This document shows, one piece after another, positions 1 through 64,000 of a DNA stretch of 64,000 nucleotides. The stretch covers positions 9,498 to 73,497 of the forward strand of contig CAYSPW010000002.1 of the NCBI GenBank assembly GCA_964433095.1. Reading direction: 5' to 3'. Source of the stretch: an uncultured Gammaproteobacteria bacterium (lineage in GTDB: Bacteria; Patescibacteriota; Patescibacteriia; Magasanikbacterales; UBA922). Positions within the stretch are counted from its first letter, which is position 1. Each line of letters starts with the position of its first letter. A program made the position numbers and the translations under genes. Under the pieces are notes generated by a model. That model did no database searches. It was given only the letters and a program-made list of their open reading frames with translations, and had not been told where the DNA came from.

Positions 1-1
1 A

Positions 2-2467
2 TCCATGAATTATAGCGAGGTAACTCCTCTGCATTTGCTGCTGGCTCTTTACCGGCAGTCCGGTTCTTTGGCGGCTGAAATTATGACCAAGCTGGAATTT
101 GACAAAAGCATAATTCTGGCGGAACTAAGAAAAAACAGTCCCGGCGTGAAGTCGGCTAATCAAATTCCCGAACTTGATTCCAAATCCCGCACCGCTTTGG
201 AAAAAGCCATGCTCATGGCTCACGATTATGAACATACTCACATTGGAACCGAGCATTTGCTTATGGGTCTGATTACTTGCGCCGACGCCAGAGTGGAAAG
301 AGTCCTGAAACGAAACACGGTCAAAAAAAAGCAACTGATCGATAATCTGAAAGCGGTATTTAGTAACACCAGCAAATTTCCCAGTATTGAAGATTTTTCC
401 GATATGATCGGCCGCATGCCGCATCTAAACCAGATGTCGGTTCCCGATAGCGACACGCAAAACCCTCTCACTTCATTGACACCGATGCCTGTAACAAAGA
501 ACAATAAAAATGATTCGTTCAGTTTGTTTACTCTGGAATTAACCGATCCCGCGATTCAAAAAAACATTGATCCGGTAATCGGCCGCGATCGGGAAATAGA
601 ACGAATCATCAACATATTGGCGCGACGAACAAAAAATAATCCCATCCTAGTGGGAGAACCGGGAGTGGGTAAAACAGCGATCGTGGAAGGATTAGCCAAG
701 AAAATCACGCGAGGAGACGTGCCCGATCTACTCAAAGAGAAAAAAATATTCGCCCTGGACATGAGCCTGCTCATATCCGACACCATCTACCGCGGCGAGT
801 TTGAGTCCCGTTTGAAGCAAATTATTGAACAAGTGGCAAAAAACAAACAATACATACTATTCATTGACGAAATTCATAATATTATTGGCACCGGCTCCAA
901 CCAAGGCGCCATGGACGCGGCCAATATTCTCAAGCCGGCTTTGGCCCGCGGTCAGCTGCGCTGCATCGGTGCCACCACTTTAGGGGAGTATAAAAAGTAT
1001 ATCTCATCGGATCCGGCTTTGGAAAGGCGTTATCAAGAAGTGTTGATCCAAGAAACCACCCCGGAGCAAACCGTTGATATAATATCCGGAATAAAAAAAT
1101 ATTATGAAAACTACCATAATACCTTGATCACGGACCAAGCCGTGAAAGCGGCGGTTCGTCTATCGCACAAATACATACATGATAATTTTTTACCGGACAA
1201 AGCGATTGACCTGATAGACGAGGCTTCAGCTGCCGTCAGAGTAAAGCAAAAAAAGAATAATTTGGAAAAACAAAAACAATCACTGCTCAATCGGCTCGGT
1301 CAAGCAAAAGAACAAAAAAAATGCTCTATTGCCCAAGAAAAATTTTCCACGGCCAAAAAATGGAAATCCGAAGAAGAAAAAATCACTAAAAAAATCAATC
1401 AACTGGATGAAAAAAAGAGCAAAAACAATAAAAAAATGAAAAAAAGAGTACAGGAAAAGGAAATAATACAAATCATTGCCCAAAGATTGAATATTGACCC
1501 TAAGATACTTTCCAAAAACGAATGGGAACAGCTGGGCACTCTTGAAAAAAGATTAAACACGAAAATAATCGGACAGGAAGAAGCCATAACGCAAATCGTA
1601 TACAATCTGCAGCAGTCGCATTTAAACATCAAAAATCCCGAGAAACCTTTTGCTTCCTTGTTGTTTGTCGGTCCGTCCGGCACCGGCAAAACAGAGACCG
1701 CCAAAATCTTGGCTCGCGAATATTTCCATGATAAAGACGCATTGATCAAGCTGGACATGAGCGAATTTTCCGAGTCGCACGGCGTTTCCAAACTGCTCGG
1801 CTCACCCGCCGGCTATGTGGGCTATAATGAACGTAATTTGTTTTTGGAAAAATTAAGCAAAAAACCGCATAGCGTTATTTTACTTGATGATTTCGACAAG
1901 GCGCATGCCGGCATCAAAAAATTATTACTGCAAATACTGGACCAGGCTTATCTCACCGACAACATGGGTAAAAAAATCAACTTCAAACATGCTATAATAA
2001 TCCTAACCACCAATTGCGGAACAGAACTCTTTAAATCGGCGGAGATCGGTTTTAATCGCGACGGCGGAAATACCAAGGTCAAAAAACAAATTATTGACTC
2101 AAGGCTAAAACAAAAATTCGGCCATGAATTGATCAGCCGCCTGGACAAAGTGATTGTATTTCACTCGCTTTCCAGAAAAAAAGTGGAAAAAATCATTGAA
2201 AATAAAATTGCTTTGCTGGCGTGCCGACTGGAAAAAGAACAGTCGTTCATACTTGAAACAGATAAAAAAGCAATCCAAAAATTGGCCGCCCACGCCTTTG
2301 ATCCTGACTTGGGCGCGCGCCGAGTGGAAAATATTTTGCAAGAGCGTCTGCACAGACTGTTGATTGATCTGATGGCAAATAATGCTCAAATCAAAGAAAA
2401 ATCACCAGCAAAGAAAAAAATCATGCTGTCGGTAAAACAAAACAAGTTGGAAATGCACAAGATATAA
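2..2467 (+). CDS. clpC: ClpC/ClpB-family AAA+ chaperone ATPase, probably 5'-truncated by window edge (only one Clp_N repeat present)
   Basis: Clp_N repeat ([12 protein letters not shown]); two Walker A motifs ([15 protein letters not shown] and [17 protein letters not shown]); lysine-rich coiled-coil middle domain; C-terminal ClpB_D2-small-like region. Confidence 0.85.
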
Positions 2468-2504
2468 CGAAAAAAGGAACGCTTTTTAATACACACACAC
2501 AAAA

Positions 2505-3659
2505 GTGGAAGCAAGTATGGCTGACAACAACAACCAAGATTTGGCCGCCGAACTTAAAAAAGCTCTCCGCAAAGAGTCTCTTTTGCGAGATGCCAAGCAA
2601 AGCGACATTGAAAAAGTTTCAGAAGAAATATCCGAGCAGATCAGACAAGGCGCCGAAGAACTGACTCAAGACATGTTTGCCGACACCGATCCGACCGAAA
2701 ATGAACAAATTGATCGGAGTGAAACCGAAACTACTCGCGAGACCGCGCCTGAAACCGACGCCGCGGCACCCGGCGCCGCCGAGCGGACAAGACCGGCAAT
2801 TGATTCTGAAAAACCTTCGTTTCCCGAACAGTCTATAGACAGAGCAAGAAATGCGGCCGCGACGCCGGAGGAAACGGAACCATCCACCGAAACGTCCCGG
2901 CCCGATCAACAACCGGAACAATACCGCCCTTTTGAACAGGGTCCGGAATTGATTGAATCCGAACCGACTGAAAGAAGATCAGACCAAAATGAACAGCCCG
3001 AACCTCAGACTGCCGAAGAAGAGATGACCGATCAAAAAGAAAACGCCGCCCGACTGAGAGCTGACAGAAGAAAAAGCGACTTGACGCGTCAGCGAAAAGG
3101 AGATGGAATGGACGCGGAAGAATTCGCCCGAAAACATAATGTGGATCTGGAGGGCAATGTGAGTGGCGATCCGAGAGCGGCAGCAGCCGGTAAAGTGGGA
3201 GAGGTTTTTGGAAAAGAATTAAGTCGCAGAATCGCCACCGGCAGCTTCCGTGCCTTTGCCATCGCTTTGACACTCGCTCTGATCAAAGACGGAGGCGATT
3301 TGGTGGGTTTGGCCGATGCCGGAACCTTCACATACATGATTCTAGGTTCAGTTGACCTGATGATAACCGCCGCCCTTTCATTTATTATCGCCAGCCAAAC
3401 AGGATGGTTGAAGATGAAAATCCAGAAAGTGTTTATTAGAAAATTCGTCGGTTCCATAGTCATTGAATTACTACCTTTCGGCGAATTTATTCCACTCTAT
3501 ACGGTTATGATACTACTGCTTAAACGTGACGCGGACCGCGACCGCAAAAAACATCAAAAAGCACAAGGGGATCTGCAACAACAGATGAAAAAAATCAGCC
3601 GGCGGTCAATTCCCAAAGGCCGGCAGCTGCAGCGAGTAACGGCTGCAATGGGGGGATAA
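2505..3659 (+). CDS. hypothetical protein, acidic low-complexity N-terminal region (E/T/P/A-rich) with C-terminal transmembrane helices
   Basis: ORF with biased composition; hydrophobic segments near C-terminus (FRAFAIALTLALI, MILGSVDLMITAALSFIIAS, FVGSIVIELLPF). Confidence 0.5.
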   Translation: MEASMADNNNQDLAAELKKALRKESLLRDAKQSDIEKVSEEISEQIRQGAEELTQDMFADTDPTENEQIDRSETETTRETAPETDAAAPGAAERTRPAIDSEKPSFPEQSIDRARNAAATPEETEPSTETSRPDQQPEQYRPFEQGPELIESEPTERRSDQNEQPEPQTAEEEMTDQKENAARLRADRRKSDLTRQRKGDGMDAEEFARKHNVDLEGNVSGDPRAAAAGKVGEVFGKELSRRIATGSFRAFAIALTLALIKDGGDLVGLADAGTFTYMILGSVDLMITAALSFIIASQTGWLKMKIQKVFIRKFVGSIVIELLPFGEFIPLYTVMILLLKRDADRDRKKHQKAQGDLQQQMKKISRRSIPKGRQLQRVTAAMGG

Positions 3660-3688
3660 AAAAATAAATTGGAAATAAATAAAAAAAT

Positions 3689-4909
3689 ATGGACAAAAAA
3701 CGCATCGGTTTAATAATACTATTCTCTTTGGTTTCGGTTATACTGGCCTATGCCATGTACAGAATATTTTTTTATCAACCGGCACGGCCGAGTGAACCGA
3801 CCGCTCCTGGAGAAATCTCGCCCGGAGAAGCTTTTCCCCGGGCCGGTGAAGGAGAACCGAGGCGTCCGGGCGTCACTCAACCCGGACGGCTGCCCGCCGG
3901 AGAAGCGCTCGCTCCGGAACAAGCCGGACCGGCAGTTACAACGGAAAAGCTTGGTGTGCGAGTGGTGGATAATATTGTGGATAACGCCGGCATTGATCCG
4001 AGCGGCGACATGAAATTTTACTCTCGCCAAGACGGTAAATTTTATCGCTACAGCGATATCGGCGGAGTTGAACCTTTGACCGACCAGGTTTTTTACAATG
4101 TGGAAAAAGTCACTTGGTCGCCGACCAGAAACGAAAGCATAATTGAGTATCCGGATGGCTCCAACATTTATTACAATTTTGACAACAAAAAGCAGACTAC
4201 CCTTCCCAAACACTGGCAGGAATTTGACTTTTCTCCGACAGGCGACCGAATCGCCGCCAAAAGCATGGGTTTGTCGCCGGAAAACAGATGGTTGGTGACC
4301 TCTGATCCGCAAGGTTCAAGTATCCAAGCGATTGAGCCGCTTGGAAGCAACGCCGACAAAGTGATCGTGGATTGGTCCCCCAACCGACAGATTGTGGCTT
4401 TATCCACCACCGGCGAAGCATTGGGTGGTTACCGGCAAGAAGTTTTGTTTATCGGCTTACATGGAGAAAATCTGCCCTCCACGATCGTAGAGGGCAACGG
4501 TCTGCAAACCTCTTGGTCGCAAAACGGACAAAAGCTGCTCTACAGCGTTTATTCGCCACGCAGCGAATACAAACCCGAGTTATGGGCGGTGAACGCCGAA
4601 GGTCAAAATATCGGTACGGAAAGAAAAGCGCTTAATGTCAATACCTGGGCGGAAAAATGCACTTTCCAGGACGACAGATATGTATATTGCGGTGTACCCG
4701 TAAATCTTAATACCGGTGCCGGCTTTAATCCTGAAATGGCCGAATCGACGATGGACGAAATCTATCGCATAGACACCCAAACCGGATTAAAAACATTAAT
4801 TGAATTGGATAGCGTGCACACGGTGGATAACATATTCATCGGTGACGACGGCCACACATTGTATTTTACGGATAAAAATACGGACGGCCTCTTTTCAGTT
4901 GATATTTAA
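3689..4909 (+). CDS. membrane-anchored protein with Pro-rich linker and PD40/TolB-like beta-propeller repeats
   Basis: N-terminal TM helix, P/G/E-rich linker, repeated W-S-P/D-x-S-P-x-G-D motifs typical of PD40 propeller blades. Confidence 0.55.
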   Translation: MDKKRIGLIILFSLVSVILAYAMYRIFFYQPARPSEPTAPGEISPGEAFPRAGEGEPRRPGVTQPGRLPAGEALAPEQAGPAVTTEKLGVRVVDNIVDNAGIDPSGDMKFYSRQDGKFYRYSDIGGVEPLTDQVFYNVEKVTWSPTRNESIIEYPDGSNIYYNFDNKKQTTLPKHWQEFDFSPTGDRIAAKSMGLSPENRWLVTSDPQGSSIQAIEPLGSNADKVIVDWSPNRQIVALSTTGEALGGYRQEVLFIGLHGENLPSTIVEGNGLQTSWSQNGQKLLYSVYSPRSEYKPELWAVNAEGQNIGTERKALNVNTWAEKCTFQDDRYVYCGVPVNLNTGAGFNPEMAESTMDEIYRIDTQTGLKTLIELDSVHTVDNIFIGDDGHTLYFTDKNTDGLFSVDI

Positions 4910-4917
4910 AAAAACAT

Positions 4918-5559
4918 ATGCCGAGCGTAAAAAAACTACTCATAATTTTCATACCGGCAATTATCATCGCCCTGGTGACTCTTAGTATAAGGGTGTTGCA
5001 ATATATTCCGACTGAAACAAAAGCGGTGGAACAAACCGATTCGGTTTATCAATCACTGATCCCAATTTTTGAAAACGACCCTATATTGGGTTCAAAAAAA
5101 GCCGGCCATACCGTAATAATCTTCGCCGATTTTGCCTGCGAAGCATGCGCGGCCCAAGATAAAATACTGGAAGATCTGATGAAAAAACATCGTGGACAAA
5201 TCAAGGTAATATGGAAAGGACTACCGGTGGCGCGTTTTCCTTTCAACTCACTGGAAGCGCATCGTTACGCCTATTGCGCCAATGAGCAAAACAAATTTGA
5301 ACAATTCGCCAAACTGACCTACACCAACTCAGACAATCTGTCAAGCGCCGCTATCGGCAGAATAGTCAATGAAATCGGCCTTGATCAAGAAAAAATGAAG
5401 CGCTGTTTGGAATCAAACCGGCCGGACGAACACATTGAATTAAACAAGCAGTTGGCCTCCTCTTTAAACATACAGGCCGTTCCGGCTATTTTTTACAATA
5501 ACAAACAACATAAAAGCCCACGGATTATTGAACAGTGGGAAGCTTTGTTAAATCTTTAA
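4918..5559 (+). CDS. DsbA/thioredoxin-like thiol-disulfide oxidoreductase, membrane anchored
   Basis: N-terminal TM helix; CxxC motif (FACEACAAQD) in thioredoxin-like context. Confidence 0.7.
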   Translation: MPSVKKLLIIFIPAIIIALVTLSIRVLQYIPTETKAVEQTDSVYQSLIPIFENDPILGSKKAGHTVIIFADFACEACAAQDKILEDLMKKHRGQIKVIWKGLPVARFPFNSLEAHRYAYCANEQNKFEQFAKLTYTNSDNLSSAAIGRIVNEIGLDQEKMKRCLESNRPDEHIELNKQLASSLNIQAVPAIFYNNKQHKSPRIIEQWEALLNL

Positions 5560-5561
5560 TT

Positions 5562-8306
5562 ATGGCCAAGTTTTTACAAATTTCTACCCTGGCGGTATTG
5601 ATTTCCACAGCAATATTTGATTTCATCCCGGCACGAGCCGCCACCGATTTTACTTACAAAACCGAGATCGCCTCCACCCCGCTCGGCGCGAACGTACAGC
5701 TGGTGGAATACGATACCGCCTGCCCTACCGGAAACGATTCCGGCTCCGATCCCAATCAAGGAATAATTATTACCAGAAACGCGGCCAGTCAAGTACGGGA
5801 AATATACTTTTACTTTCCCGGCAACAATGCGTCCGGAGTGGATCGGGAACCGGAAGATGTATGTTATTCAAATAACACCAAACTCTGCGACATTGTGAAC
5901 AACAATCAAAACTTGGCCATAGTGGCTTTTAACAAAAGCGTATCACCGCGCAACACCCGACAATGGCTGCAAGAACCGGAACACATGCGCTGTTTCATTA
6001 ACGAAGCCAAGAATAAATTAAGAGAACTGGGCGTGTCTTCCAATCGTTTGAATCTGGCCGGACACAGCGGGGGGGGACTGCAGGTCCTGCGCGCAACCAA
6101 AAATTCAGGCTTGAGCTTCAGCCGCGGCATCTTTTTTGACGCTTGCTACGGAACACAATGTTCGGACGCGGCCGCCACCGGCAGAACCGGCGACCTTTTT
6201 ATCTATTATCGGGCCGATTCCGATACCGAACAGGATTCGGTAAATACCAAAGACGGCTTTGCCGACAAAGTCAAGCTGGTCCAAACAACGGCCGCGCACG
6301 GATCCATTCCGCAATCATGCTTTTTGGATCATCTTGATAACAGTCTATGCGACGGCACCGGCACTGAGATCGGCACTCCGTTTGCGGGCGAAGCGCCACC
6401 GACCACCGAAGTTTCACCCGCCCCGGCCGGTTCCACACCGAGCGACGCGGCCGGCACAACTGACAGCTACTATTCCCAATCAGACATACAGGAATTGATT
6501 AGCGCACCACAGCCGATAATTAACATTCCCGGTCTGCAATTTTCCGATGCCGACCTGAGCCGTCTTTTCACTACCGACTACGATGAATTCGGCCGTGAAA
6601 ACACCTATTACTACTTCCCTTTCCTGGGTGAATATCTGGCCGCCGCCTACCGCTATGCCGTCGGTGCCGCCGCCATTCTGGCCATCGTGATAATTATCAT
6701 ATCCGGACTGCAATGGGCAGCTTCGGCCGGCAATCAAGAAACCATCGGCTCGGCCAAAAAGAGAATTTTTGGAGCTTTAATCGGCTTGTTTTTGGCTGTC
6801 GGTTCCTACACCATATTGTATACCATCAATCCCGAACTGACGGAATTTGCCAGTCTGAAGGTTTTAACCATAAAAGGCGAAGCGATTAATCTGGAAGGTC
6901 CTTCCGGAGACGCGGAAGAAGAAGCGGCGCGCCGCCTGCGGCGTGAAGACACTCCTCTCGGCACCACTGTTAGCGGTTCGCGACTTTTTCAACCTCCGAA
7001 CCAAGACAGCTTTTGCTTTCCGGTAGCCAAAGACGGATATGTAAAAAATACCAATAACTGGGGTCAATCCAGAGTTAAAAAAACCGGGGAAAGGGTGCGC
7101 TGCCACGCCGGAGTGGATCTGTTAACGGACGGAACCAATAACAGAGGTACGGTTTTATCAATGACCGACGGCGAAGTGATGCTGATCAGCCGCCGTTTTA
7201 CCGAATGTAAAGACGGACGTACCGAAAAAACCGGTCCCGGAACTTATGAGTGGGTGGGAGCGATATATGTCTATGACAGAAGAAACAATTTCACATATAT
7301 CTATGGCGAAATTAACAATGATACCATCAAGGTAAAAAAAGGAGATATGGTAAAAAAAGGACAAACACTCGGAATAGCATCCAAATGCACCATGCTGCAC
7401 CTGGAAGTATACGCGGGCAAAGGCAGAAAAACCGGCACTTCGATGTACGTAAGCGCCTTTGGCAAGAAAAAATCCGGCTGGTATTTGTTTGACGAACTCA
7501 AGGAACCACTTAACCTGCCCGACCAATTAAATCAAGGAAGAAACATCTGCGCTCAAGATCCGTATTTGCAAATATTGAACAAAACCGGCTCTACTCTTCT
7601 TGATCCGCGACAGTTTTTAAACAACATCAAAGACAATTTTTGCGAACCGGATAAATACTACGCTCCGCCGGCCGATACCGACGTGGAGCTCGCGATCCAG
7701 CAATTCTCTGCCTGCCACGGAATCGACTGGCGCGTTTTCAGGGAAACGGCCATGGCTGAAAGCTCGCTCCGTCCGCATGCCAAACTGGGACGATATTACG
7801 GTCTTTTTCAAGAAAGCGAGACTTATTGCAAAGAAGGATTGCGTTACGGTGATTACTCCATTGTTGGATTAAGCGTCGATAACTGCGAGAACGGATCAGC
7901 GGACGATCTAAGTGGACGCTTTGATATTCGCACCAATGTGGCCGCAGCCGCCGGATATATAAATTTTTTACTGCAGAGAATAGACAGAAAGTGCCCCGGC
8001 ATCAGCGCTTACGACGGCTTGACTTTGATGTATATCGGCCATAATAACGGCATTGGAGTAATGACCAGAATAATTACAAATATGAATGACGACAATGTAG
8101 CCTGCAACATGTCCAATATTTATCGTTACACTCGCGACTATTACATTGAACGCGGCGGCTCTGCTCATGGAGTTACTTTGCAGGAAGCTATGCGCAAATA
8201 TAATCATGGAAAAACATATATCACCGATGTACTTTTCGGCGCCAATAAAAGCGCTCCGCTTGATGTGATATTTGTGGGTAAAAATCCGCAATTGTGTCCG
8301 GATTAA
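5562..8306 (+). CDS. multidomain secreted/membrane cell-wall hydrolase: esterase-like N domain (GHSGGG), two TM helices, M23 (LytM) peptidase, SLT lytic transglycosylase
   Basis: signal peptide after internal Met (MAKFLQISTLAVLISTA); G-H-S-G-G nucleophile-elbow motif; hydrophobic helices (AILAIVIIIISGL, LIGLFLAVGSYTILY); M23 motifs (RCHAGVDL ... CTMLHLEVY); SLT-like catalytic region (AMAESSLRPHAK...YYGLFQ). Confidence 0.7.
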   Translation: MAKFLQISTLAVLISTAIFDFIPARAATDFTYKTEIASTPLGANVQLVEYDTACPTGNDSGSDPNQGIIITRNAASQVREIYFYFPGNNASGVDREPEDVCYSNNTKLCDIVNNNQNLAIVAFNKSVSPRNTRQWLQEPEHMRCFINEAKNKLRELGVSSNRLNLAGHSGGGLQVLRATKNSGLSFSRGIFFDACYGTQCSDAAATGRTGDLFIYYRADSDTEQDSVNTKDGFADKVKLVQTTAAHGSIPQSCFLDHLDNSLCDGTGTEIGTPFAGEAPPTTEVSPAPAGSTPSDAAGTTDSYYSQSDIQELISAPQPIINIPGLQFSDADLSRLFTTDYDEFGRENTYYYFPFLGEYLAAAYRYAVGAAAILAIVIIIISGLQWAASAGNQETIGSAKKRIFGALIGLFLAVGSYTILYTINPELTEFASLKVLTIKGEAINLEGPSGDAEEEAARRLRREDTPLGTTVSGSRLFQPPNQDSFCFPVAKDGYVKNTNNWGQSRVKKTGERVRCHAGVDLLTDGTNNRGTVLSMTDGEVMLISRRFTECKDGRTEKTGPGTYEWVGAIYVYDRRNNFTYIYGEINNDTIKVKKGDMVKKGQTLGIASKCTMLHLEVYAGKGRKTGTSMYVSAFGKKKSGWYLFDELKEPLNLPDQLNQGRNICAQDPYLQILNKTGSTLLDPRQFLNNIKDNFCEPDKYYAPPADTDVELAIQQFSACHGIDWRVFRETAMAESSLRPHAKLGRYYGLFQESETYCKEGLRYGDYSIVGLSVDNCENGSADDLSGRFDIRTNVAAAAGYINFLLQRIDRKCPGISAYDGLTLMYIGHNNGIGVMTRIITNMNDDNVACNMSNIYRYTRDYYIERGGSAHGVTLQEAMRKYNHGKTYITDVLFGANKSAPLDVIFVGKNPQLCPD

Positions 8307-8362
8307 TAATAAAAAAATAATAAAAAAATGCCCGCGTCAAGTGGGCTTTTAATTTATATAGT

Positions 8363-9694
8363 ATGAGTGTAAAAACACCACTTTATTCATGCTCGCGTTG
8401 CGGAGCACAATTTCAAAAATGGATCGGACGCTGCCTGGAATGCGGACAATGGGGCACCATATCCCAAGAAAATCAAAATCCGGAAAAAAACAATAACAAG
8501 CCCGAGCACAGCAGCGTGAACATGCTACCATTGGATAAAATAAAAAGTGACAGCGTCAATCGGGTGGACACCAAAGCATACGAGTTGAACCGAGTTTTGG
8601 GTGGCGGCTTGGTGCCATCCAGCCTCATATTACTGGGAGGCGAACCCGGCATCGGCAAGTCCACATTGTCTTTGCAGTTGGCCTGCGGTATTGACCACAG
8701 CTTATATTTTTCAGCCGAAGAATCAACCGGACAAGTCAAATTGCGCGCCGAAAGACTGGATATTGATAAAAGCAATCTGAAACTCGCCAATATCACAAAC
8801 GTGGACGCGATCAGCGCCACCATCAAAGAAAAATCTCCCAAGCTGGCGGTGGTGGACTCAATTCAAACAATCTATTCGCAAGAATCACCGGGCGAGGCCG
8901 GCAGTCCCAACCAGGTTAGAATATGCGCCACCAAGCTGTTGGAAGCGGCTAAGCAAAACCGCACGGCGGTAATCATCGTAGGGCATGTGACAAAAGACGG
9001 AACCGTGGCCGGACCGAAAACCCTGGAACACCTGGTGGATACGGTTCTTTACTTGGAAGGAGACCGATACCACAGCTACAGAATTCTCAGAACGGTTAAA
9101 AACAGATTCGGTTCAACCGATGAGGTAGGTATTTTTGAAATGAAACCAACCGGCTTGCGCGAGGTAAAAAATCCTTCAAAAAGTTTTCTGCAGGAACGCG
9201 GACAAGATATGCCCGGCTCGGTAATCACTTGTTTGATGGAAGGAACCAGGCCGATTTTGGTGGAAATTCAAGCTTTGGTAAACAAAACCAGTTTCGGCTA
9301 TCCGGTTAGAAAATCCAGTGGTTTTGATCTAAACCGGCTTCATGTCTTAATAGCCGTACTGCAAAAAAGAGCCGGTCTGAACCTAAGCCAATACGACGTG
9401 CACTTAAATGTTGTCGGCGGATTAAGAGCTTCCGAACCGGCGGCCGATCTGGCGGTGTGCATGGCGATTGCCAGCGCTTTTAAAGACAAATCGCTGGACG
9501 GCAACTTGGCCGCATTCGGCGAAGTGGGCCTGGGCGGAGAAATACGCAAAGCATCATTTATGGAAAAAAGGATTAAAGAATGCGGACAACTGGGAATGAA
9601 CATTATTATTACTCGCTTTGACAATAATAATAACCCGAATAGCATTAAATTGTTTCAAGTGAAAAACATTTTTGAAATTATCAAACATACTTAA
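8363..9694 (+). CDS. radA: DNA repair protein RadA/Sms
   Basis: N-terminal C4 zinc ribbon (CSRCGAQF...CLECGQWG), RecA-like Walker A (GGEPGIGKST), Lon-like C-terminal domain. Confidence 0.9.
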   Translation: MSVKTPLYSCSRCGAQFQKWIGRCLECGQWGTISQENQNPEKNNNKPEHSSVNMLPLDKIKSDSVNRVDTKAYELNRVLGGGLVPSSLILLGGEPGIGKSTLSLQLACGIDHSLYFSAEESTGQVKLRAERLDIDKSNLKLANITNVDAISATIKEKSPKLAVVDSIQTIYSQESPGEAGSPNQVRICATKLLEAAKQNRTAVIIVGHVTKDGTVAGPKTLEHLVDTVLYLEGDRYHSYRILRTVKNRFGSTDEVGIFEMKPTGLREVKNPSKSFLQERGQDMPGSVITCLMEGTRPILVEIQALVNKTSFGYPVRKSSGFDLNRLHVLIAVLQKRAGLNLSQYDVHLNVVGGLRASEPAADLAVCMAIASAFKDKSLDGNLAAFGEVGLGGEIRKASFMEKRIKECGQLGMNIIITRFDNNNNPNSIKLFQVKNIFEIIKHT

Positions 9695-9742
9695 ATAAAA
9701 ACTCCATGGCAAAATTGCCACAGAGTTTGGCCCGCGCACTTG

Positions 9743-10027
9743 CTAACAATCCTTCGGTAATTTTTGCCGACGAGCCTTGCTGTCCCCGTTCTCCACATAC
9801 CCGACCGCCGAGCCGGATACCGGAACAACAACGTCATCTATCCAAGGAATGTCCAGACCGTCCCTGACCGCTTGACGCGCGCTCATCTTGTATTCGCGTT
9901 GCGCGCCGAACAATTCCTTGACAAGAACTCGCCGTCCGCCGTCCAGCTTGGTTAGCTCGTATCGTGGTTGAACCACCGTCCGCTCAGCCAATGAAATCGC
10001 TGCCGATTTCCTTCTTCCAACCATGTA
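9743..10027 (-). CDS. hypothetical small protein in locally GC-rich cassette (start at MVGRRKS preceded by GAGGAGG RBS)
   Basis: ORF with strong RBS; composition differs from flanking host genes; no family recognised. Confidence 0.35.
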   Translation of the reverse strand, partial: YMVGRRKSAAISLAERTVVQPRYELTKLDGGRRVLVKELFGAQREYKMSARQAVRDGLDIPWIDDVVVPVSGSAVGYVENGDSKARRQKLPKDC

Positions 10028-10162
10028 AACCTCCTCTTGTTTATGCATTTTGAAAAAAAGGACGCAAAAAAAATATATCAAATAAATATTTTAACGTCAA
10101 GATTAAAAAACACCCCGCTCAATAATTGATTGGGGTGAAAATACCCTATTAGCATTTTAGCA

Positions 10163-10468
10163 TTACACTCTAATTTCCATGGTTTCGGCCACCTTGAGCC
10201 AAGCCCGGCCCGAGGTAAGGCGCTTGATTCCGTCTTCGCCGATGTTTCTCTCGAGCGCTTCCATGAACATGTTCATGGAAACGGGCGAAATCATCTTGAC
10301 CCAGTTCCGCGCCTCTTCAGACACGGCCAAGTATTGGTCAGAAATTTCGCAGTCAATTAAAACTTCGCCGTTTACCACTTTGGTCATCAGGCCGGTATTG
10401 CCGGCGTCTACCAGCTCAATTACGCGAGCGATAATCATCTCTAACTCCGCTCGTTGAATCAACTTCAT
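10163..10468 (-). CDS. hypothetical small protein (GC-rich cassette)
   Basis: 101-aa ORF MKLIQRAELEMIIARVIELVDAG...; no family recognised by eye. Confidence 0.35.
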   Translation of the reverse strand: MKLIQRAELEMIIARVIELVDAGNTGLMTKVVNGEVLIDCEISDQYLAVSEEARNWVKMISPVSMNMFMEALERNIGEDGIKRLTSGRAWLKVAETMEIRV

Positions 10469-10509
10469 GCGAACCTCCTTGTTGGTATTCGGGCCGAATC
10501 CCTCCGACC

Positions 10510-10749
10510 CTAGCGTTGTGACGCAGTGAGTTTCAGCTCTCTTGCCAGCTCGGGCAAATCACCGAGCTTTACATTTAGCGACTCGCTATAGCCGCGTTTG
10601 GTCAACGCTTCCGGCCGCCGATTCGATCTTTTCGGTTCTTTTTTCTCCTCTTTTTTTTCCAGCTTCCCCTTTTTCATTCTGGCCACCTCCTTGCCCTTTG
10701 CCTTACGATTAAGGGTTAACGAAATAGGACAAATGTAATTATATCCCAT
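10510..10749 (-). CDS. hypothetical small basic K/E-rich protein (GC-rich cassette); true start possibly internal (MKKGKLEKK)
   Basis: ORF only; low complexity. Confidence 0.25.
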   Translation of the reverse strand: MGYNYICPISLTLNRKAKGKEVARMKKGKLEKKEEKKEPKRSNRRPEALTKRGYSESLNVKLGDLPELARELKLTASQR

Positions 10750-10784
10750 AATTTATCTTTTTGTCAATATGTGTACGGAATTAT

Positions 10785-12881
10785 TTACTCCAAATGCATG
10801 GTTTTTTCCCACTCCTCCACTTTTTTATTCAAACCCGGATATTTTGTAAAATCTATATCTCTAGCCGTATTCCTGGCCAATTTTATCAGCTCGCTATCCT
10901 TCATGGAAGCCAGCCGAAAATTCATCATGCCGCTTTGCGCCAGGCCGTACACGTCGCCCGGTCCTCTAAGCTGCAGGTCATACTCGGCCAACTTGAAACC
11001 ATTGGTTGTGCCGACAAAATATTTCAGCCTTTGTTCGGCTTTGTCAGAATCAGAATCTGAAAACAGGAAACAATATGACTGATGCGAACTCCTCCCCACC
11101 CTGCCTCTGAATTGATGCAATTGTGCCAGACCGAACCGTTCCGAGCCCTCAATAATCATGACCGAGGCATTGGGAACATCCACCCCCACTTCTATCACCG
11201 AGGTGGAAACAAGCACATCAATTTCGCCTTGAACAAACTTATTCATGCTCTGTTCTTTTTCTTTGGCCTCCATTTTGCCGTGCAGGTATCCGATCCGCAA
11301 ATCAGGAAAAATTTCTTTTTTCAACTTATCGTATTCGTTCATAACCGATTTTTTCTCGTCGCCAAAATGCAGGCTACGCGCGTCAGCTTGACCTTGGTTT
11401 TCCTCAATCAGCGGACAAACCACAAAAACTTGCCTGCCTTGCTTGACTTGCTCTTTGATAAAATCATAGGCTTTGTGTCGCAAATTCGGTTCCACCAATC
11501 TGGTAATGATGGCCTTTCTGCCTTTAGGCAACTGAGATATTATGGATATATCCAAATCTCCGTACAAAGTAAGGGCGAAAGAACGCGGTATGGGAGTGGC
11601 GGTCATGGATAAAAAATGCGGCATGGTTTCTTTGTTCCCCGACTGGTGCTTGATTTTTTTACGCTGCTCAACACCGAAGCGATGCTGCTCATCCACAATG
11701 ACCAATCCCAAATCTTTAAATTTTACTTCATCCACCAACAAAGCGTGCGTGCCCACCAACAGATCCACTTTCCCTTGCTTTATCATTTCCAATTTTTTTC
11801 TTCTATCCGCCGCTTTGGTTTTTTGCTTTTCATTCATATTATTAATCAAAGCATACTCTCTGGTCAGCAAACCCACGGATAAATTTTTTCCCAACAAGGA
11901 ACATAGTGAATCGTAATGTTGCTTGGCCAAAATTTCTGTCGGCGCCATCATGGCCGTTTGCAGACCGTTTAGCGCGGTGCTATAGATAGCCATGGCCGCC
12001 ACTACCGTTTTGCCCGAACCCACATCCCCTTCCAGCATCCGATTCATCGGACAGGTCTGTTGCAAATCCCGCAATATTTCCCATGCCGCCACTTTCTGCG
12101 CGTCAGTCAAAGTAAAAGGCAGGCCGTCCACGAATACTCTGATCGGCCGCTTTTTAAACTTAATGGAGGTGGCCTTGTCCTTTTTAATACTCTGTCGCAT
12201 CATTTCCGCCCTCAACTGCAAGATAAAAAGCTCGTCAAACTTTAACCTGAATTCCGCCTTTTCCAGCCGCCCGGCGTCTTCCGGAAAATGAATTGATCTC
12301 AGTGCTTCATGCAACGATAACAAACCTAATTTTTGCAATATTTCTCCAGGCAGCCAATCTTCAATTTTTTCTACATAATCAATCACCTGCGAAATCAAAA
12401 AACGCAACTGTTTTTGCGTGATGCCGCTAGTGAGCGAATAAATGGGTACGATTCTCGCCGTATGCACGCTTTCGTTTTTGGCTTTTTCATAAGAGGGTGA
12501 AATCATCCGCATACCAAACATGGAATCGGTAACTTTGCCGGATAAATACACGCTGTCGCCGGCACGCAGATTCTTGATTAAAAAAGGCTGCCCGAACCAG
12601 ACCGCTTGAACGCGCTCGCTTTCATCGGCCACAACCGCTTCGGTAATTATTCTTCTGGTGCGCGGACTGCGCTTGTTGTCAATCAGCTCAACTTTTCCTT
12701 TGATAGTTACTTGGTCGCCGTTTTTTAAATCCGCTATTTTAATGGTACGCGAATAATCTTCGTAGCGAAAAGGAAAATAGTATATGAGGTCATTGACATT
12801 CAATATACCCAATCGCTTAAGTCGGGACTGTAAGGCTTTGCCGATTCGATTTAATTTTATTACCGAAGTATTTAAATTCAT
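10785..12881 (-). CDS. recG: ATP-dependent DNA helicase RecG
   Basis: N-terminal wedge/OB region, DEAD/DEAH helicase motifs (GDVGSGKTVVAAMA, DEQHRFG), helicase C domain; length 698 aa. Confidence 0.9.
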   Translation of the reverse strand: MNLNTSVIKLNRIGKALQSRLKRLGILNVNDLIYYFPFRYEDYSRTIKIADLKNGDQVTIKGKVELIDNKRSPRTRRIITEAVVADESERVQAVWFGQPFLIKNLRAGDSVYLSGKVTDSMFGMRMISPSYEKAKNESVHTARIVPIYSLTSGITQKQLRFLISQVIDYVEKIEDWLPGEILQKLGLLSLHEALRSIHFPEDAGRLEKAEFRLKFDELFILQLRAEMMRQSIKKDKATSIKFKKRPIRVFVDGLPFTLTDAQKVAAWEILRDLQQTCPMNRMLEGDVGSGKTVVAAMAIYSTALNGLQTAMMAPTEILAKQHYDSLCSLLGKNLSVGLLTREYALINNMNEKQKTKAADRRKKLEMIKQGKVDLLVGTHALLVDEVKFKDLGLVIVDEQHRFGVEQRKKIKHQSGNKETMPHFLSMTATPIPRSFALTLYGDLDISIISQLPKGRKAIITRLVEPNLRHKAYDFIKEQVKQGRQVFVVCPLIEENQGQADARSLHFGDEKKSVMNEYDKLKKEIFPDLRIGYLHGKMEAKEKEQSMNKFVQGEIDVLVSTSVIEVGVDVPNASVMIIEGSERFGLAQLHQFRGRVGRSSHQSYCFLFSDSDSDKAEQRLKYFVGTTNGFKLAEYDLQLRGPGDVYGLAQSGMMNFRLASMKDSELIKLARNTARDIDFTKYPGLNKKVEEWEKTMHLE

Positions 12882-12921
12882 AGCAGCACTATTGTAGCAA
12901 AAACACTCTTAAAAAGAAAAC

Positions 12922-12943
12922 AAGCCTTTTTAGGCTTTTATTC
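12922..12943. terminator. palindromic hairpin (AAGCCTTTTTAGGCTT) with flanking T/A runs, possible bidirectional terminator at island/host junction
   Basis: 6-bp stem, 5-nt loop followed by TTATT on + strand and T-rich on - strand. Confidence 0.3.
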
Positions 12944-12952
12944 CGAAACCAC

Positions 12953-12965
12953 GCGTGGTGCACCC
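12953..12965 (+). repeat. 13-bp direct repeat GCGTGGTGCACCC (putative attL core), identical to tRNA-Arg 3' end copy at 25791..25803
   Basis: exact 13/13 match (15/16 with one mismatch) seen at both edges of the GC-rich block. Confidence 0.6.
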
Positions 12966-13470
12966 AAGTTCGGTTTTTCAGAACTCAGGCAGTTGTATCT
13001 CGAGGCCAAACGTGCCGTGACCGAGCTCCAGAAGACCTCGGTGTATGAGCAGCTTGTCACTCCAGAGATGGCGGCACAACTTCATTGATGGCGGTCACTC
13101 CTTTCCCTCCCTGAAACCTCTCCATTCGCTAGAATATTATTAGTAATCGTTAATCTTATCACATATGTCAGTCCGTCTTCAGGTTCAGTCGATGTAGCTT
13201 CCACCGTTTGACACCCGCCTTGATCTCTTTGACTGGCCAACCTGTCAGGCTCTCGATCTCTCCAATCTTGAAACCTACTACTGTATACATATACCAAAGA
13301 TTGTGCCTGGTGAAATCAAGAGACACCGAAGTGGAGGTTTCTTCGAATAGTTTCATATGTTTACAGAATGCCAGACTGAGGAGAATTTGTCAATAATAGG
13401 CAAAGTTTACAACCCTTTACCCCCAAATACGACATTGATGTCGGAGTTGCCTGTGGTGGCAAAGCTGACT

Positions 13471-15186
13471 CTAGCTCGCGATGTGGGCTTCATGGTTGAG
13501 CTTCTCGAAGAACTGTCTGGGGGTATCATAGGAATCTAGAAAGCGGGGTCCCTTATTGTATGCTATGTTCCAGCACCAATATGCCGCACATGCCTGAAAC
13601 CAAGTCGGATTCTCATCCTCCAAATCAAACACTTCAAATACAGAACGGATTCTCTGGTCTGCATCAGGGTGAGTTCTCGATTCTATGTCTTCATCAAGTA
13701 GTAGAAGAGCAGAAACTGACGTGATTCCGCCTGTAATGACAGTAGAACGCTTCGATGATACAAGACTGGCTTCCTGCAAGACCTCGGCAGCATATTCATC
13801 AGCAGCAGTTTCGTCCTGTTTACTATCCTTCATCGCAGAAGGTTCAGTTGACGTATGACCAAGGGCGACATGACCAATCTCATGTGCAAGGGCAAAGATG
13901 GTGGCATACAACAGGATTCCGTTTACCTTCTCGATGTACTCATCTTGATCTGGGTCATACAACTCTGGATTTGGTAGGTTCTTGTCCCACTCTGAAAACA
14001 CTTTCTTGAGACTCATTGCATAGTGGAAGAGTTTCTCCGCCCTTTGCAGGTACTCTGGTCTTGGGGTCATGCCTTGAGCAGTTTTATTCATGCCTTCATC
14101 AGCAACCACAATGAGACAGTAGCACATACACCAAAGGTAGGACAGAAAGGTCTCGGAAATGGATATCTTCGTACCACGGACGTGAGGGAGCATGTTCTCC
14201 GCAAGGAGTGGGCTGTTTGAGATATGATAGTCAATTCCATTGTCGAGACCGTGGTTGGTAATGACCTCCAACCATTTCTCCAAGGCTCCATCATGGCAGT
14301 TTTCAAGCTCATGAATGATGTTGTGCTGTAGTACCCTCACGGGCTGTTCGCCTTTATGGACTTCTGCAAGATAGCGGTTGACTTTCATTTGATTCTCTAC
14401 CTCTTCACTGGGCTTCATTCCACCGTTGGTAAGCAGACCGCCTTTCTTCCAAGAAGAAATGTCATATTCTTCGCCTGCTAGGTAGTTCTCTTGCTCTTTG
14501 TCTAGTGTTAGATCTGCCGGTCCAACATAAGCTAACATATTAGTTGGTGGACCATGTAACCTCTTGAACTGAAATCCCTCTCTCACCTGAGACAGGATAT
14601 TGATCCGTTGCTCTGGTCTCGTTTCGTTGCAGTAACGAAGAACACTGTCCCACGTAAATATCTTAAGATCTTCATTTTCTAGTGTGACAAGTCGATCACG
14701 CAGTGCTCTATCATATTCGATGGCTTTGTCACGGCCAATCACTAACACGTATCTGAACTTGACTCCATTACTTCCCAGTGGCTTTCTGATTGGTTCGATG
14801 CGCCGAAGTACCTCGCTGGTATTTCGTTTGATAAACTCACGATAGGTGTTGATTTGCGACAGGGCCTCTGTTAGGTCGGCTGATTGAACCAATATGCCAC
14901 TACTACGCTTGCTTCGAAACAAGAGCTTCGAAGGTGTCTTGATTTCAACAATCACGAAATGCCACTTTGTTGAGCTCTTTGTCAAATATGCAAAGTCAGG
15001 TTTATCCGCGGTATCCAAACTGAACTGAGAGATGAGACAACGAAAGTGCAGATGGTGATTTAGAAGGAATGCTAGCGGCAGAGATTCTGGTTCCTCTTCG
15101 AATAGTCGCTCTCTCTTAGACTTGTATCGGCCAACATGCTTTCTAACTTTTGTCTTGGTGAAGTAGTCATCGAATCGATACTCCAT
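13471..15186 (-). CDS. fusion protein: N-terminal PD-(D/E)xK nuclease (Shedu/DUF4263-like motif PD...IVEIK) plus C-terminal HExxH zinc metallopeptidase (ImmA/IrrE-like HEIGHVALGH)
   Basis: motifs ADKPDFAYL...WHFVIVEIKTP and LAHEIGHVALGHTS read directly from translation. Confidence 0.55.
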   Translation of the reverse strand: MEYRFDDYFTKTKVRKHVGRYKSKRERLFEEEPESLPLAFLLNHHLHFRCLISQFSLDTADKPDFAYLTKSSTKWHFVIVEIKTPSKLLFRSKRSSGILVQSADLTEALSQINTYREFIKRNTSEVLRRIEPIRKPLGSNGVKFRYVLVIGRDKAIEYDRALRDRLVTLENEDLKIFTWDSVLRYCNETRPEQRINILSQVREGFQFKRLHGPPTNMLAYVGPADLTLDKEQENYLAGEEYDISSWKKGGLLTNGGMKPSEEVENQMKVNRYLAEVHKGEQPVRVLQHNIIHELENCHDGALEKWLEVITNHGLDNGIDYHISNSPLLAENMLPHVRGTKISISETFLSYLWCMCYCLIVVADEGMNKTAQGMTPRPEYLQRAEKLFHYAMSLKKVFSEWDKNLPNPELYDPDQDEYIEKVNGILLYATIFALAHEIGHVALGHTSTEPSAMKDSKQDETAADEYAAEVLQEASLVSSKRSTVITGGITSVSALLLLDEDIESRTHPDADQRIRSVFEVFDLEDENPTWFQACAAYWCWNIAYNKGPRFLDSYDTPRQFFEKLNHEAHIAS

Positions 15187-15207
15187 TCGCTGATGCCTCT
15201 AACATTT

Positions 15208-18200
15208 TCACAACCAATCACAGTACACCTTGAAATACTCCCCATCCGATTCCCAGGTGCAGGGATCATCCCCACCTTCATCGAACTCTCCGTCACAGTC
15301 ATTGTCCCAGCCACCCAACTCATAGTCGTGCATGGCAGGATTGTTCTGCTCTGACCCATCCGCCCACATCCAGAAGGTCGAGTTTGCCGGGCATGTGTTG
15401 GTTGTGTAGATGAAGAACACACCTCCGGCTTCCTCGCAGATCACTCGGGGATCGTTGTCGATGTTGTCGAAGGGGTTGTCGTCACAATCTCCTCCCAGTG
15501 TCTCGGTGCAGTGGGGATTCTCCGAAGGCTCACATGGCGCGACCTCACAGTAGCAGTCCCAATCGTTATCAATCTGGTCAGCTGTGAAATCTGAGTGACC
15601 GGCATTCTCTCCCGATTCATTGCTATCTATTGCACCATGTAGATCCTGTTGACACACCCCATTCCAACCCGCTTCGTGCTCAGGACAGAAAAGACAGGAG
15701 CTTTGGTTTGAAGTTCGTGCTCCACTGGCGTAGTATTCAACTCCATCGAAAGAAACTGCGAAAGAGGAAGTCTCTTTGCATTTGTCTGGGCCCAAGTCCG
15801 TCCAGTAGAAATCTCCTGTACGAGAGTCGCTAGCCGAGCCGATGTCCAGATAGTGGTCGGCGATGGTCACATCATCGTTACACCGGCGGAAAGCAAACCG
15901 AAAGGGGACGTAGGAGCGACAGTTGATGCAACCCTGGTAAGGAGCATCACCAGACCATATCTCTGGTAGGTCGTACTCCAGCCAGCCATCGCTATCTGTA
16001 TCAGATATCGCTATCTCAACGTGATTGAAGGTGTCATCAGCCCATCTACTCCAGCCAATCACACAGGGGGTGACGTTTTCAAACGGTGTTCCATCTTGGA
16101 GATCAAACTCTGTTGGCAGGATGAGGATTCTACCATTGTCATTCGGATCAAACCGAATCGCGCAGGCATTGTCCTCACACGGTCCGAGAGGTTCACAGAC
16201 CCCTGCAACACATTGCTCATTGAAGCCACAGGCAGGACAGGTCACCTCATCACCACATCCATTGTCCCAGGTACCACAGTCATGGCCGAGATCAGCGCAT
16301 GACTGAAGAGTACAACACTCGCCTTCGTAGCAGATATCTACCCCAGTACAATCACCACACTCCAGCGACATTCCGCAACCGTTGTCCGGTGTCCCGCATT
16401 CGCTCACCAGACACTCCCTGGGTACACAAACACAGAATCCATTCTGACATTCCTCTTGAGCGAGCTCGTCGCAGATTCCACATTCGAGGGTTTCTCCACA
16501 GCCGTCGGGCCACGGTCCACAGGAATTCGAACCTATCGCTTCGCAAGTCGTCGGTGTGCAACCTGCACAAGTATTACCTGAACAGCCATAGGTGCAGGTG
16601 ATCGCGTTTCCCCAGTCCAGACAGTCGTCTGGATCAAAATCGCCACATGTTTCCTCAATACCATCCACACAGCGGGTCTCGTCAATCATATCGCATTCGT
16701 CGGAGCAGGTGGTCACACATGTTCCTGTCAGGTCACAGGTCTCACCAATGCCGCATCCTCCGCACTCGAGAGTGTCACCACAGCCATTCGGCCAGTCTCC
16801 GCACTCCACCTGGAGACTGATGCAGGTGTCCGGAGCGCAGCATGAGTTTTCGTAGCAGACGCCATCCGGGCAAGAAGTTGGACTGCTCCATTCTAAACAT
16901 TCATCCTGGTCGTGGTTGCCACAGGTTTGGATCAGCTCTCCCGTACACTGAGTCCTTCCTTGGGGAAGGCAGTCATCGGTGCAAGTGTCTTGGCATTCGC
17001 CTCCACGACAAATTCGGTTCAGGCCACACTCAAGTCCATCAGTCTCAACAGGACAGTTCTGTTCTTCTGTTACACCTTGGCTGTAATCGCAAGATCCGTC
17101 TACACAGGACACTGTTGGTACATACCTAGATTGTGTGCCGTTCTCATCGCAGACATTCTCGATTGAAAGACACTCAGACCACTCACCGGGGATTGGCTCG
17201 GGACAGTCTGAAGCCTCGGTACACTCCGGCATATCACCACAATGAGAGCTGTCTTCGAAGTCTGCTATCGTGAGACTTGATTGTTGTTGTCCAAGCCACC
17301 TTCGGTCAACGCTGGATGGAATAGAAACGAAGTCTGTGACGATGTAACCAGCCCGAGCAAGTTCTGCCTGGCTCATGTTGAGCTGTCTGATCTCGTGGTT
17401 GAACAAAGTCACATAGTAGTTGCCTTGGTGTTTAAGGAGAAAGCCGGGGTGATAGGCAGCCTCTTCGACCAGCGATCTCTTCAGATCCCAGACTTCACCT
17501 CCTCCAAGCTCGGCATCTCTTCCCCAGCTAAGTGCCAGTTGTTCAAAGGTGCTTTCGTTGACCTTACCGACTTCGCGATCGTAGCTGAGTCCATCATAGT
17601 AAGCGTAGAGCGTTCCATTTCGCACAAACGCCTGAAAACTGACTGTTTCTGTAGCCAGATTGTATTCCTCACAGAGAGGATAACAACGAAGCTCCTCCTC
17701 TGAGACAAAGATATTGAGACCCAAATCGAACGCGTCTGGATCCTCAAGATTGTCTGGATTGGCAATGTAACGAAGGCAACCGTCTTCAAGAAGGTAGAGA
17801 CAGTTGACTTCACTATCTCCACCTTCGTGAACACAAAGGCCACTCTGGGTTTGAATGAGACTGCCATCAGGGTGCCAGAAGATACCTCTTTCTTCACAAC
17901 GACCGTTAACACAAGTCGACTCAGCACAGTCTACCAACAACGACCCTCTCTCCTCACATGAATTGTACCAGTATACATCACCCTCATAACATCGGAAGTC
18001 TGCTCTAGGAGTACATGGAGTAGGACATTCTGGATCCTCAGTATCTACCAAACCATCGCAGTCGTCATCCAGACCATTATCACAGAACATCTCCTCATCA
18101 AGACAATCGCCTCCAGTCTCCTCTCCGACACGGAACTGAGTGACGTAGTCTGGGATGTCATACTGTCGATTATCCTCAGTATGTACGAACATATCTATTT

Positions 18201-19659
18201 CATAAGGAGCTTCCGGTAGCCCATCCAATTCTATGATATGAAAAGCAAAGTCCCACATGTCGTAGCCTTCTGTGATTTGTGAAGGAAAAATCCACTCGGT
18301 ATCCCCAGATATCTCAACATCACCTATTGCAAGATTGTACACGATATAGTGAATGCGGTGGTTTCTCTGAGGTGCATCCACTCTAGCCGATATGAACACA
18401 GTATCTCCAACGCCAAAACCGTTACCTTCACCATACTCACTACCATTACAACGATAGAACCAGTCGGCATTGGGTGTCGGCCTTTCGGTGCAAATTGTCG
18501 GGTTTGGATAGTAAATTGATGGGCTATTTACTACATAACCCGGATCGTATGGGCCTCTCTGAACACGATATGAAAAAACCACTTCTGGATCATCTGAATA
18601 TTCGGTGAATCCACCACCTGTGTCGACAAATACCCTGAAGATCCATCTCGTCCACTTTCTCTCGGGAGTCCCGATCCTCTTGAGATCATCATGAACCCGT
18701 ACATTCTCAAAGGTGACATGAAGGATTGATTCACCTGATGGTTCGCGCCATTCCGTGTTCCAGCTCCAATCCAGGCAGTATTCTTCGTGACTATTTTCTG
18801 CAGCACAATCCTCTGTTCCCTCACGATAAGCCTCTACTCGATAACGATGTGCGACATCAATGTCGAAAACAGCAAGGCTATGTACCGTGTCGCCTGAGAA
18901 TATTTCATACGAGGGGTTTTCCTGTGCAACTAAAACATTTTCGTTGTCTAAATGAGATATCCCCCCAGCACTTCTACCCATTTCTAGACCGCACGTGTCA
19001 TCATTTAGAAGGTAAGTGCAAGAGATTGGGTTGAGGTTAGAAGGGACAAATCGAACATTGTTTCTTTCCGTAAAACCGTCATGCCAACCTCGGTGCAGTT
19101 CGGTCATCTTCGTATTTCCTATTTTTACATCCTTCAGCATCTGGTTCGTTTCTAATCCACTGTCAAGGTGTGCTAACTGTTGGTGAAGATGCGATCCATC
19201 TGAGTAACCACTGTTTCCAAGTATACCGACCATCTCGCCCTTTGATACATAGCCCTTTTCCAAAACTCCCTGTGGAATCGACCCCTCCTTCAGATGTGCT
19301 AGTTTGACCGAATAGCCCGCGCCAAAGTCAATCTCAATATAGCAGCCAAAAGACAGTACATCTGTCCCGAATGTGTTGGGGCAAAGCGCATTACGTGATT
19401 TCAACACCTTACCTGATACCGGAGAGACAATCTGTACTTCAGTTTGATTACCCCCCTGACGAATTTGATCATCCCAATCAAGAGAATAGAATCCGTTTCC
19501 TATATGAGTGTCAGATTCGCCACAGCCAACGGTAAGGTACCATTGTAAGCCTGATGGCATCGCCGAATCGTAGCTTGCGCCTAGATATTGAGCACTTGCA
19601 GCTTTGGCAAGAAGGAACAAAGTCACTACACAGCATGTTAATTCCGCTACCTGTCTCAT
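15208..19659 (-). CDS. giant (1483 aa) secreted cysteine-rich protein with N-terminal M23 peptidase domain and tandem Cys-rich modules
   Basis: signal peptide (LLAKAASAQ); M23 motifs (GNGFYSLDWD...GSHLHQQ); more than 100 Cys; repeated C-G-x-W-x-x-G-C-G-x-x-L-x-C-G-x-C units; acidic CxDxxDxD calcium-binding-like segments. Confidence 0.7.
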   Translation of the reverse strand: MRQVAELTCCVVTLFLLAKAASAQYLGASYDSAMPSGLQWYLTVGCGESDTHIGNGFYSLDWDDQIRQGGNQTEVQIVSPVSGKVLKSRNALCPNTFGTDVLSFGCYIEIDFGAGYSVKLAHLKEGSIPQGVLEKGYVSKGEMVGILGNSGYSDGSHLHQQLAHLDSGLETNQMLKDVKIGNTKMTELHRGWHDGFTERNNVRFVPSNLNPISCTYLLNDDTCGLEMGRSAGGISHLDNENVLVAQENPSYEIFSGDTVHSLAVFDIDVAHRYRVEAYREGTEDCAAENSHEEYCLDWSWNTEWREPSGESILHVTFENVRVHDDLKRIGTPERKWTRWIFRVFVDTGGGFTEYSDDPEVVFSYRVQRGPYDPGYVVNSPSIYYPNPTICTERPTPNADWFYRCNGSEYGEGNGFGVGDTVFISARVDAPQRNHRIHYIVYNLAIGDVEISGDTEWIFPSQITEGYDMWDFAFHIIELDGLPEAPYEIDMFVHTEDNRQYDIPDYVTQFRVGEETGGDCLDEEMFCDNGLDDDCDGLVDTEDPECPTPCTPRADFRCYEGDVYWYNSCEERGSLLVDCAESTCVNGRCEERGIFWHPDGSLIQTQSGLCVHEGGDSEVNCLYLLEDGCLRYIANPDNLEDPDAFDLGLNIFVSEEELRCYPLCEEYNLATETVSFQAFVRNGTLYAYYDGLSYDREVGKVNESTFEQLALSWGRDAELGGGEVWDLKRSLVEEAAYHPGFLLKHQGNYYVTLFNHEIRQLNMSQAELARAGYIVTDFVSIPSSVDRRWLGQQQSSLTIADFEDSSHCGDMPECTEASDCPEPIPGEWSECLSIENVCDENGTQSRYVPTVSCVDGSCDYSQGVTEEQNCPVETDGLECGLNRICRGGECQDTCTDDCLPQGRTQCTGELIQTCGNHDQDECLEWSSPTSCPDGVCYENSCCAPDTCISLQVECGDWPNGCGDTLECGGCGIGETCDLTGTCVTTCSDECDMIDETRCVDGIEETCGDFDPDDCLDWGNAITCTYGCSGNTCAGCTPTTCEAIGSNSCGPWPDGCGETLECGICDELAQEECQNGFCVCVPRECLVSECGTPDNGCGMSLECGDCTGVDICYEGECCTLQSCADLGHDCGTWDNGCGDEVTCPACGFNEQCVAGVCEPLGPCEDNACAIRFDPNDNGRILILPTEFDLQDGTPFENVTPCVIGWSRWADDTFNHVEIAISDTDSDGWLEYDLPEIWSGDAPYQGCINCRSYVPFRFAFRRCNDDVTIADHYLDIGSASDSRTGDFYWTDLGPDKCKETSSFAVSFDGVEYYASGARTSNQSSCLFCPEHEAGWNGVCQQDLHGAIDSNESGENAGHSDFTADQIDNDWDCYCEVAPCEPSENPHCTETLGGDCDDNPFDNIDNDPRVICEEAGGVFFIYTTNTCPANSTFWMWADGSEQNNPAMHDYELGGWDNDCDGEFDEGGDDPCTWESDGEYFKVYCDWL
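16225..16830 (-). repeat. four tandem ~40-codon Cys-rich repeat units inside the giant gene (CG[DPT]W[PD][ND]GCG[DE]xLxC)
   Basis: repeated nucleotide strings such as ccattcggccagtctccgcactc / cagccgtcgggccacggtccacagg / catccattgtcccaggtacc on + strand. Confidence 0.5.
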
Positions 19660-19712
19660 CTCGCTTGCTCCTTCTTAACGTCTATGTACATGCCACCACC
19701 TGATATCTTCAC

Positions 19713-20447
19713 TCAGTATTCCACACTAGACACGATCTGCTTGAAAACTTGATAGAGTTCGTTGCTCTCTATCTGTCCCAGCAGTTCTTGATTGCATCCA
19801 TGGATATCCTGGTATGTGTATTTGCCGGTGATATCGTCTGATTTGAGTAGTGTGCCAACATTAGAAAGATAGACTACGAATAATACGTTCGGGTATTCCT
19901 TTGTTTGGTTCTGAACCAGTCCCTTCAAGTACACATTCGAAAGCGAAGGTTTCCTTAAGTAATCCTCACTTTCTCCGTAGTCAAAGAAAACCTGATATAT
20001 GAAGGCGTTATTGGATACTACTTCAGGATCACAGTGGAGATCTTCGTTCTCGGATTCGAGTTGTTCCCCCAATGAACCATTGAGTTCAAATTCTCGTGCT
20101 CCAAAAGATGGCGAATATTCACTCGAGCCAATTGATACATCCCACGTTTCAGCCCGAATGTAGATAGATTTTCCTGTTTCCTGGTGACGGAGAGTGATTC
20201 TGATCACCCTACCTGAATCACCATCATTGGACGATTGAACAAGATTTGTACTTTCTGTGTCTTCGATTTCCCAACTATTAGGATAATGAAAGCGGATATC
20301 AAGTTCTTCATTATAATAAACATTTAGGTTGTCTGGATTCCTTTCATCTTTCAATGCTGGAGACTCGCACGCAACACAAAATAGCATCACTGTAAGGGTG
20401 AATAGGGCAACGAGTATTACGCTGTAAATTTGCGGTTGTTTCATGTT
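19713..20447 (-). CDS. hypothetical secreted/lipoprotein-like protein (start at MKQPQIYSV, signal peptide ending ...LFCVAC)
   Basis: N-terminal hydrophobic signal with Cys after it; no family recognised. Confidence 0.45.
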   Translation of the reverse strand, partial: NMKQPQIYSVILVALFTLTVMLFCVACESPALKDERNPDNLNVYYNEELDIRFHYPNSWEIEDTESTNLVQSSNDGDSGRVIRITLRHQETGKSIYIRAETWDVSIGSSEYSPSFGAREFELNGSLGEQLESENEDLHCDPEVVSNNAFIYQVFFDYGESEDYLRKPSLSNVYLKGLVQNQTKEYPNVLFVVYLSNVGTLLKSDDITGKYTYQDIHGCNQELLGQIESNELYQVFKQIVSSVEY

Positions 20448-20502
20448 GTATCCTTTGATGTCATTTAGACATGACGCGATCGCTGTGTCAGTTCGCTTGT
20501 CT

Positions 20503-23034
20503 TCATAACGTGCTTGCATGTCGCCAGCCAGCCTCCTCAAGACGATCTCCGAAGCTCTTCTTTGTCATCTCTGCCAAGGCCTCGATCGTTCTCCTGATTC
20601 GACGCTGCGCCGGCAGATGCCGGCCACGCTTGAGGTTCTTCCTCGAGAAGAGTTGACGCTGCTTCTTGACGAACTTCCGTACACGGTGGCCAACATAGTC
20701 GTCTTTCTCGATCTTACTGAGCAGGACGGGAACCTTTCCCGCATGTGGCTCTCGGAGGATTCTAAGAGCCAAGGTGAAGCCCTTCACATAGACAGGTGAA
20801 AGGTCTCTGTGCTTCCCTAGTATCCTGTAGATGGACCGTGTCCAAGGTTTGATGTACTCAGGATAGACGTTCCGCAGCAACTGATCAAGGTTCGATCCGT
20901 CTCTGAGTGGACCCTGTGTAAGAGCTTGAAGACTCTTTGTCAGCAGCCCGGGTAGCACTTCATCAGAGCACTTGGTGAGGTACCGGTCGAGCTCCTGTGC
21001 TTCCTCTATCTTCAGGTGTTTTCTGAAGAGCTCCTCCAGCTCAGGTCTACTCGGATACTGTTTCATGTGGTAGAGAACGAGGCGCTTCCGGTAGGCTGGC
21101 AGCTCGAGCTCCTCGAGGAGCTCATGCACTTTCCTCTCAACATCGAACCAAGCATCTTCGATCAGTTTGTCCGTTGTTCCATCGTCCCATTCTTGCAGGT
21201 GCTCGAAGTAGTGACGATGCAGCTCATTGCGGTAGTGGCGGATGCAGGTTGACATCGGCAGGAGAAGCTGTTTGGGCCGAGCCACTTCCTTTTCCTGGTG
21301 CTCGCCTTTGTCTGCTTCCCTCAGCAACTCTATCGTCTCTCGAACGAGGGCAAGAGATTGAGTATCCGTTGGATTCTCGATGAGAGTCCGGATGACTGTC
21401 TCCATCCGGCCATTTCTCAGGGCGGGAGGTAGATAGCCTTCTGTCTTTTCGATATCATCTTCAAGAGGTAGGTCATTCGGGTTGAGGACGGGGCTTTGCT
21501 CCTCAACCTCTTCTTCCTCAATGAGCTCAGGCTCGAATGAGACGAAGAGATCATCTTCAGAGTCTCTGTCCCACACCGGTTTCTCTTGTTGATTAATTTC
21601 CTTTACTTTATCACATTCTCTCAAAATTTCAAGTTCTTGACCTATCCTCTCATGTTCAAGCCACTCATGGTCCATGAGCAGTCTGTTTCTCTCACTACTC
21701 CAAGCCTTTTCAGCCAGTCTCACTTGATACGAGATGACCTTTGAGACAAGCTGCTCGAAACGCTCCTTTTCTTGGTGCTCTAAGAGTAAAGTGAGTGCTT
21801 GCTCAAGGAGATCGGCACTCAGTCGATCATTGTGCTTCAATCTGCGAAGCAGGTCATCACTTGGGAAGACCTCTGTCTGCTCCAAGCCCCAGTCCTCGAG
21901 GTAGGTCGGGATGTCAGAGAATCTGATTGTGCCACCATCGTAGGCAATCCGTATAAGATAGTAGAAGAAGTTGTCGCTCACATTGACGCGCATGCGTTCC
22001 AACCAGTTGTCACGAATTAGTTTTCCGCCCCCTATTTTATCACAACAGGGTGGACAATGTGGCAACAACACCTTCGCCAAGAGTGGATCCGCGATTGATT
22101 CGTACTTGTCAGATAAACTGGACTCCTCATCCCTAATGAGCATGCGTACCAACCTCATGCCAAAGCTCGGTGGATTCTTAGATAGGATCTGTCCAAGAAA
22201 CTCCTGAAAGTCCTTTCCTTGCTGAAGAAGCAGGTCAGTCAGCTCAAACTGGTCCGATTGACCGATGTATGCTTGGTAGGTTTCTTCGATCACGGGGTAG
22301 GACTTCTCATCATGCAGTAGCTCACACAAGCAAATGGTCTTGACGATCGGGTCCTGGATTTGCGAGATGGCCGGAACCAAGGACTCTCCGTTTTTGAGCG
22401 CGTGTGCCAGATAGGTCTTCCTGAGACGTTCAATGAACTCAGGGCGTTCTTTCAAGATACGCAGGAGGAGATCAAGCTCACCGCTGTACACTTCATTCCC
22501 TAGACGATCCCTGAGACTCTTGGGGAGCTGCTTGAAGTCGAAGGTGTAAGGATGTCTGACAAATAAATCCACCAGTTCGTCATCGCTCGGCTCGTGGGTC
22601 TTGAGGAGTTTTTGCAGGAGCTTGAACTCTTGTCGGTCTCCCTCCCAATCACTTGAATTGATGTTGTGAGTAAAGTACTGCCATGCGGCTGTCTTCGCTT
22701 TCGGGGTGTCGATGTAGAGATCTGAGAAGGACTCACTCACTCGTGCACATTCAGTAGCGCGACACAAGGAACGTATTGCACCAGAAAGTGATGAAGAGTT
22801 TATCGAGGAAGCGGCGTAACTCTTTAGGTCGAAGAGTATATAGACCTGCTCGTGCAGATAGGGATGGCAATAGGTCATTACTAGGTCTGAGGGATGGGTA
22901 CTGGTGCCGTGTCGACGCTGATAAACACATTCCCAGTTCTCGTCCGTAGGACCCACTTGGATCCAGAGGAAGGCATCAAAGATATCCGACGCAACTTTGT
23001 TTGCCATTTCAGCAATGTTTGCAGTCTCAGGCAT
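20503..23034 (-). CDS. large hypothetical protein (843 aa), N-terminal PD-(D/E)xK-like motif (HPSD...EQVYILFDLK), remainder alpha-helical
   Basis: motif read from translation; no other family recognised by eye. Confidence 0.5.
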   Translation of the reverse strand: MPETANIAEMANKVASDIFDAFLWIQVGPTDENWECVYQRRHGTSTHPSDLVMTYCHPYLHEQVYILFDLKSYAASSINSSSLSGAIRSLCRATECARVSESFSDLYIDTPKAKTAAWQYFTHNINSSDWEGDRQEFKLLQKLLKTHEPSDDELVDLFVRHPYTFDFKQLPKSLRDRLGNEVYSGELDLLLRILKERPEFIERLRKTYLAHALKNGESLVPAISQIQDPIVKTICLCELLHDEKSYPVIEETYQAYIGQSDQFELTDLLLQQGKDFQEFLGQILSKNPPSFGMRLVRMLIRDEESSLSDKYESIADPLLAKVLLPHCPPCCDKIGGGKLIRDNWLERMRVNVSDNFFYYLIRIAYDGGTIRFSDIPTYLEDWGLEQTEVFPSDDLLRRLKHNDRLSADLLEQALTLLLEHQEKERFEQLVSKVISYQVRLAEKAWSSERNRLLMDHEWLEHERIGQELEILRECDKVKEINQQEKPVWDRDSEDDLFVSFEPELIEEEEVEEQSPVLNPNDLPLEDDIEKTEGYLPPALRNGRMETVIRTLIENPTDTQSLALVRETIELLREADKGEHQEKEVARPKQLLLPMSTCIRHYRNELHRHYFEHLQEWDDGTTDKLIEDAWFDVERKVHELLEELELPAYRKRLVLYHMKQYPSRPELEELFRKHLKIEEAQELDRYLTKCSDEVLPGLLTKSLQALTQGPLRDGSNLDQLLRNVYPEYIKPWTRSIYRILGKHRDLSPVYVKGFTLALRILREPHAGKVPVLLSKIEKDDYVGHRVRKFVKKQRQLFSRKNLKRGRHLPAQRRIRRTIEALAEMTKKSFGDRLEEAGWRHASTL

Positions 23035-23083
23035 TCGAGCCTCCTCTTGAGAGATTCTAGCAAATGCTGCCAGCCAATAAATG

Positions 23084-23902
23084 CTATTTTCGTGGCATCT
23101 TCAGTTTCTTGAGCTTTGCCCTTTTCTTCTTCTTACCCCATATGTTCTTAGTTTTTCTTTGTTGAGTCGAAAATTCATATACTATCTCCTCATAGGTCAG
23201 GCCTGGATGTATTACAGGAATTGCCGATCGCGCAAACTTCTGTTTCAAAGAGAGCTCACCAGATTTGGGTAAGATGACGCACGCGAGATCATACATTCTA
23301 AACTTCAAATCACCACGAACGCGCCATTCTCGCTCCCAAGTGAAATCGTATCTCTCATGCATGGCGTTGATAAAAGGAAGAAGTCTCCATATTTTACCCT
23401 TATGGAAGCCACCTTTTTTTGCAACGTTGAACAGACTATCGACAGCTTCACGCAACCACGTATTATCATTGTAGCTGTTGATGTAAATGGCCGGCTGAGC
23501 GCCCTTTGAAATAATGAACTCGCGACTGAACACGAACCCATACTCCTCGAACTGGTTATTTCGACCTGGAATACGTTGAGTGAGTAGATGAATTTGTGTG
23601 AGTGGAATCTCCGAAAAGCAACAAACACTGAACCTCTCTTGATACCTATCTGGTATGTCCTTCGCAAACAAGCAGTGAGGTAGATAGGCTGAGATTTGGC
23701 GTTCCTCAAGAATTGCGCGAAAGTTCTCTTTTGCTGACCCACCCGACTCACCAAACGTATTTGTATCGTTCCGTGTTAGGTGAACCACGAATTTCGAGAT
23801 GTCTTCGCGTCCGCTGACAGCAAATCCTCTTGAACCCATGACAAGACCAGAAGTAGATTTTGTGATAGCGCAGCAGTTAAGAGTACTTGAACATACGGCC
23901 AA
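23084..23902 (-). CDS. hypothetical protein, DarT/AbiGi-like abortive-infection family candidate (H ... Y-G-F-V-F ... E-R-E-W-R order)
   Basis: FVVHLTR, VCCFSEIPL, YGFVFSREF, WEREWRVRG segments; resemblance judged from memory only. Confidence 0.4.
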   Translation of the reverse strand: MAVCSSTLNCCAITKSTSGLVMGSRGFAVSGREDISKFVVHLTRNDTNTFGESGGSAKENFRAILEERQISAYLPHCLFAKDIPDRYQERFSVCCFSEIPLTQIHLLTQRIPGRNNQFEEYGFVFSREFIISKGAQPAIYINSYNDNTWLREAVDSLFNVAKKGGFHKGKIWRLLPFINAMHERYDFTWEREWRVRGDLKFRMYDLACVILPKSGELSLKQKFARSAIPVIHPGLTYEEIVYEFSTQQRKTKNIWGKKKKRAKLKKLKMPRK

Positions 23903-23971
23903 GAGTCAACAGTACCACTGATTGCATGAAGTTCCCCTCCACAAGATTCCTACTTCTGCTACGATGATGGA

Positions 23972-24172
23972 ATGAAAAACACAGTACCTGACAATCTACC
24001 TGTCATCCACGATGACCAAAAGGCTCTTCCCCAGGTCCCTCCAGAATTCTCAGAGAAACAAAGCAAGGCGCTCATCACCTTCCTCCTCACATTGAGAAAG
24101 ATTGCGGAAGATCTTATGGCTGAGGGATACACCTACGAAAACGGAGAGGTCATACCACCGAAACAGGATTGA
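23972..24172 (+). CDS. small hypothetical protein upstream of recombinase (possible directionality factor, unproven)
   Basis: 66-aa ORF co-oriented 38 bp upstream of serine recombinase. Confidence 0.3.
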   Translation: MKNTVPDNLPVIHDDQKALPQVPPEFSEKQSKALITFLLTLRKIAEDLMAEGYTYENGEVIPPKQD

Positions 24173-24210
24173 TGTGGTGGAGTAGTATCCACTGGATAAC
24201 CTAACATCAT

Positions 24211-25857
24211 ATGAAAACAAATAATTATCTCATCTACACTCGCAAGAGTGATGATGATGCCAACAACCAAAAAAACTCGATTGACTACCAAACAGCCGCG
24301 TGTCTACAGTTCGCAGAGCAGAACACCATTCCGGTTGCCTCGCTTGATAGAGAAGGCTTCATCGAGAACGGAGTCATCAAGGAGAGGCACACTGCTTTCA
24401 AGACCTCAGACATCAAGATAATGCCGGATGGTTCTGTTCGGTATGGCATCGAGCGGCCTAAGTTCCAGAAGCTCGTGCAGGTCTTGGCCAAGAGACAGTT
24501 CGCAGGAGTTGTCTGTCTCTGCTGGGATCGCATCAGTCGGAACGACCAGGATGCTATTCTCGTGAAGAAGTTGATCAAGGATGGCATCGACTTCCGGTTC
24601 GTCTGGGTCGACTATGCCAAGTCGAGTGCCGGAGCACTGCATATGGACATCGATGGGATGTTCGCCGTCCATCACTCGAGAGTGACCAGTGAGCGAGTCC
24701 GAGCGACCTATTCAAAACTTCGGAGTGAGGGTAAATGCACCTATCGAACCCCAATCGGTTACCTGGATCAGGGTCCGGACAACAAACCACTTGATCCGGA
24801 AAGAGCTCCCATCAAGCGCATCTTTAAGAAGTATGCGACAGGAGGTTGGAGCTACAACGAGCTCGCCAAATGGGCGATCCAACAAGGTCTCACTCACAAA
24901 CCCAGACGGCCGGATAGAACTCGAGAGGAGATCAAGGCAGGAGAGGAGAACAGAAAGCCAAAGGTACGCCATCCCATCAGTCATAAGACAATCGAAAATG
25001 TGCTCAAGAATCCCTTCTACGCTGGTAAACTAAGGCACAACGGGGATGTGTTTGATGGTATTCACGTGCCTCTTATCTCCCTCAGACTCTTCAACAAGGT
25101 ACAAGCGATGATCTCCTCAAGGCAGATTTCAGTCCACTACGTGGAAAAGGACTTCTTTGTCTACAGAGGTTTCCTTCGTTGTGTCTGCGGTCGAACGTAT
25201 TGTCCGTACAGAAAAAAGGGACACACATACTATCGCACGAAGTGCAAGGAGGGCTGCTCGAACGAAGACCCGAATCTAAGCGAGAAGTCAGTTCATGAGA
25301 AGGTAGAAGAACTACTCGGCGAGATTCACTTATCCGACGAGCAGATCCGCAAACTCGAAGAACAAGCCATGAATGGAGTGGACAGTCTTGCAGCACAGCG
25401 CGACCATACACTAGATGAGCTCCACAACCAACAGAGACGTATCTACAAGGACATCGACTACTTGAAGAAGTTCAAGATCTCTCTGCTACGAGAGCAGGCC
25501 TACTCTCCGGAGGACTTCCAGGCCGAGATGAGAAGACTGGAGACGGAGTTGGAAAACGTTCATGCTGAGATGGATACGTGCAAAGAAAAAGAGAGCGAAA
25601 TGCTCTCCTACATCTTGACGTTTACCGAACTCGTAAATTCCGCTAAACAATGGTACAAACACGCTCCAGACAAGAAAAAACACGAAGTTCTTTCCCAGGT
25701 GTTTACCGAACTGGTCTTCAAGGACAAAGAATTGGCTGGGTTTACAGTAAAAGAGGGCTATGAGACCCTCTTCAAAGTGCTTGATAGGAAGCGTGGTGCA
25801 CCCGGCAGGAATCGAACCTGCATTACGAAATCCGCAATCTCGCGTCCTATCCATTGA
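24211..25857 (+). CDS. large serine recombinase (resolvase N-domain + recombinase domain + zinc ribbon + coiled coil); last ~20 codons read through tRNA-Arg
   Basis: catalytic motif LIYTRKSDDD...Q, DRISRN motif, Cys cluster CVCGRTYCPY...CKEGC, C-terminal coiled-coil. Confidence 0.85.
   Translation: MKTNNYLIYTRKSDDDANNQKNSIDYQTAACLQFAEQNTIPVASLDREGFIENGVIKERHTAFKTSDIKIMPDGSVRYGIERPKFQKLVQVLAKRQFAGVVCLCWDRISRNDQDAILVKKLIKDGIDFRFVWVDYAKSSAGALHMDIDGMFAVHHSRVTSERVRATYSKLRSEGKCTYRTPIGYLDQGPDNKPLDPERAPIKRIFKKYATGGWSYNELAKWAIQQGLTHKPRRPDRTREEIKAGEENRKPKVRHPISHKTIENVLKNPFYAGKLRHNGDVFDGIHVPLISLRLFNKVQAMISSRQISVHYVEKDFFVYRGFLRCVCGRTYCPYRKKGHTYYRTKCKEGCSNEDPNLSEKSVHEKVEELLGEIHLSDEQIRKLEEQAMNGVDSLAAQRDHTLDELHNQQRRIYKDIDYLKKFKISLLREQAYSPEDFQAEMRRLETELENVHAEMDTCKEKESEMLSYILTFTELVNSAKQWYKHAPDKKKHEVLSQVFTELVFKDKELAGFTVKEGYETLFKVLDRKRGAPGRNRTCITKSAISRPIH
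25791..25803 (+). repeat. 13-bp direct repeat GCGTGGTGCACCC (putative attR core) overlapping tRNA-Arg 3' end
   Basis: exact copy of 12953..12965. Confidence 0.6.
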
Positions 25858-25868
25858 ACGACGGGTGC
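25795..25868 (-). tRNA. tRNA-Arg (anticodon GCG as read; CCA encoded)
   Basis: hand-folded cloverleaf: acceptor GCACCCG/CGGGTGC, D-arm GTTC..GGAC, anticodon stem CGAGA/TTTCG loop TTGCGGA, T-arm GCAGG-TTCGATT-CCTGC. Confidence 0.75.
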
Positions 25869-25955
25869 GTTAAACGTGTGTTATTATAGCGGAAAAAAAA
25901 CAATCCGTCAATATTTGAACGAAGTGTTTTTTTGCAATGGTTCTTTTTTGATCTT

Positions 25956-26459
25956 TCAATGCAGTTTCCACGCTCTCGCAAATTTATCACTGTAAGGTTC
26001 CTCTTCCTTTTCCAAGTCTTCAAGTAAAAATTCTTTCAAAGTGTCCCTGATCCGCAACGGATTATGCTCATTGAGCGGAATTCTCAGCAACGGCTTCACC
26101 GTGCTTTTGGTTTCCACGAACAAACTTTTTACTTCGGGCGGATCATAAATAATGTAAAAACTTTCCAGCTCGCCGTAATCGTAAAAGCGGTTTCCGATCA
26201 CTAAACCCAGCTCGGTTATTTTAAACGGTACTTGCGTCGGCTTTTGGTGTGACTGCAGGAATAAGATGATGGCAAACAATATTATGATCAAAGCAAACAA
26301 AAAATTGCCGGAAAAAATTCCGTAAATTACCAGCGCCGAACCTATGATAATCATTAACAAGTACCACTTGGTTCCGCGTTCATATTGCTCGTATTCCTTG
26401 ATTTCCCATTCATGTAAGTCTTTACCGAGCAATACGCCCCTTGTTACTTGTTTTGGCAT
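25956..26459 (-). CDS. hypothetical membrane protein (two TM helices)
   Basis: hydrophobic segments LLMIIIGSALVIYGIF and FLFALIIILFAIILFL. Confidence 0.5.
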   Translation of the reverse strand: MPKQVTRGVLLGKDLHEWEIKEYEQYERGTKWYLLMIIIGSALVIYGIFSGNFLFALIIILFAIILFLQSHQKPTQVPFKITELGLVIGNRFYDYGELESFYIIYDPPEVKSLFVETKSTVKPLLRIPLNEHNPLRIRDTLKEFLLEDLEKEEEPYSDKFARAWKLH

Positions 26460-26477
26460 AAATACGCTTTAAAAAAG

Positions 26478-26554
26478 TGGTGGACTTGAGAGGATTTGAA
26501 CCTCTGGCCTTACGGATGTGAACCGTACGCTCTAACCAACTGAGCTACAAGTCC
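26478..26554 (-). tRNA. tRNA-Val (anticodon CAC; CCA encoded)
   Basis: hand-folded: acceptor GGACTTG/CAAGTCC, D-arm GCTC-AGTTGGTTA-GAGC, anticodon stem TACGG/CCGTA loop TTCACAT, T-arm AGAGG-TTCAAAT-CCTCT. Confidence 0.85.
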
Positions 26555-26645
26555 GCGGCTGTTTTCTGCCATTATTAATCTTTATCCGCGAATTGTCAAT
26601 CAAATTATACCATAACTCGGATAAAAAACAAATAAAGTCCGGATA

Positions 26646-28115
26646 TTGCCAAAACAACTATTTTTACATATAATACGAGCCATGGAAAATGAGAATCCAA
26701 ATTTCCTGGAACAGGAAAAAAATGAACCGCAAGAGCAAAACAGTATCAAAAAATGGCGCCGAATTTTTTTAATTTCCGTGATAACTTTTTCCATTGTATT
26801 GGCCGTAGGCGTATCACGACTGATGGCTACCGAATACGCCCCCAATAATCCTGATGCTTATGACGCGGTTACCTTGGAACCGAAAGAACCGCGAGGATTG
26901 CTCAGTAAAATCAAGCAGTTAATATTTCACAAGGAAGACATGCTGGAAGGGGAACACGATGACCGAGTGAATGTCTTGATTTTGGGAATGGGCGGCCCCG
27001 GACATGACGGTCCTTTTCTCACCGACACAATCATCATTGCCAGCATCAAACCGTCCACCAATCAAGTGGCCATGATTTCAATCCCCCGCGATTTGGGTGT
27101 GGATATTCCCGGTTACGGCTGGCATAAGATAAATCATGCCAACGCCTACGGAGAAGCCAAGCAAAAAGATTGGGGCGGCGCTTTTGCCAGCCAAGTGATA
27201 GAAAATACTTTTGATATTAATATTCATTATTACGTACGCGTTGACTTCAAGGCATTTGAAGAAGTGGTGGACGAAGTGGGCGGGGTTAACGTCAACGTGG
27301 CGCGATCCTTTATTGACTACATGTATCCGGCGACCAATGACCAATACCGAACCGTGGCCTTTGATCAAGGAATACAAAAAATGGATGGTCAGACCGCCTT
27401 GATATACGCGCGCAGCCGCCATGGGTCAAACGGCGAAGGATCCGATTTTGCCAGGGCCCGACGCCAGCAAAAAGTAATACTGGCATTAAAGGAAAAAATA
27501 TTGTCGTTCGGCACTTTGCTCAATCCGATGAAAATCAACAATATTATGAAATCACTGGAAAACCACATCACAACTAACATGGAATTCGCCGATATAATCA
27601 CTTTCGCCAAAAAAGCCAAGCGATTAGACACCAGCAATATCATTACGGTAGTGCTGGATAATAGCGCCGACGGCTATCTGGCAAACGCGTACAGCCCGAA
27701 CGGCGCTTTCATGCTTCAACCCAAAAGCGGAAATTTTGAGCAAATAAATCAAATGATGAAAAATATTTTTCAAAGCGACATCCAAATAGCCGACGACACG
27801 CCGGAACAAGACAGTCCGGATTACAAATACGCGGATATTGAAATACAAAACGGAACCTGGTACGCGGGTATGGCCGCGCGCATGAGAAAACGCCTGCAGG
27901 ACAAGGGATTTTATGTTGCCTCCATCGGCAACACACAAAAACGGCCGCAATCTGATAGCATCATCTATGTGATGCCTGACAAAAACTTTGATGATATCGT
28001 CAACGCGCTGGAACAGGAGTTGCTTATTAAAAAAGACGACCATTTGCCCGCCGGAATACAAACCGCTTCTTCCACTGACATTTTAATCGTGCTGGGAGAA
28101 GATATGCAAGAATAA
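26646..28115 (+). CDS. LytR-CpsA-Psr (LCP) family cell-envelope protein
   Basis: N-terminal TM, LCP core (VLILGMGGPGHDGPFLTDTIIIASI...ISIPRDL), C-terminal LytR_C-like region. Confidence 0.8.
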   Translation: MPKQLFLHIIRAMENENPNFLEQEKNEPQEQNSIKKWRRIFLISVITFSIVLAVGVSRLMATEYAPNNPDAYDAVTLEPKEPRGLLSKIKQLIFHKEDMLEGEHDDRVNVLILGMGGPGHDGPFLTDTIIIASIKPSTNQVAMISIPRDLGVDIPGYGWHKINHANAYGEAKQKDWGGAFASQVIENTFDINIHYYVRVDFKAFEEVVDEVGGVNVNVARSFIDYMYPATNDQYRTVAFDQGIQKMDGQTALIYARSRHGSNGEGSDFARARRQQKVILALKEKILSFGTLLNPMKINNIMKSLENHITTNMEFADIITFAKKAKRLDTSNIITVVLDNSADGYLANAYSPNGAFMLQPKSGNFEQINQMMKNIFQSDIQIADDTPEQDSPDYKYADIEIQNGTWYAGMAARMRKRLQDKGFYVASIGNTQKRPQSDSIIYVMPDKNFDDIVNALEQELLIKKDDHLPAGIQTASSTDILIVLGEDMQE

Positions 28116-28119
28116 AAAT

Positions 28120-29520
28120 ATGCCGACGCATTCAGCCAAAATTAATATTGACAATCTACCGGTCGTGGCTTTGGTGGGCCGCGTTAATGTGGGTAAATCC
28201 ACTCTTTTTAACAAACTGATTGAGCAAAACAAGGCATTGACTTCCGACATGCCAGGTACTACCAGAACCAGCAACGTCGGTTTAGTGATATGGCGCGGCC
28301 GCTATTTCAAGCTGATTGATACCGGCGGACTTACTTTTACCGATGATGTTCTTTTGGAAAAAAATATTCTCGCCCAAACCGAAAAGGCCATGAAAGAGGC
28401 GGATCTGATTCTATTCGTCACCGATGGAAAGCAGGGCGTGCTGCCGCAGGAAAAACAATTGGCAAAGCGCATGAGAAGAATTATTGTGAAGCCGGTCGTT
28501 CTGGTGGCCAATAAAATTGATCGCCGGCAAGATGAAGACAATTTATCCGAGCCTGAATGGTTTCGTTTGGGACTGGGAGAACCGTTTCCAATCTCGGCCG
28601 CCAACGGCAGAAATATCGGTGATCTGCTTGATATTATCCATACCCGACTCAATCGCGGCAAAATCAGGCCGAAGTCCAAGATTGATTCTGATACTGATAT
28701 GATAAATGTCAGCATTATCGGTAAACCCAACGCGGGCAAATCCTCACTTTTCAATAAATTGATCGGACAAGAACGAGTAATAGTTTCGGAAATGCCACAT
28801 ACCACCAGAGAACCTTATGACACGGTTGTGATTTACCGGCAGCAATCAGAGGGTAAAAAAAAGGGGCAGAAAATAAATTTTATAGACACGGCCGGAATCA
28901 GACGCAAGGCCAAAGTCAAAGGTAAGCTGGAGAGAGCCGGCATTCAGAAAAGCATCCGAGCGGTGGAACAATCAGACATCGTACTGTTCGTATTGGACGG
29001 CAGTGAAACCATTTCTCAACAAGACAAACAACTGGGCGGCCTGATTGAAAAAAGAGGTAAAAGCGTGATAATAGTGATAAATAAATGGGATCTGTCCGAA
29101 CAGAATTCCGACAGTCACAGAAATCGGGTAAAAATGATGGTCAGGGCTCAATTTCCGCATTTGAAATTCGCTCCGGTGGAATTCATCAGCGCTCTGACCG
29201 GCTACGGAGTTAATAAAATATTTCCTCATATTACGCGCGTCTGGCAGGCACGCCATACCGAGATCCCGGCGCCGGTACTGGAAAAATTCATGCAAGATAT
29301 TACCGAGAAAAAACTGCCGTCCCGCGGCAAAGGCACCAGACACCCCAAAATCATGGGCATAAAACAAATTGGCTCCGCGCCGCCGGTATTCACCATCAAA
29401 ATAAAATATCGCACGTCGCTGCATTCTTCTTACGTCAACTATATAGAAAACAAACTAAGGGAAAGATTTGACTTTACCGGCACTCCGGTGATAATACGAT
29501 TAAGCAAGATGAAAAAATAA
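28120..29520 (+). CDS. der: ribosome-associated GTPase Der/EngA
   Basis: two tandem GTPase domains (GRVNVGKSTLFN; GKPNAGKSSLFN) plus KH-like C-terminus. Confidence 0.9.
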   Translation: MPTHSAKINIDNLPVVALVGRVNVGKSTLFNKLIEQNKALTSDMPGTTRTSNVGLVIWRGRYFKLIDTGGLTFTDDVLLEKNILAQTEKAMKEADLILFVTDGKQGVLPQEKQLAKRMRRIIVKPVVLVANKIDRRQDEDNLSEPEWFRLGLGEPFPISAANGRNIGDLLDIIHTRLNRGKIRPKSKIDSDTDMINVSIIGKPNAGKSSLFNKLIGQERVIVSEMPHTTREPYDTVVIYRQQSEGKKKGQKINFIDTAGIRRKAKVKGKLERAGIQKSIRAVEQSDIVLFVLDGSETISQQDKQLGGLIEKRGKSVIIVINKWDLSEQNSDSHRNRVKMMVRAQFPHLKFAPVEFISALTGYGVNKIFPHITRVWQARHTEIPAPVLEKFMQDITEKKLPSRGKGTRHPKIMGIKQIGSAPPVFTIKIKYRTSLHSSYVNYIENKLRERFDFTGTPVIIRLSKMKK

Positions 29521-29534
29521 CTCAATTTAAATAT

Positions 29535-30074
29535 ATGAAACTGGTAGTCGGCCTGGGCAATCCGGGAAAAAATTATCAAAAAACACGCCATAACGTGGGA
29601 TTTATGGTTCTTGACCGTCTACATGACAAGCTAAAGCCGGAAGGAATCAACGATTGGCAAGTAAGCGGTAAATTCAATGCTCAAGTTTCCGGCCTCACAC
29701 GGCATGGTGAAAAAATCATTCTGGCTAAACCGCTCACTTACATGAATATGAGTGGACAGGCGGTACAGCTTTTAGCACATTATTACAAAATCATGCCGGT
29801 GGATATGGTTGTGGCGCATGATGATATTGATATTGAATTGGGTAAGATAAAAATACAAAAAAAGCGCGGTTCGGCAGGCCACAAAGGTATTGAGTCCATT
29901 GTGTCAAGCATTGGTAGTAACGACTTCTTGCGCGTTCGCATCGGAATCCGAGTGAAAGAAAAGAAGATGAAGCAAACGGTTAAATTTGTATTGTCAAAAT
30001 TTTCTTACATGGAAAAAAGAAAACTGGATCTGGCACTGGACACGGCGGTTGAAGAAATCTATCAATTCATATAA
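29535..30074 (+). CDS. pth: peptidyl-tRNA hydrolase
   Basis: MKLVVGLGNPG...TRHNVGF signature. Confidence 0.9.
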   Translation: MKLVVGLGNPGKNYQKTRHNVGFMVLDRLHDKLKPEGINDWQVSGKFNAQVSGLTRHGEKIILAKPLTYMNMSGQAVQLLAHYYKIMPVDMVVAHDDIDIELGKIKIQKKRGSAGHKGIESIVSSIGSNDFLRVRIGIRVKEKKMKQTVKFVLSKFSYMEKRKLDLALDTAVEEIYQFI

Positions 30075-30086
30075 TTCTCCCCCGCT

Positions 30087-31001
30087 ATGATAAAAAAGGA
30101 AATCCTTTTTTCATATTTCCCTAAATATTCCTACACGCGCTATCAAACTCTACTGAAAGCTTTTTCCAATTTAGACAATGCCTGGCAGGCCGATTACTCT
30201 CAACTGAAAAAAACAGGTTGGAAGTCCGGTTTAATTCATGAATTCGTCGCTTGGAAAAACCATCTTGACGAAGAAAAAATAAATCAAGTGCTGAAAAAAG
30301 AAAATATAAATCCCATCACCATTGACGATTCGGCTTACCCGCCCCTGCTAAGACAAACATATGATCCGCCCCTGACTCTGTTCGTTCGCGGCGCGCTTGC
30401 CGATAACGGACCGACGGTCGCCATAGTCGGTACCAGGAAATGTTCGTCTTACGCGCGAAAAACGGTCAAACATTTGCTAAAACAACTGATTGAGTGCTAC
30501 CCTTCATCTCGGAACGGTCTACGGGTCGCGAGTGGTCTGGCACTGGGTATTGATGGGTTGGTCCATTGGGCATGCCTCAAAAATAACTGCCGCACCATTG
30601 CCGTACTCGGCGGCGGCGTCAATAAAGACCATGTGTATCCTGCCGCGCATAAAAGACTTTCGGAGCGGATATTAGAACAAGGCGGCGCGCTCATATCCGA
30701 GTATCCGCCCGGCGCGCTTCCTTCCAAATTCACTTTCCCTAAACGTAACCGCGTTATCGCCGGCATCAGCCTGGCTACGGTAGTGATAGAAGCGCCGGAA
30801 ACTTCCGGCGCCCTTATTACCGCGCAAAGCGCTCTTGATAACAACCGGGAAGTATTCGCATTGCCGCATCCGATAGACTCTGAAAGCGGCCGGGGCGGCA
30901 ATAGACTGATTCAATCCGGAGCGCATCCATTGCTTCACGCGAACGATATCATCAAGCAGCTTAACTTGAACAATAAAATTATTCAAAAAAATATGGAATG
31001 A
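30087..31001 (+). CDS. dprA: DNA-processing protein DprA/Smf
   Basis: Rossmann-like DprA core (IVGTRKCSSYA...SGLALGIDGLVH...VIEAPETSGALITAQ). Confidence 0.85.
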   Translation: MIKKEILFSYFPKYSYTRYQTLLKAFSNLDNAWQADYSQLKKTGWKSGLIHEFVAWKNHLDEEKINQVLKKENINPITIDDSAYPPLLRQTYDPPLTLFVRGALADNGPTVAIVGTRKCSSYARKTVKHLLKQLIECYPSSRNGLRVASGLALGIDGLVHWACLKNNCRTIAVLGGGVNKDHVYPAAHKRLSERILEQGGALISEYPPGALPSKFTFPKRNRVIAGISLATVVIEAPETSGALITAQSALDNNREVFALPHPIDSESGRGGNRLIQSGAHPLLHANDIIKQLNLNNKIIQKNME

Positions 31002-31083
31002 TAACGGAGATTAATTATGCTGTAACCTAAACCGATTAAAAACAATTCCACATCAAAATATATGGATTGGGCAAGTAAATAAT

Positions 31084-31725
31084 ATGAAATTAAATTTTAA
31101 ATTGACAATTCTTACCGCTATTTTCGTCGGCGGGCTGCTGGCGGCCAACACTCTTGGATCCAAAGTAACCATGTTATTCGGCGTGGCCGTGTCGGTGGGG
31201 ATTTTCGCTTATCCTCTTACTTTCATGATCACCGACGCAGTAGCTGAGGTGTACAGCAAAAAAAAGGCCAAGCAAATAGTGTGGGCGGCGCTGATCGCGC
31301 AAGTGCTGGTATTGATCCTGACATATATATCGGTAAAGATGCCACCGGCCGCGCGCTATGAAATTAACGATCAGTATGTAACCGTTTTTAGCGGCAGTTT
31401 GCGCATGATAGTAGCTTCGCTGATTGCGTTCATGGTCAGCCAAACCCATGATATTTGGGCTTTTGATTTTTGGAAAAAAATTACCGGAAGCAAATACCTT
31501 TGGCTTAGAAACAACGCTTCCACATTTGTTTCTCAGGCTATTGACACTTTGCTTTTTATGTTTATCGCTTTCTACCATGTAAGCGATAAATTTACTTTTT
31601 TGTTCATCTTGCAGCTTAGCTTGTCATATTGGTTGTTTAAAGTCGTTTTTGCCGTTGTGGACACGCCTTTCGTCTATCTACTGGTCAGGTGGCTGAAAAA
31701 AAGTGAAATTATGGAAAAAAATTAA
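31084..31725 (+). CDS. YhhQ/DUF165 family queuosine-precursor transporter-like membrane protein
   Basis: multi-TM protein with PLTFMITDAVAEVY motif typical of YhhQ family. Confidence 0.7.
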   Translation: MKLNFKLTILTAIFVGGLLAANTLGSKVTMLFGVAVSVGIFAYPLTFMITDAVAEVYSKKKAKQIVWAALIAQVLVLILTYISVKMPPAARYEINDQYVTVFSGSLRMIVASLIAFMVSQTHDIWAFDFWKKITGSKYLWLRNNASTFVSQAIDTLLFMFIAFYHVSDKFTFLFILQLSLSYWLFKVVFAVVDTPFVYLLVRWLKKSEIMEKN

Positions 31726-33049
31726 AAATATGAACTATCAAAGAGCATATGATTTTTTGCTCTCGCTTGGCAATTATCCGCGGCGCGAATACATGAATGA
31801 TCCGCGGCATTGCAGCCTCTATCTGAAGCGTTTGCTTTTTTTTCTGCGCCTGCTTGATAATCCGGAAAGAAAAATAAAGCATTTCATTCATGTTACCGGC
31901 ACAAGCGGTAAAGGATCGCTCACTGCCATGCTCCATTCCATCTTGCAAGCGAGCGGTAAAAAAACCGGCTCCAGCTATTCTCCACATCCCAGCCAAATAA
32001 CCGAACGTTGGCGAATCGGTGGTCGAAACATGGGTAAAGATAAATTCATTCAATTGATAGAGTCAATCAAACCCAAGCTTGACACGTATATCCGGCGCAG
32101 TCCCTACGGCATGCTTTCTTTTTTTGAGCTGTGCGAGGCGATTGGCCTGCTATGGTTCGCGCAAAACAAAGTGGATTGGGTGGTTTTGGAAGCGGCATGC
32201 GGCGGACGCTATGATTCTAGCAACATATTGCCAAAAAAGGATGTAGCCGTAATAACAAATATCGGCCTTGACCACTTGGGGATAATCGGAAACAATAAAA
32301 AAGAAATTGCCCATGAAAAAGCCGGTATAATTACAAAGGACTGCGCCGCTTTTACGGCTGAAAAAGAAAGTGGAATCAAGATGATTATACAAAAACAAGC
32401 CGACAAACAAGATGTCAAATTGCACACGATTGATACAGGGGCATACCGGCCGGTGAAACACGATTGGCAAGGAATAAAATTCAGGTACAAAGATCGGTAT
32501 TTTACTCTGCCGGTAATCGGCCGCCACCAGGCGCACAATGCCATGCTGGCGATAGACATAGCGCGTTTTTTGGGGATCCGATATTCTAATATCAATAAAG
32601 GATTGAATTCAATTTCATTACCCATTAGGATGGAGGTGGCGCGACGCGATCCTTTTATCATTCTGGACTCGGCGCATAACGAGGATAAAATTAAAAGCAC
32701 GGTACAAACGCTGCTTGAGATCAATAAAGAAAAAAAACCCCTCCATTTATTAATCGGCTTCAGTGAAGACAAAAATCTAAAAAATATACTAACCCAGCTG
32801 GTCAGGCTGCGGCCGCAAACGATTGCCTGCACGCGCAATACCATCAATCCACTACGCAAGGTGGCCGATCCGGTTAAAACGGCCCGCAAACTGAAAAAGA
32901 TGCTACCTAAAACAAAAATAGAAGTTTTTTTCGCACCGGATTCAGCTTTTGATTATCTGCGCCGCCAGGCCGAAAGAGAAGACATAATATTATGTACCGG
33001 CTCGGTTTTTTTGAGCGGCGAATTAAGGGGATATCTTGGTAAAAATTGA
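31703..33049 (+). CDS. folC: folylpolyglutamate synthase/dihydrofolate synthase-like Mur ligase family protein (start may be internal Met at ~31730)
   Basis: P-loop HVTGTSGKGS, Mur ligase middle and C domains. Confidence 0.75.
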   Translation: MKLWKKIKNMNYQRAYDFLLSLGNYPRREYMNDPRHCSLYLKRLLFFLRLLDNPERKIKHFIHVTGTSGKGSLTAMLHSILQASGKKTGSSYSPHPSQITERWRIGGRNMGKDKFIQLIESIKPKLDTYIRRSPYGMLSFFELCEAIGLLWFAQNKVDWVVLEAACGGRYDSSNILPKKDVAVITNIGLDHLGIIGNNKKEIAHEKAGIITKDCAAFTAEKESGIKMIIQKQADKQDVKLHTIDTGAYRPVKHDWQGIKFRYKDRYFTLPVIGRHQAHNAMLAIDIARFLGIRYSNINKGLNSISLPIRMEVARRDPFIILDSAHNEDKIKSTVQTLLEINKEKKPLHLLIGFSEDKNLKNILTQLVRLRPQTIACTRNTINPLRKVADPVKTARKLKKMLPKTKIEVFFAPDSAFDYLRRQAEREDIILCTGSVFLSGELRGYLGKN

Positions 33050-33131
33050 CAGTGAAGTCAAATTACACTATATTGTTTATTAAGTAATATTTTTGCTTTA
33101 ACTAAAACAAGTTATAAAAAAATAATCAATT

Positions 33132-35357
33132 ATGGCAAAAAAATTAGTAATAGTGGAATCGCCCACCAAAGCTAAAACCATATCAAAATTTCTGCAGAAC
33201 GGATATATTGTTCAATCTTCTTTCGGTCATCTGCGGGATTTGCCCAAAAGCAAGATGGGGGTGGATATTGAAAACGACACCTTTGAACCGCGTTATGTTA
33301 TTCCCAAAGACAAACACAAATACATCAAAAAAATCAAGCAGTCCGCCGAAAAAGCGGATCAAGTCATTTTTGCCACAGACGAGGATCGCGAAGGCGAGGC
33401 CATTTCCTGGCATTTGGCCAATATATTGAATATTGAACCGGTAGAAGCCAAGCGGATAGTATTTCATGAAATTACCAAGCACGCTGTTGAAGAAGCTTTG
33501 CAAAACCCGCGTTCAATTGATAAAAAATTGGTTGACGCGCAACAAGCGCGACGAGTACTTGACCGTTTGGTCGGATACGAGCTATCGCCTTTTTTATGGA
33601 AAAAAGTAGCTCGCGGTTTGTCAGCCGGCAGAGTGCAATCGGTTGCCATGCGCTTGATTGTGGAAAGAGAAAGAAAAATTAAGGACTTCAAGCCGGAAGA
33701 ATACTGGACACTGGAAGCGTTATTTCAGCCGCTTGATCAAACAGATACCAGCATCCGGGCCAAACTCTACAGCATTGACGATAAAAAAGTCAAAAAAATG
33801 GATATAGGTAGCCGGGAGCGAATGAATCAAATCGTCAAACAACTTGAGCGTGCCAAATACCATGCCGGCAATATTGAACAAAAAGAAAGCAAGCGTACTC
33901 CGCCGCCGCCTTTTACCACTTCCACCCTGCAGCAACGGGCGCACAATAAATTCGGCTATTCGGCCAAACAAATCATGCGCGTCGCCCAACAGCTCTATGA
34001 AGGCGTTGAAATCGGATCTCATGGTCCGGTTGGCTTAATAACCTACATGCGTACCGACTCGTATAAGCTATCACCCAAATTTCTGAATGAAACAAAAAAG
34101 TTTTTGCAAAAAGAATACGGCGATAAATACATTCCGGACAATCCCAGATTCTACAAACAAAAATCAAAAGGAGCTCAAGAAGCACACGAGGCGATTCGTC
34201 CTACCGAGCCGACTTACACGCCCGAATCGGTCAAAAAATATTTAAGCAAGCAGCAGTACAATCTTTATGAAACGATATGGAAAAGAGCTTTGGCCACTCA
34301 GATGTCGGCGGCCAAAATCAACAGAACCAGCATAGATATCAGTTATGACAATTATACTTTCCGCGCCGGCGGCCAAACTATGATTTTTGACGGCTGGCTC
34401 AAACTCTATCCGCACGCGGTCAAAGAGGAAATGCTGCCGCCAATAAAGCCGGGACAAAAAATGAACTGTCTACGGCTGAAACCGGAACAGCACTTTACCG
34501 AACCGCCGGCCCGCTACTCGGACGCCACTTTGGTCAAAGCGCTGGAAGAATACGGCATCGGCCGCCCGTCCACTTACGCTCCCACCATCGCCACCATTGA
34601 AGCACGCGGCTACGCGCGCAGGGATGAAAACAAAAGACTGGAACCCACGGAAATTTCTTTCCTCGTAAATGATCTTTTGGTAAAACATTTTTCAGACATA
34701 GTGGATTATGAATTTACCGCTGAAATGGAAGAAAATCTTGATAAAATCGCCGCCGGAAAAAAAGAGTGGCACAAAGTAATTTCTTCTTTCTACCGGCCCT
34801 TTCATCAAAATCTGGAAAAGAAAACCAAAGAGTTGTCCAAGAAAGAACTAACCGAAGAAAAAACCGAGGAAAAATGTGATAAATGCGGCGCCGATATGGT
34901 TATTAAAATGGGGCGTTATGGAAAATTCATGGCCTGTGGCAATTATCCGGAATGTAAAAATACCAAGCCGATCGGAGAAGAAGCCGAAATGAAAAAAGAA
35001 TTTTCCAATGAAATCTGCGAAAAGTGCGGCAAGCCGATGATATTAAAACAAGGCCGTTACGGCAGTTTTCTCGGGTGTTCGGGATATCCGGAATGCAAAA
35101 ACATTAAAAAAATAGAGAAAAAAACCGGAGTGCCCTGCAATATGTGCCAAGAAGGAGAATTCGTGGAGAGAAAAACCAAAAAAGGAAGGACTTTCTATGG
35201 ATGCAACCGCTATCCGAAATGTAAAAACGCGTTATGGAACAAACCGACCGGGGAATCTTGTAATCAATGTAATTCACCCTTGGTTTATGCCGGCAAAAAT
35301 AAAATCAAATGTTCAAACAAGGAGTGCGGCTTTGAAAAAGAAACAGAAAAAGCATAA
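33132..35357 (+). CDS. topA: DNA topoisomerase I with multiple C-terminal zinc ribbons
   Basis: TOPRIM (VIVESPTKAKTI..FATDEDREGE), Topo IA core, four CxxC...CxxC zinc-ribbon repeats (CDKCG, CEKCG, CNMC, CNQC). Confidence 0.9.
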   Translation: MAKKLVIVESPTKAKTISKFLQNGYIVQSSFGHLRDLPKSKMGVDIENDTFEPRYVIPKDKHKYIKKIKQSAEKADQVIFATDEDREGEAISWHLANILNIEPVEAKRIVFHEITKHAVEEALQNPRSIDKKLVDAQQARRVLDRLVGYELSPFLWKKVARGLSAGRVQSVAMRLIVERERKIKDFKPEEYWTLEALFQPLDQTDTSIRAKLYSIDDKKVKKMDIGSRERMNQIVKQLERAKYHAGNIEQKESKRTPPPPFTTSTLQQRAHNKFGYSAKQIMRVAQQLYEGVEIGSHGPVGLITYMRTDSYKLSPKFLNETKKFLQKEYGDKYIPDNPRFYKQKSKGAQEAHEAIRPTEPTYTPESVKKYLSKQQYNLYETIWKRALATQMSAAKINRTSIDISYDNYTFRAGGQTMIFDGWLKLYPHAVKEEMLPPIKPGQKMNCLRLKPEQHFTEPPARYSDATLVKALEEYGIGRPSTYAPTIATIEARGYARRDENKRLEPTEISFLVNDLLVKHFSDIVDYEFTAEMEENLDKIAAGKKEWHKVISSFYRPFHQNLEKKTKELSKKELTEEKTEEKCDKCGADMVIKMGRYGKFMACGNYPECKNTKPIGEEAEMKKEFSNEICEKCGKPMILKQGRYGSFLGCSGYPECKNIKKIEKKTGVPCNMCQEGEFVERKTKKGRTFYGCNRYPKCKNALWNKPTGESCNQCNSPLVYAGKNKIKCSNKECGFEKETEKA

Positions 35358-35564
35358 GATAAAGCGCGAGTAAAAATGGAGAAATAACTAAAAAAAAGAA
35401 CCCAACGTCTTTCAAGGCGGGGGGTTTTTTTAATGGCGCTTTGATTCTAACACTAACATCCGTGTATATTATTACATAAAACTTTATCGCTTGACAAGCA
35501 TAAAAATTATTTTAAACCAAGCAAAAACTTGTCAATTAACCAAAAAAAGTGTTTAATATAAATT

Positions 35565-37052
35565 ATGTTTACCGGTATGAAAAAAAACAACCAAACAGTT
35601 GAATCCTTGCTGAAAAAAGTAAAAAAATACGGTTCGGAACACGATCTGGAATTAATTCAGCTTGCTTATGATTTCGCCGAATCAGCGCATGCCGGACAAA
35701 AAAGAAAAAGCGGCGAACCATATATTACCCACCCTCTGGCGGCCGCGCATATTCTGGCAAACATGAGAATTGATCCTCTGGTCATCAGCGCCACCATTTT
35801 GCATGACGTGCCGGAAGACACGCAAATCAGTCTGGACGAAATCCGGGATAATTTCGGCGATGAAATATGCTCAATGGTACGCGGCATCACCAAGCTGGGA
35901 AAGCTTAAATACCGCGGGGTGGAAAGGTATATAGAGAATCTGCGCAAAATGTTCGTAGCCATGGCCGAAGATGTCAGAGTGATGATAATCAAATTCGCGG
36001 ATCGGATACACAATTTGCAAACTCTTGACTCGCTGCCACCGCAAAAACAATACCGCATTGCCCTGGAAAGCTTGGAGATTTACGCTCCAATCGCAAATCG
36101 CCTGGGCATGAATGAAATGAAAGGCCGACTGGAAGATTTGTCTTTTCGCTACGTATATCCGAAAGAATACGGCCGAGTGAAAAAAATCAGAGACGACCGA
36201 CTATCCGGTACCGAAGAAATGCTGAAAAAAATAAAAAAGACCGTATGGAAAGAACTCAAAGAGGCCGGAATCAAGGTGATTGACATACACGGCAGAAACA
36301 AGCGCCTTTACAGTCTATATAAAAAACTCCTAAAAAAAGACAATCAGGTGGCTAAAATATATGATTTGGTGGCAATAAGAATTATTGTACCCTCGGTGGC
36401 CGACTGCTATGCCAGCATCGGCATCCTACACAAAATCTGGCGCCCGCTCAAAGGACGAATCAAAGATTATATATCCCAGCCCAAACCGAACGGCTACCGC
36501 TCTTTGCATACTACCGTATTCGGTGAAGCCGGAGAAATAGTGGAATTCCAAATCCGCACTCCTGAAATGCACGAAGAAGCCGAGTTCGGTGTGGCCGCTC
36601 ACTGGCATTATGACGAATCCGGATCCCGCCTGCCTTCCAAAGAAGTAAAATGGGTAAAAGAACTGGCCGAAATTCAAAAAGAAATTTTAAATAAACTATC
36701 CGATCTGGAAGAAATAAAAATTGATTTTCTGCAAACAAGAATTTTTGTTTTTACGCCCAAAGGGGACGTGATTGATCTTCCCGAAGGCGCCACTCCGGTT
36801 GACTTTGCCTATCATATACATACCGATATCGGGAACAAATGCAGCGGCGCCATGGTCAATGAAAAAATGGTTAGTCTTGACAGTGAACTTAAAAATGGAG
36901 ACGTGGTGGAAATAGTAGTAAACAAAAACCGCAAACTACCAAGCGTGGACTGGCTCAAATTCGCCAAAACACATACCGCCAGATCAAGAATTAAAGCGGC
37001 GCAAAAATCAAAACTGACCGGCTGGCTTAAATCAGTACTACCAAAAAATTAA
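35565..37052 (+). CDS. short RelA/SpoT-family (p)ppGpp synthetase/hydrolase (HD + synthetase + TGS; no long C-terminal regulatory region)
   Basis: HD motif (HPLAAAHIL...HDVPED), synthetase motifs (RNKRLYSLYKK, DLVAIRII), TGS-like C-terminus. Confidence 0.85.
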   Translation: MFTGMKKNNQTVESLLKKVKKYGSEHDLELIQLAYDFAESAHAGQKRKSGEPYITHPLAAAHILANMRIDPLVISATILHDVPEDTQISLDEIRDNFGDEICSMVRGITKLGKLKYRGVERYIENLRKMFVAMAEDVRVMIIKFADRIHNLQTLDSLPPQKQYRIALESLEIYAPIANRLGMNEMKGRLEDLSFRYVYPKEYGRVKKIRDDRLSGTEEMLKKIKKTVWKELKEAGIKVIDIHGRNKRLYSLYKKLLKKDNQVAKIYDLVAIRIIVPSVADCYASIGILHKIWRPLKGRIKDYISQPKPNGYRSLHTTVFGEAGEIVEFQIRTPEMHEEAEFGVAAHWHYDESGSRLPSKEVKWVKELAEIQKEILNKLSDLEEIKIDFLQTRIFVFTPKGDVIDLPEGATPVDFAYHIHTDIGNKCSGAMVNEKMVSLDSELKNGDVVEIVVNKNRKLPSVDWLKFAKTHTARSRIKAAQKSKLTGWLKSVLPKN

Positions 37053-37057
37053 AAAAA

Positions 37058-37088
37058 CCGCTGCCTTAAATCAAAACAGTGGTTTTTT
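37058..37088. terminator. hairpin plus T-run between convergent rel and parB genes
   Basis: CCGCTG...CAGTGG stem followed by TTTTTT. Confidence 0.4.
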
Positions 37089-37102
37089 GTATTATATTTT
37101 TA

Positions 37103-37960
37103 TCAGGTCAATTCCTGCATCAATCTTTTGAATTCTTCGTTGGAATAAAAATTTATCACGATAGTTCCCTTCTCTCCCCTTTTTTTAATATGCACCTTAG
37201 TGCCCAAACTATCTTCCAGTAAATCCTCTTGCGCGATGATATTGGGATCTCTTCTCACAGAACCTTTGCGGCTTTTCGGACCTTTCCTTGCCACCACCTG
37301 CTCCAAATCCCGCACCGTCATTCTCTGGCCGACGATATTGGAAAAAACGGCCATCTGTTCTTTTTCATTTTTCAAACTAAGCAATACCTTGGCCTTGCCT
37401 ACACTGATTTTGCCGTCAATCAAGGCTTTCTGTATTTGGTCGGGCAGATCAAGCAGCCTGACCATATTGGCGATTGTTGATCTCTTTTTCCCCACCTGCT
37501 CCACCAAATCTTGCTGACTCATATTAAACTCGTCCAACAATCTTTTATAGGCAAAAGCTTCTTCAATCGGATTCAAATCCTGTCTTTGTATGTTTTCTAT
37601 CAAAGCCAGCTCCAGCTTCTGCTGCCTGTTTGCTCCCCTGACTATCGCGGGAATGGTTGACAAGCCGGCGATTTCACTGGCACGCAATCGACGCTCGCCG
37701 GCTATCAGCTCATATCCACCGTCCGATTTTTCCGTAACCGTTATCGGCTGCAAAATTCCATGTCTTTTTATGGACAATACCAGCTCTTCCAACTCATCAT
37801 GGGAAAAGTCCTTTCTCGGCTGCTCAGGATTGGGATCTATCTCTGTAATGGGAATATGCCAAATCCGATTTTTTAAATCTTCTCCGCTCGCGCCTTTCTG
37901 GCGCGTTTTTCTGTTTTTTTGCTGGGGAATTAAAGAATTAAGCCCTCTACCAAGTGGCAT
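37103..37960 (-). CDS. parB: chromosome partitioning protein ParB
   Basis: MPLGRGLNSLIP N-terminus, ParB box (GERRLRA), HTH. Confidence 0.85.
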   Translation of the reverse strand: MPLGRGLNSLIPQQKNRKTRQKGASGEDLKNRIWHIPITEIDPNPEQPRKDFSHDELEELVLSIKRHGILQPITVTEKSDGGYELIAGERRLRASEIAGLSTIPAIVRGANRQQKLELALIENIQRQDLNPIEEAFAYKRLLDEFNMSQQDLVEQVGKKRSTIANMVRLLDLPDQIQKALIDGKISVGKAKVLLSLKNEKEQMAVFSNIVGQRMTVRDLEQVVARKGPKSRKGSVRRDPNIIAQEDLLEDSLGTKVHIKKRGEKGTIVINFYSNEEFKRLMQELT

Positions 37961-38014
37961 ATGATAAATATTTAGTGATCAATAAAAATTACAAAAAGTC
38001 TTCCTCAGGACAAC

Positions 38015-38782
38015 TTATTGCTCGTGTTTTTCCAAAATCTCCCTAACCAATCTCTCATAAGCCTTAGCCCCCTTTCCTTTGGGATCATAATGAAAAATAG
38101 AACGACCGAAACTGGGCGCTTCAGCCAAACGCACGGTACGCGGTATAACTGTCCTGAAAATAGTATCCGGAAAATATCGGTATAACTCATTCATAACGTC
38201 TTCGGACAAGCGGGTGCGCTTATCATACATTGTGATTACCGCCCCCAACACTTTGAGTTCCGGCTTTACATGTTCTTGAATCAATCCGATAGTGTTTAAC
38301 AGCTGGCCCAAACCTTCAAGCGCGTAGTATTCTGCTTGTACCGGAATCAAAAGTTCGTCCGCGGCCACCAAAGAATTTACGGTCAATAAACCGAGTGAAG
38401 GCGGGCAATCTATGACAATATAGTCATAGGCATGCTTTACTTGATCCAAGAGATCCAATAGTTGAAACTCTCTTCTATCCATGTTGACCAGCTCCACGTT
38501 GGCTCCGGCCAAACTCGGTCCGCTCGGAGCCAGGCGCAGCCCCTCGTGCGCGGTGTTTAATACTATATCAAAAAACCTTTTTTTTCTTGCTAAAGCTTCA
38601 TACACTCCGTTATCCAGCTCGTTGCGATCAAACCCAAAACCGCTTGAGGCGTTGCCTTGCGGATCCATATCCACCAAAAGAACAAACTTGCCCGTTTCCG
38701 CCAGATAAGCGGCCGAATTCATGGCCGTGGTGGTCTTACCAACGCCTCCTTTTTGGTTTACTAAGGTAATAACTTTGGACAT
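38015..38782 (-). CDS. parA: chromosome partitioning ATPase ParA/Soj (start at MSKVITLVNQKGGVGKTT; track ORF N-extension rejected)
   Basis: deviant Walker A KGGVGKTT immediately after Met; extension would overlap tRNA-Leu. Confidence 0.85.
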   Translation of the reverse strand: MSKVITLVNQKGGVGKTTTAMNSAAYLAETGKFVLLVDMDPQGNASSGFGFDRNELDNGVYEALARKKRFFDIVLNTAHEGLRLAPSGPSLAGANVELVNMDRREFQLLDLLDQVKHAYDYIVIDCPPSLGLLTVNSLVAADELLIPVQAEYYALEGLGQLLNTIGLIQEHVKPELKVLGAVITMYDKRTRLSEDVMNELYRYFPDTIFRTVIPRTVRLAEAPSFGRSIFHYDPKGKGAKAYERLVREILEKHEQ

Positions 38783-38916
38783 ATTCGTTAAAGAATATTT
38801 TGTGCCGGATAATATTAAGCCAGTTGAATTGAACTTGTTTTTAACTTGATGTATTATACAATAAATTGACAAGTAATACAATAAAATATATACTGATTTA
38901 GCGGAAAATATAGATA

Positions 38917-38998
38917 GCCCGAGTGGCGGAACTGGCAGACGCGCACGACTCAAAATCGTGTGGAGCAATCCATGTGGGTTCGATTCCCACCTCGGGCA
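38917..38998 (+). tRNA. tRNA-Leu (anticodon CAA), class II with long variable arm
   Basis: acceptor GCCCGAG/CTCGGGC, anticodon stem CACGA/TCGTG loop CTCAAAA, T-arm GTGGG-TTCGATT-CCCAC. Confidence 0.85.
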
Positions 38999-39007
38999 CC
39001 GATTAAT

Positions 39008-39979
39008 ATGTCAATGTTTTACGATTTGCTAATATCAGCCGCCATTGCCGCCACGGCCCTTCCGGCGGTTATTCTAATCTATCACAGATCACGCTCCGTC
39101 TCCAGCTGGGAATATCGCTACCCAAGTATTTCACTGGTTTTGATTGTATTCTTTTGTCTGTCCTGTCTGCTACTCTTATACGGCAGTTTCATTGAACCGA
39201 GGCTGCTTGTGGTCAAACAACAAGAATACGATCTGCGTCAAATTAAAAAGCCTGTAAACATAATCTTGATCGCCGATCCGCAGCTCGGACCATACAAAGG
39301 AGAAAAATATTTGAATAAAATAATTGACAAGACAATTCAGCTTAATCCGGACTTGGTACTGCTAGCCGGAGACATAATCAACAACGGCATCAACAGCCCG
39401 GATGAAACAATACTGCTCGGGCCGTTGCGAAATTTATCCGCCAAAATACCGACTTACGCGGTACACGGAAATCATGAATACGGGGTGAATAAATACAGCC
39501 CGTACCAGACAAACAAATCACTGAGTAAGGACCGGAGCGGAGCCGTTAAAATACAATTGGAAAAGCTGGGAGTAAATTTTCTTGTTAATGAGTTGGTTGA
39601 GCTGACAATCAACCACGAAAAAATATATTTATTCGGCGGCGATTCTTATCTGGCAGGAAGATTGGATTTTGCAGCGCTGGAGCAAGAAAAAGTACACGAT
39701 TATCCGGTCATGGCACTGATTCACAACCCAAACGCGATTGTGCTGGCGCGCGAGCACGGAGTGGATTTAATGTTAAGCGGCCATACTCACGGCGGACAAA
39801 TTAGATTTCCTTTTATCGGCCCCGTGGGCAGAGTGGATTCAATCACCCCAACGGAAATTTACCAAGGTTCATTTGAATTCGGACAGACCAAGTTATTAGT
39901 CTCAAGCGGAGCGGGCGAGACCGGACCGCGGGCCAGACTTTTTAATCCGCCGGAGATATATTTGATAAACCTTCACTAG
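39008..39979 (+). CDS. membrane-anchored metallophosphoesterase (calcineurin-like)
   Basis: N-terminal TM helices; motifs LLAGDIIN, GNHEY, GHTHGGQ. Confidence 0.75.
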   Translation: MSMFYDLLISAAIAATALPAVILIYHRSRSVSSWEYRYPSISLVLIVFFCLSCLLLLYGSFIEPRLLVVKQQEYDLRQIKKPVNIILIADPQLGPYKGEKYLNKIIDKTIQLNPDLVLLAGDIINNGINSPDETILLGPLRNLSAKIPTYAVHGNHEYGVNKYSPYQTNKSLSKDRSGAVKIQLEKLGVNFLVNELVELTINHEKIYLFGGDSYLAGRLDFAALEQEKVHDYPVMALIHNPNAIVLAREHGVDLMLSGHTHGGQIRFPFIGPVGRVDSITPTEIYQGSFEFGQTKLLVSSGAGETGPRARLFNPPEIYLINLH

Positions 39980-40065
39980 ATTAAAGAGTAAATAATTACC
40001 AATCGCCAACCAAAAAAAAAGAGTATTAATCAGGCTCATTTTTTTATCCGTATTTGGCAAAAAAA

Positions 40066-40569
40066 CTAAATAAGCCAGCGCAAGGCCCCGCCGGCGAATA
40101 AAGTGATTAAGGTGACCAATGTGGCGGCGATGCACACGCCGCCGAAAATTAAAGGCCAGGATTTTTTAAAAGGAATATTAAAAACATAAGCTGCCAATGA
40201 GCCTGTCCAGGAACCGGTGAAAGGCAGCGGAATACCAACGAAAATTACCAACGCTATCGCCCCGTACTTGGCGTGTTTGCCGGAAAATTTATCTTCCGCT
40301 TTTTTTAAAAACTTAGTCAAAACCGAACCGAAAAACTTTTGTTTAACCACCCAGTCATGGGTAAGCGGTATTAAAAGCAAAATCAAGGTAGCCGGAATAA
40401 AATCGCCCAGCACCGCCAGAATCCACGTGGTTAAAACCGGCAATTTATAAACTTCAATTCCGATCGGAATGGCGGCCCGCAATTCGGTTATCGGTATCAT
40501 GGACAAGAAAAAAACAGCCCACTCATGCGGCAAATCGGCAAACCAGGTAACCGGATTTAGGTTTAACAT
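40066..40569 (-). CDS. small integral membrane protein (COG2426-like, possible small export protein)
   Basis: four predicted TM helices; ITELRAAIPIG motif. Confidence 0.45.
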   Translation of the reverse strand: MLNLNPVTWFADLPHEWAVFFLSMIPITELRAAIPIGIEVYKLPVLTTWILAVLGDFIPATLILLLIPLTHDWVVKQKFFGSVLTKFLKKAEDKFSGKHAKYGAIALVIFVGIPLPFTGSWTGSLAAYVFNIPFKKSWPLIFGGVCIAATLVTLITLFAGGALRWLI

Positions 40570-40629
40570 AATTCAATTTAAAAATTTGCTTAATAGTTGT
40601 TTTAACAAAACAATCACTTCCCGCTTATA

Positions 40630-41721
40630 TTAAGGAACAACTTCAGAACGCGTCCCATCAGTGGCGCCGGCCGATTGTTGACCGTCTTCGGTATCGGATG
40701 GCCAGATATGGTTGGCAAAGGACCAATCAGCCGCCAGTTTGGCTTGGGTGAACCTGCCCTCATGCGTTTCCGCGCCGAGAATAATAACATTAATCTCGTT
40801 TCCCCTATCATTGCCGACCCTCATGGCAAAATTATATCCCGAGGCCGGTATATAGCCTGTTTTGCCAATCAGATAGGCAAAATCATGCTTGATCCAATTC
40901 AACAATAACCAATTGGTATTCCACATATGATGCTCTTTGTCGCGTTTCAACGAATAAAGACTAAGTTCTTTCATGGACAATATGTTGGTGATTTCTTCAT
41001 GACGCAAAGCTTCGTCCAGTAAAATGGATACGTCTGAAGCGCTTGACACGTTGCCGGGGTCCAATCCGCTCGGATCGGTATAATGAGTATCGGTCATACC
41101 CAGTTCAGTCGCTTTTTGGTTCATTCTTTCTACAAAAACGTTTTCACTCCGCTCAATATATTCAGCCAAAGTAAAAATCGCTTTGTTGGAGGACGCCACC
41201 AATGCCGCCTGCCATAACTGTTCCAGGCTGTAAACATCACCGCGGTAAATATGCGTGCCAATCTTATCATCGCCGACTACCGTGGTAGTGGCCGTCCAAT
41301 TCAAATCATGCTCCAGCAAAACCAACGCGCTCATCAATTTGGTAATACTGGCAATCGGATGCGCCTGATATGAATTTTTGCTGTACAAGATAACCCCGCT
41401 TTCCCTGTCCTTCACCAATACACTGTCTGCGGCAATTTGTTTCTGCGAAAGCATCTCGCCCACCAATTTCGGCCTTTTCCGTTCCGCGGGCGGCGGCGGA
41501 TCAATCACCACGTCCCCTCCGGCTTCAACCTCCGCTTCTTCAATCACCCTGGCCGCCAAAGAACTACCATTGCCGATCTGTTCGCCGACGGCCACATTAA
41601 TTAAATCGGAATTAAAAAAAATAAAAAGGGCGGCAAAAACAAATAGAACCAATATTCCTGCCATATTGCGCCACTTGTTTGATATATCATTGTCAACAAA
41701 ATTCATAATGGTTGTTATCAA
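40630..41721 (-). CDS. serine-type D-Ala-D-Ala carboxypeptidase (peptidase S11/PBP5-like)
   Basis: N-terminal TM; SxxK active site (IASITKLM), SxN and KTG-like motifs. Confidence 0.8.
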   Translation of the reverse strand: MITTIMNFVDNDISNKWRNMAGILVLFVFAALFIFFNSDLINVAVGEQIGNGSSLAARVIEEAEVEAGGDVVIDPPPPAERKRPKLVGEMLSQKQIAADSVLVKDRESGVILYSKNSYQAHPIASITKLMSALVLLEHDLNWTATTTVVGDDKIGTHIYRGDVYSLEQLWQAALVASSNKAIFTLAEYIERSENVFVERMNQKATELGMTDTHYTDPSGLDPGNVSSASDVSILLDEALRHEEITNILSMKELSLYSLKRDKEHHMWNTNWLLLNWIKHDFAYLIGKTGYIPASGYNFAMRVGNDRGNEINVIILGAETHEGRFTQAKLAADWSFANHIWPSDTEDGQQSAGATDGTRSEVVP

Positions 41722-42245
41722 ATATCGGTTTGATTTTCCAAAAACTGATAATTGCTGAACTTGTCAAATTCGGGCAATTCATCGGCTGAACCGATCCCCA
41801 GCTGAGCCATAGCCTCGCTTGAAAGTTGGTAGACCGGTAGCGTCTTTTCCGGATCGTCTTGTTCATAAATCAAGCCGCGCACCAGTAAATTACGCAAAAT
41901 AACGGCGCAATTCACTCCTCTAATCTGCTCCAGCTCCGGTTTGGTAATCGGGCCGCGATAGGCAATCACGGTTAAGCTTTCCAACTGCGCCTTGGTCAGC
42001 TCGTCCTTTATTTCATACTTTAAAAATTTACTTAAGCCGTCCGCGTTTTTCGGATTAGAGGCCATTCGGTATTTATCTCCTGATAAAATAACCGTAATAC
42101 CACTGTCCTTGCGGTTGAAATCTTCCGTTATTTTACGCAAAACAGACTCGACCTCCTTTTCCTCAGCCCCGATAGCGCCGGCAATATCCTTGGCGTTCAA
42201 CGATTTTGAGGCCACGAATAGAATTGACTCAATAATTGATCTCAT
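41718..42245 (-). CDS. scpB: segregation and condensation protein B
   Basis: ScpB winged-helix N-terminus (IESILFVASKSLNAKDIA). Confidence 0.8.
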   Translation of the reverse strand: MRSIIESILFVASKSLNAKDIAGAIGAEEKEVESVLRKITEDFNRKDSGITVILSGDKYRMASNPKNADGLSKFLKYEIKDELTKAQLESLTVIAYRGPITKPELEQIRGVNCAVILRNLLVRGLIYEQDDPEKTLPVYQLSSEAMAQLGIGSADELPEFDKFSNYQFLENQTDI

Positions 42246-42936
42246 ACTTTTTTATCATTATATCGCTAAACAATTTATCCTGCTGCAAACTGACGCTTTT
42301 TTGTTTGACCAGCTCTAGCAAGGCTAAAAAGCCCACTATCACTTCGGTCTTGTTATTCGTGCAACCAATGATGTCGCTGAAGTTAAACTTGGCTTTGCTG
42401 CGCAGCACACTTCTAATAACATCAATTCGACTTTTGATGGAAATGGCCTTGTCAATTTCAGCTTGCGGCAATGGTTTGGGAGGCTTGACGCGGTTGATTA
42501 AATTTTCCATGCTTTCAACCAAGTTTTCCGTATACAAATTTTTGGGTGGAATAAATTTATCCGGAATCTGGATCGGATTTACACGGAAAAAACATACTTG
42601 TTCGGATAGCCATTTGTCGTTAAGGCGCTTGGACAGCTCAATAAAAGCCTGATAAAGTTTGAGTTGATCTTCCAGGCTGGGACCATCTTCATCTTCTTGA
42701 TCGCTGAATTGGGGCAAAAGTAAACGCGACTTTAAATACATTAACTTAGCCGCTACCAGTAAAAAATCAGCCAACTCTTCCGCTTTGTCTTTTTCCAGCT
42801 TATCAATATATGCTAAAAATTGTTCCATTACCTGCGATAAGGATACTTCGCATATATCCAATTTCTCTTCTCCGATTAAATTTAACAGCAAATCAAAAGG
42901 CCCCTCAAATTGTGCCAGCTTAATTTCAGCGTTCAT
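42229..42936 (-). CDS. scpA: segregation and condensation protein A (start at MNAEIKL)
   Basis: ScpA N-terminal motif (LAQFEGPFDLLLNLI); operon with scpB. Confidence 0.8.
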   Translation of the reverse strand: MNAEIKLAQFEGPFDLLLNLIGEEKLDICEVSLSQVMEQFLAYIDKLEKDKAEELADFLLVAAKLMYLKSRLLLPQFSDQEDEDGPSLEDQLKLYQAFIELSKRLNDKWLSEQVCFFRVNPIQIPDKFIPPKNLYTENLVESMENLINRVKPPKPLPQAEIDKAISIKSRIDVIRSVLRSKAKFNFSDIIGCTNNKTEVIVGFLALLELVKQKSVSLQQDKLFSDIMIKKYEINY

Positions 42937-42952
42937 AATTAATAAAAAAAAC

Positions 42953-44719
42953 TTAATCTTTTTTTTCGTCCAACACCTTGACATGCAACTCTTTCAATCT
43001 ATTTTTGTCCACCTTGGAAGGGCTGCCGGTCATCGGTTCTTCTGCCTGCTGATTTTTGGGAAAAGCGGTGACCGCTCTAATATTTTTTTCACCCAAAAGC
43101 AGCATTAACAGCCGTTCAATGCCGGGAGCAAAACCACAATGAGGCGGCGCGCCGTGGTTGAAAGCTTCAATCATGTGCGCGAACTGTTCATCCACTTGTT
43201 TTTTGGAATAACCGGCAATCTCAAAGGCCCGATACATCAGCTTGGGATCTGTATTGCGTACAGCCCCGGAAGATAATTCCAATCCGTTGGCCACGATATC
43301 ATATTGATAACCCAAAATATCAAGCGGATCCATTTCTTCCAAAGCACGCGATCCGCCTTGGGGCATTGAAAACGGATTATGTGAAAAAATAATTTTCCCG
43401 CTTTCTCGGTCACGCTCGTACATGGGAAAATCTACCACCCATGCCCAGGCGATGGTATCCGGATCCGCCAGCCCCATCTTCTGAGCGGCCAAAGTTCTGA
43501 CCGCGCCCAAAGCCAGGCAGCTTTCCGCCCATTCGCCGGCCGCGAAAAAAAGTATGTCTCCTTTTTTAATTTTCATTTTTTTTCTTAGCGCCCGCAGTTG
43601 TTTGGCGGTAAAAAATTTGGTAATCCCCCCCTCAAAATCGTTCTCATATTTCATCCAAGCCAAGCCGTCGACCCCCTGCCGCATAGCCTGTGCGGTAAAT
43701 TCTTGGTCAATCTGTTTGCGCGTAAATACTGCTCCGCCCGGCACTTTGAGCGCGCGCGCATACTCGGATGTTTTAAAAATCTTAAAATCCGTTCCGACGG
43801 CCCAACCACTAACGTCTTCCAGCTCAATACCGAAACGCAAATCCGGCCGATCGCTGCCGTACTTTTCCATAGCCTGTTTGTAGGTAAAACGCGGAAAGGG
43901 CTTTTTCCATACTTTTTTGCCGGCCACTTTTTCAGTCAACCGCACAAACAAAGGCTCCATCAAGGCAAAAAACTGATCCTGCTCCATAAAGCTGACTTCA
44001 CAATCCAGCTGGTAAAATTCACCGGGAGAACGGTCCGCTCTGGCGTCTTCGTCCCTCATGCAGGGCGCGATCTGATAATAACGGTCAAATCCGGCTATCA
44101 TAAGAAGCTGCTTATACTGCTGCGGCGCTTGAGGCAAGGCATAAAATTTTCCCGCGTGCAGCCGGCTAGGCACCAAATAATCACGCGCCCCTTCGGGCGA
44201 AGATACGGTCAATATGGGAGTGGAAATGTCAATAAATCCGTTTTCTTGCATATATTTTCTAATATATGACACTACTTGACCGCGAAACAGGATATTGTTT
44301 TTTAATTTTTCTCGGCGCAGTTCCAAATAACGGTACTTCAATCTCAACTCTTCATCTTCCGGGCCTTTTTCCGTATCAAAAATTTCAAAAGGCAAAACTT
44401 CTGATTTGGACAGTACCTGCAATCGATCAACCTGCAATTCTATTTCTCCGGTGGTAATCTTTTCATTGACATCCTTTTTGTCCCTCTTTTTCACGATTCC
44501 GTTCACCTTAAGCACATACTCGTACTTCAATTTCTTCGCTTTGGCAAAGTTTTTGCACCGATCAGGGTCAAATACCACTTGGGTAATGCCGTACCGATCG
44601 CGCAGGTCAACAAAAATCAATGAACCCATTTTTCTGTGTTTGTGCACCCAGCCGGCCAAAACCACTTTTTTGCCGGCTTGCTTCTTGGACAACTCGCCGC
44701 ATGTATGTGTTCTATACAT
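42953..44719 (-). CDS. aspS: aspartate--tRNA ligase
   Basis: OB anticodon-binding N-domain, class II motifs, bacterial insertion domain; 588 aa. Confidence 0.9.
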   Translation of the reverse strand: MYRTHTCGELSKKQAGKKVVLAGWVHKHRKMGSLIFVDLRDRYGITQVVFDPDRCKNFAKAKKLKYEYVLKVNGIVKKRDKKDVNEKITTGEIELQVDRLQVLSKSEVLPFEIFDTEKGPEDEELRLKYRYLELRREKLKNNILFRGQVVSYIRKYMQENGFIDISTPILTVSSPEGARDYLVPSRLHAGKFYALPQAPQQYKQLLMIAGFDRYYQIAPCMRDEDARADRSPGEFYQLDCEVSFMEQDQFFALMEPLFVRLTEKVAGKKVWKKPFPRFTYKQAMEKYGSDRPDLRFGIELEDVSGWAVGTDFKIFKTSEYARALKVPGGAVFTRKQIDQEFTAQAMRQGVDGLAWMKYENDFEGGITKFFTAKQLRALRKKMKIKKGDILFFAAGEWAESCLALGAVRTLAAQKMGLADPDTIAWAWVVDFPMYERDRESGKIIFSHNPFSMPQGGSRALEEMDPLDILGYQYDIVANGLELSSGAVRNTDPKLMYRAFEIAGYSKKQVDEQFAHMIEAFNHGAPPHCGFAPGIERLLMLLLGEKNIRAVTAFPKNQQAEEPMTGSPSKVDKNRLKELHVKVLDEKKD

Positions 44720-44849
44720 ATATAATTTGAAAATAATTGTTTAAACAAAGTATATATTATCAAAAAAACGCGCCCGGCGCAACATAAAAATCCGGCCGAC
44801 GGATATATGACTATCCTTAAAATAATCCGACGGCGGTTAAACAGACAGA

Positions 44850-46145
44850 CTAAGGCGATAAGCGATTAACCGTTCTTGGAAAGGGAATGCATTCGCGAAT
44901 ATGCTCCACTCCGCAAATCCAGCGCACCAGCCTTTCCACGCCGATACCAAATCCGGAATGCGGCACCGAACCATAGCGTCGCAAATCCAGATACCATTGG
45001 AACTCCTTTTCCGGCAAATTTTCCCGCTTGACGCGTTGCTTGAGCATCTCGTAATCATCTTCTCTTTGCGATCCGCCGATCAGCTCGCCAGCCCCTTCGA
45101 TGCCGATCAAATCGCTGTTTAATACCAGCTCTTCATCATCCGGATCAATCTTCATGTAAAAAGGCTTGATTTGCCTAGGCCATTTTTCAATAAATATCGG
45201 CATATCCGCATGGTCGGTTAAAAGCGATTCGTCATCATTGCCCAAATCTTCTCCATAGGTTATATCCGATCCGAGAGCGCGCAACTCTTCCACCGCCTGC
45301 GCGTAGGATATTGTTTTGAATTCTCTTTCCGCCAAGGCGGACAATTTATCAGTGTTTCGCCGCAAAACTTCCAGCTCCGCGGCGCAGCCGACCAGACAAT
45401 GTTTAACCACCGCCTTGATCAAGTCTTGCTGCAGTCGCTTATTTTCTTTATGAGTCACAAAAGCGGCTTCAGCGTCCATCATCCAAAACTCGCTCAAATG
45501 ACGCTTGGTGGTTGATTTTTCGGCACGGAAAACCGGTCCGAAATCATAGGCTCGGCCCAATGAAGCGATGGCGGCTTCAATGTAAAGTTGCCCGGTTTGA
45601 GAAAGATAGGCGTCTCCCAAATCAAAATACGGCACTCTAAACAAGGTGGTTGTGCCTTCGCAGGCGTTCGGAGTAAGCACGGGCGAGTCAACCCGGATAA
45701 AATCACTGTCAGCCATGTATTGATGTATGGCCGCCTCCACCGCGCTTCTGATTTTAAGTATCGCCCATTGTTTTTTACCGCGAAGCCACAGGTGACGATT
45801 GTTCATTAAAAAATCCGGACCATGCCCTTTTTTACCGATCGGAAACTCGTCAGCCAACTGAACAATATCTATACTCAGCACTTGCAGCTCGTAAACCTCC
45901 CGCTTTTTCGGATGGCGAACCGGAGTGCCGCGCGCCACCAATGAAGACTCGTGGGTTAAAGAATTAACCGCCTGCCAGGTATCTTGATCAACCCCGCCTC
46001 GGTCCACCACCGCTTGAATAAATCCGCTTCCGTCCCGCAATTCCAAAAACATTATTTTACCCGAACTGCGTTTGTTGTGCAGCCAGCCGCGGATGGTTAT
46101 TGGTTTTCCTAAATGAGACGCGATATTGGCGATTGATGTGTTCAT
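44850..46145 (-). CDS. asnS: asparagine--tRNA ligase
   Basis: class IIb OB fold plus catalytic core with FRAEKSTTKRHLSEFWMMDAE motif; 431 aa. Confidence 0.8.
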   Translation of the reverse strand: MNTSIANIASHLGKPITIRGWLHNKRSSGKIMFLELRDGSGFIQAVVDRGGVDQDTWQAVNSLTHESSLVARGTPVRHPKKREVYELQVLSIDIVQLADEFPIGKKGHGPDFLMNNRHLWLRGKKQWAILKIRSAVEAAIHQYMADSDFIRVDSPVLTPNACEGTTTLFRVPYFDLGDAYLSQTGQLYIEAAIASLGRAYDFGPVFRAEKSTTKRHLSEFWMMDAEAAFVTHKENKRLQQDLIKAVVKHCLVGCAAELEVLRRNTDKLSALAEREFKTISYAQAVEELRALGSDITYGEDLGNDDESLLTDHADMPIFIEKWPRQIKPFYMKIDPDDEELVLNSDLIGIEGAGELIGGSQREDDYEMLKQRVKRENLPEKEFQWYLDLRRYGSVPHSGFGIGVERLVRWICGVEHIRECIPFPRTVNRLSP

Positions 46146-46156
46146 AAAATATTGTT

Positions 46157-46909
46157 TTAATTTGTTTTTTTGTGCTCCGACTCAAAGGCCAGCGGAAGCC
46201 AGTCATGAATCCATTGCTCGCTTTGGTATATTAAAAAACTATAAACTAAATTGTGAACTAAAACGTAATATCTTTTATCCATCTGGTTAATCCGCGGCCA
46301 AGTTTCACGCAGTAGCATTGGTATTTTTTTCAAAATCAAATGATAATTGCCATGAAAAAATATGGCACCGGATTCAAATTCTTTCTTGCCGGCGCATTTC
46401 GGGCATAACATACCGCCCGATCCGTGCCAAAAAATTAAACTTTTTTCCAATCCACAACCAACGCAATGCTCAAGCTGCGGACCAAAGCCGAGCCGCGCCA
46501 ATACGCGCATGATTACCGCGTCAACCAAATAGGCGCTTGGCGCCCGCGCGCGATTAAGATAATCAAGCCAATCCAGCAGCAAAAAAAACATTTGTTCATC
46601 CTTTTCTCCACTCCGACACAATTTGTCAATCGCTGATATGACATATGAAGCCGAGAGTATCTTAACACGATTTTCGTTTATTTGAAAAAAACGCGTCTCA
46701 GGCTGTACTTTGGTCAGATGGTCTATTTCTCTACCCGCCGCCATATCAATATCAAGCAATGAAAATGGTTCCAAGTGAGCCGAATTCTTGCCGGTAATCT
46801 TTTTAACACCCCTGGCCAACAACTTAATCTTACCTTGATGCTCGGTATAAAAAGAAATGATCTGGTCAAATTCTCTAAAATCGCGCCGCGCCAGCACAAT
46901 CGCCCGCAT
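46157..46909 (-). CDS. recO: DNA repair protein RecO
   Basis: RecO OB N-domain and C4 zinc motif (CVGCG...CPKC). Confidence 0.8.
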   Translation of the reverse strand: MRAIVLARRDFREFDQIISFYTEHQGKIKLLARGVKKITGKNSAHLEPFSLLDIDMAAGREIDHLTKVQPETRFFQINENRVKILSASYVISAIDKLCRSGEKDEQMFFLLLDWLDYLNRARAPSAYLVDAVIMRVLARLGFGPQLEHCVGCGLEKSLIFWHGSGGMLCPKCAGKKEFESGAIFFHGNYHLILKKIPMLLRETWPRINQMDKRYYVLVHNLVYSFLIYQSEQWIHDWLPLAFESEHKKTN

Positions 46910-46910
46910 A

Positions 46911-47282
46911 TTAATATTTTTTTGTTTGTAGGTAATTCTCTAGCACCAGCATGGCGGCCTTCTCATCCCTGGTGGCCTCTCCGCCCATTTGATCTGCCTG
47001 TCTTGAAGTGAATCTTTCGTCAATAAATTCAATCGGCACGCTAATTAAATCCTTTAATTTTTCGGCAAAATCGCGCGCGCGTTTACTGTTTTCGTTTTCT
47101 TGATTATCAAGTCCGATCGGCAGACCTATAACCACCCGTTCAATATTTTCCTCGCGTACAAACTCGGCCAGCTTTTTTGCTTTATTTTCAATTACGCCAT
47201 AAGGCAAAATCACCCCCAGGTCGGTATTAACCCAGGCCAATCCCACTCTTTTTTCTCCGTGGTCAACTGCAAGTATGTTCAT
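46911..47282 (-). CDS. ruvX: Holliday junction resolvase-like YqgF/RuvX
   Basis: MNILAVDHGEKRVGLA signature. Confidence 0.85.
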   Translation of the reverse strand: MNILAVDHGEKRVGLAWVNTDLGVILPYGVIENKAKKLAEFVREENIERVVIGLPIGLDNQENENSKRARDFAEKLKDLISVPIEFIDERFTSRQADQMGGEATRDEKAAMLVLENYLQTKKY

Positions 47283-47284
47283 AA

Positions 47285-48100
47285 TTATTCTTGTTTTCTT
47301 TCCTGCGGCCTTCTGGTAACAACCAGGGGCTCGTTTTCGGTTACCACCACCGTATGCTCAAAATGTGCCGATAAGCTGTGATCCCTGGTGGCCACGCTCC
47401 AACCGTCTTCGGCTGTAACCACTTCATGGCCGCCTAAAGTAAGCATCGGTTCAATGGCGATAACCACGCCCGGCTCCAATCGCCAGCTGTCTAAATCAGG
47501 ATCATAATAATTAGGCACTCGCGGCGGTTCATGCACGCCGTGACCGACGCCGTGCCCTACCAAATCTCTCACTATGCCATAGCCCAAAGGCAGCGCATAT
47601 CGTTCAATCGCTTTGCCGATATCGGCTATACTGTTGCCGACCCGACACTGTTTGATACCCACTTCCAAGGCTTGTCCGGTGGCTTCAAGCAAATTCTCAG
47701 CCTGCCTTGATATTTTTGCCACCGGCACGGTAATTGATGTATCCGTGTACAAGCCATGCTTTGCGGCCGGATATTTCATGCCTATATCCATACTGACAAT
47801 ATCACCGTGTTGTAAAACTTTTTCCCGGGAAGCGATGCCGTGCACTATTTCTTCATTAACGCACGCGCAAATACTGGAGGGAAAAGGCGGATCGGTTTTT
47901 TTTGTTTGATAATTCTTAAAAGAAGGCAAACCGCCCGCTTCGGCAATCAGTTGCTCGGCCCGTTTGTTAATATCCCAGACCGAAATTCCGGGATTTACCA
48001 TTTTTGTCAATTCTTCCAAAATTTGTCCCAAAATTTTACCGCCACTCTCAATTAACTGTATTTCTTTTTTTTTCTTGATATATGCCATAAGTTTACCCAT
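47285..48100 (-). CDS. map: type I methionine aminopeptidase
   Basis: metal-binding residues in DIVSMDIG, GHGVGHGVHE, E-rich C-terminal motifs. Confidence 0.9.
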   Translation of the reverse strand: MGKLMAYIKKKKEIQLIESGGKILGQILEELTKMVNPGISVWDINKRAEQLIAEAGGLPSFKNYQTKKTDPPFPSSICACVNEEIVHGIASREKVLQHGDIVSMDIGMKYPAAKHGLYTDTSITVPVAKISRQAENLLEATGQALEVGIKQCRVGNSIADIGKAIERYALPLGYGIVRDLVGHGVGHGVHEPPRVPNYYDPDLDSWRLEPGVVIAIEPMLTLGGHEVVTAEDGWSVATRDHSLSAHFEHTVVVTENEPLVVTRRPQERKQE

Positions 48101-48196
48101 CTTTATCTTTTTTTATATTAACAGAAACAAACAAAAAAGCAAGTAAAAAACTCCGCTTAAAGTAAAATATAAGCAATAATTTCAACAACAAAATGA

Positions 48197-49258
48197 TTAG
48201 TGAATGAACATGGAGTCGCCAAAGCTGTAAAAACGGTAGCGCTCGGCGACCGCTTCTCGATAGCATCGCAGAACATATTCGGTGCTGCCGGCAAAAGCCG
48301 CGACCAACATTAAGAGAGTGGATTTTGGCAGATGAAAATTAGTAATTAAAGCATCAACTATTTTGAATTCAAATCCCGGTGTGATGAATATATCAATTTC
48401 ACCGCAATACCGATCCGCTTTTTCTTTTTGTAAAATGGCGGCCACACCTTCCAAAGTTCTGGCGGTGGTGGTACCGACCGCTATCACCCGTCTTTTTTCT
48501 CGCTTGGCTCGATTGATTTTGTCGGCCACGCCCTCCGTTACTTGTACCCATTCGCTGTGCATGGAATGATCCTCCACTATTTCGCTTTTCACCGGCAGAA
48601 ATGTCCCCAATCCCACGTGCAGAGTTACCGCGGCGAATTCTACACCGATATTTTTCAACTGCTTGATCAGTTTTGGAGTAAAATGAAATCCGGCCGTGGG
48701 AGCGGCTACCGAACCTTCGCGCTTGGCGTAAATGGTTTGGTAAAAATCAAGTTCGCGAGGCCGGTCTTTGATATATGGCGGCACCGGCACATGACCGTAC
48801 CGATTGGCTTTTTTTCTTACCTGCTTTTCATTGTCGGCAAACTGCGCCAAAATGGTGCCGTTGGGCTCTTTGAGCAAAACATCACAAAAAAACCCATCAG
48901 CAAAACATATTTTAGCGCCCGCCCTGACATGTCGCCCGGGCCGCGCCAATACTCGCCATACTCCGTCATTTTCCATCGGCCGCACTAAAAAAATTTCAAT
49001 GTCCCGAGAATGATTTCTCAGTGCTCGGCCGGTCCTTGAAACCAAGCGTCCATAGAGACGCGCTTTGAATACCCTTGAATTATTCCAAATAATTAAATCG
49101 CCGGCCTTTAAAAAACGCGGTAAGTCAAAAAAATGATGATGGAAAATTTTTTTTTCTTGCTTATTAACCACCATCAATCTGGAATGATCGCGAGGGCGGA
49201 CCGGCCGCTGAGCGATCAAATTTTGCGGCAAATTAAAATCAAACTGCGAGGCGCGCAT
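48197..49258 (-). CDS. queA: S-adenosylmethionine:tRNA ribosyltransferase-isomerase
   Basis: QueA N-terminus FDFNLPQNLIAQRP and conserved core. Confidence 0.9.
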   Translation of the reverse strand: MRASQFDFNLPQNLIAQRPVRPRDHSRLMVVNKQEKKIFHHHFFDLPRFLKAGDLIIWNNSRVFKARLYGRLVSRTGRALRNHSRDIEIFLVRPMENDGVWRVLARPGRHVRAGAKICFADGFFCDVLLKEPNGTILAQFADNEKQVRKKANRYGHVPVPPYIKDRPRELDFYQTIYAKREGSVAAPTAGFHFTPKLIKQLKNIGVEFAAVTLHVGLGTFLPVKSEIVEDHSMHSEWVQVTEGVADKINRAKREKRRVIAVGTTTARTLEGVAAILQKEKADRYCGEIDIFITPGFEFKIVDALITNFHLPKSTLLMLVAAFAGSTEYVLRCYREAVAERYRFYSFGDSMFIH

Positions 49259-49263
49259 AAAAT

Positions 49264-50349
49264 TCAGCGTAAATACCGAGCCACGTTATAATTGTGCTCT
49301 TCCAGAGTCTTGGCATAAATCACTTCTCCGCTGTCAAGAGTGGTCAAAAAATACCAGTAGTCATTTTCCCGCGGATAGATGGCCGCCTCAATTGATTCCA
49401 ATCCGGGAGTACCGATTGGCCCCAACGGCAGGCCCGGATATTTGTAGGTGTTCCAATATGAATCAATCGCGCGCTCGTTTTGTGACGTAAACACCGTGCC
49501 GTTGCCACCCAGAATGTAATGAATAGTGGAATCGGCTTGCAAAGCCCAGTTCATATCAAGTCGGCGCCAGAATATATCGGCAATCAATGCTTTGTCTTCA
49601 GCGCCGCGCGCCTCGCGTTCCAAAACACTGGCCATGGTCAAAGCCTGAAAAAAAGTGCGGCCTCGCGCTCGTAAATCTTGATACATCTTATCGGTAATCT
49701 GCCCGTTTCTATGGACTAAAAGTTTTTCAACTACTTCTGAAAGAGCGGCATCCCGGTATACTCGATAAGTGTCCGGAGCCAAATATCCGTCATAACTTAG
49801 ATACCGCGGCTTGTCCCGCAAAATTAAAAGATCCAGTTTATTAAATCGGTCGGTAGGAAGATTCTCATGTTCTCCGATCCGGTAATCAACAGCCGGCTTG
49901 CCCAGCAGGGCAAAAACTTCTTCTTCCGCGGCCACGCCTTGCTCGTCCAAATAAGTCGCTATCTCGCGCAGTGTCCAACCCGGTATGATTGTCAATGTTT
50001 TTTCTATCGCCTGCCGCGGATCACGCAGCGCGTCCGCCACTCTGGCCATTGTAATCGGAGCCTCAACATTGTATTTTCCTTGCTCAATTTGCCGGTCTAT
50101 TCCCTTGTACACCAAATATTTATTGAACAACCAGGCATTGCCGATGATATTCTCGCTTTCCAACCGCCGTCCCAATTGCGGCACGGTTTCTCCGGGCAGC
50201 ACATTAAAAGTGGCGCTGTCGGCTCGTTGCGTCTCAACCCAATAAATCTGGCCATAAAGCCAGGAAAAACTGATCACGATTGAACTGAAAAAAATCAGCA
50301 GAATGATTTTAAACATATTAAAGATAGTGATCCATTCCTTGACGTTCAA
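49264..50349 (-). CDS. mltG: endolytic murein transglycosylase MltG (YceG family)
   Basis: N-terminal TM then YceG-like domain. Confidence 0.85.
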   Translation of the reverse strand: MNVKEWITIFNMFKIILLIFFSSIVISFSWLYGQIYWVETQRADSATFNVLPGETVPQLGRRLESENIIGNAWLFNKYLVYKGIDRQIEQGKYNVEAPITMARVADALRDPRQAIEKTLTIIPGWTLREIATYLDEQGVAAEEEVFALLGKPAVDYRIGEHENLPTDRFNKLDLLILRDKPRYLSYDGYLAPDTYRVYRDAALSEVVEKLLVHRNGQITDKMYQDLRARGRTFFQALTMASVLEREARGAEDKALIADIFWRRLDMNWALQADSTIHYILGGNGTVFTSQNERAIDSYWNTYKYPGLPLGPIGTPGLESIEAAIYPRENDYWYFLTTLDSGEVIYAKTLEEHNYNVARYLR

Positions 50350-51370
50350 TTTTTTTTAACATTTTTTTAATATTGGTTATCTCATCTTTATGGCACACAA
50401 AAAGAACATCTTTTGTGTTCACCACCATAATTCCCTCCAAGCCGGCCGTGGCCACCAACTTTTCATCTTCTTCCGAATAAATCAAACAGTCCTTGTCTTG
50501 ACGCGAAACCACCTTGCCGCGATAAAAATTTTTTTCCGGATCCGGCTGTAAAGTTTCTTTAAGCGCGTAGAGTGTTCCCGGATCGCTCCAGCCCAAATTA
50601 ACCTTCAGTACCAAGGCTTCGCTCGCTTCTATCTTTTCCAGTATGGCTTTGTCAAAATGCAAAGGTTCCAATTGCGGATAAATTTGTTCAAGTTTGCTCT
50701 CATCGGCAATGATTTGTGTCAGTTTGGCATGCGTTTGAGGCACGTGTTTTTCATAAAGCGATAAAACAAAATCAATATTAAACACAAAATAGCCCGGATT
50801 CCACAGCCAGCTGCCGCTGGCCAGCATTTTTTCGCATAAAACCAAATCCGGCCGGTATTTCCAGCCTTCAAAAGCATGTATATCACTCTCCAGTTCAGCC
50901 CCTACTTTGATCCAGCCCAAATTCTCATTGGCAAATCGCGGTTTTTCAGCCAAAAAAACGATTTTATCCGGGTCATCTTCCACCAATGATCGGGCTCGCT
51001 TCAGAGCGGCCGTAAATCTGTCCGGATAGTCAACAAAATGATCGGACCAGAGCAAAGTGACCGTGCCGGAAAAGCCTTGTTTTTTCAAACGCATCAAGGC
51101 CAATCCGACAGCCGGAGCCAAATCCCTGCGAGCCGGTTCAAACAAAATATTATCCTTTTTAAAGTCCGGCAGCTGATCAAGGATTAATTGTTCGTAATCT
51201 TGATTAGTGGAAATGTAAATATTGTCACGACCGAATTCTTTTACTCGGTCGCAAGCCATCTGCAGAGTGGAACGGTCTGATTTCAATTTTTCAAACTGCT
51301 TGGGCGTGCGCCGTCGGCTGATCGGCCACAAGCGGGTTCCGGCGCCGCCGGCGAATATAATTAATTTCAT
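50318..51370 (-). CDS. sugar-phosphate nucleotidyltransferase (mannose-1-phosphate guanylyltransferase-like); start at MKLIIFAGG
   Basis: G-rich NTP-transferase motif IFAGGAGTRLWP; long track N-extension rejected. Confidence 0.7.
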   Translation of the reverse strand: MKLIIFAGGAGTRLWPISRRRTPKQFEKLKSDRSTLQMACDRVKEFGRDNIYISTNQDYEQLILDQLPDFKKDNILFEPARRDLAPAVGLALMRLKKQGFSGTVTLLWSDHFVDYPDRFTAALKRARSLVEDDPDKIVFLAEKPRFANENLGWIKVGAELESDIHAFEGWKYRPDLVLCEKMLASGSWLWNPGYFVFNIDFVLSLYEKHVPQTHAKLTQIIADESKLEQIYPQLEPLHFDKAILEKIEASEALVLKVNLGWSDPGTLYALKETLQPDPEKNFYRGKVVSRQDKDCLIYSEEDEKLVATAGLEGIMVVNTKDVLFVCHKDEITNIKKMLKKIERQGMDHYL

Positions 51371-52005
51371 AGTATGATATTTTTTACAAAAGTATAGATC
51401 GGCTGGGCGATATTGGATAAAAGCCAAAAAGAAAAGAATGAATAAAAAAATGCCACCATGATTGCTCCCAAAATATCCCGTGGATAATGCACTCCGGCAT
51501 AAACCCTTCCCACGCCTATAAGGAAAGCGCAAATCAAGCTTAGCAAGAAAAAACAAAATCCCGCTCCCAGCAAATATGGTATAATGGCCAGTACTAAAGC
51601 TATGGTGGTGTGGTCCGATGGAAAAGACTTCCAGGTCTTGTACGGAGCAAATAGCTGTTTGATTCGCGGAAACTCGACGATCGGCCGGCGCTTGGACAAC
51701 ATTATTCCCAGCAGCCAATTGGTGGCGATAGCGAAAGCGAACGCGCTCAGAAGCAGCTTGACAAACAACACAAACCGGGCCGGATCTTCTTCGCTAAAAG
51801 CGAGCACGCCCCAGCTTAACACAATAAAAGCCAAAATGTAAATAAGCCAGTGGGAAAACACCAACATGACGATATCCAGCCATTTTCTTCTGCCTATCTG
51901 CTTATTGGTCCAAAAAAACAGCTTATGGCTCCAGCTTAACCTCATAATACGATCAATGTAAATATATGCATATATGATAGCTAAATTATGCCAAATTTGC
52001 AACAT
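51367..52005 (-). CDS. PAP2-family phosphatase (undecaprenyl-diphosphatase-like), start uncertain
   Basis: PAP2 motifs KxxxxxxRP-like, PSDH, GRVYAGVHYPRD; multi-TM. Confidence 0.7.
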   Translation of the reverse strand: MLQIWHNLAIIYAYIYIDRIMRLSWSHKLFFWTNKQIGRRKWLDIVMLVFSHWLIYILAFIVLSWGVLAFSEEDPARFVLFVKLLLSAFAFAIATNWLLGIMLSKRRPIVEFPRIKQLFAPYKTWKSFPSDHTTIALVLAIIPYLLGAGFCFFLLSLICAFLIGVGRVYAGVHYPRDILGAIMVAFFYSFFSFWLLSNIAQPIYTFVKNIIL

Positions 52006-52115
52006 TTCAACAGCCTAAAAATCATTGCCGGCCGTTACTATTGATTTTTGTTTCAATTTAGTGTATAATCCATCTGAGTTTTCATATTCTTTAACTAAGT
52101 GAATGGAAAAAAGAT

Positions 52116-52316
52116 ATGGCATTACCAGCAAAAAAAAGGACCAGAACATCAAAAAGGCAACGCGCTTCTCACTTTGCCTTGGATAAAATATCAGTTGTCA
52201 AGTGCGAAAAATGCGGCCAACCGTCAAGACCGCACCGAGCGTGCCCTAATTGCGGATACTACAAAGGAAAAATGGTAATTGATGTTAAAAGCAAAGATAA
52301 TAAAAAAAGTAAATAA
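52116..52316 (+). CDS. rpmF: 50S ribosomal protein L32
   Basis: MALPAKKRTRTSKRQRASH... plus CxxC...CxxC. Confidence 0.9.
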   Translation: MALPAKKRTRTSKRQRASHFALDKISVVKCEKCGQPSRPHRACPNCGYYKGKMVIDVKSKDNKKSK

Positions 52317-52353
52317 ATCAATACAAAAAAAGTTCATTTAACCAAAATAAAAT

Positions 52354-52833
52354 ATGTCAAGCAGACATTTAGCTCGTTCCATAGCCATGCAAAGCTTGTA
52401 TCAATGGGATTTCAAGGGTCGGCCAACCGCCGTATTGCCGGCTATTATAGAACACAATTTGGAAGAATTCGGTCCCGGACTGGAAGATGAAAAAAAATTT
52501 GTTCATGATACGGTTGACGGCGTGATAGATCATCTGAATAAAATCGACAAATTGATCGAAAACTTTTCCACAAACTGGCCGCTGGAGCAGATATCAATCG
52601 TGGACAGAAATGTCTTGCGCATTGGGGTGTACGAGTTAAAATTTAATGACAATATTCCGGCCAAAGTAGCAATTAATGAAGCCATAGAACTGGCTAAAAA
52701 TTTTGGCGGCGGCGCTTCCGGTAAATTTGTTAACGGTATATTGGGAGCGATTTACCAACAGATGGACAATGACGACAAACAACAAAATACCAAAGCGGAA
52801 GGGGAAAAGCAAGCGCGAGCTGACAATAATTGA
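52354..52833 (+). CDS. nusB: transcription antitermination factor NusB
   Basis: NusB signature ([14 protein letters not shown]) and helical core. Confidence 0.85.
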
Positions 52834-52927
52834 TTATTATTAAGATAATATAAACAGCCTTTAATCTTTTGTATACCTTTTTTTAAACAGGTATACAAAA
52901 AAATATGGGCTTTTTAAAATAAACAGT

Positions 52928-53689
52928 ATGGTCGTACAAGCCTATAGAGAAAAAAAATTCTCCCGATTGGAGGAAAACATCGGTATTAAATTTAACAATC
53001 CCGATTTGTTGGTGCAAGCGATGGTGCATCGCTCGTTTTTAAACGAAAATCGTGATTTTCCTCTGCCCCACAACGAAAGAATGGAATTTTTAGGAGACGC
53101 GGTTTTGGAGCTGGCGGTAACCGAGTTTTTGTTTGAAAATTATCTTAATCCGGAGGGCGAACTGACCAACTGGCGGGCGGCACTGGTAAACGCTAAAATG
53201 TGCGCCCGAGTGTCCAATGAACTGGACTTGAATTCTTATCTTTTTCTCAGCCATGGCGAACAGAAAGATGACAGTAAAAAAGCGCGCGACTATATACTGT
53301 CAAACGCGATTGAAGCTTTGATCGGAGCGATATATTTGGATCAAGGCTGGGATATTGCCAAGCAATTCATTCTCCGCAATATTGTTGACAAACTGCCCGA
53401 AGTGCTGGAAAAAGGCTTATGGATGGATCCGAAATCCAGATTCCAGGAAGCATCACAGGAAAAAACCGGGGTTACACCCATGTATAAAGTTCTCAAAGAA
53501 GAAGGTCCGGATCATGATAAACTGTTCGTGGTCGGCGTCTATTTGGACAAACAAAAAATAGCGGAAGGCGAAGGCGGCTCAAAGCAGGAAGCGCAAGTGG
53601 CCGCGGCCGAACAAGCTCTGGAAGAAAAAAAATGGAAAGGGCCGAAAGTGGAAATTCTGGAACGAGGGCCGGAAGATTTGATCGGATAA
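52928..53689 (+). CDS. rnc: ribonuclease III
   Basis: RNase III signature ERMEFLGDAVLE and C-terminal dsRBD. Confidence 0.9.
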   Translation: MVVQAYREKKFSRLEENIGIKFNNPDLLVQAMVHRSFLNENRDFPLPHNERMEFLGDAVLELAVTEFLFENYLNPEGELTNWRAALVNAKMCARVSNELDLNSYLFLSHGEQKDDSKKARDYILSNAIEALIGAIYLDQGWDIAKQFILRNIVDKLPEVLEKGLWMDPKSRFQEASQEKTGVTPMYKVLKEEGPDHDKLFVVGVYLDKQKIAEGEGGSKQEAQVAAAEQALEEKKWKGPKVEILERGPEDLIG

Positions 53690-53695
53690 AATTAG

Positions 53696-53768
53696 GCGCC
53701 GTTAGCTCAGTTGGTAGAGCAGTTGCCTCTTAAGCAAACGGTCGAGGGTTCGAATCCCCCACGGCGCA
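53696..53768 (+). tRNA. tRNA-Lys (anticodon CTT), hand-folded, two stem mismatches
   Basis: acceptor GCGCCGT/ACGGCGC, D-arm GCTC-AGTTGGTA-GAGC, anticodon loop CTCTTAA, T-loop TTCGAAT. Confidence 0.7.
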
Positions 53769-53798
53769 CCGAGCGGCTTCGCCGCTTTAAAATTTCAC

Positions 53799-53872
53799 GC
53801 ACCCGTAGTTCAACTGGATAGAACGCCTGGCTTCGGACCAGGAAGTTGTGGGTTCGAATCCTGCCGGGTGTA
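53799..53872 (+). tRNA. tRNA-Arg (anticodon TCG)
   Basis: acceptor GCACCCG/CGGGTGT, anticodon stem CCTGG/CCAGG loop CTTCGGA, T-arm GTGGG-TTCGAAT-CCTGC. Confidence 0.8.
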
Positions 53873-53881
53873 CTCAAGTAC

Positions 53882-53955
53882 GGGCTGTTAGCTCAGTTGG
53901 CTAGAGCGTTGCATTCGCATTGCAAAGGCCGCCGGTTCAAATCCGGCACAGTCCA
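53882..53955 (+). tRNA. tRNA-Ala (anticodon CGC) with G3:U70 identity pair
   Basis: acceptor GGGCTGT/ACAGTCC (G3-T70), anticodon stem TTGCA/TGCAA loop TTCGCAT, T-arm GCCGG-TTCAAAT-CCGGC. Confidence 0.85.
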
Positions 53956-53962
53956 CAAAAAA

Positions 53963-53990
53963 CAACCCAAATGAATGGGTTGTTTTTGTT
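53963..53990 (+). terminator. rho-independent terminator after rnc-tRNA cluster
   Basis: CAACCCA...TGGGTTG hairpin followed by TTTTTGTTTT. Confidence 0.6.
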
Positions 53991-54002
53991 TTATTCTTTT
54001 TT

Positions 54003-54209
54003 TTACTTTTTGCCGTACTTTGACAGCATTACGGCTACGTTGACCGCGGACAAACCAACCAATGAATACACGATTCTGGAAAGCATTGACATGTCGCCGA
54101 AAAGAGTGGCCACCAAGTCAAAATTCAATAATCCGACCAAACCCCAGTTTAAACCGCCTACCACCACCAATACCAAAGCGACCCAATCCAGCCAATTTAA
54201 TTTTTTCAT
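54003..54209 (-). CDS. DUF378-like small membrane protein
   Basis: 68 aa, two TM helices, GGLNWGLVG motif. Confidence 0.6.
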   Translation of the reverse strand: MKKLNWLDWVALVLVVVGGLNWGLVGLLNFDLVATLFGDMSMLSRIVYSLVGLSAVNVAVMLSKYGKK

Positions 54210-54264
54210 ATGACAAGCATTTTTTTGTATAAATATTAAAAGCGACCTTTATTTTACTGTTGCT

Positions 54265-54273
54265 ATTATACCA
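54265..54273 (-). promoter_or_regulatory. extended -10 element (TGgTATAAT) upstream of DUF378 gene
   Basis: sequence read on minus strand, correct distance from start codon. Confidence 0.4.
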
Positions 54274-54300
54274 TAAAACGGCATTTTTGTGAAAATAAAC

Positions 54301-54321
54301 CCCCGCCAAATTGGCGGGGGG
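54301..54321. terminator. GC-rich hairpin CCCCGCC-aaatt-GGCGGGG with flanking T-runs on both strands (bidirectional terminator; ends minus-strand ncRNA)
   Basis: perfect 7-bp stem; T-rich tract on minus strand after hairpin. Confidence 0.6.
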
Positions 54322-54571
54322 TTACTTTTAACTGTACCCAAGAAGATATACGTTAGGAATATTACGAGCCGAAACCTGTAAGACCCTAGAGCATATCCCC
54401 ATGCTTGTCGTGGGCACAGAGCGTTGTATCACTGGGCAAATAAAGGGTCGAATCCAGATATACAAAGCTCCGTGCCCCTCTTCGCGCCCTGACCAAATCA
54501 AGGGTGGCACAGTTGTAAATTTTGTTTTCGTTAGCACGGCAACGCAAAATTTTGCTCTATGCTTAAGCTAA
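54322..54571 (-). ncRNA. candidate ~250-nt structured ncRNA of uncertain class (tmRNA-like GGGG...UCUGGAUUCGAC motif and SRP-like GGUCAGG...GAAG motif)
   Basis: bracketed by consensus sigma70 promoter and strong terminator; no ORF; GC-richer than surrounding. Confidence 0.4.
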
Positions 54572-54577
54572 CATACA

Positions 54578-54606
54578 ATTTTAGCAAAAACCAGATATAT
54601 TGTCAA
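54578..54606 (-). promoter_or_regulatory. near-consensus sigma70 promoter TTGACA-17 bp-TAAAAT driving the candidate ncRNA
   Basis: -35 TTGACA (54601..54606 rc), 17-nt spacer, -10 TAAAAT (54578..54583 rc). Confidence 0.55.
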
Positions 54607-54669
54607 GAGATTTACTCGGCAACCAGCTAAATTACGCTAATTTATGCAAAAAAATTAACTGACCATACC

Positions 54670-56622
54670 TTAATCGCTTTCTTCGGCCACGCTATTATCA
54701 TCCGTATTTTCAGCTTCATCAATTCCAATTCCAACCAGGCATATCTCGGGCAGCGGCCGGTAATGGGAAGAATACACTATTTTTTTCTCGTCTTCACCCG
54801 GTAATTGCCTAACGTAAGTGAAATACGCGTTCGCTCCGGTATATGCGTGCTGACATTGTTTTTCACCCGGATCCAGCTTGGTCGTTTCCACGATTCTGGT
54901 TTCACCGGGGGGAATCCAAGCGGTAACCTTGGGATGAGTATAATATGCCTTGCGCCCGTCATCGGTCCCCCACAAGGTGAATATAAGCTCCATGCGGTTG
55001 TAGTCGGCCTCGGCCTGCAGCAACACATAGTTGTCAGTATCGTTTTTGAATTTAAAATCAGGAGCCGGATCATAAATGGTAGCGTCCGTGCCGGGCAAGC
55101 CGTTGACCGGATCATCGTAATAATGTACCACCAGCGAATGGTTGCGCCTCTCCACTATCTCCATGCCCGAGTTCATGGCCATTCTGAATAAAGTGGTACC
55201 GATCTGGCACAAGCCACCGCCGATCTCCGGCTTTATCTCATCGCCTTTGATAACCAATTCCGGGTAATATCCGCCTTCAATGGTAAACGGCCTGGTGTAA
55301 ACCAAGGTGGAAAAAATCTCATCCGGCTTAACCAACACACCGTTCAATTTGGCCACCGCGTTGGCGATATTTCTGATTCTGTTTCTCGGACTGCCGGAAA
55401 AGTCGGAAATACCCACTCCCAGAACTTCCGCCACCCCAAGATCATTAACCTGCCCGGTCTTTATCTCCGGCTCTACCTGCTCAATTGCCAGCTGCACCTG
55501 TTCAACCAACCCCTCGTCATGCCAGCTGCGTTGTAAAATGGCGTCATTGATTAAATCATAACCACCCTCCTCGTCAAGACTGATTCCGGGGCGCGACCCT
55601 TTAAATTCCACCACCCGGCCGTATTGATTCATTTCAAACCTGGCATTTTCGGCCTGTACATCCACGATCGGCGCCACGTTTATTTCAAAATAGCTTAAAA
55701 CCGCGTTTTTATCCAGACCAAAACCGATTTCTTGTTGATCATTTTTCTGCACTTGCAGCCAATCGCGTAGATGACTCAATTTCAAAAACCAATTGTATTC
55801 TCTGTTCAAATGCGGATCGGTATAACTGAGCCTCAATCCTCCTAAAGCGAATATATCGGCCAGCCTTGGTTCAATTAATTCCACATCGCTTTCAACTATT
55901 GTCGGTTCGGTTTTCTTGTTCTCAATATATATATCCACCGGTTTCAACTTGGACCAACCATGCTTAATCTGAGCCGGTACCGTATCAAGGACATAAACCA
56001 CTCCGGGGGAAGATGACGTTATTTCGTAATCAAGCGGCACCACGCTCGTTATTTCAATATTGGCATTACGATGCTCCCGCTGGTGCGGCTGAAAACGTTC
56101 TCGCAGAATTTCCATAATTTTTTGCTGATTGACTTGTATGTTCTCAATTAAGAGCCTTTGTGAGTTTAGCCGGCTTGCAATCACGTTGTAGATATTGGAA
56201 AGCAAATCATCTCTTTTTCCATAAGCAAGCAGACGATCTGCCTCTTTATGCGCGTCCACGTAAACCAAATCAATGGAGCCGTCCTCGCCCACAATCAAGG
56301 GTGAAAGTATTAATTGCTGCCGTTCACCGGACGGGGCGTCAAAGCTGAATTTCAAACCTTGACTCGTCAGCTGGTCATTTTTTGACTGTATCAAATCCAC
56401 CAGCTCGTATCTTTTCATTCCTCCGATCAAATATTCTCCCAAATAAATGCCGGGGTTGACTCGATTTTGATAGCTGCCGGCGTAGCTCAAAAGTCCGAGA
56501 AAAAATCCGGATGAGACCACCACCAATATAATTAAAAAAATCCACAGCTTTTTCCAAGGGAATGCCGGTTTTCTTCTAAAAAGTCTGACTATTTTTTCGC
56601 GCGCGCTGTCTTTATCAAGCAT
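54670..56622 (-). CDS. VanW-family protein with N-terminal TM anchor
   Basis: C-terminal VanW core (GGGLCQIGTTLFRMAMNSG); 650 aa. Confidence 0.75.
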   Translation of the reverse strand: MLDKDSAREKIVRLFRRKPAFPWKKLWIFLIILVVVSSGFFLGLLSYAGSYQNRVNPGIYLGEYLIGGMKRYELVDLIQSKNDQLTSQGLKFSFDAPSGERQQLILSPLIVGEDGSIDLVYVDAHKEADRLLAYGKRDDLLSNIYNVIASRLNSQRLLIENIQVNQQKIMEILRERFQPHQREHRNANIEITSVVPLDYEITSSSPGVVYVLDTVPAQIKHGWSKLKPVDIYIENKKTEPTIVESDVELIEPRLADIFALGGLRLSYTDPHLNREYNWFLKLSHLRDWLQVQKNDQQEIGFGLDKNAVLSYFEINVAPIVDVQAENARFEMNQYGRVVEFKGSRPGISLDEEGGYDLINDAILQRSWHDEGLVEQVQLAIEQVEPEIKTGQVNDLGVAEVLGVGISDFSGSPRNRIRNIANAVAKLNGVLVKPDEIFSTLVYTRPFTIEGGYYPELVIKGDEIKPEIGGGLCQIGTTLFRMAMNSGMEIVERRNHSLVVHYYDDPVNGLPGTDATIYDPAPDFKFKNDTDNYVLLQAEADYNRMELIFTLWGTDDGRKAYYTHPKVTAWIPPGETRIVETTKLDPGEKQCQHAYTGANAYFTYVRQLPGEDEKKIVYSSHYRPLPEICLVGIGIDEAENTDDNSVAEESD

Positions 56623-56628
56623 CTTTTT

Positions 56629-57087
56629 TCACTCCTCAATAATGGTTATTGGAACCTTGCCTCCGCTAACCTGTTTTGGCGCTCTAATCAGAAGCACTCC
56701 ATTTTTGTACTCGGCGCGAGCCGCGTCTCCCTTGACATGGCTGGGCAGCACTATGGTGCGGGAAAATTTACCCCAAAAACATTCCCGATAAAAAAAATCC
56801 AGGTTTTTGTCAGGCAACGGAAAATTACGACTGCCTCTCACAGTGAGAAGATCATGGTGGATAAAAACTTCTATCTTGTCGGTCAACGCTCCGGCCATGG
56901 TGGAGATAACCACGATTTCATCTCTGGTTTCAGCCACATCTATGGCCAACTGTCCTTCCACGTGCTCGCTGTGCCAATCATCGGAAATCTCCATTCGCGA
57001 AGGCTCGGCCGATGCTTTGGCGTCCGCGCCGTCCTTGGCATTGAGAATCATCTCAAAAACTGCGGATTTTTTAGGTTCCTGATTCAT
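56629..57087 (-). CDS. Hsp20/alpha-crystallin family small heat-shock protein
   Basis: alpha-crystallin domain with C-terminal AEYKNGVLLIRAPK and I-x-I tail. Confidence 0.85.
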   Translation of the reverse strand: MNQEPKKSAVFEMILNAKDGADAKASAEPSRMEISDDWHSEHVEGQLAIDVAETRDEIVVISTMAGALTDKIEVFIHHDLLTVRGSRNFPLPDKNLDFFYRECFWGKFSRTIVLPSHVKGDAARAEYKNGVLLIRAPKQVSGGKVPITIIEE

Positions 57088-57179
57088 ATGTGACTATTAT
57101 ATACCAAAATACCAATTTGGTAAATAAAAAAACCGTATAATCCGGCTTAAGAAACCACCATTTGGTTTTTTAAATATTA

Positions 57180-57269
57180 TGGCGGAAGGGGCGGGATTCG
57201 AACCCGCGGTCCGCTTGCGCGGACAACAGTTTTCAAGACTGTCGCATTCAACCGCTCTGCCACCCTTCC
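57180..57269 (-). tRNA. tRNA-Ser (anticodon TGA), class II
   Basis: acceptor GGAAGGG/CCCTTCC, anticodon stem ACAGT/ACTGT loop CTTGAAA, long variable arm, T-arm GCGGG-TTCGAAT-CCCGC, CCA encoded. Confidence 0.85.
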
Positions 57270-57275
57270 CTGCGG

Positions 57276-57362
57276 CGGAGAGGGGGGGATTCGAACCCCC
57301 GAGCCGCTTGCGCGACTAACACCTTAGCAGGGTGCCCCTTTCAACCACTCAGGCACCTCTCC
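57276..57362 (-). tRNA. tRNA-Ser (anticodon GCT), class II
   Basis: acceptor GGAGAGG/CCTCTCC, anticodon loop CTGCTAA, long variable arm, T-arm GGGGG-TTCGAAT-CCCCC. Confidence 0.85.
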
Positions 57363-57493
57363 TTAATCAATAACAGGCATATTATAGCAAAAAAACACCA
57401 CTTGGTCAATACTAAAGCATAAGCATTGAATTTAACATATTTTAATGCTAAAATATACTTAATATTAAACTAAATCAGATATAGCGAACAACC

Positions 57494-58714
57494 ATGAAAA
57501 TTGCCATGATCGGGCAAAAAACCATTCCTTTCGTCAGGATAGGGGGCGGTATTGAAAAGCACGTGGAAGAGCTGTCCATACGATTAGTTAAACAAAGCCA
57601 CCAAGTATGGGTCTATTCCAGAAATTGGCATACCAAGAGAGGTAATCACCAAGAAAGATACAAAGGGGTGGAAATAATTTATCTGCCTTCCATTCCCACT
57701 AAAAACTTGGGTACCATTTCTCACGTACTGCTCTCCACTTTGCATGTTTTATTCAAAAAAGTGGATATTATTCATTTTCATGGAGTGGGTCCCTCCACCC
57801 TGGCCTGGATTCCGCGCCTGTTCAAGCCGCGAGTCAAGGTGGTAGTTACTTTTCACAGCATTGACCGCTTTCACAAAAAATGGGGCAGGTTCGCGAGAGC
57901 ATATTTAAGCTGGGGTGAATGGACCGCCTGTCATTTTCCGCATCGCACCATAGCGGTCTCGCGTTCCATTCAGCAGTACTGCCGCGAAAAATTCGGTAAA
58001 AAAATTTCCTACATTCCAAACGGCGTTGATCTAAAGGATGATATTAAGCCGGAAGACGATAAGCTAAAAAAATTCGGACTGAAAAAAAATCAATATATTC
58101 TTACCGTAGCCCGCTTGATCAAACACAAAGGCATACATCATTTGATAAAAGCATATATTAGATTGGAAAAAAGATATGGAGACGAAGACAAGAACTGGCC
58201 TGGTGGCAAAAAAATGAAACTGGCCATAGTGGGAGCTCCAAGCTTTACCGATGATTATCTTCAGTATCTGAAAAAACTGGCGGCCGAAAGCGAAAACATT
58301 TTGTTTGTCGGCTTTCAAACCGGCAAAACACTGGCCCAACTGTTCGTCAACGCCTATCTTTACGTGCATCCATCCGAATCCGAAGGACTTGCTTTATCCA
58401 TACTGGAGGCCATGAGCTACGGTAAATGCGTGCTGGTTTCAAACATCGCCGAAAATCTGGAAGCGGTGGGCGACACCGGTCGCGTATTCCGGTCCAAAAA
58501 CATAAAAAATCTGGAACAAAGCTTGGATCAAATATTGCGCTCAAAAAAAGAAATCAATCGCTGCGGGCGAGAAACTCGCGCCTTCGTCAGAAAAAATTTC
58601 AACTGGGATGATATTGTGAAACAAACCGAAGAACTATATAAAAAACCGTTTCACGCAACTAGCCGCGCAAATAACAAAATCCGCCTACCGCGCAATCCGG
58701 GTATTTTTCTTTGA
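57494..58714 (+). CDS. GT4-family glycosyltransferase
   Basis: GT-B fold; E-x7-E-like motif region (ESEGLALSILEAMSYGKCVLVS). Confidence 0.8.
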   Translation: MKIAMIGQKTIPFVRIGGGIEKHVEELSIRLVKQSHQVWVYSRNWHTKRGNHQERYKGVEIIYLPSIPTKNLGTISHVLLSTLHVLFKKVDIIHFHGVGPSTLAWIPRLFKPRVKVVVTFHSIDRFHKKWGRFARAYLSWGEWTACHFPHRTIAVSRSIQQYCREKFGKKISYIPNGVDLKDDIKPEDDKLKKFGLKKNQYILTVARLIKHKGIHHLIKAYIRLEKRYGDEDKNWPGGKKMKLAIVGAPSFTDDYLQYLKKLAAESENILFVGFQTGKTLAQLFVNAYLYVHPSESEGLALSILEAMSYGKCVLVSNIAENLEAVGDTGRVFRSKNIKNLEQSLDQILRSKKEINRCGRETRAFVRKNFNWDDIVKQTEELYKKPFHATSRANNKIRLPRNPGIFL

Positions 58715-59360
58715 GCGCCGCGGCCGCCGCCCGCATGGTAGCGCCGCTCGTGTAAACATCATCCACCAGGATGATCTTTTTTTTATCAAGGGCAGCCGAA
58801 TCTTTGGCGGTAAAAGCACCGGTCATATTTTTAATTCTTTGCGCGCGCGCCAACCGTGCTTGCTGCCCGGTGTTTTTAACCCTTATCAAAGCTTCAACCA
58901 CGGGCAAATTTAATGCTCGTCCGACCGACCGCGCCAAATAATCGCACTGATTGAACCCTCTTTGCGCTTGTCTTTTTCTATGTAGCGGGATTGGACAAAC
59001 GCAATGGAAACCGGCAAAAATATCTCCGTGCGTAAATAGAAATTTACTGATATTGTCGTTAATAACGGGCAGCAAGTCTTGCACAAAATTATACTTGAAA
59101 TTTTTAACCAATTCAGCCTGAATGGATTTATCGGTATTTTTATGCATCGCAATCATCATGAACAGATCACTTTGATGATGACAAGATGGACAAACCCTGC
59201 CACCGACGGAAATTTGGTGGCACGCCGGACAACAAAAAATACCGTCCGCGGCGGCATTCGCATCGCATTTTTCGCATAACCACTCCCCTTCTTTGTCACA
59301 ACCCAAACAAAAGACAGGAAAGATGTATTGCTTTAAATTGTTAAATAAATATTTCAGCAT
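58659..59360 (-). CDS. comF: ComF-family competence protein (phosphoribosyltransferase-like)
   Basis: N-terminal double zinc finger (CLGCD...CEKCD; CCPACH...CPSCH) and PRTase motif ILVDDVYTSGATM. Confidence 0.75.
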   Translation of the reverse strand: MLKYLFNNLKQYIFPVFCLGCDKEGEWLCEKCDANAAADGIFCCPACHQISVGGRVCPSCHHQSDLFMMIAMHKNTDKSIQAELVKNFKYNFVQDLLPVINDNISKFLFTHGDIFAGFHCVCPIPLHRKRQAQRGFNQCDYLARSVGRALNLPVVEALIRVKNTGQQARLARAQRIKNMTGAFTAKDSAALDKKKIILVDDVYTSGATMRAAAAALKEKYPDCAVGGFCYLRG

Positions 59361-59426
59361 AGCTTGTTACACTATGCCGAAAAAGAGATTAAATATCGCT
59401 AAATTTTTTACAAAAAAATATTAAAG

Positions 59427-60005
59427 CTATTTCCAGTAAAGCCCGTCCACTTTCCACTCTCCGTATTGTTTAATCAGATCAATTGTACCGGACAGATTTT
59501 CCACTTCCTGAGAATCCGCCGTTTCGGTAATTCTTTGCGCTTCCAGCTCCAATTCCGCCATGGTATCGGTTAAGGACAATACTCTGGAAGCGATGACCCG
59601 GGTAGTGACGCCGCGGTAATCGACCGACTGTTCCTCCCTTTGCGTATTCATCCACGCGGCCATTTTATCGGTAACCAAAGGCAGAGTATCTTCTACGTGT
59701 CGGTTGTCGTTTTGGTTGGAATATGTGCCGAAGCGCTCCACGAAAATTCTAGCCATTTGCTTGACATAAATATCTTCACTGTAGGGTTCGGTCCGCGTCT
59801 CGCTCGGCATTTGTCGGCCCATTTGTTCGCGCACGTCCCGGTCAATTTGTTCAACTTCTTGCTCGGCCGTTACCGGTTCGGCTTGCCGGTCGGTCTCAGG
59901 CGCCTGTTCGGATTTGAAAAAAAACATATACAGAAGCAAAACCGACAGCACTATACCCACGACAATGCCGACAACCATAAATATTCTTTTTCTAATATCC
60001 ATCAT
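59427..60005 (-). CDS. hypothetical membrane-anchored protein (single N-terminal TM, acidic periplasmic domain)
   Basis: ORF adjacent to VirB4-like gene; no family recognised. Confidence 0.4.
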   Translation of the reverse strand: MMDIRKRIFMVVGIVVGIVLSVLLLYMFFFKSEQAPETDRQAEPVTAEQEVEQIDRDVREQMGRQMPSETRTEPYSEDIYVKQMARIFVERFGTYSNQNDNRHVEDTLPLVTDKMAAWMNTQREEQSVDYRGVTTRVIASRVLSLTDTMAELELEAQRITETADSQEVENLSGTIDLIKQYGEWKVDGLYWK

Positions 60006-60016
60006 ATATTTTAAAA

Positions 60017-61894
60017 TTATGTTTCTTGTTTGCGCAACACTTCTTGTTCAAATTCTTTTTTCGCTTTTTCAATCTCCAGCAGCTGGCTCGGATCCGAGGT
60101 TATCAATTGGTCTTCGGTATACGAGGCCACCACTTTAATGGCCGCGTGCTTGAGGCCGGCGAAAAATATTCCTTCTCCGACAGCGCTTTCCAGCAGCAGA
60201 TACTTCTCTCCTTCGGTCAGCATGAATGTTTTTTGAATCATATCCACCGATGCCGGAGACTGGCGCAGCAATAGCTGCAGCGCCGAGTTGGTTACGATCG
60301 CCTGTCCATATTGCGAACGCAAAAAGTCATTCACGTCTTGCGTAATGGTGGTTACTCCCAAATAGTATTTTCTGGCCCTTTTTACCAAAGCATATATGAA
60401 CTTGGCCGAATCTTCATGCGTCATCAGCCACCAGGCCTCGTCAATCACCAGAATGCGTTTTTTACGCTCCGATCGGACCACGTTCCAGATATAGTTTATC
60501 AAATTATAAATAGCCATTGGGCGCAACTCGTCTTCCAGATCGCGCACGCTGAACACCACCAGCTGGTTTTGCATGTTGACGTTTGTCGGTGAATTAAACA
60601 AGCCGGCAAAGGTACCTTCGGTAAATTTTCTCAGCTTCAAGGCCAAATTTTCCGCTCCTTCCATGCCTTCCAAAATATCCAGCAAATCCTGCATGATCGG
60701 CGGATCAATCGCGGACAAATCCGACTCGGCCGTGATATCCTTTTTGGCGTAAGTTTCAAGCAGTGCCCGATCCATGATTGAATCTTCTTGCGGGGTGAGA
60801 GAACCGAACATAACCCTGATCAGCCCTTTCAGTGTAATGACCGCGCTACGGATGACGTCTTCGGTGGATATCTGCTGACCCACCGGCCGCGGCAGATCAA
60901 ACGGATTGACTTTGCTTTCCGAAGACAGGGAAATGTTTACATATGTCCCTCCCACCGCTTCGCTCAGATGCATATATTCCATTTCCGGATCTATTATTAT
61001 TATATCCACTCCAAACATCAATGAACGCAGCACTTCCAGCTTGACCGCGTACGATTTGCCCGCGCCCGAGGTGGCGAAAACCACCATGTTGGCGTTCTGC
61101 AAAGAAAAACGATCAAATATTATCAAGCTGTTGTTGTGCCGATTTATGCCGTAGAGTATGCCATCGTCGCTGGTTAGTTCAGACGATATAAAAGGAAAAG
61201 AAGAGGCAATGGGCGAGGAATTCATGTTAAAGGTGATCATCAGCTCGTCAATACCGACCGGCAAGGTGGAAGTGAACCCTTGTTCGGACTGATACAAAAC
61301 ATGCTTGGTGTAAATCAGCTTGGAGGAAAAAATATTTTCCACGTCTTCGGTAATCTTATCCAACTCTTCTTTGGATTTGGAATAAACCGTGACGTAAAAA
61401 GCGAATTGGAAAAAATGCTCTATGCCCTGGGTCAGATCGTCGCGCAGCTGCTCAATATCGCGCAAGGCTGTTTCGCGCAACGGGTCGCGCGGCGCTCCCT
61501 TTTCCGCGTCCGCGGTCAATTGAGCGGACAAAGCACCAACCTTCTTTTTTAATTGTTTTAATATTATACCCGCGGGAACCGGATAAAAGAACATGGAAAC
61601 GTCCATGGTAAAATTCAAATTTAAAATCGGAGAGCTCCAGCCGACCGCTATATACCGCGGAAAAGTGATCACGAAAATGGTGCGTAGATAAATATCTCCC
61701 AGCTGCACGAAATTGGATTCCACTCGGAAAGCGGACGGCGCGATCAAATCACGAATAGCTACCGTGCCTTCGCGGAAAACTCGCTCTTCTTCCAAAGTGA
61801 TTAACTGCTCCTTGGTTTTCTCCTCTTGTTCCTTGGCTTTTTTTTTGGATTTTTTTTCTTTCTTGTCTTCGGTTGTAATTGGTTTAAACGGCAT
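60017..61894 (-). CDS. VirB4/TraC/TrbE-family type IV secretion ATPase
   Basis: VirB4-like N-domain (IAPSAFRVESNFVQLGDIYLRT), Walker A FATSGAGKSYAV, Walker B region ILVIDEAWWLM. Confidence 0.8.
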   Translation of the reverse strand: MPFKPITTEDKKEKKSKKKAKEQEEKTKEQLITLEEERVFREGTVAIRDLIAPSAFRVESNFVQLGDIYLRTIFVITFPRYIAVGWSSPILNLNFTMDVSMFFYPVPAGIILKQLKKKVGALSAQLTADAEKGAPRDPLRETALRDIEQLRDDLTQGIEHFFQFAFYVTVYSKSKEELDKITEDVENIFSSKLIYTKHVLYQSEQGFTSTLPVGIDELMITFNMNSSPIASSFPFISSELTSDDGILYGINRHNNSLIIFDRFSLQNANMVVFATSGAGKSYAVKLEVLRSLMFGVDIIIIDPEMEYMHLSEAVGGTYVNISLSSESKVNPFDLPRPVGQQISTEDVIRSAVITLKGLIRVMFGSLTPQEDSIMDRALLETYAKKDITAESDLSAIDPPIMQDLLDILEGMEGAENLALKLRKFTEGTFAGLFNSPTNVNMQNQLVVFSVRDLEDELRPMAIYNLINYIWNVVRSERKKRILVIDEAWWLMTHEDSAKFIYALVKRARKYYLGVTTITQDVNDFLRSQYGQAIVTNSALQLLLRQSPASVDMIQKTFMLTEGEKYLLLESAVGEGIFFAGLKHAAIKVVASYTEDQLITSDPSQLLEIEKAKKEFEQEVLRKQET

Positions 61895-61906
61895 AAATAA
61901 CTTTTT

Positions 61907-62593
61907 TTAAATGTTTTCAACCTGCAACTCTTCTATCGGCTGCAAAGATTCGGCAAAAGATATATCCGGATTGTAAGTGGAATAATACAATTCTATCAAG
62001 GCTTGCGTGTCAAGTTGGACCACTGACAAACCCATCGTCTCCAAGCCGCTTATCACCTGTCTCACCCGCAGATCCAAATCATATTTCCTCTTTTTAAACT
62101 TTTCCTGCCTCAAGCGCAAAGTCAAAGCCGGTTTCAGCACTTCTTTGAACCTTGACCAAAAGCTTTTCTTTTTGTTGCTCAGCGGATCGTAGGGTACCAC
62201 CACGAAAAATTTTTTGGTCATGATTTGCCCGATTTCCACCATCTCTTCCACAAAAGCGCGATAGTCGGCAATCTGCACCCGCAGCAGCTCATTAGGCTGC
62301 TCTTTCTCCGCCCGCACCAACTTTTCCAAATACGGCTTGACGCGCAAACGCCGAGACTGCACCACTATTTGAAGCGGAAAATCAATGGAATTCAAAAAGC
62401 TGACATAAGAAGAAATCAAAGCATTCTGTTCATCCTCGGACTTGAGCGCGAAATTGATGCTGGAAGTAATCAATACCGCCCGTAAAGTGCCGTCTTTGAG
62501 CACCAAGACTCCTTCTTTGATTTCGGAAAAAGGCAGATAAGACTGGGTGGACGGCCGCTTTTGTTTTTTTGCTTTTTTCTTTTTATCCTTCAT
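61907..62593 (-). CDS. hypothetical protein, T4SS-associated by context
   Basis: 228-aa ORF between PrgI-like and VirB4-like genes; basic N-terminus. Confidence 0.4.
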   Translation of the reverse strand: MKDKKKKAKKQKRPSTQSYLPFSEIKEGVLVLKDGTLRAVLITSSINFALKSEDEQNALISSYVSFLNSIDFPLQIVVQSRRLRVKPYLEKLVRAEKEQPNELLRVQIADYRAFVEEMVEIGQIMTKKFFVVVPYDPLSNKKKSFWSRFKEVLKPALTLRLRQEKFKKRKYDLDLRVRQVISGLETMGLSVVQLDTQALIELYYSTYNPDISFAESLQPIEELQVENI

Positions 62594-62599
62594 AAAAAT

Positions 62600-63049
62600 T
62601 TATCTGTTACTTCTTTGAAAATTATTGGCGCCGGCATAATATCCGCCCGTATTTACGATCAGCGATAGATCCCTGATATGCGTGCGCCCGGCTCTTTTGC
62701 GTTCTTCCGCGCTCGGAGCGGCTTTCTCGGTGCCTGCTTCGCGCAGAAATTCAAGCTCTTTCTTGCTGTAGGTCTTGTACCAAATACGCAGACCGGGCTT
62801 GCGCAAAGTCTGTAAAATATTCAAAACCAGATAATGAAAAGGTTGCCCGCCAATCTTGACGAACGCGAACAAAATGGCGATTCCCAAAACAACCACCAGC
62901 ACACCGATAAAATATGAAAAATCCAAAAACCGGTAAGCCAAAAAGATAAAAACCCCGGCCACGAGCAAAATTAAAAATTGCCGGGTGGTAATCGGTCCGA
63001 ATATCTTATCCTCCACGTCAATAAATTGCGGCACCACGAACTGCTGCAT
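62600..63049 (-). CDS. PrgI/VirB3-like small membrane protein
   Basis: N-terminal FIDVEDKIFGPITTRQF motif followed by two TM helices, as in PrgI-family proteins. Confidence 0.55.
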   Translation of the reverse strand: MQQFVVPQFIDVEDKIFGPITTRQFLILLVAGVFIFLAYRFLDFSYFIGVLVVVLGIAILFAFVKIGGQPFHYLVLNILQTLRKPGLRIWYKTYSKKELEFLREAGTEKAAPSAEERKRAGRTHIRDLSLIVNTGGYYAGANNFQRSNR

Positions 63050-63051
63050 AG

Positions 63052-63960
63052 CTATAATTTCAACTTGTTATTAAGATCAATTAAAGCCAAAAACTCATTC
63101 ATTTTTAAATTCCTCTCTTTGCCTTCAGTCAAAATCTCGGCTATTTTACGATCACTCATCAAAGACGCCTTGATCACCGCTTGATAGCTGCGGTACAAAG
63201 GGTTGTCAAACCAGGCCTCAAGCGCGTCCAGATAGAGCAGATAGGACTCTTGCTTCAGCACGGTAAACTTGTCCATTACCATATCCGCGGCCACTTGGGG
63301 ATCTTTGGCCAAGCGCCTAAAATCGGTCAAAGAAAAGGTGGCCATCTCTTCCACCGGTCCCATGGCGCGGCTCTCGCTCTCCGGATCAACCACGTCCCGC
63401 ACCACCGGCTTCAATTCTCTGACATCCACGCGCGTGGGGGGAAAGCTTTTATCCGCTTGCGAAGTGTCCGGTTGAGGCACACGCGCGGATGATTCGGCCG
63501 CTTCCTCGGGCGGAGGTTCGACCGCCTCCGACTTCAGAGCGCGGATATCTTTGCCATGCCTTTGCATCACCGTGTGAATGGCGGCCAGCAATTCCCTGAC
63601 ATTATCTCGGCTCAAGTCCAAGCCGCCTTCGGATTGATGTTTTTGGGCGTATTCCAGCAGCTGATCATCGCCGCGCACTCCTTTGACCCGAGTGGTGATA
63701 AGCATATCAAGACGCCCCCGCAATTCCGGACTAACCTCAAATTCCAGCTCGGACGCGATCTCATCCACCATGTCGGCGTAGCTGTTGACCACGCCGCTTT
63801 CCGGTTCGGACGCTTTGACCGCCGGCCGCCGCTCCACTTGAGCTGAAGGCTTTTGTTCGGTTCGGGTCCGCGGTTTTTCCGCCTTGGGCAATTGTGTTTC
63901 AGCTTCGGATTTTCGCTCGGGTTGCGGCTTCATTGCCGCGGTCGACGGTTCCTGCTTCAC
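63052..63960 (-). CDS. hypothetical protein (P/E/K-rich N-terminus), T4SS-cluster context
   Basis: 302-aa ORF co-oriented and abutting PrgI-like gene. Confidence 0.35.
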   Translation of the reverse strand: MKQEPSTAAMKPQPERKSEAETQLPKAEKPRTRTEQKPSAQVERRPAVKASEPESGVVNSYADMVDEIASELEFEVSPELRGRLDMLITTRVKGVRGDDQLLEYAQKHQSEGGLDLSRDNVRELLAAIHTVMQRHGKDIRALKSEAVEPPPEEAAESSARVPQPDTSQADKSFPPTRVDVRELKPVVRDVVDPESESRAMGPVEEMATFSLTDFRRLAKDPQVAADMVMDKFTVLKQESYLLYLDALEAWFDNPLYRSYQAVIKASLMSDRKIAEILTEGKERNLKMNEFLALIDLNNKLKL

Positions 63961-64000
63961 GGCATTTTTTTGCTTGGCAGCTTTTTGCTTTTCAGGTGTT

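Follow-up and report, generated by a model that had tools for sequence, protein, structure and literature searches.

A 1483-aa reading frame, extremely rich in cysteine and headed by a peptidase-like domain, raises the question of what such a protein does and why it lies on a mobile island. We analyzed it within a window of 64,000 nt, the whole stretch of DNA under study, with positions counted from its first letter.

Reading frame, predicted export and M23 head

The N-terminal features were assigned as follows:

15208..19659, minus strand: whole ORF, 1483 aa, 105 Cys (ORF search and composition)
19591..19659, minus strand: signal-peptide-like N-terminus, aa 1-23 (MRQVAELTCCVVTLFLLAKAASA, followed by Q; only hydrophobic segment, AXA by rule)
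19150..19542, minus strand: M23 metallopeptidase head, aa ~40-170 (Pfam, PDB sequence matches, alignment with the head of P0025, a related protein)
19171..19440, minus strand: Pfam Peptidase_M23 match within the head, aa 74-163 (Pfam HMM)

The ORF is the one proposed in a previous sequence-only reading, and both motifs quoted there were found in the translation, GNGFYSLDWD (aa 54-63) and SGYSDGSHLHQQ (aa 150-161). Its ATG is preceded by an AGGAG ribosome-binding site, 8 nt upstream. The cysteines (7.1%) agree with the claimed number of more than 100, and the 1483-aa translation contains 272 D+E and 74 K+R residues, with a net charge of -198. Strong hydrophobicity is confined to one N-terminal segment (aa ~3-23, with ASA before Q at its end), consistent with the signal peptide claimed earlier; this segment and its AXA cleavage site were judged by rule from the sequence. 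No other TM segment was detected anywhere in the protein, and the C-terminus has neither an LPXTG motif nor a TM segment. Additionally, a DsbA-like gene is present within the same window and conserved in relatives, making extracellular disulfide formation plausible. The protein is most likely Sec-exported and disulfide-stabilised.

The Peptidase_M23 profile (PF01551) matched the head with 35.1 bits, above the gathering cut-off of 28.7, in line with the M23 domain proposed previously. The best PDB sequence matches of the head are the M23 enzymes TagE, ShyA and lysostaphin (the last weak), while some of its PHROG matches are tape-measure proteins and endolysins. By phmmer, the TagE motifs are matched by HxH (H157 and H159) and by the AHL histidine (H122), both of which also align with solved M23 enzymes. 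Based on the Pfam match and the alignment with the P0025 head, the canonical HxxxD zinc-ligand motif is absent: the Pfam match begins at profile position 13, past this motif, and F57 occupies the expected His position, four residues ahead of D61. H52 and D61/D63 are candidate first zinc ligands, with a long H..D spacing resembling that of M23A enzymes such as BLP (H22/D36) (PMC8715609). The head is predicted to be catalytically active; its M23 score is modest (35 bits), which weighs against a hydrolase.

Modules and their relatives

The remainder of the protein was divided into the following parts:

18115..19062, minus strand: orphan region, aa 200-515, probably beta-rich (no homolog detected)
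18025..18111, minus strand: acidic Cys motif, aa 517-545 (CDNGLDDDCDGLVDTEDPEC; regex match)
17884..18027, minus strand: small Cys module C, aa 545-592 (recurs in HMMER matches)
17260..17883, minus strand: domain Y, aa 593-800 (match to protein P0028)
16984..17241, minus strand: Cys module region D, aa 807-892 (EWSEC...GTQSR; recurs in proteins P0010 and P0085)
16834..16983, minus strand: module A1, aa 893-942 (repeat self-comparison)
16702..16833, minus strand: module B1, aa 943-986 (CGDWPNGCG; repeat self-comparison)
16558..16701, minus strand: module A2, aa 987-1034 (repeat self-comparison)
16426..16557, minus strand: module B2, aa 1035-1078 (CGPWPDGCG; repeat self-comparison)
16309..16425, minus strand: module B3, aa 1079-1117 (variant core CGTPDNGCG; repeat self-comparison)
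16177..16308, minus strand: module B4, aa 1118-1161 (CGTWDNGCG; repeat self-comparison)
15685..16176, minus strand: domain X, aa ~1162-1325, rare, conserved and beta-rich, with a DxDxDGW loop (common to M23-headed and GH25-headed proteins)
15211..15684, minus strand: C-terminal tail, aa 1326-1483, acidic, rich in Cys and containing a second DNDCDG motif (sequence composition)

The Cys repeats were reproducible at the protein level, giving diagonal scores of 52-90 in the self-comparison (shuffle maximum 52 for the whole protein and 64 for the region), and no tandem repeat was found at the DNA level. Along aa 893-1161 (nt 16177-16983) the modules are arranged as A1-B1-A2-B2-B3-B4, with eight Cys residues each in A2 and B1-B4 and nine in A1. 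Four tandem CGxWxxGCG modules had been described; the repeats are real, but they are not strictly tandem, since module A (consensus CxDxCx7Cx7CGxxDxDxCLxW) is interleaved with the B copies. Furthermore, an exact CGxWxxGCG is present in only three copies (aa 953, 1047 and 1128), and the remaining B copy has a different core (CGTPDNGCG, aa 1088).

An exhaustive HMMER search found no full-length homolog; the protein is a mosaic of separately distributed parts. Modules A and B occur in 108 and 48 of the 149 matches, respectively. In most of their carriers the N-terminus contains a hydrophobic segment, and PKD, beta-helix, glycosidase or M23 domains accompany the modules. We regard both modules as widespread extracellular stalk repeats. 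No curated Pfam or NCBIfam model matched them, even in proteins with 8-23 copies. The named carriers are mostly Myxococcota MAGs, which is consistent with the suggested likeness to myxobacterial disulfide-rich repeats, although the curated Myxo_disulph_rpt and DUF4215 models (Pfam, NCBIfam) did not match the target at E<=1. The EGF-like and thrombospondin-like domains that had been suggested were likewise not recovered, as the TSP_1 and EGF-like Pfam models gave no match at E<=1; the TSP1-repeat likeness of aa 825-860 (EWSEC...GTQSR) is visible by eye only.

Module C recurs in 14 of the 149 matches (at most 11 copies in one protein), and region D is present in 23 copies in P0010 and 13 in P0085. 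Domain Y is common to P0028 alone (~30% identity). The motif at aa 517-545 looks like half a MopE or acidic-disulfide repeat. Half-motifs are visible at aa 526 (CDNGLDDDCDG) and aa 1451 (WDNDCDG), the former aligning with a P0025 repeat that matches NF033662 weakly; the target itself was unmatched by the Cu-binding_MopE (PF11617) and NF033662 HMMs (Pfam, NCBIfam, E<=1). The exhaustive HMMER search detected no relative of aa 200-545, within which aa 200-515 lack a Pfam match and were uncovered by any HMMER match, and no homolog of aa 1326-1399 (the search extended to aa 1399). Pfam detected none of the known wall-binding domains (SH3b, LysM, PG_binding) in the target.

P0025, which comes from a Patescibacteria MAG, likewise has a domain X behind an M23 head (M23 aa 96-200; domain X 40% identical to that of the target), and in P0056 the domain is preceded by a GH25 muramidase head (aa 42-223; 151 bits, full-length match). 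The Pfam matches of the two M23 heads begin at profile position 12-13, leaving HxxxD uncovered in both, and both heads carry the substitute motif CG..H..x(6-8)..D[WL]. The neighbors of the domain X relatives vary, comprising mobile-element genes for P0025 (integrase, Replic_Relax protein and transposase, abutting tRNA-Leu), defence-like genes for P0028, and an M23/CBM-like gene and a kinase gene for P0056.

Mobile island and host

RecG and synteny place the host, a tiny uncultured bacterium, in Candidatus Magasanikbacteria (CPR). The surroundings of the target gene contain the following features:

12953..12965, plus strand: left att-like direct repeat, GCGTGGTGCACCC (13-mer search)
25791..25803, plus strand: right att-like direct repeat, overlapping the 3' end of tRNA-Arg(GCG) (13-mer search)
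25794..25868, minus strand: tRNA-Arg(GCG), at the island edge
24211..25857, plus strand: large serine recombinase of the island (Resolvase and Recombinase domains; phrog_95)
19713..20540, minus strand: gene for a 275-aa lipoprotein-like secreted protein, 53 nt upstream of the target

Between tRNA-Arg and recG, an insertion of 12.8 kb contains the target gene. The insertion breaks the synteny with three related loci (L001-L003) by ~12.8 kb, has repeats at its bounds, and is absent from 80 of 80 related Patescibacteria loci. The 13-nt direct repeats at 12953 and 25791 are identical, with 0.04 expected by chance, and the serine recombinase matches phrog_95 (annotated integrase; 5e-57). The locus thus shows the insertion relative to syntenic relatives, the direct repeats that include a tRNA 3' end, and the recombinase of an integrative island at a tRNA gene, in agreement with the proposed carriage on a mobile element.

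The other genes of the island resemble anti-phage defence genes (PADLOC). Around the target, a tightly spaced same-strand array contains an AbiGi-like gene, a gene whose product has an Hp1-like N-terminus, and a Shedu SduA-Lit fusion. Genes for conjugation, replication or phage structure were not found on the island, no immunity gene was recognized among the neighbors of the target, and no related gene was found in phage or plasmid collections (tblastn) or in viral contigs (viral contig scan). A small lipoprotein-like gene is also located upstream of P0025 (L081), with marginal similarity. Elsewhere, the window encodes a TraG/VirB4-like ATPase as well as a chromosomal protein (5535-8306) in which a T4SS-pilin domain is joined to an M23-like domain.

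The gene had been called compositionally alien to its host. This was not reflected in its GC3 (0.474), which is within the host range (0.44-0.57), and the higher overall GC (0.495 vs 0.45) resides in codon positions 1 and 2 and is attributable to the amino-acid content. In synonymous codon usage, however, each of the six island genes is farther from the core genes (1.21-1.46 vs 0.53-1.16), in keeping with the claim.

Possible functions and comparison with known systems

The gene product appears to be a secreted modular peptidoglycan hydrolase, carried as island cargo and most likely cutting the wall of another cell; from the sequence features, we place the probability of this explanation at roughly 0.55. 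The protein would be exported by Sec with removal of the signal peptide, and its zinc M23 endopeptidase head would cut peptidoglycan. The head would be followed by ~340 aa without detectable relatives and by an extended stalk built from small 8-Cys modules (C, D, A1-B1-A2-B2-B3-B4), broken by the globular domain Y. The beta-rich domain X, probably calcium-binding, would most likely target the enzyme to a cell surface, and the acidic Cys-rich tail would end the protein. The target cell might be the host bacterium of a presumed episymbiont, or a competitor; the defence-like neighbors fit a competition weapon only loosely. The bacteriolytic exo-effector or adhesin of the sequence-only reading is upheld in architecture only, by the M23 match, HxH, the AHL histidine and a domain X common to M23- and GH25-headed proteins, but the missing HxxxD counts against it.

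Alternatively, the protein could be an adhesin or surface fibre, in which a non-catalytic M23 tip binds peptidoglycan, as in degenerate LytM factors, and the stalk and domain X project from the CPR cell for host attachment. An attachment role has been proposed for giant Cys-rich CPR proteins (PMC4736985). The absence of HxxxD, the ~1300 of 1483 aa in non-catalytic stalk or binding-type modules, and the seven C-terminal FG-GAP (integrin-like) repeats of P0025 also favor a fibre. Degenerate LytM domains, however, usually lose the HxH and AHL-type His residues, which are intact here. Moreover, domain X also follows the full-length GH25 match of P0056, pointing to an enzymatic head, and the protein has no C-terminal anchor (TM, LPXTG) to keep a fibre on its producer, so that we consider an adhesin rather unlikely.

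Less probable still is a wall-remodelling enzyme serving the element or its producer, either for local opening during DNA transfer or pilus assembly, or as an autolysin. Its location as island cargo and the tape-measure and endolysin matches of the head would suit such an enzyme, as would the T4SS-pilin/M23-like protein and the TraG/VirB4-like ATPase, which suggest that M23 domains are used in the secretion or transfer machinery of this lineage. On the other hand, the island lacks genes for conjugation, replication and phage structure, phages, plasmids and viral contigs yielded no related gene, and a highly acidic, stalked protein of 1483 aa is far bigger than typical transfer-associated hydrolases. 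The same-strand defence-like array could indicate an anti-phage component, such as an abortive-infection effector lysing the infected cell, but this seems highly improbable: the target has no PADLOC match, the signal peptide and >100 Cys suggest an extracellular site, unlike known abortive-infection effectors, and the relatives carrying domain X (P0025, P0028, P0056) occur in varied gene contexts.

Returning to the secreted hydrolase, the protein is a familiar type of enzyme in an uncommon arrangement, with an M23 head on a long disulfide-rich stalk, and would be comparable to M23 bacteriolysins carried on mobile elements. A more tentative idea is that domain X and the A/B disulfide stalk form a horizontally mobile lytic effector chassis with an exchangeable wall-cutting head (M23 in two Patescibacteria, GH25 elsewhere), travelling in CPR as cargo of tRNA-targeting integrative elements. 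If so, episymbionts would acquire swappable, strain-specific tools to breach or grip host walls, domain X would constitute a new domain for calcium-dependent recognition of cell surfaces, and aa 200-545 would be a lineage-specific specificity module.

Lysostaphin and zoocin A combine an M23B head with a targeting domain, often on mobile elements. The target likewise has a secreted M23 head followed by non-catalytic C-terminal modules, on mobile DNA; its HxH and catalytic His are conserved, and lysostaphin is one of its weak PDB matches. In contrast, it is 3-6 times larger, has a disulfide-rich stalk and no SH3b targeting domain, lacks HxxxD and has no visible FemABX-type immunity gene; its activity is a prediction. 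In class III bacteriocins (bacteriolysins), a secreted lytic enzyme is paired with a targeting domain and cognate immunity; the target has a putatively secreted M23 head and a domain X that may act in targeting, and no immunity gene was recognized among its neighbors. LasA and beta-lytic protease (M23A) are extracellular and have widely spaced first His and Asp ligands, as in the candidate H52...D61/63. They were not retrieved by sequence search, the best PDB matches of the target are M23B-type (TagE, ShyA), and the target shows no propeptide.

Cys-rich secreted proteins with many repeats from Myxococcota MAGs (such as P0009, P0012, P0013, P0016 and P0020) have modules A and B in common with the target (~40-50% identity), in the forms CxDECx3Gx3Cx7CGxxDxDxCLEWG... 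(A) and CGTWxDGCGGTLxCGxC (B). They contain up to 12-14 tandem copies each, compared with two A and four B in the target, are encoded in high-GC genomes and have PKD, beta-helix, LTD and PPC as partner domains, most without M23.

P0025 (TAK04024.1, hypothetical protein, Patescibacteria group MAG GCA_004297215.1) resembles the target in its signal-like N-terminus and M23 head, with CG..H..D[WL] instead of HxxxD and a Pfam match from profile position 12, in its acidic DNDCDG-type Cys motifs, in a domain X (40% identity) immediately preceded by a B-like module, and in adjoining an integrase and a tRNA. It differs in having no homolog of aa 200-545 or domain Y, in ending with the seven FG-GAP repeats rather than an acidic tail, in its genome (65% GC vs 45% for the host of the target), and in its element, which encodes a tyrosine integrase instead of a serine recombinase.

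The large Cys-rich proteins of Peribacteria (1655 +/- 751 aa, 7.2% Cys, signal peptide) resemble Myxococcus Cys-rich repeats only weakly, and are reportedly encoded in a chromosomal 14-gene cluster, mostly without functional predictions (PMC4736985). Compared by description, the target shares their CPR origin, length (1483 aa), Cys content (7.1%) and signal peptide, and has the features of the CPR large Cys-rich class (CPR genome, >1000 aa, ~7% Cys, N-terminal hydrophobic segment). The target is distinguished from them by its identified M23 head and its place as island cargo.

M23 head, putative export signal and composition

The 1483-aa open reading frame proposed by the sequence-only reading is real (15208–19659, minus strand), starting at an ATG with AGGAG upstream at an 8-nt spacing. 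We counted 105 cysteines (7.1%), in agreement with the >100 claimed, and both quoted motifs were found. The protein is acidic, with 272 D+E versus 74 K+R residues and a net charge of −198. A signal-peptide-like N-terminus, as expected, was read by rule: the sole strongly hydrophobic stretch is N-terminal and ends in AKAASA, followed by QY, and judged by the n-h-c and AXA rules the N-terminus would fit a Sec signal peptide.

Peptidase_M23, likewise anticipated, is the only Pfam family in the protein (aa 74–163, 35.1 bits; gathering score 28.7). Searches of NCBIfam, PHROGs, and PDB sequences agreed, pointing to peptidoglycan hydrolases and metallo-endopeptidases, including TagE, ShyA, and lysostaphin. 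The family is thus assigned. Of the five catalytic positions, three were verified, and the first His/Asp pair is non-canonical. In this head and in that of P0025, a homologous protein from a Patescibacteria MAG, the Pfam match starts at profile position 12–13, leaving the canonical HxxxD outside it, and both carry CG..(S/T)H..x(6-8)..D(W/L) in place of HxxxD. By analogy with the M23A beta-lytic protease, which has an H22...D36 spacing (PMC8715609), we propose H52 with D61/D63 as the candidate first metal pair. Modeling of aa 24–545 alone by single-sequence AlphaFold gave a pLDDT of 35.6, which was unusable, and no structural reading was drawn from it.

The gene had been called compositionally alien. 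This holds for the amino acid make-up of the protein and for the codon usage of the island that carries the gene, where the synonymous distance from the core genes is 1.21–1.46 for all six island genes versus 0.53–1.16, though the M23 gene is long. It does not hold for GC3, which at 0.474 lies inside the core range (0.44–0.57). The overall GC of the gene is 0.495 versus 0.450 outside the island, and the excess, located at codon positions 1 and 2, reflects a protein rich in G, D, E, and C. Overall, the observation was confirmed with corrections, and its interpretation was partly supported.

Stalk modules, domain X and their mosaic relatives

The segments C-terminal to the head, with their coverage among the best 149 database matches where it was resolved by segment, are as follows.

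Segments of the 1483-aa protein
aa 545–592: module C, a small Cys repeat; 14 of the best 149 matches
aa 600–800: domain Y; 1 of the best 149 matches (P0028)
aa 810–881: module D, a small Cys repeat; 3 of the best 149 matches, 23 copies in the homolog P0010
starts at aa 893 and 987: module A, ~49 aa, CxDxCx7Cx7CGxxDxDxCLxW..C..G.C
starts near aa 943, 1035, 1079, and 1118: module B, ~43 aa, 8 Cys, C..C..CGxWxxGCGxxLxCGxC..C..GxC
aa 1165–1320: domain X; 5 of the best 149 matches

The repeats proved reproducible in self-comparison, with scores of 52–90 in a BLOSUM62 diagonal scan, for which the shuffle maxima were 52 (30 whole-protein shuffles) and 64 (100 region shuffles). What had been described as four tandem CGxWxxGCG modules does contain four B copies, but two module types are interleaved in the order A1-B1-A2-B2-B3-B4, and only three B copies retain the exact motif. 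A2 and B1–B4 have eight cysteines each, and A1 has nine. TRF detected no tandem repeat at the DNA level; the only DNA repeats were weak 35-nt matches (63–74% identity), two of the three copies lying inside CGxWxxGCG coding stretches. Given such weak repeats and no reverse transcriptase, a diversity-generating retroelement was rejected; nor was there a template/variable repeat pair.

With the full-length query, a word-indexed search of 5.8 billion proteins recovered no protein but the query, and with aa 1–518 nothing at all; the domain X profile retrieved the homolog P0129 alone. Exhaustive HMMER with aa 200–1399 against 1.84 billion representatives found 814 proteins at E ≤ 1e-3, so the word prefilter evidently overlooks relatives. 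No relatives were found in scans of genome, viral, or metagenome contigs or by tblastn of phage and plasmid collections, and a three-sequence domain X alignment matched nothing in metagenome contigs.

When the best 149 of the 814 HMMER matches were mapped onto the protein, modules A and B (aa 875–1165) were the sole coverage in more than 100, and aa 200–545 and 1330–1399 were covered by none. Among the same 149, local HMMs counted 652 copies of module A, spread over 108 proteins with at most 14 in any one, and 222 copies of module B, spread over 48 proteins with at most 12 in any one. Some relatives have cores identical to ours (e.g., CGTWDNGCG in P0086), and in the consensus of the top 40 matches module A forms a regular ~52-aa repeat. 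Modules A, B, and D matched no Pfam or NCBIfam model, even in proteins mostly built of them. The partner domains of A/B proteins (PKD, beta-helix/NosD, LTD, Big_7, FG-GAP, Laminin_G, and several glycosidases, with M23 in 2 of 40), together with the N-terminal hydrophobic segment present in most of them, identify A and B as generic extracellular stalk repeats. The suggested likeness to myxobacterial Cys repeats stands insofar as the named A/B carriers are mostly Myxococcota/Myxococcales MAGs, but A and B correspond to no curated model. The other named carriers are two MAGs labeled Pseudomonadota and one MAG each from an archaeon, Desulfomonile, and Patescibacteria. Recent transfer from Myxococcota was rejected: the relatives' DNA is 65–70% GC versus 49.5% for our gene, and identity is only 36–44%.

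Domain X (~160 aa) was aligned from six sequences at 36–41% identity. Its 23 invariant columns include a D-x-D/N-x-D-G-W-x-E loop, which we take to resemble DxDxDG calcium-binding loops. The other five carriers are listed below.

Other proteins with domain X
P0025 (TAK04024.1, locus L081, Patescibacteria MAG): M23 at aa 96–200, MopE motif, domain X, then seven FG-GAP repeats
P0056 (locus L085): GH25 muramidase at aa 42–223, Dicty_CTDC repeats, domain X at the C-terminus
P0028 (locus L082): unknown N-terminus, Cys repeats, domain Y, Cys repeats, domain X
Two further carriers: short or partial proteins

In three proteins, which between them have two unrelated head types, domain X thus lies C-terminal to a wall hydrolase; in lysins, cell-wall-binding domains are found on the C-terminal side of the hydrolase head. 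The DNA around all domain X relatives is 65–70% GC, so our gene is no recent import from them.

On its 842-kb contig, P0025 is preceded by genes for a tyrosine integrase, a Replic_Relax protein, an HTH regulator, and a DDE transposase, and it stops 140 nt short of a tRNA-Leu that has its 3′ end toward P0025, the same topology as in the window. No att repeat for this element was detected within the 15 kb examined. The contig (GCA_004297215.1, SCUM01000001.1) belongs to a Patescibacteria-labeled MAG. Its GC is ~65% across the 25 kb examined, an unusually high value for CPR; NusA, YidC, and GroES/EL genes lie near the element. P0056 is preceded by a gene at 226–1710 (plus strand of L085) with a weak M23 match and CBM_4_9, so that two wall hydrolases adjoin. 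The neighbors of P0028 (L082 1–9621), encoding a KAP NTPase, a radical SAM protein, DNMK, a Ser/Thr kinase, and an AAA_11/12 helicase, form a defence-like neighborhood.

The island and its host

The adjoining RecG shares 69% identity with its counterpart in a Candidatus Magasanikiibacteriota MAG, and its better matches are almost all Patescibacteria MAGs. The three closest loci share the gene order LytR, 167-aa gene, tRNA-Arg(GCG), RecG. In the window, ~12.8 kb with six genes separates tRNA-Arg from RecG, bearing out the claim of mobile-element cargo, and tblastn of all six genes against 80 related loci gave no match. The 13-mer GCGTGGTGCACCC, which contains the tRNA 3′ end, has exactly two copies in the window (12953 and 25791), one at each junction, against a chance expectation of 0.04.

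Genes of the island
13471–15186, minus strand: fusion of a Shedu SduA nuclease with a Lit/U49-like metallopeptidase (Shedu-Lit), 571 aa (PADLOC SduA 7e-61, Pfam SduA_C; PADLOC Lit 4.6e-23, HEIGH motif)
15208–19659, minus strand: the 1483-aa protein, the largest cargo gene
19713–20540, minus strand: 275-aa lipoprotein-like protein (sub-threshold PsbP_2 match)
20503–23034, minus strand: 843-aa protein (first ~110 aa PADLOC "Hp1" 5e-23 and phrog_7059 2e-32; the rest without match)
23084–23902, minus strand: AbiGi-like protein (borderline Pfam, 23.0 bits versus 22.4)
24211–25857, plus strand: large serine recombinase (Resolvase and Recombinase; phrog_95 "integrase" 5e-57)

The insertion is an integrative island with a defence-island flavor, as the Shedu-Lit, Hp1-like, and AbiGi-like genes give it the appearance of a small defence island. 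Viral contig scans with the serine recombinase and the 843-aa protein returned no relatives. A prophage lysin was rejected, since phage structural genes are missing from the island.

The recombinase frame crosses the right att repeat (25791–25803) into the tRNA-Arg gene. On circular excision (junction into 12953–13090) it would stay open, extending the product from 548 to 571 aa and altering its C-terminal tail; taken alone, this lacks significance, since an open frame occurs in 25% of random 45-codon windows. Downstream of tRNA-Arg in L001, the closest relative, a repeated ~60-nt unit (9433–9560) includes the tRNA 3′ end (GATTCCTGCCGAGAGCAC...), which suggests earlier integration and excision at the same tRNA and a possible insertion hotspot. 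At the island's left end (12966–13470) there is a possible minus-strand ORF of 62–73 aa (MKLFEETSTSVSLDFTRHNLWYMYTVVGFKIGEIESLTGWPVKEIKAGVKRWKLHRLNLKTD), which could encode a small DNA-binding or excision factor.

In both CPR loci, the gene directly upstream of the one for the giant M23 protein is small and lipoprotein-like (19713–20540, minus strand, in the window; 9413–10000, plus strand, in L081). The two products are alike over 29 aa only, and marginally so (RFxxPxxW..., E = 0.007). The upstream protein could act as a partner in immunity or as a chaperone.

Three further genes of note lie elsewhere in the window.

DsbA-like and T4SS genes
4918–5559, plus strand: DsbA-like thioredoxin gene, overlapping the next gene; conserved in relatives including L001
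5535–8306, plus strand: 923-aa protein combining T4SS_pilin with a sub-threshold M23 domain that retains the canonical HxGxD (CHAGVD); conserved in L001
60017–61894, minus strand: TraG/VirB4-like ATPase

These genes probably represent the Patescibacteria T4SS described in PMC12102498.

Proposed function and comparison with known systems

In the best-supported reading, the protein would be exported by the Sec pathway and folded oxidatively, for which the window offers the DsbA-like gene and the A1, A2, and B1–B4 modules offer 8–9 cysteines each. The M23 head, with its non-canonical first His/Asp pair, is predicted to cut peptidoglycan cross-links, the disulfide-bonded modules may form a rigid stalk, and domain X, from its position, would serve as a surface-recognition module. 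The CPR bacteria characterized to date live as episymbionts, which makes the host's wall the obvious candidate target; competitors are the alternative.

Large Cys-rich secreted proteins of CPR Peribacteria, with ~7% Cys, have been proposed to mediate attachment (PMC4736985). A non-catalytic adhesin would be in keeping with this precedent and with the non-canonical metal pair; we consider it unlikely. The predicted activity could also serve the element or its producer as a wall-remodeling enzyme, a reading to which we give still less weight. A role as a defence-system component would suit the Shedu-Lit gene 21 nt downstream on the same strand; set against the secreted hydrolase build, it appears very improbable.

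How CPR/Patescibacteria attach to and exploit their hosts is poorly understood, and candidate effectors are few and mostly from Saccharibacteria. The island offers a concrete candidate from another CPR lineage, a putative secreted wall hydrolase on a mobile island, and the same theme in a second CPR genome suggests horizontal exchange of such tools. The analysis also delineates several widespread disulfide-rich repeat families and the rare domain X, none of them with a curated model, and could thereby sharpen the annotation of large secreted proteins, hundreds of them, across Myxococcota and other phyla. Compared with known systems, the protein belongs to a familiar kind of enzyme, the M23 hydrolases that are secreted and borne on mobile elements; its build and its host are unusual. 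Its distinguishing features are a non-canonical first metal motif common to one other CPR protein, ~340 aa without detectable relatives, a stalk assembled from uncurated repeat families, and a rare domain X that accompanies interchangeable hydrolase heads.

Follow-up and report, generated by a model that had tools for sequence, protein, structure and literature searches.

CPR bacteria (Patescibacteria) account for a large share of bacterial diversity and have tiny genomes; their regulatory RNAs are, to our knowledge, almost wholly uncharacterized. Among the closest precedents for the RNA described here are orphan structured RNAs such as the raiA motif RNA, OLE, ROOL and GOLLD, which share with it a covariation-defined structure, conserved loops, restriction to particular lineages and, sometimes, carriage by phages; ROOL and GOLLD are orphan structured noncoding RNAs common to phages. 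The present RNA differs from all these classes in that none of them matches it in sequence or structure in Rfam 15 and in that it belongs to the Parcubacteria-group CPR, where it occupies a fixed place beside a pair of genes encoding HSP20 and a VanW-like protein; OLE, ROOL and GOLLD are, moreover, much larger. The one CPR/phage RNA system returned by literature searches, the TIGR (Tas-associated) arrays, consists of tandem 36-nt units with box C/D motifs and adjoins the gene for a Nop-domain protein (PMC12045711). It is unrelated to the present RNA, for which the tandem modules found in some loci are ~120 nt long, with no Nop or Tas gene nearby.

The locus analyzed here lies on the minus strand of a 64-kb stretch of DNA (hereafter, the window). 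Its RNA matched no Rfam 15 family, either in the window, including a separate search of positions 54200-54720, or in 15 relatives and one typical relative, and no description of it turned up when the full-text literature was searched by topic and for sequence strings, so that it appears to represent a new RNA family; "new" applies here at the level of the RNA family, and the mechanism may prove to be of a familiar kind. Our main reading, to which we assign a probability of roughly 0.55, is that this is a stand-alone structured small RNA of a new family that acts in trans, with its conserved loop serving as the recognition surface for a probable protein partner.

The predicted gene and its conserved core

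The flagged locus is a predicted stand-alone gene with its own sigma-70-type promoter and its own intrinsic terminator (Table 1). The initial annotation had described a near-consensus sigma-70 promoter on the minus strand and a strong hairpin terminator followed by a U-run, and both were recovered. The promoter, TTGACA-17-TGcTAAAAT at 54606-54578, agrees with the consensus at 11 of 12 positions and combines a 17-nt spacer with a TG extension; such a near-consensus promoter would imply high expression. The terminator reads CCCCCGCC-AAU-GGCGGGGG, then UUUAUUUU, with eight G-C pairs among nine. The 281-nt interval between promoter and terminator folds on the minus strand with an energy of -114 kcal/mol (z = -7.56), a value matched by none of 200 shuffled sequences; for the opposite (plus) strand of the same interval, z is -3.5.

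Table 1. Coordinates of the RNA gene, its structural elements and the neighboring genes in the window
Feature	Position	Strand	Remarks
-35 hexamer TTGACA	54601..54606	(-)	RNA promoter
Extended -10 TGcTAAAAT	54578..54586	(-)	TG extension included
Predicted primary transcript, ~280 nt	54292..54571	(-)	5' end 7 nt past the -10 element, 3' end at the end of the U-run; both ends inferred
Hypervariable 5' domain	54422..54571	(-)	carries the tmRNA-like and SRP-like motifs; predicted fold
5' hairpin	54531..54571	(-)	predicted fold
Segment S_a	54505..54513	(-)	copies the P1 5' strand; a small hairpin follows
Hairpin b	54411..54478	(-)	its final bases double as the first 12 of the core
Conserved core (P1, J1/2, P2, P3, P4)	54329..54421	(-)	covariance model R1
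P1 5' strand CUGUGCCCA	54411..54419	(-)	alignment and fold
J1/2 loop CGACAAGCAU	54401..54410	(-)	10 nt, one-sided, opposite a single bulged U (54341); nearly invariant
P2 5' strand GGGGAUAUGC	54391..54400	(-)	pairs with 54351-54342
P3 5' strand UAGG	54385..54388	(-)	pairs with 54357-54354
P4 hairpin ACAGGU-UUCG-GCUCGU	54364..54379	(-)	UNCG-type tetraloop, 54373-54370
3' strands of P3 (CCUA, 54357-54354) and P2 (GUAUAUCUUC, 54351-54342)	54342..54357	(-)	alignment and fold
P1 3' strand UGGGUACAG	54332..54340	(-)	alignment and fold
Intrinsic terminator	54292..54320	(-)	stem-loop 54320-54300, U-run 54299-54292
VanW/YoaR-like membrane protein gene, 650 aa	54670..56622	(-)	upstream neighbor; RNA syntenic with its 3' end
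HSP20 gene	56629..57087	(-)	Pfam HSP20; first gene of the HSP20-VanW-RNA block

The same gene features recur in the relatives. A promoter of the form TTGACN-16..18-TANNNT precedes the RNA in 172 of the 182 unique related loci, with the TG extension in 158 of these 172, and downstream of the core, 151 of 176 loci have a terminator-like hairpin with a T-run. A search of the loci with the covariance model R1 yields one core per locus, on the sense strand, and the window likewise contains a single copy within its 64 kb. The description of the region as ~250 nt without any open reading frame does not hold literally, given that mechanical ORFs lie in it, one of 69 aa that begins with GTG (54537-54328) and one of 53 aa that begins with TTG, and stands in the sense that the region is noncoding: neither ORF has a Pfam match and the frame is not conserved. 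In the relatives, the frame opened by the AUG inside the conserved loop ranges from 3 to 84 codons (mode, 4), and this variability indicates that the RNA does not encode a protein. A small protein gene was accordingly rejected, on the absence of Pfam matches, the inconstant frame length and the indels of 1-2 nt that are common among the relatives.

The structured region flagged in the initial annotation is real, and its conserved, apparently functional part is the 3' core at 54421-54329, which had not been singled out. In this 92-nt core, a 9-bp helix (P1) is followed by the 10-nt loop, a 10-bp helix (P2) that is coaxial with the 4-bp P3, an internal loop and the P4 hairpin; P2 and P3 together form an irregular helix of ~17 bp. 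A G-C and a G.U pair at the base of P2 are invariant, as are a G.U and a G-C pair beneath the UNCG loop of P4. The two invariant G.U pairs fix the strand of the RNA, and R1 scores for antisense matches in the searched loci are 33 bits or less, compared with 58-105 bits for sense matches. In the 64-kb window, the only R1 match is 54329-54421 (-) (89.9 bits, E = 1.3e-20); this copy has the P1 helix, the CGACAAGCAU loop, the P2/P3/P4 arm and the UNCG cap that define the core, as well as the TTGACA / TGnTAnnnT promoter, the intrinsic terminator and the location just past the 3' end of VanW that define the gene in the family.

Covariation supports this structure in two sequence sets. In the seed alignment of 38 sequences, 96.6% of the cells are paired and 17 pairs are compensatory, and none of 500 shuffles equals this result. 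The independent set comprises 94 distinct sequences from species-representative genomes, found with a degenerate core pattern; here 96.2% of the cells are paired, as against 38-46% in controls in which the partners were slid by 1-3 columns, with 515 double-change cells against 38-85 in the controls and compensatory changes in 20 of the 28 pairs. P1 is paired in 99.5% of the cells in this set, with 7 of its 9 pairs compensatory and up to five pair types per position; P3 is paired in 85%, and all 4 of its pairs covary. RNAalifold recovers P1, P2 and P4 unaided, and the minimum-energy structure of the window core folded alone is the covariation-supported one. The core fold is the same in long-form members, such as the window RNA, and in short, rod-like members. 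The loop is single-stranded in every fold that we computed (window core, full window RNA and short forms) and its sequence is highly conserved: ACAAGCAU is retained in 74 of the 75 loci found by VanW synteny, for which the model and the regular expression used also favor ACAAGCAU, and the invariance of ACAAGCAUGG, GGY/RCU and CUUCU in the set of 94 is partly imposed by the search pattern. Together, the paired changes strongly support a structured RNA family.

The 5' domain, in contrast to the core, is hypervariable: family members differ in its length, from ~25 to 415 nt, and among the related loci the -10 element and the loop are 31 to 423 nt apart (median, 104), so that this domain is a variable scaffold. 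In the short forms (Uhrbacteria-type), a leader of 25-34 nt pairs with the segment immediately 3' of P1, resulting in a single long rod. The long forms (Magasanikbacteria-type, including the window) carry one to several extra hairpins; in some loci these can clearly be recognized as tandem duplicates of the core that have degenerated, in modules of ~120 nt each. In the window RNA, the segment 54478-54467 is complementary to the 5' strand of P1 and the segment 54513-54505 copies it, and hence the best fold (-110 kcal/mol) is nested: the 3' strand of P1 pairs with S_a and hairpin b is enclosed between them. The fold with local P1 reaches -96 kcal/mol, and the two folds do not differ in the loop or in the P2-P4 hairpin. 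The pairings of hairpin b and of P1 both covary in Magasanikbacteria-type members, and hairpin b is missing from the short forms. Hairpin b seems to have arisen as a side effect when the core was duplicated in tandem; we do not claim that hairpin b and P1 constitute a two-state switch.

Distribution and gene neighborhood

The core recurs in at least ~190 loci from genomes of the Parcubacteria group (CPR) and from metagenome contigs, as well as on two contigs of phage origin. A scan of one genome per GTDB species with the degenerate core pattern produced at least 120 stretches. Among the pattern matches listed, R1 was run on 100 loci and matched 97, with scores of 58-105 bits and one sense match each; the three misses, from Chitinophaga, Uliginosibacterium and Lachnospiraceae, are chance matches of the kind expected for such a pattern, and the other 20 pattern loci listed are matched by R1 as well. 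The hosts named among the matches listed are Candidatus Magasanikbacteria, Uhrbacteria, Komeilibacteria and Buchananbacteria, along with the labels 'Parcubacteria SG8_24' and 'Patescibacteria group'; the NCBI taxonomy treats Magasanikbacteria and Uhrbacteria as distinct candidate phyla within the Parcubacteria group. Both the RNA and the VanW gene were also found in many TPA bins with the title 'uncultured Gammaproteobacteria', which are probably mislabeled.

The homologs of the window VanW point to Candidatus Magasanikbacteria as the source of the window, and in three contigs that encode such homologs, VanW is followed by an unannotated gap of 400-600 nt that contains a homolog of the window element. 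In one of these, L002, the element lies on the opposite strand relative to VanW, which gave the first indication that it is an independent gene. When eighty further metagenome VanW loci were scanned by nhmmer, ~75 of 84 VanW loci proved to carry the element, in one orientation or the other, directly after the 3' end of VanW. The loci that were identified by the RNA pattern only show the same arrangement, with ~150-750 nt separating the loop and the VanW stop codon in the great majority of cases. Overall, VanW is nearby and convergent with the RNA in 97 loci, nearby and co-directional in 68 and farther away in 17; in another 14 loci, many of them at locus edges, there is no VanW within the examined stretch. 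Where VanW is farther away, the genes that separate it from the RNA are heterogeneous, so that a conserved intervening gene was rejected.

HSP20 precedes VanW in the window and is present in 154 of the 205 loci, and the other flank varies; the conserved block is thus HSP20-VanW-RNA. In the convergent loci, the terminator of the RNA abuts the VanW stop codon. The occurrence of the RNA in either orientation past the 3' end of HSP20-VanW indicates that it is an independent gene, and its persistence beside VanW in both orientations suggests selection for linkage.

Two IMG/VR contigs pass R1, namely L205 (50.6 bits) and L207 (48.6 bits). By gene content, both are genuine phages: L205 encodes the small and large terminase subunits, a protein with a weak match to the portal family, a ParB-methyltransferase and GroEL, and the genes of L207 include those for a large terminase subunit and a methyltransferase. 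VanW was not found on either contig. The L207 core has its own TTGACC-18-TGnTATACT promoter, and the L205 core is located just upstream of a 58-aa ORF, Cpn10 (GroES) and GroEL. A survey of phages with a looser pattern gave 24 matches, of which only these two pass R1 and the 22 additional candidates fail, and blastn found no match in GenBank phages. The phage copies without VanW suggest that the RNA can function away from this gene, in support of action in trans.

The preservation of the structure in at least four candidate phyla, the near-perfect promoter, the operon linkage and the presence in phages imply that the RNA is very likely important to its hosts. Annotation of the family would fill an intergenic region that is now blank in many CPR genome bins, and the 92-nt core with its covariance model and invariant loop is a tractable object for pull-downs, probing and metatranscriptome mapping.

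Comparison with tmRNA, SRP RNA, 6S RNA and RNase P RNA

The initial annotation had noted tmRNA-like GGGGCACGGAGC...UCUGGAUUCGAC and SRP-like GGUCAGGGCGCGAAGAGGGGCAC strings and had proposed a long SRP RNA, a tmRNA that is degenerate or in two pieces, or else a novel noncoding RNA. The strings are indeed there, and the 12-nt UCUGGAUUCGAC is one that we take to be identical to part of the 5' end of the E. coli tmRNA. However, the UCUGGAUUCGAC and GGUCAGGGCGCGAAG strings are in the hypervariable 5' part and are not conserved in the nearest homolog, L001, nor in L002 and L004, and the 5' GGGG...GGAUUCGAC element falls in an unaligned region that is different in L001, L002, L004 and all other relatives. 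This region cannot be aligned even with the nearest homolog, and the tmRNA-like and SRP-like strings reflect chance.

Searches for the known families point in the same direction. ARAGORN identified eight tRNAs and no tmRNA in the window, and no tmRNA in 1.56 Mb of related loci. With Rfam 15, the whole window yielded only tRNAs at the gathering score, and the region 54200-54720 showed no tmRNA (standard, alpha, beta, cyano or two-piece), SRP RNA, 6S RNA or RNase P RNA at E-values up to 10, all matches at this level being driven by the terminator hairpin. No known family, these four included, was detected in 15 related loci, and none of the four was found in one typical relative at E-values up to 10. 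Thus, of the checks that the initial annotation had proposed, the Rfam scan returned none of the suggested families in the window and the relatives, and the covariation analysis in homologs supported the structure (the 20 compensatory pairs in the set of 94 sequences); the SRP RNA and tmRNA readings are not borne out, and the reading as a novel noncoding RNA, structured and bracketed by a promoter and a terminator, is the one that the homologs favor.

Comparison by structure leads to the same rejections. The resemblance to tmRNA consists in the 12-nt identity and in occasional carriage by phages, which both RNAs show; the difference is that the 12-mer of the window RNA is missing from all its homologs and that there is no tRNA-like domain, T-arm, ACCA end or tag reading frame. 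The lack of a T-arm and of an ACCA 3' end had been correctly noted at the outset: the sequence finishes in the terminator hairpin. With SRP RNA, the family shares a hairpin shape and conserved nucleotides in asymmetric internal loops between covarying helices, a pattern expected of protein-binding RNAs. In contrast to SRP RNA, it has neither the GNRA tetraloop, the apical loop being of the UNCG type, nor the symmetric CAGG/AGCA loop, and its conserved loop is ~25 bp from the apex; the bacterial SRP models RF00169 and RF01854 are unmatched at E-values up to 10, and the SRP-like string is not conserved. RNase P RNA was rejected as well, as there is no Rfam match and ACAGG..CGGCUCG forms a simple covarying hairpin (P4) rather than a long-range helix.

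The likeness to 6S RNA (ssrS, RF00013) is partial. Both are stand-alone, apparently abundant, single-copy and lineage-conserved RNAs with a strong sigma-70 promoter, and the short forms of the family fold as long, irregular rods that are unpaired in the middle and end in a stem-loop. Nevertheless, the bubble of 6S RNA is two-sided and mimics an open promoter, whereas the loop of the family is one-sided (10 nt vs 1 nt); the loop sequence is invariant, whereas 6S RNA is conserved mainly in shape; the long forms, including the multi-branched window RNA, are multi-hairpin molecules rather than rods; and RF00013 and the related models are unmatched.

Possible mechanisms

The mechanism that we rank first, tentatively and at somewhat less than even odds, is that of a trans-acting RNP or decoy RNA. 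Together with the adjoining invariant pairs, the invariant loop would be the surface recognized by a conserved partner in the cell, in all probability a protein, such that the RNA would act in trans as an RNP or a decoy and not as an antisense regulator of its neighbors; the fixed place beside HSP20-VanW might, speculatively, link it to envelope or proteostasis functions. The ranking follows from the invariance of the loop across candidate phyla, the tolerance of large 5' insertions and the carriage by phages, three features that resemble those of protein-binding RNAs and aptamers more than those of antisense small RNAs. We infer that the core is the functional unit from the hypervariable 5' length and from the identical predicted core fold in long and short forms; protein binding as such is our best guess from the pattern of conservation. 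Several observations weigh on the other side. An invariant single-stranded loop would suit a base-pairing seed equally well, and part of its invariance in the set of 94 sequences comes from the search pattern; a complement of the loop directly precedes the start codon of the DUF378 gene in the window and L001; the tight linkage to VanW is not explained by action purely in trans; and in the best fold of the window RNA, the P1 3' strand pairs with another partner (-110 vs -96 kcal/mol). A bolder formulation, which we consider possible and somewhat doubtful, makes the RNA the RNA subunit of an undescribed RNP, or else a small catalytic or sensing RNA, that is specific to the Parcubacteria-group CPR, borrowed by phages and coupled to HSP20-VanW. 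If an RNP, catalytic or sensing role is correct, this would be a new functional class of RNA and not one more antisense small RNA.

Second in our ranking, and unlikely, is a base-pairing antisense small RNA in which the loop CGACAAGCAU is the seed for translation-start sites of the AUGCUUGUCG type, for instance in the downstream DUF378 mRNA. The persistently single-stranded loop and the 3' end, at which an A-rich linker leads into the terminator as is typical of small RNAs, are in line with this possibility, and the DUF378 site itself is suggestive: the loop complement immediately 5' of the start codon forms 9 contiguous pairs in the window (54210-54222) and 11 of 11 in L001, and this short site is conserved between the two whereas the rest of the 5' UTR is not. 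Yet L075 and L099, in which DUF378 is also downstream of the RNA, lack the site, and the motif could alternatively be a 4-codon upstream ORF (MLV[I/V]-stop) that overlaps the start codon. Matches to the loop complement occur at chance level in the window (16, with 15.2 expected), its 8-mer complement is not enriched in the 1.56 Mb of related loci (50, with 48 expected), and a seed that is invariant across four candidate phyla would be unusual for an antisense small RNA. Conserved complementarity is also missing from the start regions of VanW and HSP20. The window VanW start, AUGCUUG, contains 7 nt complementary to the loop, and antisense control of VanW was rejected as this complementarity is not conserved in 136 other VanW starts and the duplex energy is -6.6 compared with -6.0 for shuffles; the same applies to HSP20 (-7.8 compared with -7.3). 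The remaining explanations rank lower. A cis-acting element of the HSP20-VanW operon, whether it served in the 3' UTR or in processing, as a module for convergent antisense or transcriptional interference, or as a riboswitch-like leader of the gene downstream, would explain why most loci by far, those found by the RNA pattern only among them, keep the RNA so close to the VanW stop codon, and why the terminator abuts that codon in convergent loci, and conserved loop nucleotides between covarying helices are a pattern typical of aptamers. We regard it as improbable: both orientations occur, so that no single cis geometry is kept, the RNA has its own promoter and terminator, no alternative pairing was found that joins P1 to the terminator, and the phage copies have no VanW. 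The arrangement is not that of a riboswitch or a cis-leader either, with convergent loci outnumbering co-directional ones, heterogeneous downstream genes and, in the convergent loci, none. A small ribozyme or a trans-acting ligand-sensing RNA of an undescribed class has still less to recommend it: the junction-like loop is invariant in sequence, invariant G.U pairs, of which the core has two, are often metal or ligand sites, and the core is compact and shared with phages, but the RNA resembles no ribozyme or riboswitch in Rfam, it displays no recognizable cleavage-site architecture and no expression platform, and nothing speaks directly for this function. Least probable of all, in our estimate, is a very divergent housekeeping RNA, be it an RNA polymerase-binding RNA of the 6S type, an SRP RNA or a tmRNA. 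The promoter with the high expression that it implies, the single copy and conservation within the clade, the short forms that superficially resemble 6S or 4.5S RNA as one long rod with a central unpaired loop, and the UCUGGAUUCGAC and GGUCAGG...GAAG strings of the window RNA could all be cited for it; against it stand the negative Rfam and ARAGORN searches, the structural differences enumerated above (the unconserved strings, the missing tmRNA parts, the one-sided loop, the UNCG apex and the non-rod long forms) and the confinement of the family to one lineage, plus its occurrence in phages.

Candidate DnaA boxes (TTATCCACA box) upstream of the RNA promoter in Magasanikbacteria-type loci suggested a function as a replication-origin element. 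This was rejected: the GC skew is monotonic in the window, and the RNA is located at ~74% and 44% of the chromosome in two complete genomes, which does not fit an origin.

The DUF378 gene and the flanking gene order

The gene downstream of the structured RNA, which encodes a 68-aa DUF378 membrane protein, is equipped with a strong promoter of its own (TTCACA-17-TGgTATAAT), the second in this region, that begins within the U-run of the RNA terminator in the window; the -10 region of this promoter is conserved in L001, the locus of the nearest homologue. Directly ahead of the DUF378 start codon, both loci contain AUGCUUGUC(A/G)U, an element complementary to the RNA's invariant loop, with 9 contiguous pairs in the window and 11 of 11 in L001. 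The same element also reads as a 4-codon upstream ORF, MLV[I/V]-stop, which overlaps the start codon of DUF378. Outside this element, the 5' UTR of the DUF378 gene is not conserved between the window and L001.

The gene order in L001 is the same as in the window: DUF378, three tRNAs, RNase III, NusB and L32. On the other flank, the HSP20 and VanW genes belong to a conserved block with two tRNA-Ser genes (see the table), in which 6 nt separate the stop codon of HSP20 from the start codon of VanW. The mRNA of the HSP20-VanW operon is predicted to be leaderless, given that only 6-9 nt lie between the end of the TATAAT box and the HSP20 ATG, both in the window and in its relatives.

Coordinates of the features in the window and in related loci (L, genome, metagenome or phage contigs)
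Feature	Locus	Coordinates	Strand	Remarks
tRNA-Ser(GCU), tRNA-Ser(UGA), HSP20, VanW	window	54670-57362	-	conserved block
DUF378 promoter	window	54265-54293	-	
AUGCUUGUC(A/G)U	window	54210-54222	-	
AUGCUUGUC(A/G)U	L001	~6424-6436	+	
DUF378 gene	window	54003-54209		
NusB, RNase III, tRNA-Lys/Arg/Ala cluster	window	52354-53956	+	opposite strand, just past DUF378
DnaA-box-like TTATCCACA	L004	~6135-6150		further examples: L016, L033, L056, L057, L121, L162
GGCTTAAATAAGCC inverted repeat	window	~54625-54650		degenerate version only
GGCTTAAATAAGCC inverted repeat	L004, L005, L008, L021, L030			examples
Extra tandem modules in RNA 5' domain	L045	~6274-6600		also L044, L069, L009, L013, L021, L029, L031
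Divergent RNA core	L205	2511-2601		phage contig (IMG/VR)
Divergent RNA core	L207	3480-3568		phage contig (IMG/VR)

Conserved elements upstream of the RNA promoter

In 48 of the 172 loci, compared to about one expected, the RNA promoter is preceded by a DnaA-box-like sequence, TTATCCACA, with at most one mismatch; the 3' end of this box usually lies approximately 8 nt ahead of the -35 hexamer. This excess suggests that the RNA is under DnaA-dependent control in Magasanikbacteria-type genomes; no such sequence is present upstream of the RNA promoter in the window (54607-54645). Related loci also have a conserved GGCTTAAATAAGCC-type inverted repeat between runs of A and of T, which lies 25-30 nt ahead of the -35 hexamer and accompanies the RNA promoter whichever way the gene points. 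In its strict form, the repeat was detected in 30 of the 167 loci (0.4 expected), and AGCC followed by an A/T run in 67 (3.8 expected). The repeat could function as a bidirectional terminator or as an operator.

Variation and distribution of the RNA

Some loci have an RNA whose 5' domain is extended by one to three tandem modules, each about 120 nt long and terminating in CUGUAUCCACGAC, which look like degenerate duplicates of the conserved core; L020 contains a remnant, GACAAGACAAUGGGCUUUGGGUAUAGAG, that mimics the loop together with the 3' strand of P1. Between P1 and the terminator, most of the long-form relatives possess a small covarying hairpin (for example, UGGAGG-loop-CCUCCA) and an A-rich linker. 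This hairpin is absent from L001 and from the window (54321-54331), whose RNA has lost it.

In two loci with a VanW gene, L025 (VanW at 1054-2922) and L062 (4001-5881), no RNA was detectable by either nhmmer or the covariance model, with more than 3 kb downstream of VanW present in the searched sequence; here the RNA has been either lost, moved or diverged past detection.

Two phage contigs contain divergent copies of the core, and in one of these, L205, the core is located immediately upstream of a 58-aa ORF, GroES (Cpn10) and GroEL. In host genomes, it is the HSP20 operon that the RNA follows; chaperone genes thus adjoin the RNA in both phage and host, a parallel that involves a single phage case and is possibly coincidental.

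Dozens of the TPA metagenome bins among L086-L204 are titled 'uncultured Gammaproteobacteria bacterium', and in these the CPR-specific RNA adjoins a VanW gene of CPR type; the organism name on such RNA-carrying bins is almost certainly wrong. The RNA is also present in L155, a bin named Candidatus Binatia.

Follow-up and report, generated by a model that had tools for sequence, protein, structure and literature searches.

The T4SSs of the Patescibacteria clade are built around a virB4 gene with adjacent TrsD, PrgI and VirB6, and have no relaxase (Quiñonero-Coronel et al. 2025, PMC12102498). According to the same study, VirB8 is almost confined to class ABY1 among these systems, and it is also in ABY1 that comF, recG and radA lie near the T4SS. 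The one Patescibacterium tested genetically is Southlakia epibionticum ML1, in which the T4SS corresponds to SEML1_0006-0019 (Wang et al. 2023, Cell, PMC10633639). There, the homologues of TrsD, PrgI, VirB6 and VirB4 are essential for epibiotic growth, while ComEC, ComF and DprA are dispensable, and transformation needs ComEC (PMC10633639). Few machines besides the Patescibacteria T4SS have been shown to be indispensable for epibiotic life in this very large, mostly uncultured radiation of ultra-small bacteria. In Helicobacter pylori, where DNA uptake uses a T4SS, ComFC is needed for the transport and handling of ssDNA (PMC9005727), and a 2026 preprint proposes that RNA is taken up from the host, T4SS-like tubes being placed where the two cells meet.

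The locus described here lies at 58659-63960 of a window of 64,000 nucleotides (the whole stretch of DNA analysed). It is very probably, as judged from sequence and gene order, the 3' two-thirds of a chromosomal, vertically inherited Patescibacteria-clade T4S operon, Magasanikbacteria-like (class ABY1). The T4SS is real, Gram-positive-like, non-conjugative and already known, its arrangement having been described in 2025 (PMC12102498). All six co-oriented ORFs reported in an earlier note on this DNA are present on the minus strand, exactly where they had been placed (table below). The gaps between them are 2, 6, 12, 11 and 66 nt, so that the six genes are packed in an operon-like manner. There is no shift in GC content at the cluster, and its surroundings are housekeeping genes (Pfam survey of the 42 large ORFs of the window). 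A scan of 58400-64000 for promoters and terminators gave counts not above the shuffled expectation (6 vs 7.4 and 11 vs 7.8, respectively) and therefore yielded no operon boundaries; the fold of a putative terminator after comF was no better than that of shuffles (z = +2.0).

Features of the cluster, with window coordinates and the basis of each assignment
Feature	Coordinates	Strand	Basis or remark
Predicted ComF (ComFC-type), 233 aa	58659-59360	-	last gene of conserved block
VirB8-like bitopic membrane protein, 192 aa (p192)	59427-60005	-	fold
VirB4-family ATPase, 625 aa, middle domain + C-terminal P-loop domain	60017-61894	-	HMM, Walker motifs
TrsD/TraD-like protein, 228 aa, VirB4 N-terminal domain as its own gene	61907-62593	-	VirB4-model coverage
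PrgI/VirB3-like membrane protein, 149 aa	62600-63049	-	PF12666, two TM helices
p302-family gene, 3' part	63052..64000 (302-aa ORF, 63052-63960)	-	runs past window end
12-bp stem-loop, p192-comF spacer	59352..59382	-	terminator-like scan, RNA fold

The 625-aa protein, for which a VirB4 HMM match had been set as the test, matched the VirB4-like model NF045971 (conju_CD1110) at 349 bits over model positions 174-728 (curated cutoff 325, E = 5e-104), as well as PF19044 (8.6e-26). It carries a Walker A motif, ATSGAGKS, at residue 274 and a Walker B motif, ILVIDE, at residue 481, and by sequence its nearest solved structure is the VirB4 C-terminal domain 4AG5 (5.8e-48). At least 120 homologues, among the matches listed, are 81-100% identical to it (81-92% barring one identical entry); within the same set all are 600-638 aa long, and the named ones bear the label Magasanikbacteria or Patescibacteria. 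The models matched best by the window's proteins are of the MPF_FATA type. The 228-aa protein had been taken for a hypothetical one, and is instead the TrsD-like N-terminal domain of VirB4, detached from the ATPase, as it covers the N-termini of full-length VirB4 models (NF045975 91-280, TIGR00929 3-179 and NF045971 2-105). Coverage of NF045975 is complementary, the 625-aa protein matching positions 285-892. The 228-aa protein also matched the TrsD model NF041427 (5e-8), its homologues bear a precomputed PF26593 TraC-like match, and a comparison with PDB chains returned no match. VirB4 is thus not one polypeptide here, its N-domain and ATPase domain being two genes. This separation is the known TrsD-type split and no defect; a separate TrsD is documented for the pGO1-type and Patescibacteria T4SSs (PMC12102498).

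As had been proposed, the 149-aa protein is PrgI-like, with a PF12666 match of 36.1 bits (cutoff 27) and two hydrophobic segments within residues 16-53; its median identity is 60% in 75 related loci. Together with the VirB4 ATPase, this PrgI/VirB3 protein bears out the claim of a Gram-positive-type (MPF_FATA-like) T4SS core. The membrane-anchored 192-aa protein, also listed as hypothetical, has an N-terminal TM helix, a variable linker and a C-terminal NTF2-like domain with the VirB8 fold. Profiles for VirB8, TraE and PrgL gave weak matches only (TraE TIGR02761, 18.9 bits, cutoff 109; IcmG, 20 bits, cutoff 200); it is at the fold level that the product of about 190 aa of the gene following virB4 is recognised as VirB8-like.

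The best match of the 233-aa protein was TIGR00201 comF (82 bits, E 5.2e-23), below the cutoff of 233, and it also matched PF00156 (31.5 bits, cutoff 26.3). Within residues 18-60 there are four CxxC motifs, and residue 197 marks a PRPP loop, ILVDDVYTSGAT; these features point to a ComF/ComFC-like protein composed of a double zinc ribbon and a phosphoribosyltransferase-like domain. The ComF annotation of the earlier note is thus supported, and comF is part of the conserved block: it is directly downstream of the VirB8-like gene, on the same strand and less than 600 nt away, in 70 of the 72 loci, and it likewise follows in two further genomes with unrelated flanks and very divergent accessory genes. 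The 3' arm of the stem-loop in the spacer between p192 and comF includes the comF start codon (MFE -17.9 kcal/mol, z = -2.8). Relatives often have hairpins in this spacer too, at positions that are not conserved. The structure may attenuate or control comF translation, its significance being uncertain.

Since the 302-aa ORF has no upstream in-frame stop up to base 63999, its gene is cut by the window end, which corrects the 302-aa protein of the earlier note. Homologues of this family (p302) measure 273-476 aa (337-476 aa in the 13 aligned); an N-terminal motif conserved in the aligned homologues is absent from the ORF, and about 60-170 N-terminal residues fall past the window end. The protein has two small helical domains with P/E/K-rich disordered linkers between them and no TM segment, and no solved fold was matched by the family, which is a Patescibacteria-specific soluble T4SS-associated protein. 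Upstream of the p302 homologue, relatives carry protein X (soluble, without TM segments and unannotated) and then, three genes upstream of PrgI, the gene of an extended VirB6/TrbL-like protein of 986-1362 aa, with 7-8 TM segments and a large hydrophilic domain. Its TrbL/TrbL_3 matches are weak (PF04610, 18.5 bits, cutoff 25.9). It is from relatives, the nearest with an ATPase 92% identical to that of the window, that the VirB6-like gene and the start of the operon are inferred. In these relatives, the genes past the window speak against the FtsK-like machine that the earlier note had considered, and agree with its remark that the cluster runs off the window end. The system is not "minimal", since the window cuts the operon and relatives have at least two and a half further genes upstream. 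The two TM-less, unannotated proteins, X and p302, are fixed members of the block. The block contained neither a VirB2-like pilin nor a VirB1-like hydrolase, and no VirB1-like hydrolase was found elsewhere in the window; when VirB2-like pilin genes were sought in seven relatives in the stretch immediately preceding the VirB6-like gene, this stretch contained nothing but unrelated housekeeping genes or small ORFs that are not conserved.

The order VirB6-X-Y(p302)-PrgI-TrsD-VirB4-VirB8-ComF is kept in about 80 Magasanikbacteria species-level genomes, the block being present in every one of the related genomes retrieved, and also in two further genomes with different flanks, whose p302 homologue is about 31% identical to that of the window. 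The cluster is therefore far beyond a chance arrangement. VirB4 has a median identity of 81%, whereas its neighbours p302, p192 and ComF reach 32-36%, a difference that indicates purifying selection on the motor. In the closest genome, VirB4 (92%) is also more conserved than RNase III (84%) and NusB (80%).

The earlier note had further linked the T4SS to dprA and to a bifunctional wall hydrolase. The dprA gene is real (232 bits) and lies 28 kb from the cluster, and in none of 83 related loci is it within 10 kb of virB4. The supposed hydrolase, a 923-aa M23 protein, is that close in one of the 83, and its matches to Peptidase_M23 and T4SS_pilin, both sub-threshold, do not support "bifunctional" either. 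The M23 proteins of the window are 39-55 kb from the block and not syntenic; recG and radA are 47-50 kb from virB4 and not adjacent to it. Synteny in the related loci thus ruled out that dprA, recG or the M23 protein belongs to the cluster at a distance. RadA, RecG, RecO, RuvX and DprA are all encoded in the window, as is a serine recombinase, at 24211-25857. Among Ced and ComB subunits, only CedB (NF041017; 50 bits, cutoff 700) and CedD (19 bits, cutoff 600) gave matches, both weak.

As seen in relatives, the full module comprises VirB6/TrbL-like, X, Y (p302), PrgI/VirB3, TrsD, VirB4, VirB8-like and ComFC proteins. On the model of the homologous monoderm MPF_FATA systems, PrgI is predicted to tether the two-piece VirB4 to the cytoplasmic membrane, the VirB6-like protein would be the membrane channel, and the NTF2 domain of the VirB8-like protein would act as scaffold of the extracytoplasmic part; ATP hydrolysis by VirB4 would then power assembly and substrate passage at the site of contact with the host cell. 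No relaxase or VirD4/TcpA coupling protein was found in the 64-kb window (Pfam survey, 42 large ORFs) and no integrase beside the cluster, nor any of the three in the annotated 9-10 kb on either side of five related loci (precomputed Pfam), and the module is therefore no machine for conjugation. Its most likely role is in the host-dependent (epibiotic) lifestyle. As to the substrate, we tentatively rank first host nucleic acid, imported or otherwise handled, in view of the co-operonic comFC of class ABY1; protein-effector export or pilus/adhesion biogenesis is ranked second, as a possibility of somewhat lower probability. The preference for nucleic acid import is weakened by the genetics of Southlakia, in which the T4SS and not ComEC, ComF or DprA is essential (PMC10633639), and by the stem-loop between the VirB8-like gene and comF, which could uncouple the expression of both genes.

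The "competence/DNA-uptake apparatus" of the earlier note is retained as a hypothesis only. In its strict form, a dedicated machine of the ComB/Ced type in which ComFC is the integral cytoplasmic receiver of ssDNA, working with DprA, RadA and RecG, it is unlikely. The comF gene closing the block in 70 of the 72 loci and in the two genomes with divergent accessory genes would fit such a machine, as would the role of ComFC in T4SS-based uptake in H. pylori (PMC9005727), the recombination genes of the window (RadA, RecG, RecO, RuvX and DprA), the nearness of comF, recG and radA to ABY1 T4SSs (PMC12102498) and the host RNA uptake of the 2026 preprint. However, ComEC, ComF and DprA are dispensable in Southlakia, where transformation depends on ComEC; dprA and recG are 28-47 kb away and unsyntenic with virB4 in related loci; the CedB and CedD models are weak; and the linkage of comF is limited to one class, adjacency alone being no proof of shared function. 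Less probable still is the recruitment of ComFC, in ABY1, as a fixed cytoplasmic subunit of the T4SS, the machine importing host single-stranded nucleic acid directly, without ComEC or type IV pili. If so, it would be a monoderm, contact-dependent device for nucleic-acid feeding or transformation, and X and p302 would be new cytoplasmic adaptors in place of the missing coupling protein.

It is very improbable that the cluster is a remnant or an active part of a Gram-positive-type ICE or plasmid-derived conjugation system. The top models are indeed VirB4s of conjugative elements (the CD1110 family, Mycoplasma ICE and TraC) and a pGO1-type TrsD, and the window contains the serine recombinase, but relaxase, coupling protein and integrase are missing from the surroundings searched, composition does not shift, the block keeps its order in all of the approximately 80 related genomes, and its VirB4 is better conserved than RNase III and NusB in the closest of them. 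A pseudogene, or expression through stop-codon readthrough, can be dismissed with near certainty as the explanation of the split VirB4, and as a general account of the in-frame TAA it is ruled out by the junctions in relatives: the 228-aa ORF shares its frame with the 625-aa ORF, at a distance of 12 nt (the TAA and four codons only), but a stop codon parts TrsD from VirB4 in 79 of 79 related loci (TAA 49, TAG 25, TGA 5), all three relative frames occur and are evenly spread (26/31/22), the gaps reach 472 nt, with a whole gene between the halves in one relative, and the listed ATPase homologues are all 600-638 aa long.

The gene order, VirB3-like, TrsD, VirB4 and then an NTF2/VirB8-like protein, is that of pGO1/pSK41 (TrsC-TrsD-TrsE) and pIP501 (TraC-TraD-TraE), and the monoderm envelope architecture, without VirB7, VirB9 or VirB10, is that of these MPF_FATA systems of Firmicutes. 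They, however, are conjugative systems carried by plasmids, and have a relaxase, a VirD4-type coupling protein and a VirB1-like hydrolase, none of which occurs in the present block or beside it. Like H. pylori ComB and archaeal Ced, the organism combines a T4SS-family ATPase with ComFC-type ssDNA handling, and ComB (with ComEC, ComFC and DprA) and Ced are the precedent for T4SS-mediated import of DNA. ComB, however, is a diderm VirB2-10 set with no operon link to comFC, and the Ced-specific subunits are absent here, CedB scoring far below its cutoff.

With the Southlakia T4SS, the locus shares a monoderm-type organisation without relaxase and coupling protein. The Saccharibacterial locus, in contrast, has an essential VirB2-like pilin array and adjacent peptidase/lysozyme genes, with no VirB8 detected and no comF in the cluster, whereas the present one has a VirB8-like gene and comF and no pilin array within the block.

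The closest match is the ABY1 arrangement of Quiñonero-Coronel et al. (2025, Microb Genom, PMC12102498), with which the locus shares a chromosomal virB4, adjacent TrsD and PrgI/VirB3, a VirB8 homologue, a co-located comF, and the lack of a relaxase and of a nearby T4CP. The nearby VirB6 of that arrangement would correspond to the VirB6/TrbL-like gene of relatives, with its weak TrbL matches. Nothing essential differs, recG and radA being here at the distance from virB4 given above. The locus is therefore not a new kind of system; it is a clean, well-conserved ABY1 example, useful for its VirB8 recognised by fold, its stable VirB4 split, its two fixed soluble proteins and its terminal comFC, and it sharpens a testable question, namely whether the ABY1 T4SS handles nucleic acid. 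To the published arrangement it adds the evidence for a VirB8-like fold, a count for the linkage of comF and two TM-less proteins that are fixed in the block.

All six open reading frames (ORFs) described in the earlier note were recovered with the same coordinates, co-oriented on the minus strand and tightly packed, with intergenic gaps of 2, 6, 12, 11, and 66 nt. Their GC content is that of the rest of the window, except for a low-complexity stretch rich in P, E, and K at its extreme end. The cluster does run off the window: the last ORF (p302) extends upstream to base 63,999 without an in-frame stop and is therefore cut by the edge. The length of 302 aa first given for its product does not hold, as aligned homologs measure 337–476 aa and carry a conserved N-terminal motif absent from the window copy.

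The genes beyond the window end were read from the loci of related genomes and not from the source contig. The gene order agrees in the closest relative (L001, ATPase 92% identical) and in two other loci (L002 and L003), is common to about 80 species-representative genomes, and is shared by two further genomes although their p302 homolog is only ∼31% identical. The conserved order is VirB6-like, gene X, p302 family, PrgI, TrsD, VirB4, VirB8-like, and ComF. The search past the edge proposed in the earlier note for VirB6 and VirD4 yielded, through the relatives, a VirB6-like protein (986–1362 aa, seven to eight N-terminal TM segments, weak TrbL/VirB6 matches); in the window survey, no VirD4 adjoined the cluster. 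Gene X, between the VirB6-like gene and p302, encodes an unannotated, TM-less protein of 326–403 aa. Because the flanks upstream of the VirB6-like gene and downstream from comF vary among genomes (RecO, RuvX, an aminoacyl-tRNA-synthetase-like ORF, SUF genes, an SSF transporter, GT4, and HSP20-VanW at variable distance), the conserved block spans the VirB6-like gene to comF. Only the window and its closest relative have the GT4 gene downstream from comF, making it a marker of the block's variable downstream edge.

As had been proposed, the 625-aa protein (60017–61894) is a VirB4-family ATPase, judging from its profile matches and motifs. It scored 349 bits against NF045971 (VirB4-like conjugal transfer ATPase, CD1110 family; curated cutoff 325), with lesser matches to Mycoplasma-ICE VirB4, F-type TraC, and VirB4_CagE, and the Pfam families P-loop_TraG, AAA_10, and DUF87 concur. 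Both Walker motifs are intact (A, ATSGAGKS at residue 274; B, ILVIDE at residue 481), and among solved structures the nearest in sequence is 4AG5, a VirB4 C-terminal domain (5.8e-48). This protein covers VirB4 models only from about position 174–285 on. The N-terminal positions are matched by the 228-aa ORF (NF045975 91–280, TIGR00929 3–179, NF045971 2–105), which also matches the TrsD/TraD family at 5e-8 and can no longer be called hypothetical; the two ORFs thus divide VirB4 between a TrsD-like N-domain protein and the ATPase. In the window, the two ORFs share one reading frame, with only a TAA and four codons between them. A recent nonsense mutation or readthrough as the origin of the split was ruled out by the junctions in related loci: a stop separates the two genes in 79 of 79, in all three relative frames (26/31/22), with TAA in 49, TAG in 25, and TGA in 5, and with spacers reaching 472 nt. 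L001, the closest relative, has a 135-aa 23S_rRNA_IVP gene between them, and each of the 120 ATPase homologs listed measures 600–638 aa. The shared frame is a coincidence, and the split is native, the known TrsD-type arrangement.

The small 23S_rRNA_IVP-family (four-helix-bundle) gene sits at differing intergenic positions inside the block, depending on the genome, which points to a small selfish or mobile gene tolerating operon interiors. Many of the metagenome-assembled genome (MAG) records with the Magasanikbacteria-type locus (VirB4 76%–84% identical; L005–L080) are titled "uncultured Gammaproteobacteria bacterium," evidently a mislabelling in the public collection.

The 149-aa protein is PrgI/VirB3-like, as the earlier note had it, with 36.1 bits against PF12666 (cutoff 27) and two TM helices. 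The 233-aa protein is ComFC-like: its best match, TIGR00201 at 5e-23, is below cutoff, but four CxxC motifs and a loop for PRPP binding are present. The 192-aa protein (p192), previously a membrane-anchored hypothetical protein, keeps its N-terminal TM helix but not the label, since its predicted fold is VirB8-like. Sequence profiles gave only weak matches to IcmG/DotF and F-type TraE; in 17 homologs, the helix is followed by a linker that varies and a C-terminal domain of ∼115 aa that is conserved, and the AlphaFold2 model has a mean pLDDT of 84 (C-domain >90). Where the flank is long enough (72 loci), comF is on the same strand and <600 nt from the VirB8-like gene in 70. Hairpins are common in this spacer in relatives, at varying positions.

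By a Pfam survey of its large ORFs, the window is ordinary Patescibacteria chromosome, with genes for repair and recombination (RadA, RecG, DprA, RecO, RuvX), chromosome maintenance (TopA, ParA/ParB, ScpA/ScpB), translation and RNA (Asp- and Asn/Lys-type tRNA synthetases, QueA, NusB, RNase III), and others (ClpB, RelA/SpoT, YceG, VanW). The dprA gene, which had been linked to the cluster together with the wall hydrolase, is genuine (232 bits); the link itself fails, as dprA and recG are within 10 kb of virB4 in none of 83 related loci, and the 923-aa M23-like protein and RadA in only one (L034). All four are therefore placed outside the module. Median identity to the window proteins is 81% for VirB4, 70% for TrsD, and 60% for PrgI, and just 32%–36% for p302, the VirB8-like protein, and ComF. 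The VirB4 value is unusually high, over ∼80 species (L001–L083). In the closest genome, VirB4 (92%) exceeds RNase III (84%) and NusB (80%), which is in keeping with a core machine under strong constraint and vertical inheritance and not with a mobile element.

At the N-terminus of the 923-aa protein is a TM or signal segment, and residues 367–428 form a two-TM segment that matches the VirB2-like T4SS_pilin family PF18895 (22.7 bits, below cutoff); a weak Peptidase_M23 match was also found. A homolog of the pilin-like segment lies, with RadA, ∼8 kb downstream from virB4 in L034. The T4SS may have in the 923-aa protein a dispersed pilin/hydrolase partner. Another region resembles a defence or mobile island, and none of its genes is present in the related T4SS loci.

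Features in the window and in related T4SS loci (L numbers)
Feature	Location	Strand	Remark
923-aa protein	5535–8306	+	adjoins RadA, near RecG
RadA and RecG features	8363–9694, 10785–12881
Defence or mobile island (putative)	13471–25868
Fused Shedu SduA_C + Peptidase_U49 protein	13471–15186		in island
1483-aa M23 protein; 843-aa and 275-aa unknowns			in island
AbiGi-like protein	23084–23902		in island
Serine recombinase	24211–25857		in island; listed ORF overlaps tRNA-Arg 25794–25868
dprA	30087–31001
Two tRNA-Ser genes	57180–57362		beyond GT4 gene
GT4 glycosyltransferase gene	57494–58714	+	convergent with comF, 56-nt overlap of comF 3′ end
Stem-loop, 12 bp	59352–59382	−	comF ATG in 3′ arm; MFE −17.9 kcal/mol, z = −2.8
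p192, VirB8-like	59427–60005	−
p302	63052–63960	−	cut by window edge
23S_rRNA_IVP gene	L001 9553–9960		between TrsD and VirB4
23S_rRNA_IVP gene	L085 2056–2403; L057 8482–8829		between p302 and PrgI
23S_rRNA_IVP gene	L026 7018–7344		upstream of p302

By homology, PrgI would anchor a hexameric VirB4 made of TrsD and the ATPase, the extended VirB6 would form the membrane channel, the VirB8-like domain would be the scaffold of the wall-spanning part, and the machine would work at host-cell contact. The T4SS and its comF linkage are real, but the reading as a minimal DNA-uptake apparatus found no support. Import or handling of nucleic acid by the T4SS is a tentative possibility, in favor of which comFC is co-operonic in the class ABY1, ComFC acts in the transport and handling of ssDNA (PMC9005727), and a 2026 preprint describes, for another Patescibacterium, T4SS-like tubes and feeding on host RNA. 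The genetics of Southlakia epibionticum, however, speak against it: by Tn-seq, the T4SS genes are essential to epibiotic growth and ComEC, ComF, and DprA are non-essential for it; transformation is mediated by ComEC (Wang et al. 2023; PMC10633639). The stem-loop, by which the comF start codon is sequestered, also weighs against import. Protein export or pilus-related roles are a slightly less likely alternative. Conjugation is unlikely because there is no relaxase or coupling protein (T4CP); in the survey of large ORFs, no relaxase, VirD4/TcpA-type coupling protein, or integrase adjoined the cluster.

In the 3,035 Patescibacteria genomes analysed by Quiñonero-Coronel et al. (2025), VirB4 forms a monophyletic clade nested in the Gram-positive-type class MPF_FATA, TrsD is the commonest associated component (1,664 adjoining virB4), PrgI/VirB3 and VirB6 homologs are reported, VirB8 homologs are very few, "nearly all in a single class, ABY1," relaxases are almost absent, and T4CPs are seldom near virB4 (PMC12102498). 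In a 2025 review, such systems are regarded as a new branch of T4SSs (PMC12857230). The window locus is very probably an instance of the same system in its ABY1 form, and its arrangement is already known; what we add is modest: the VirB8 assignment at the level of fold, counts for the comF linkage and for the split of VirB4, and the recognition that two unannotated soluble proteins are fixed in the block.
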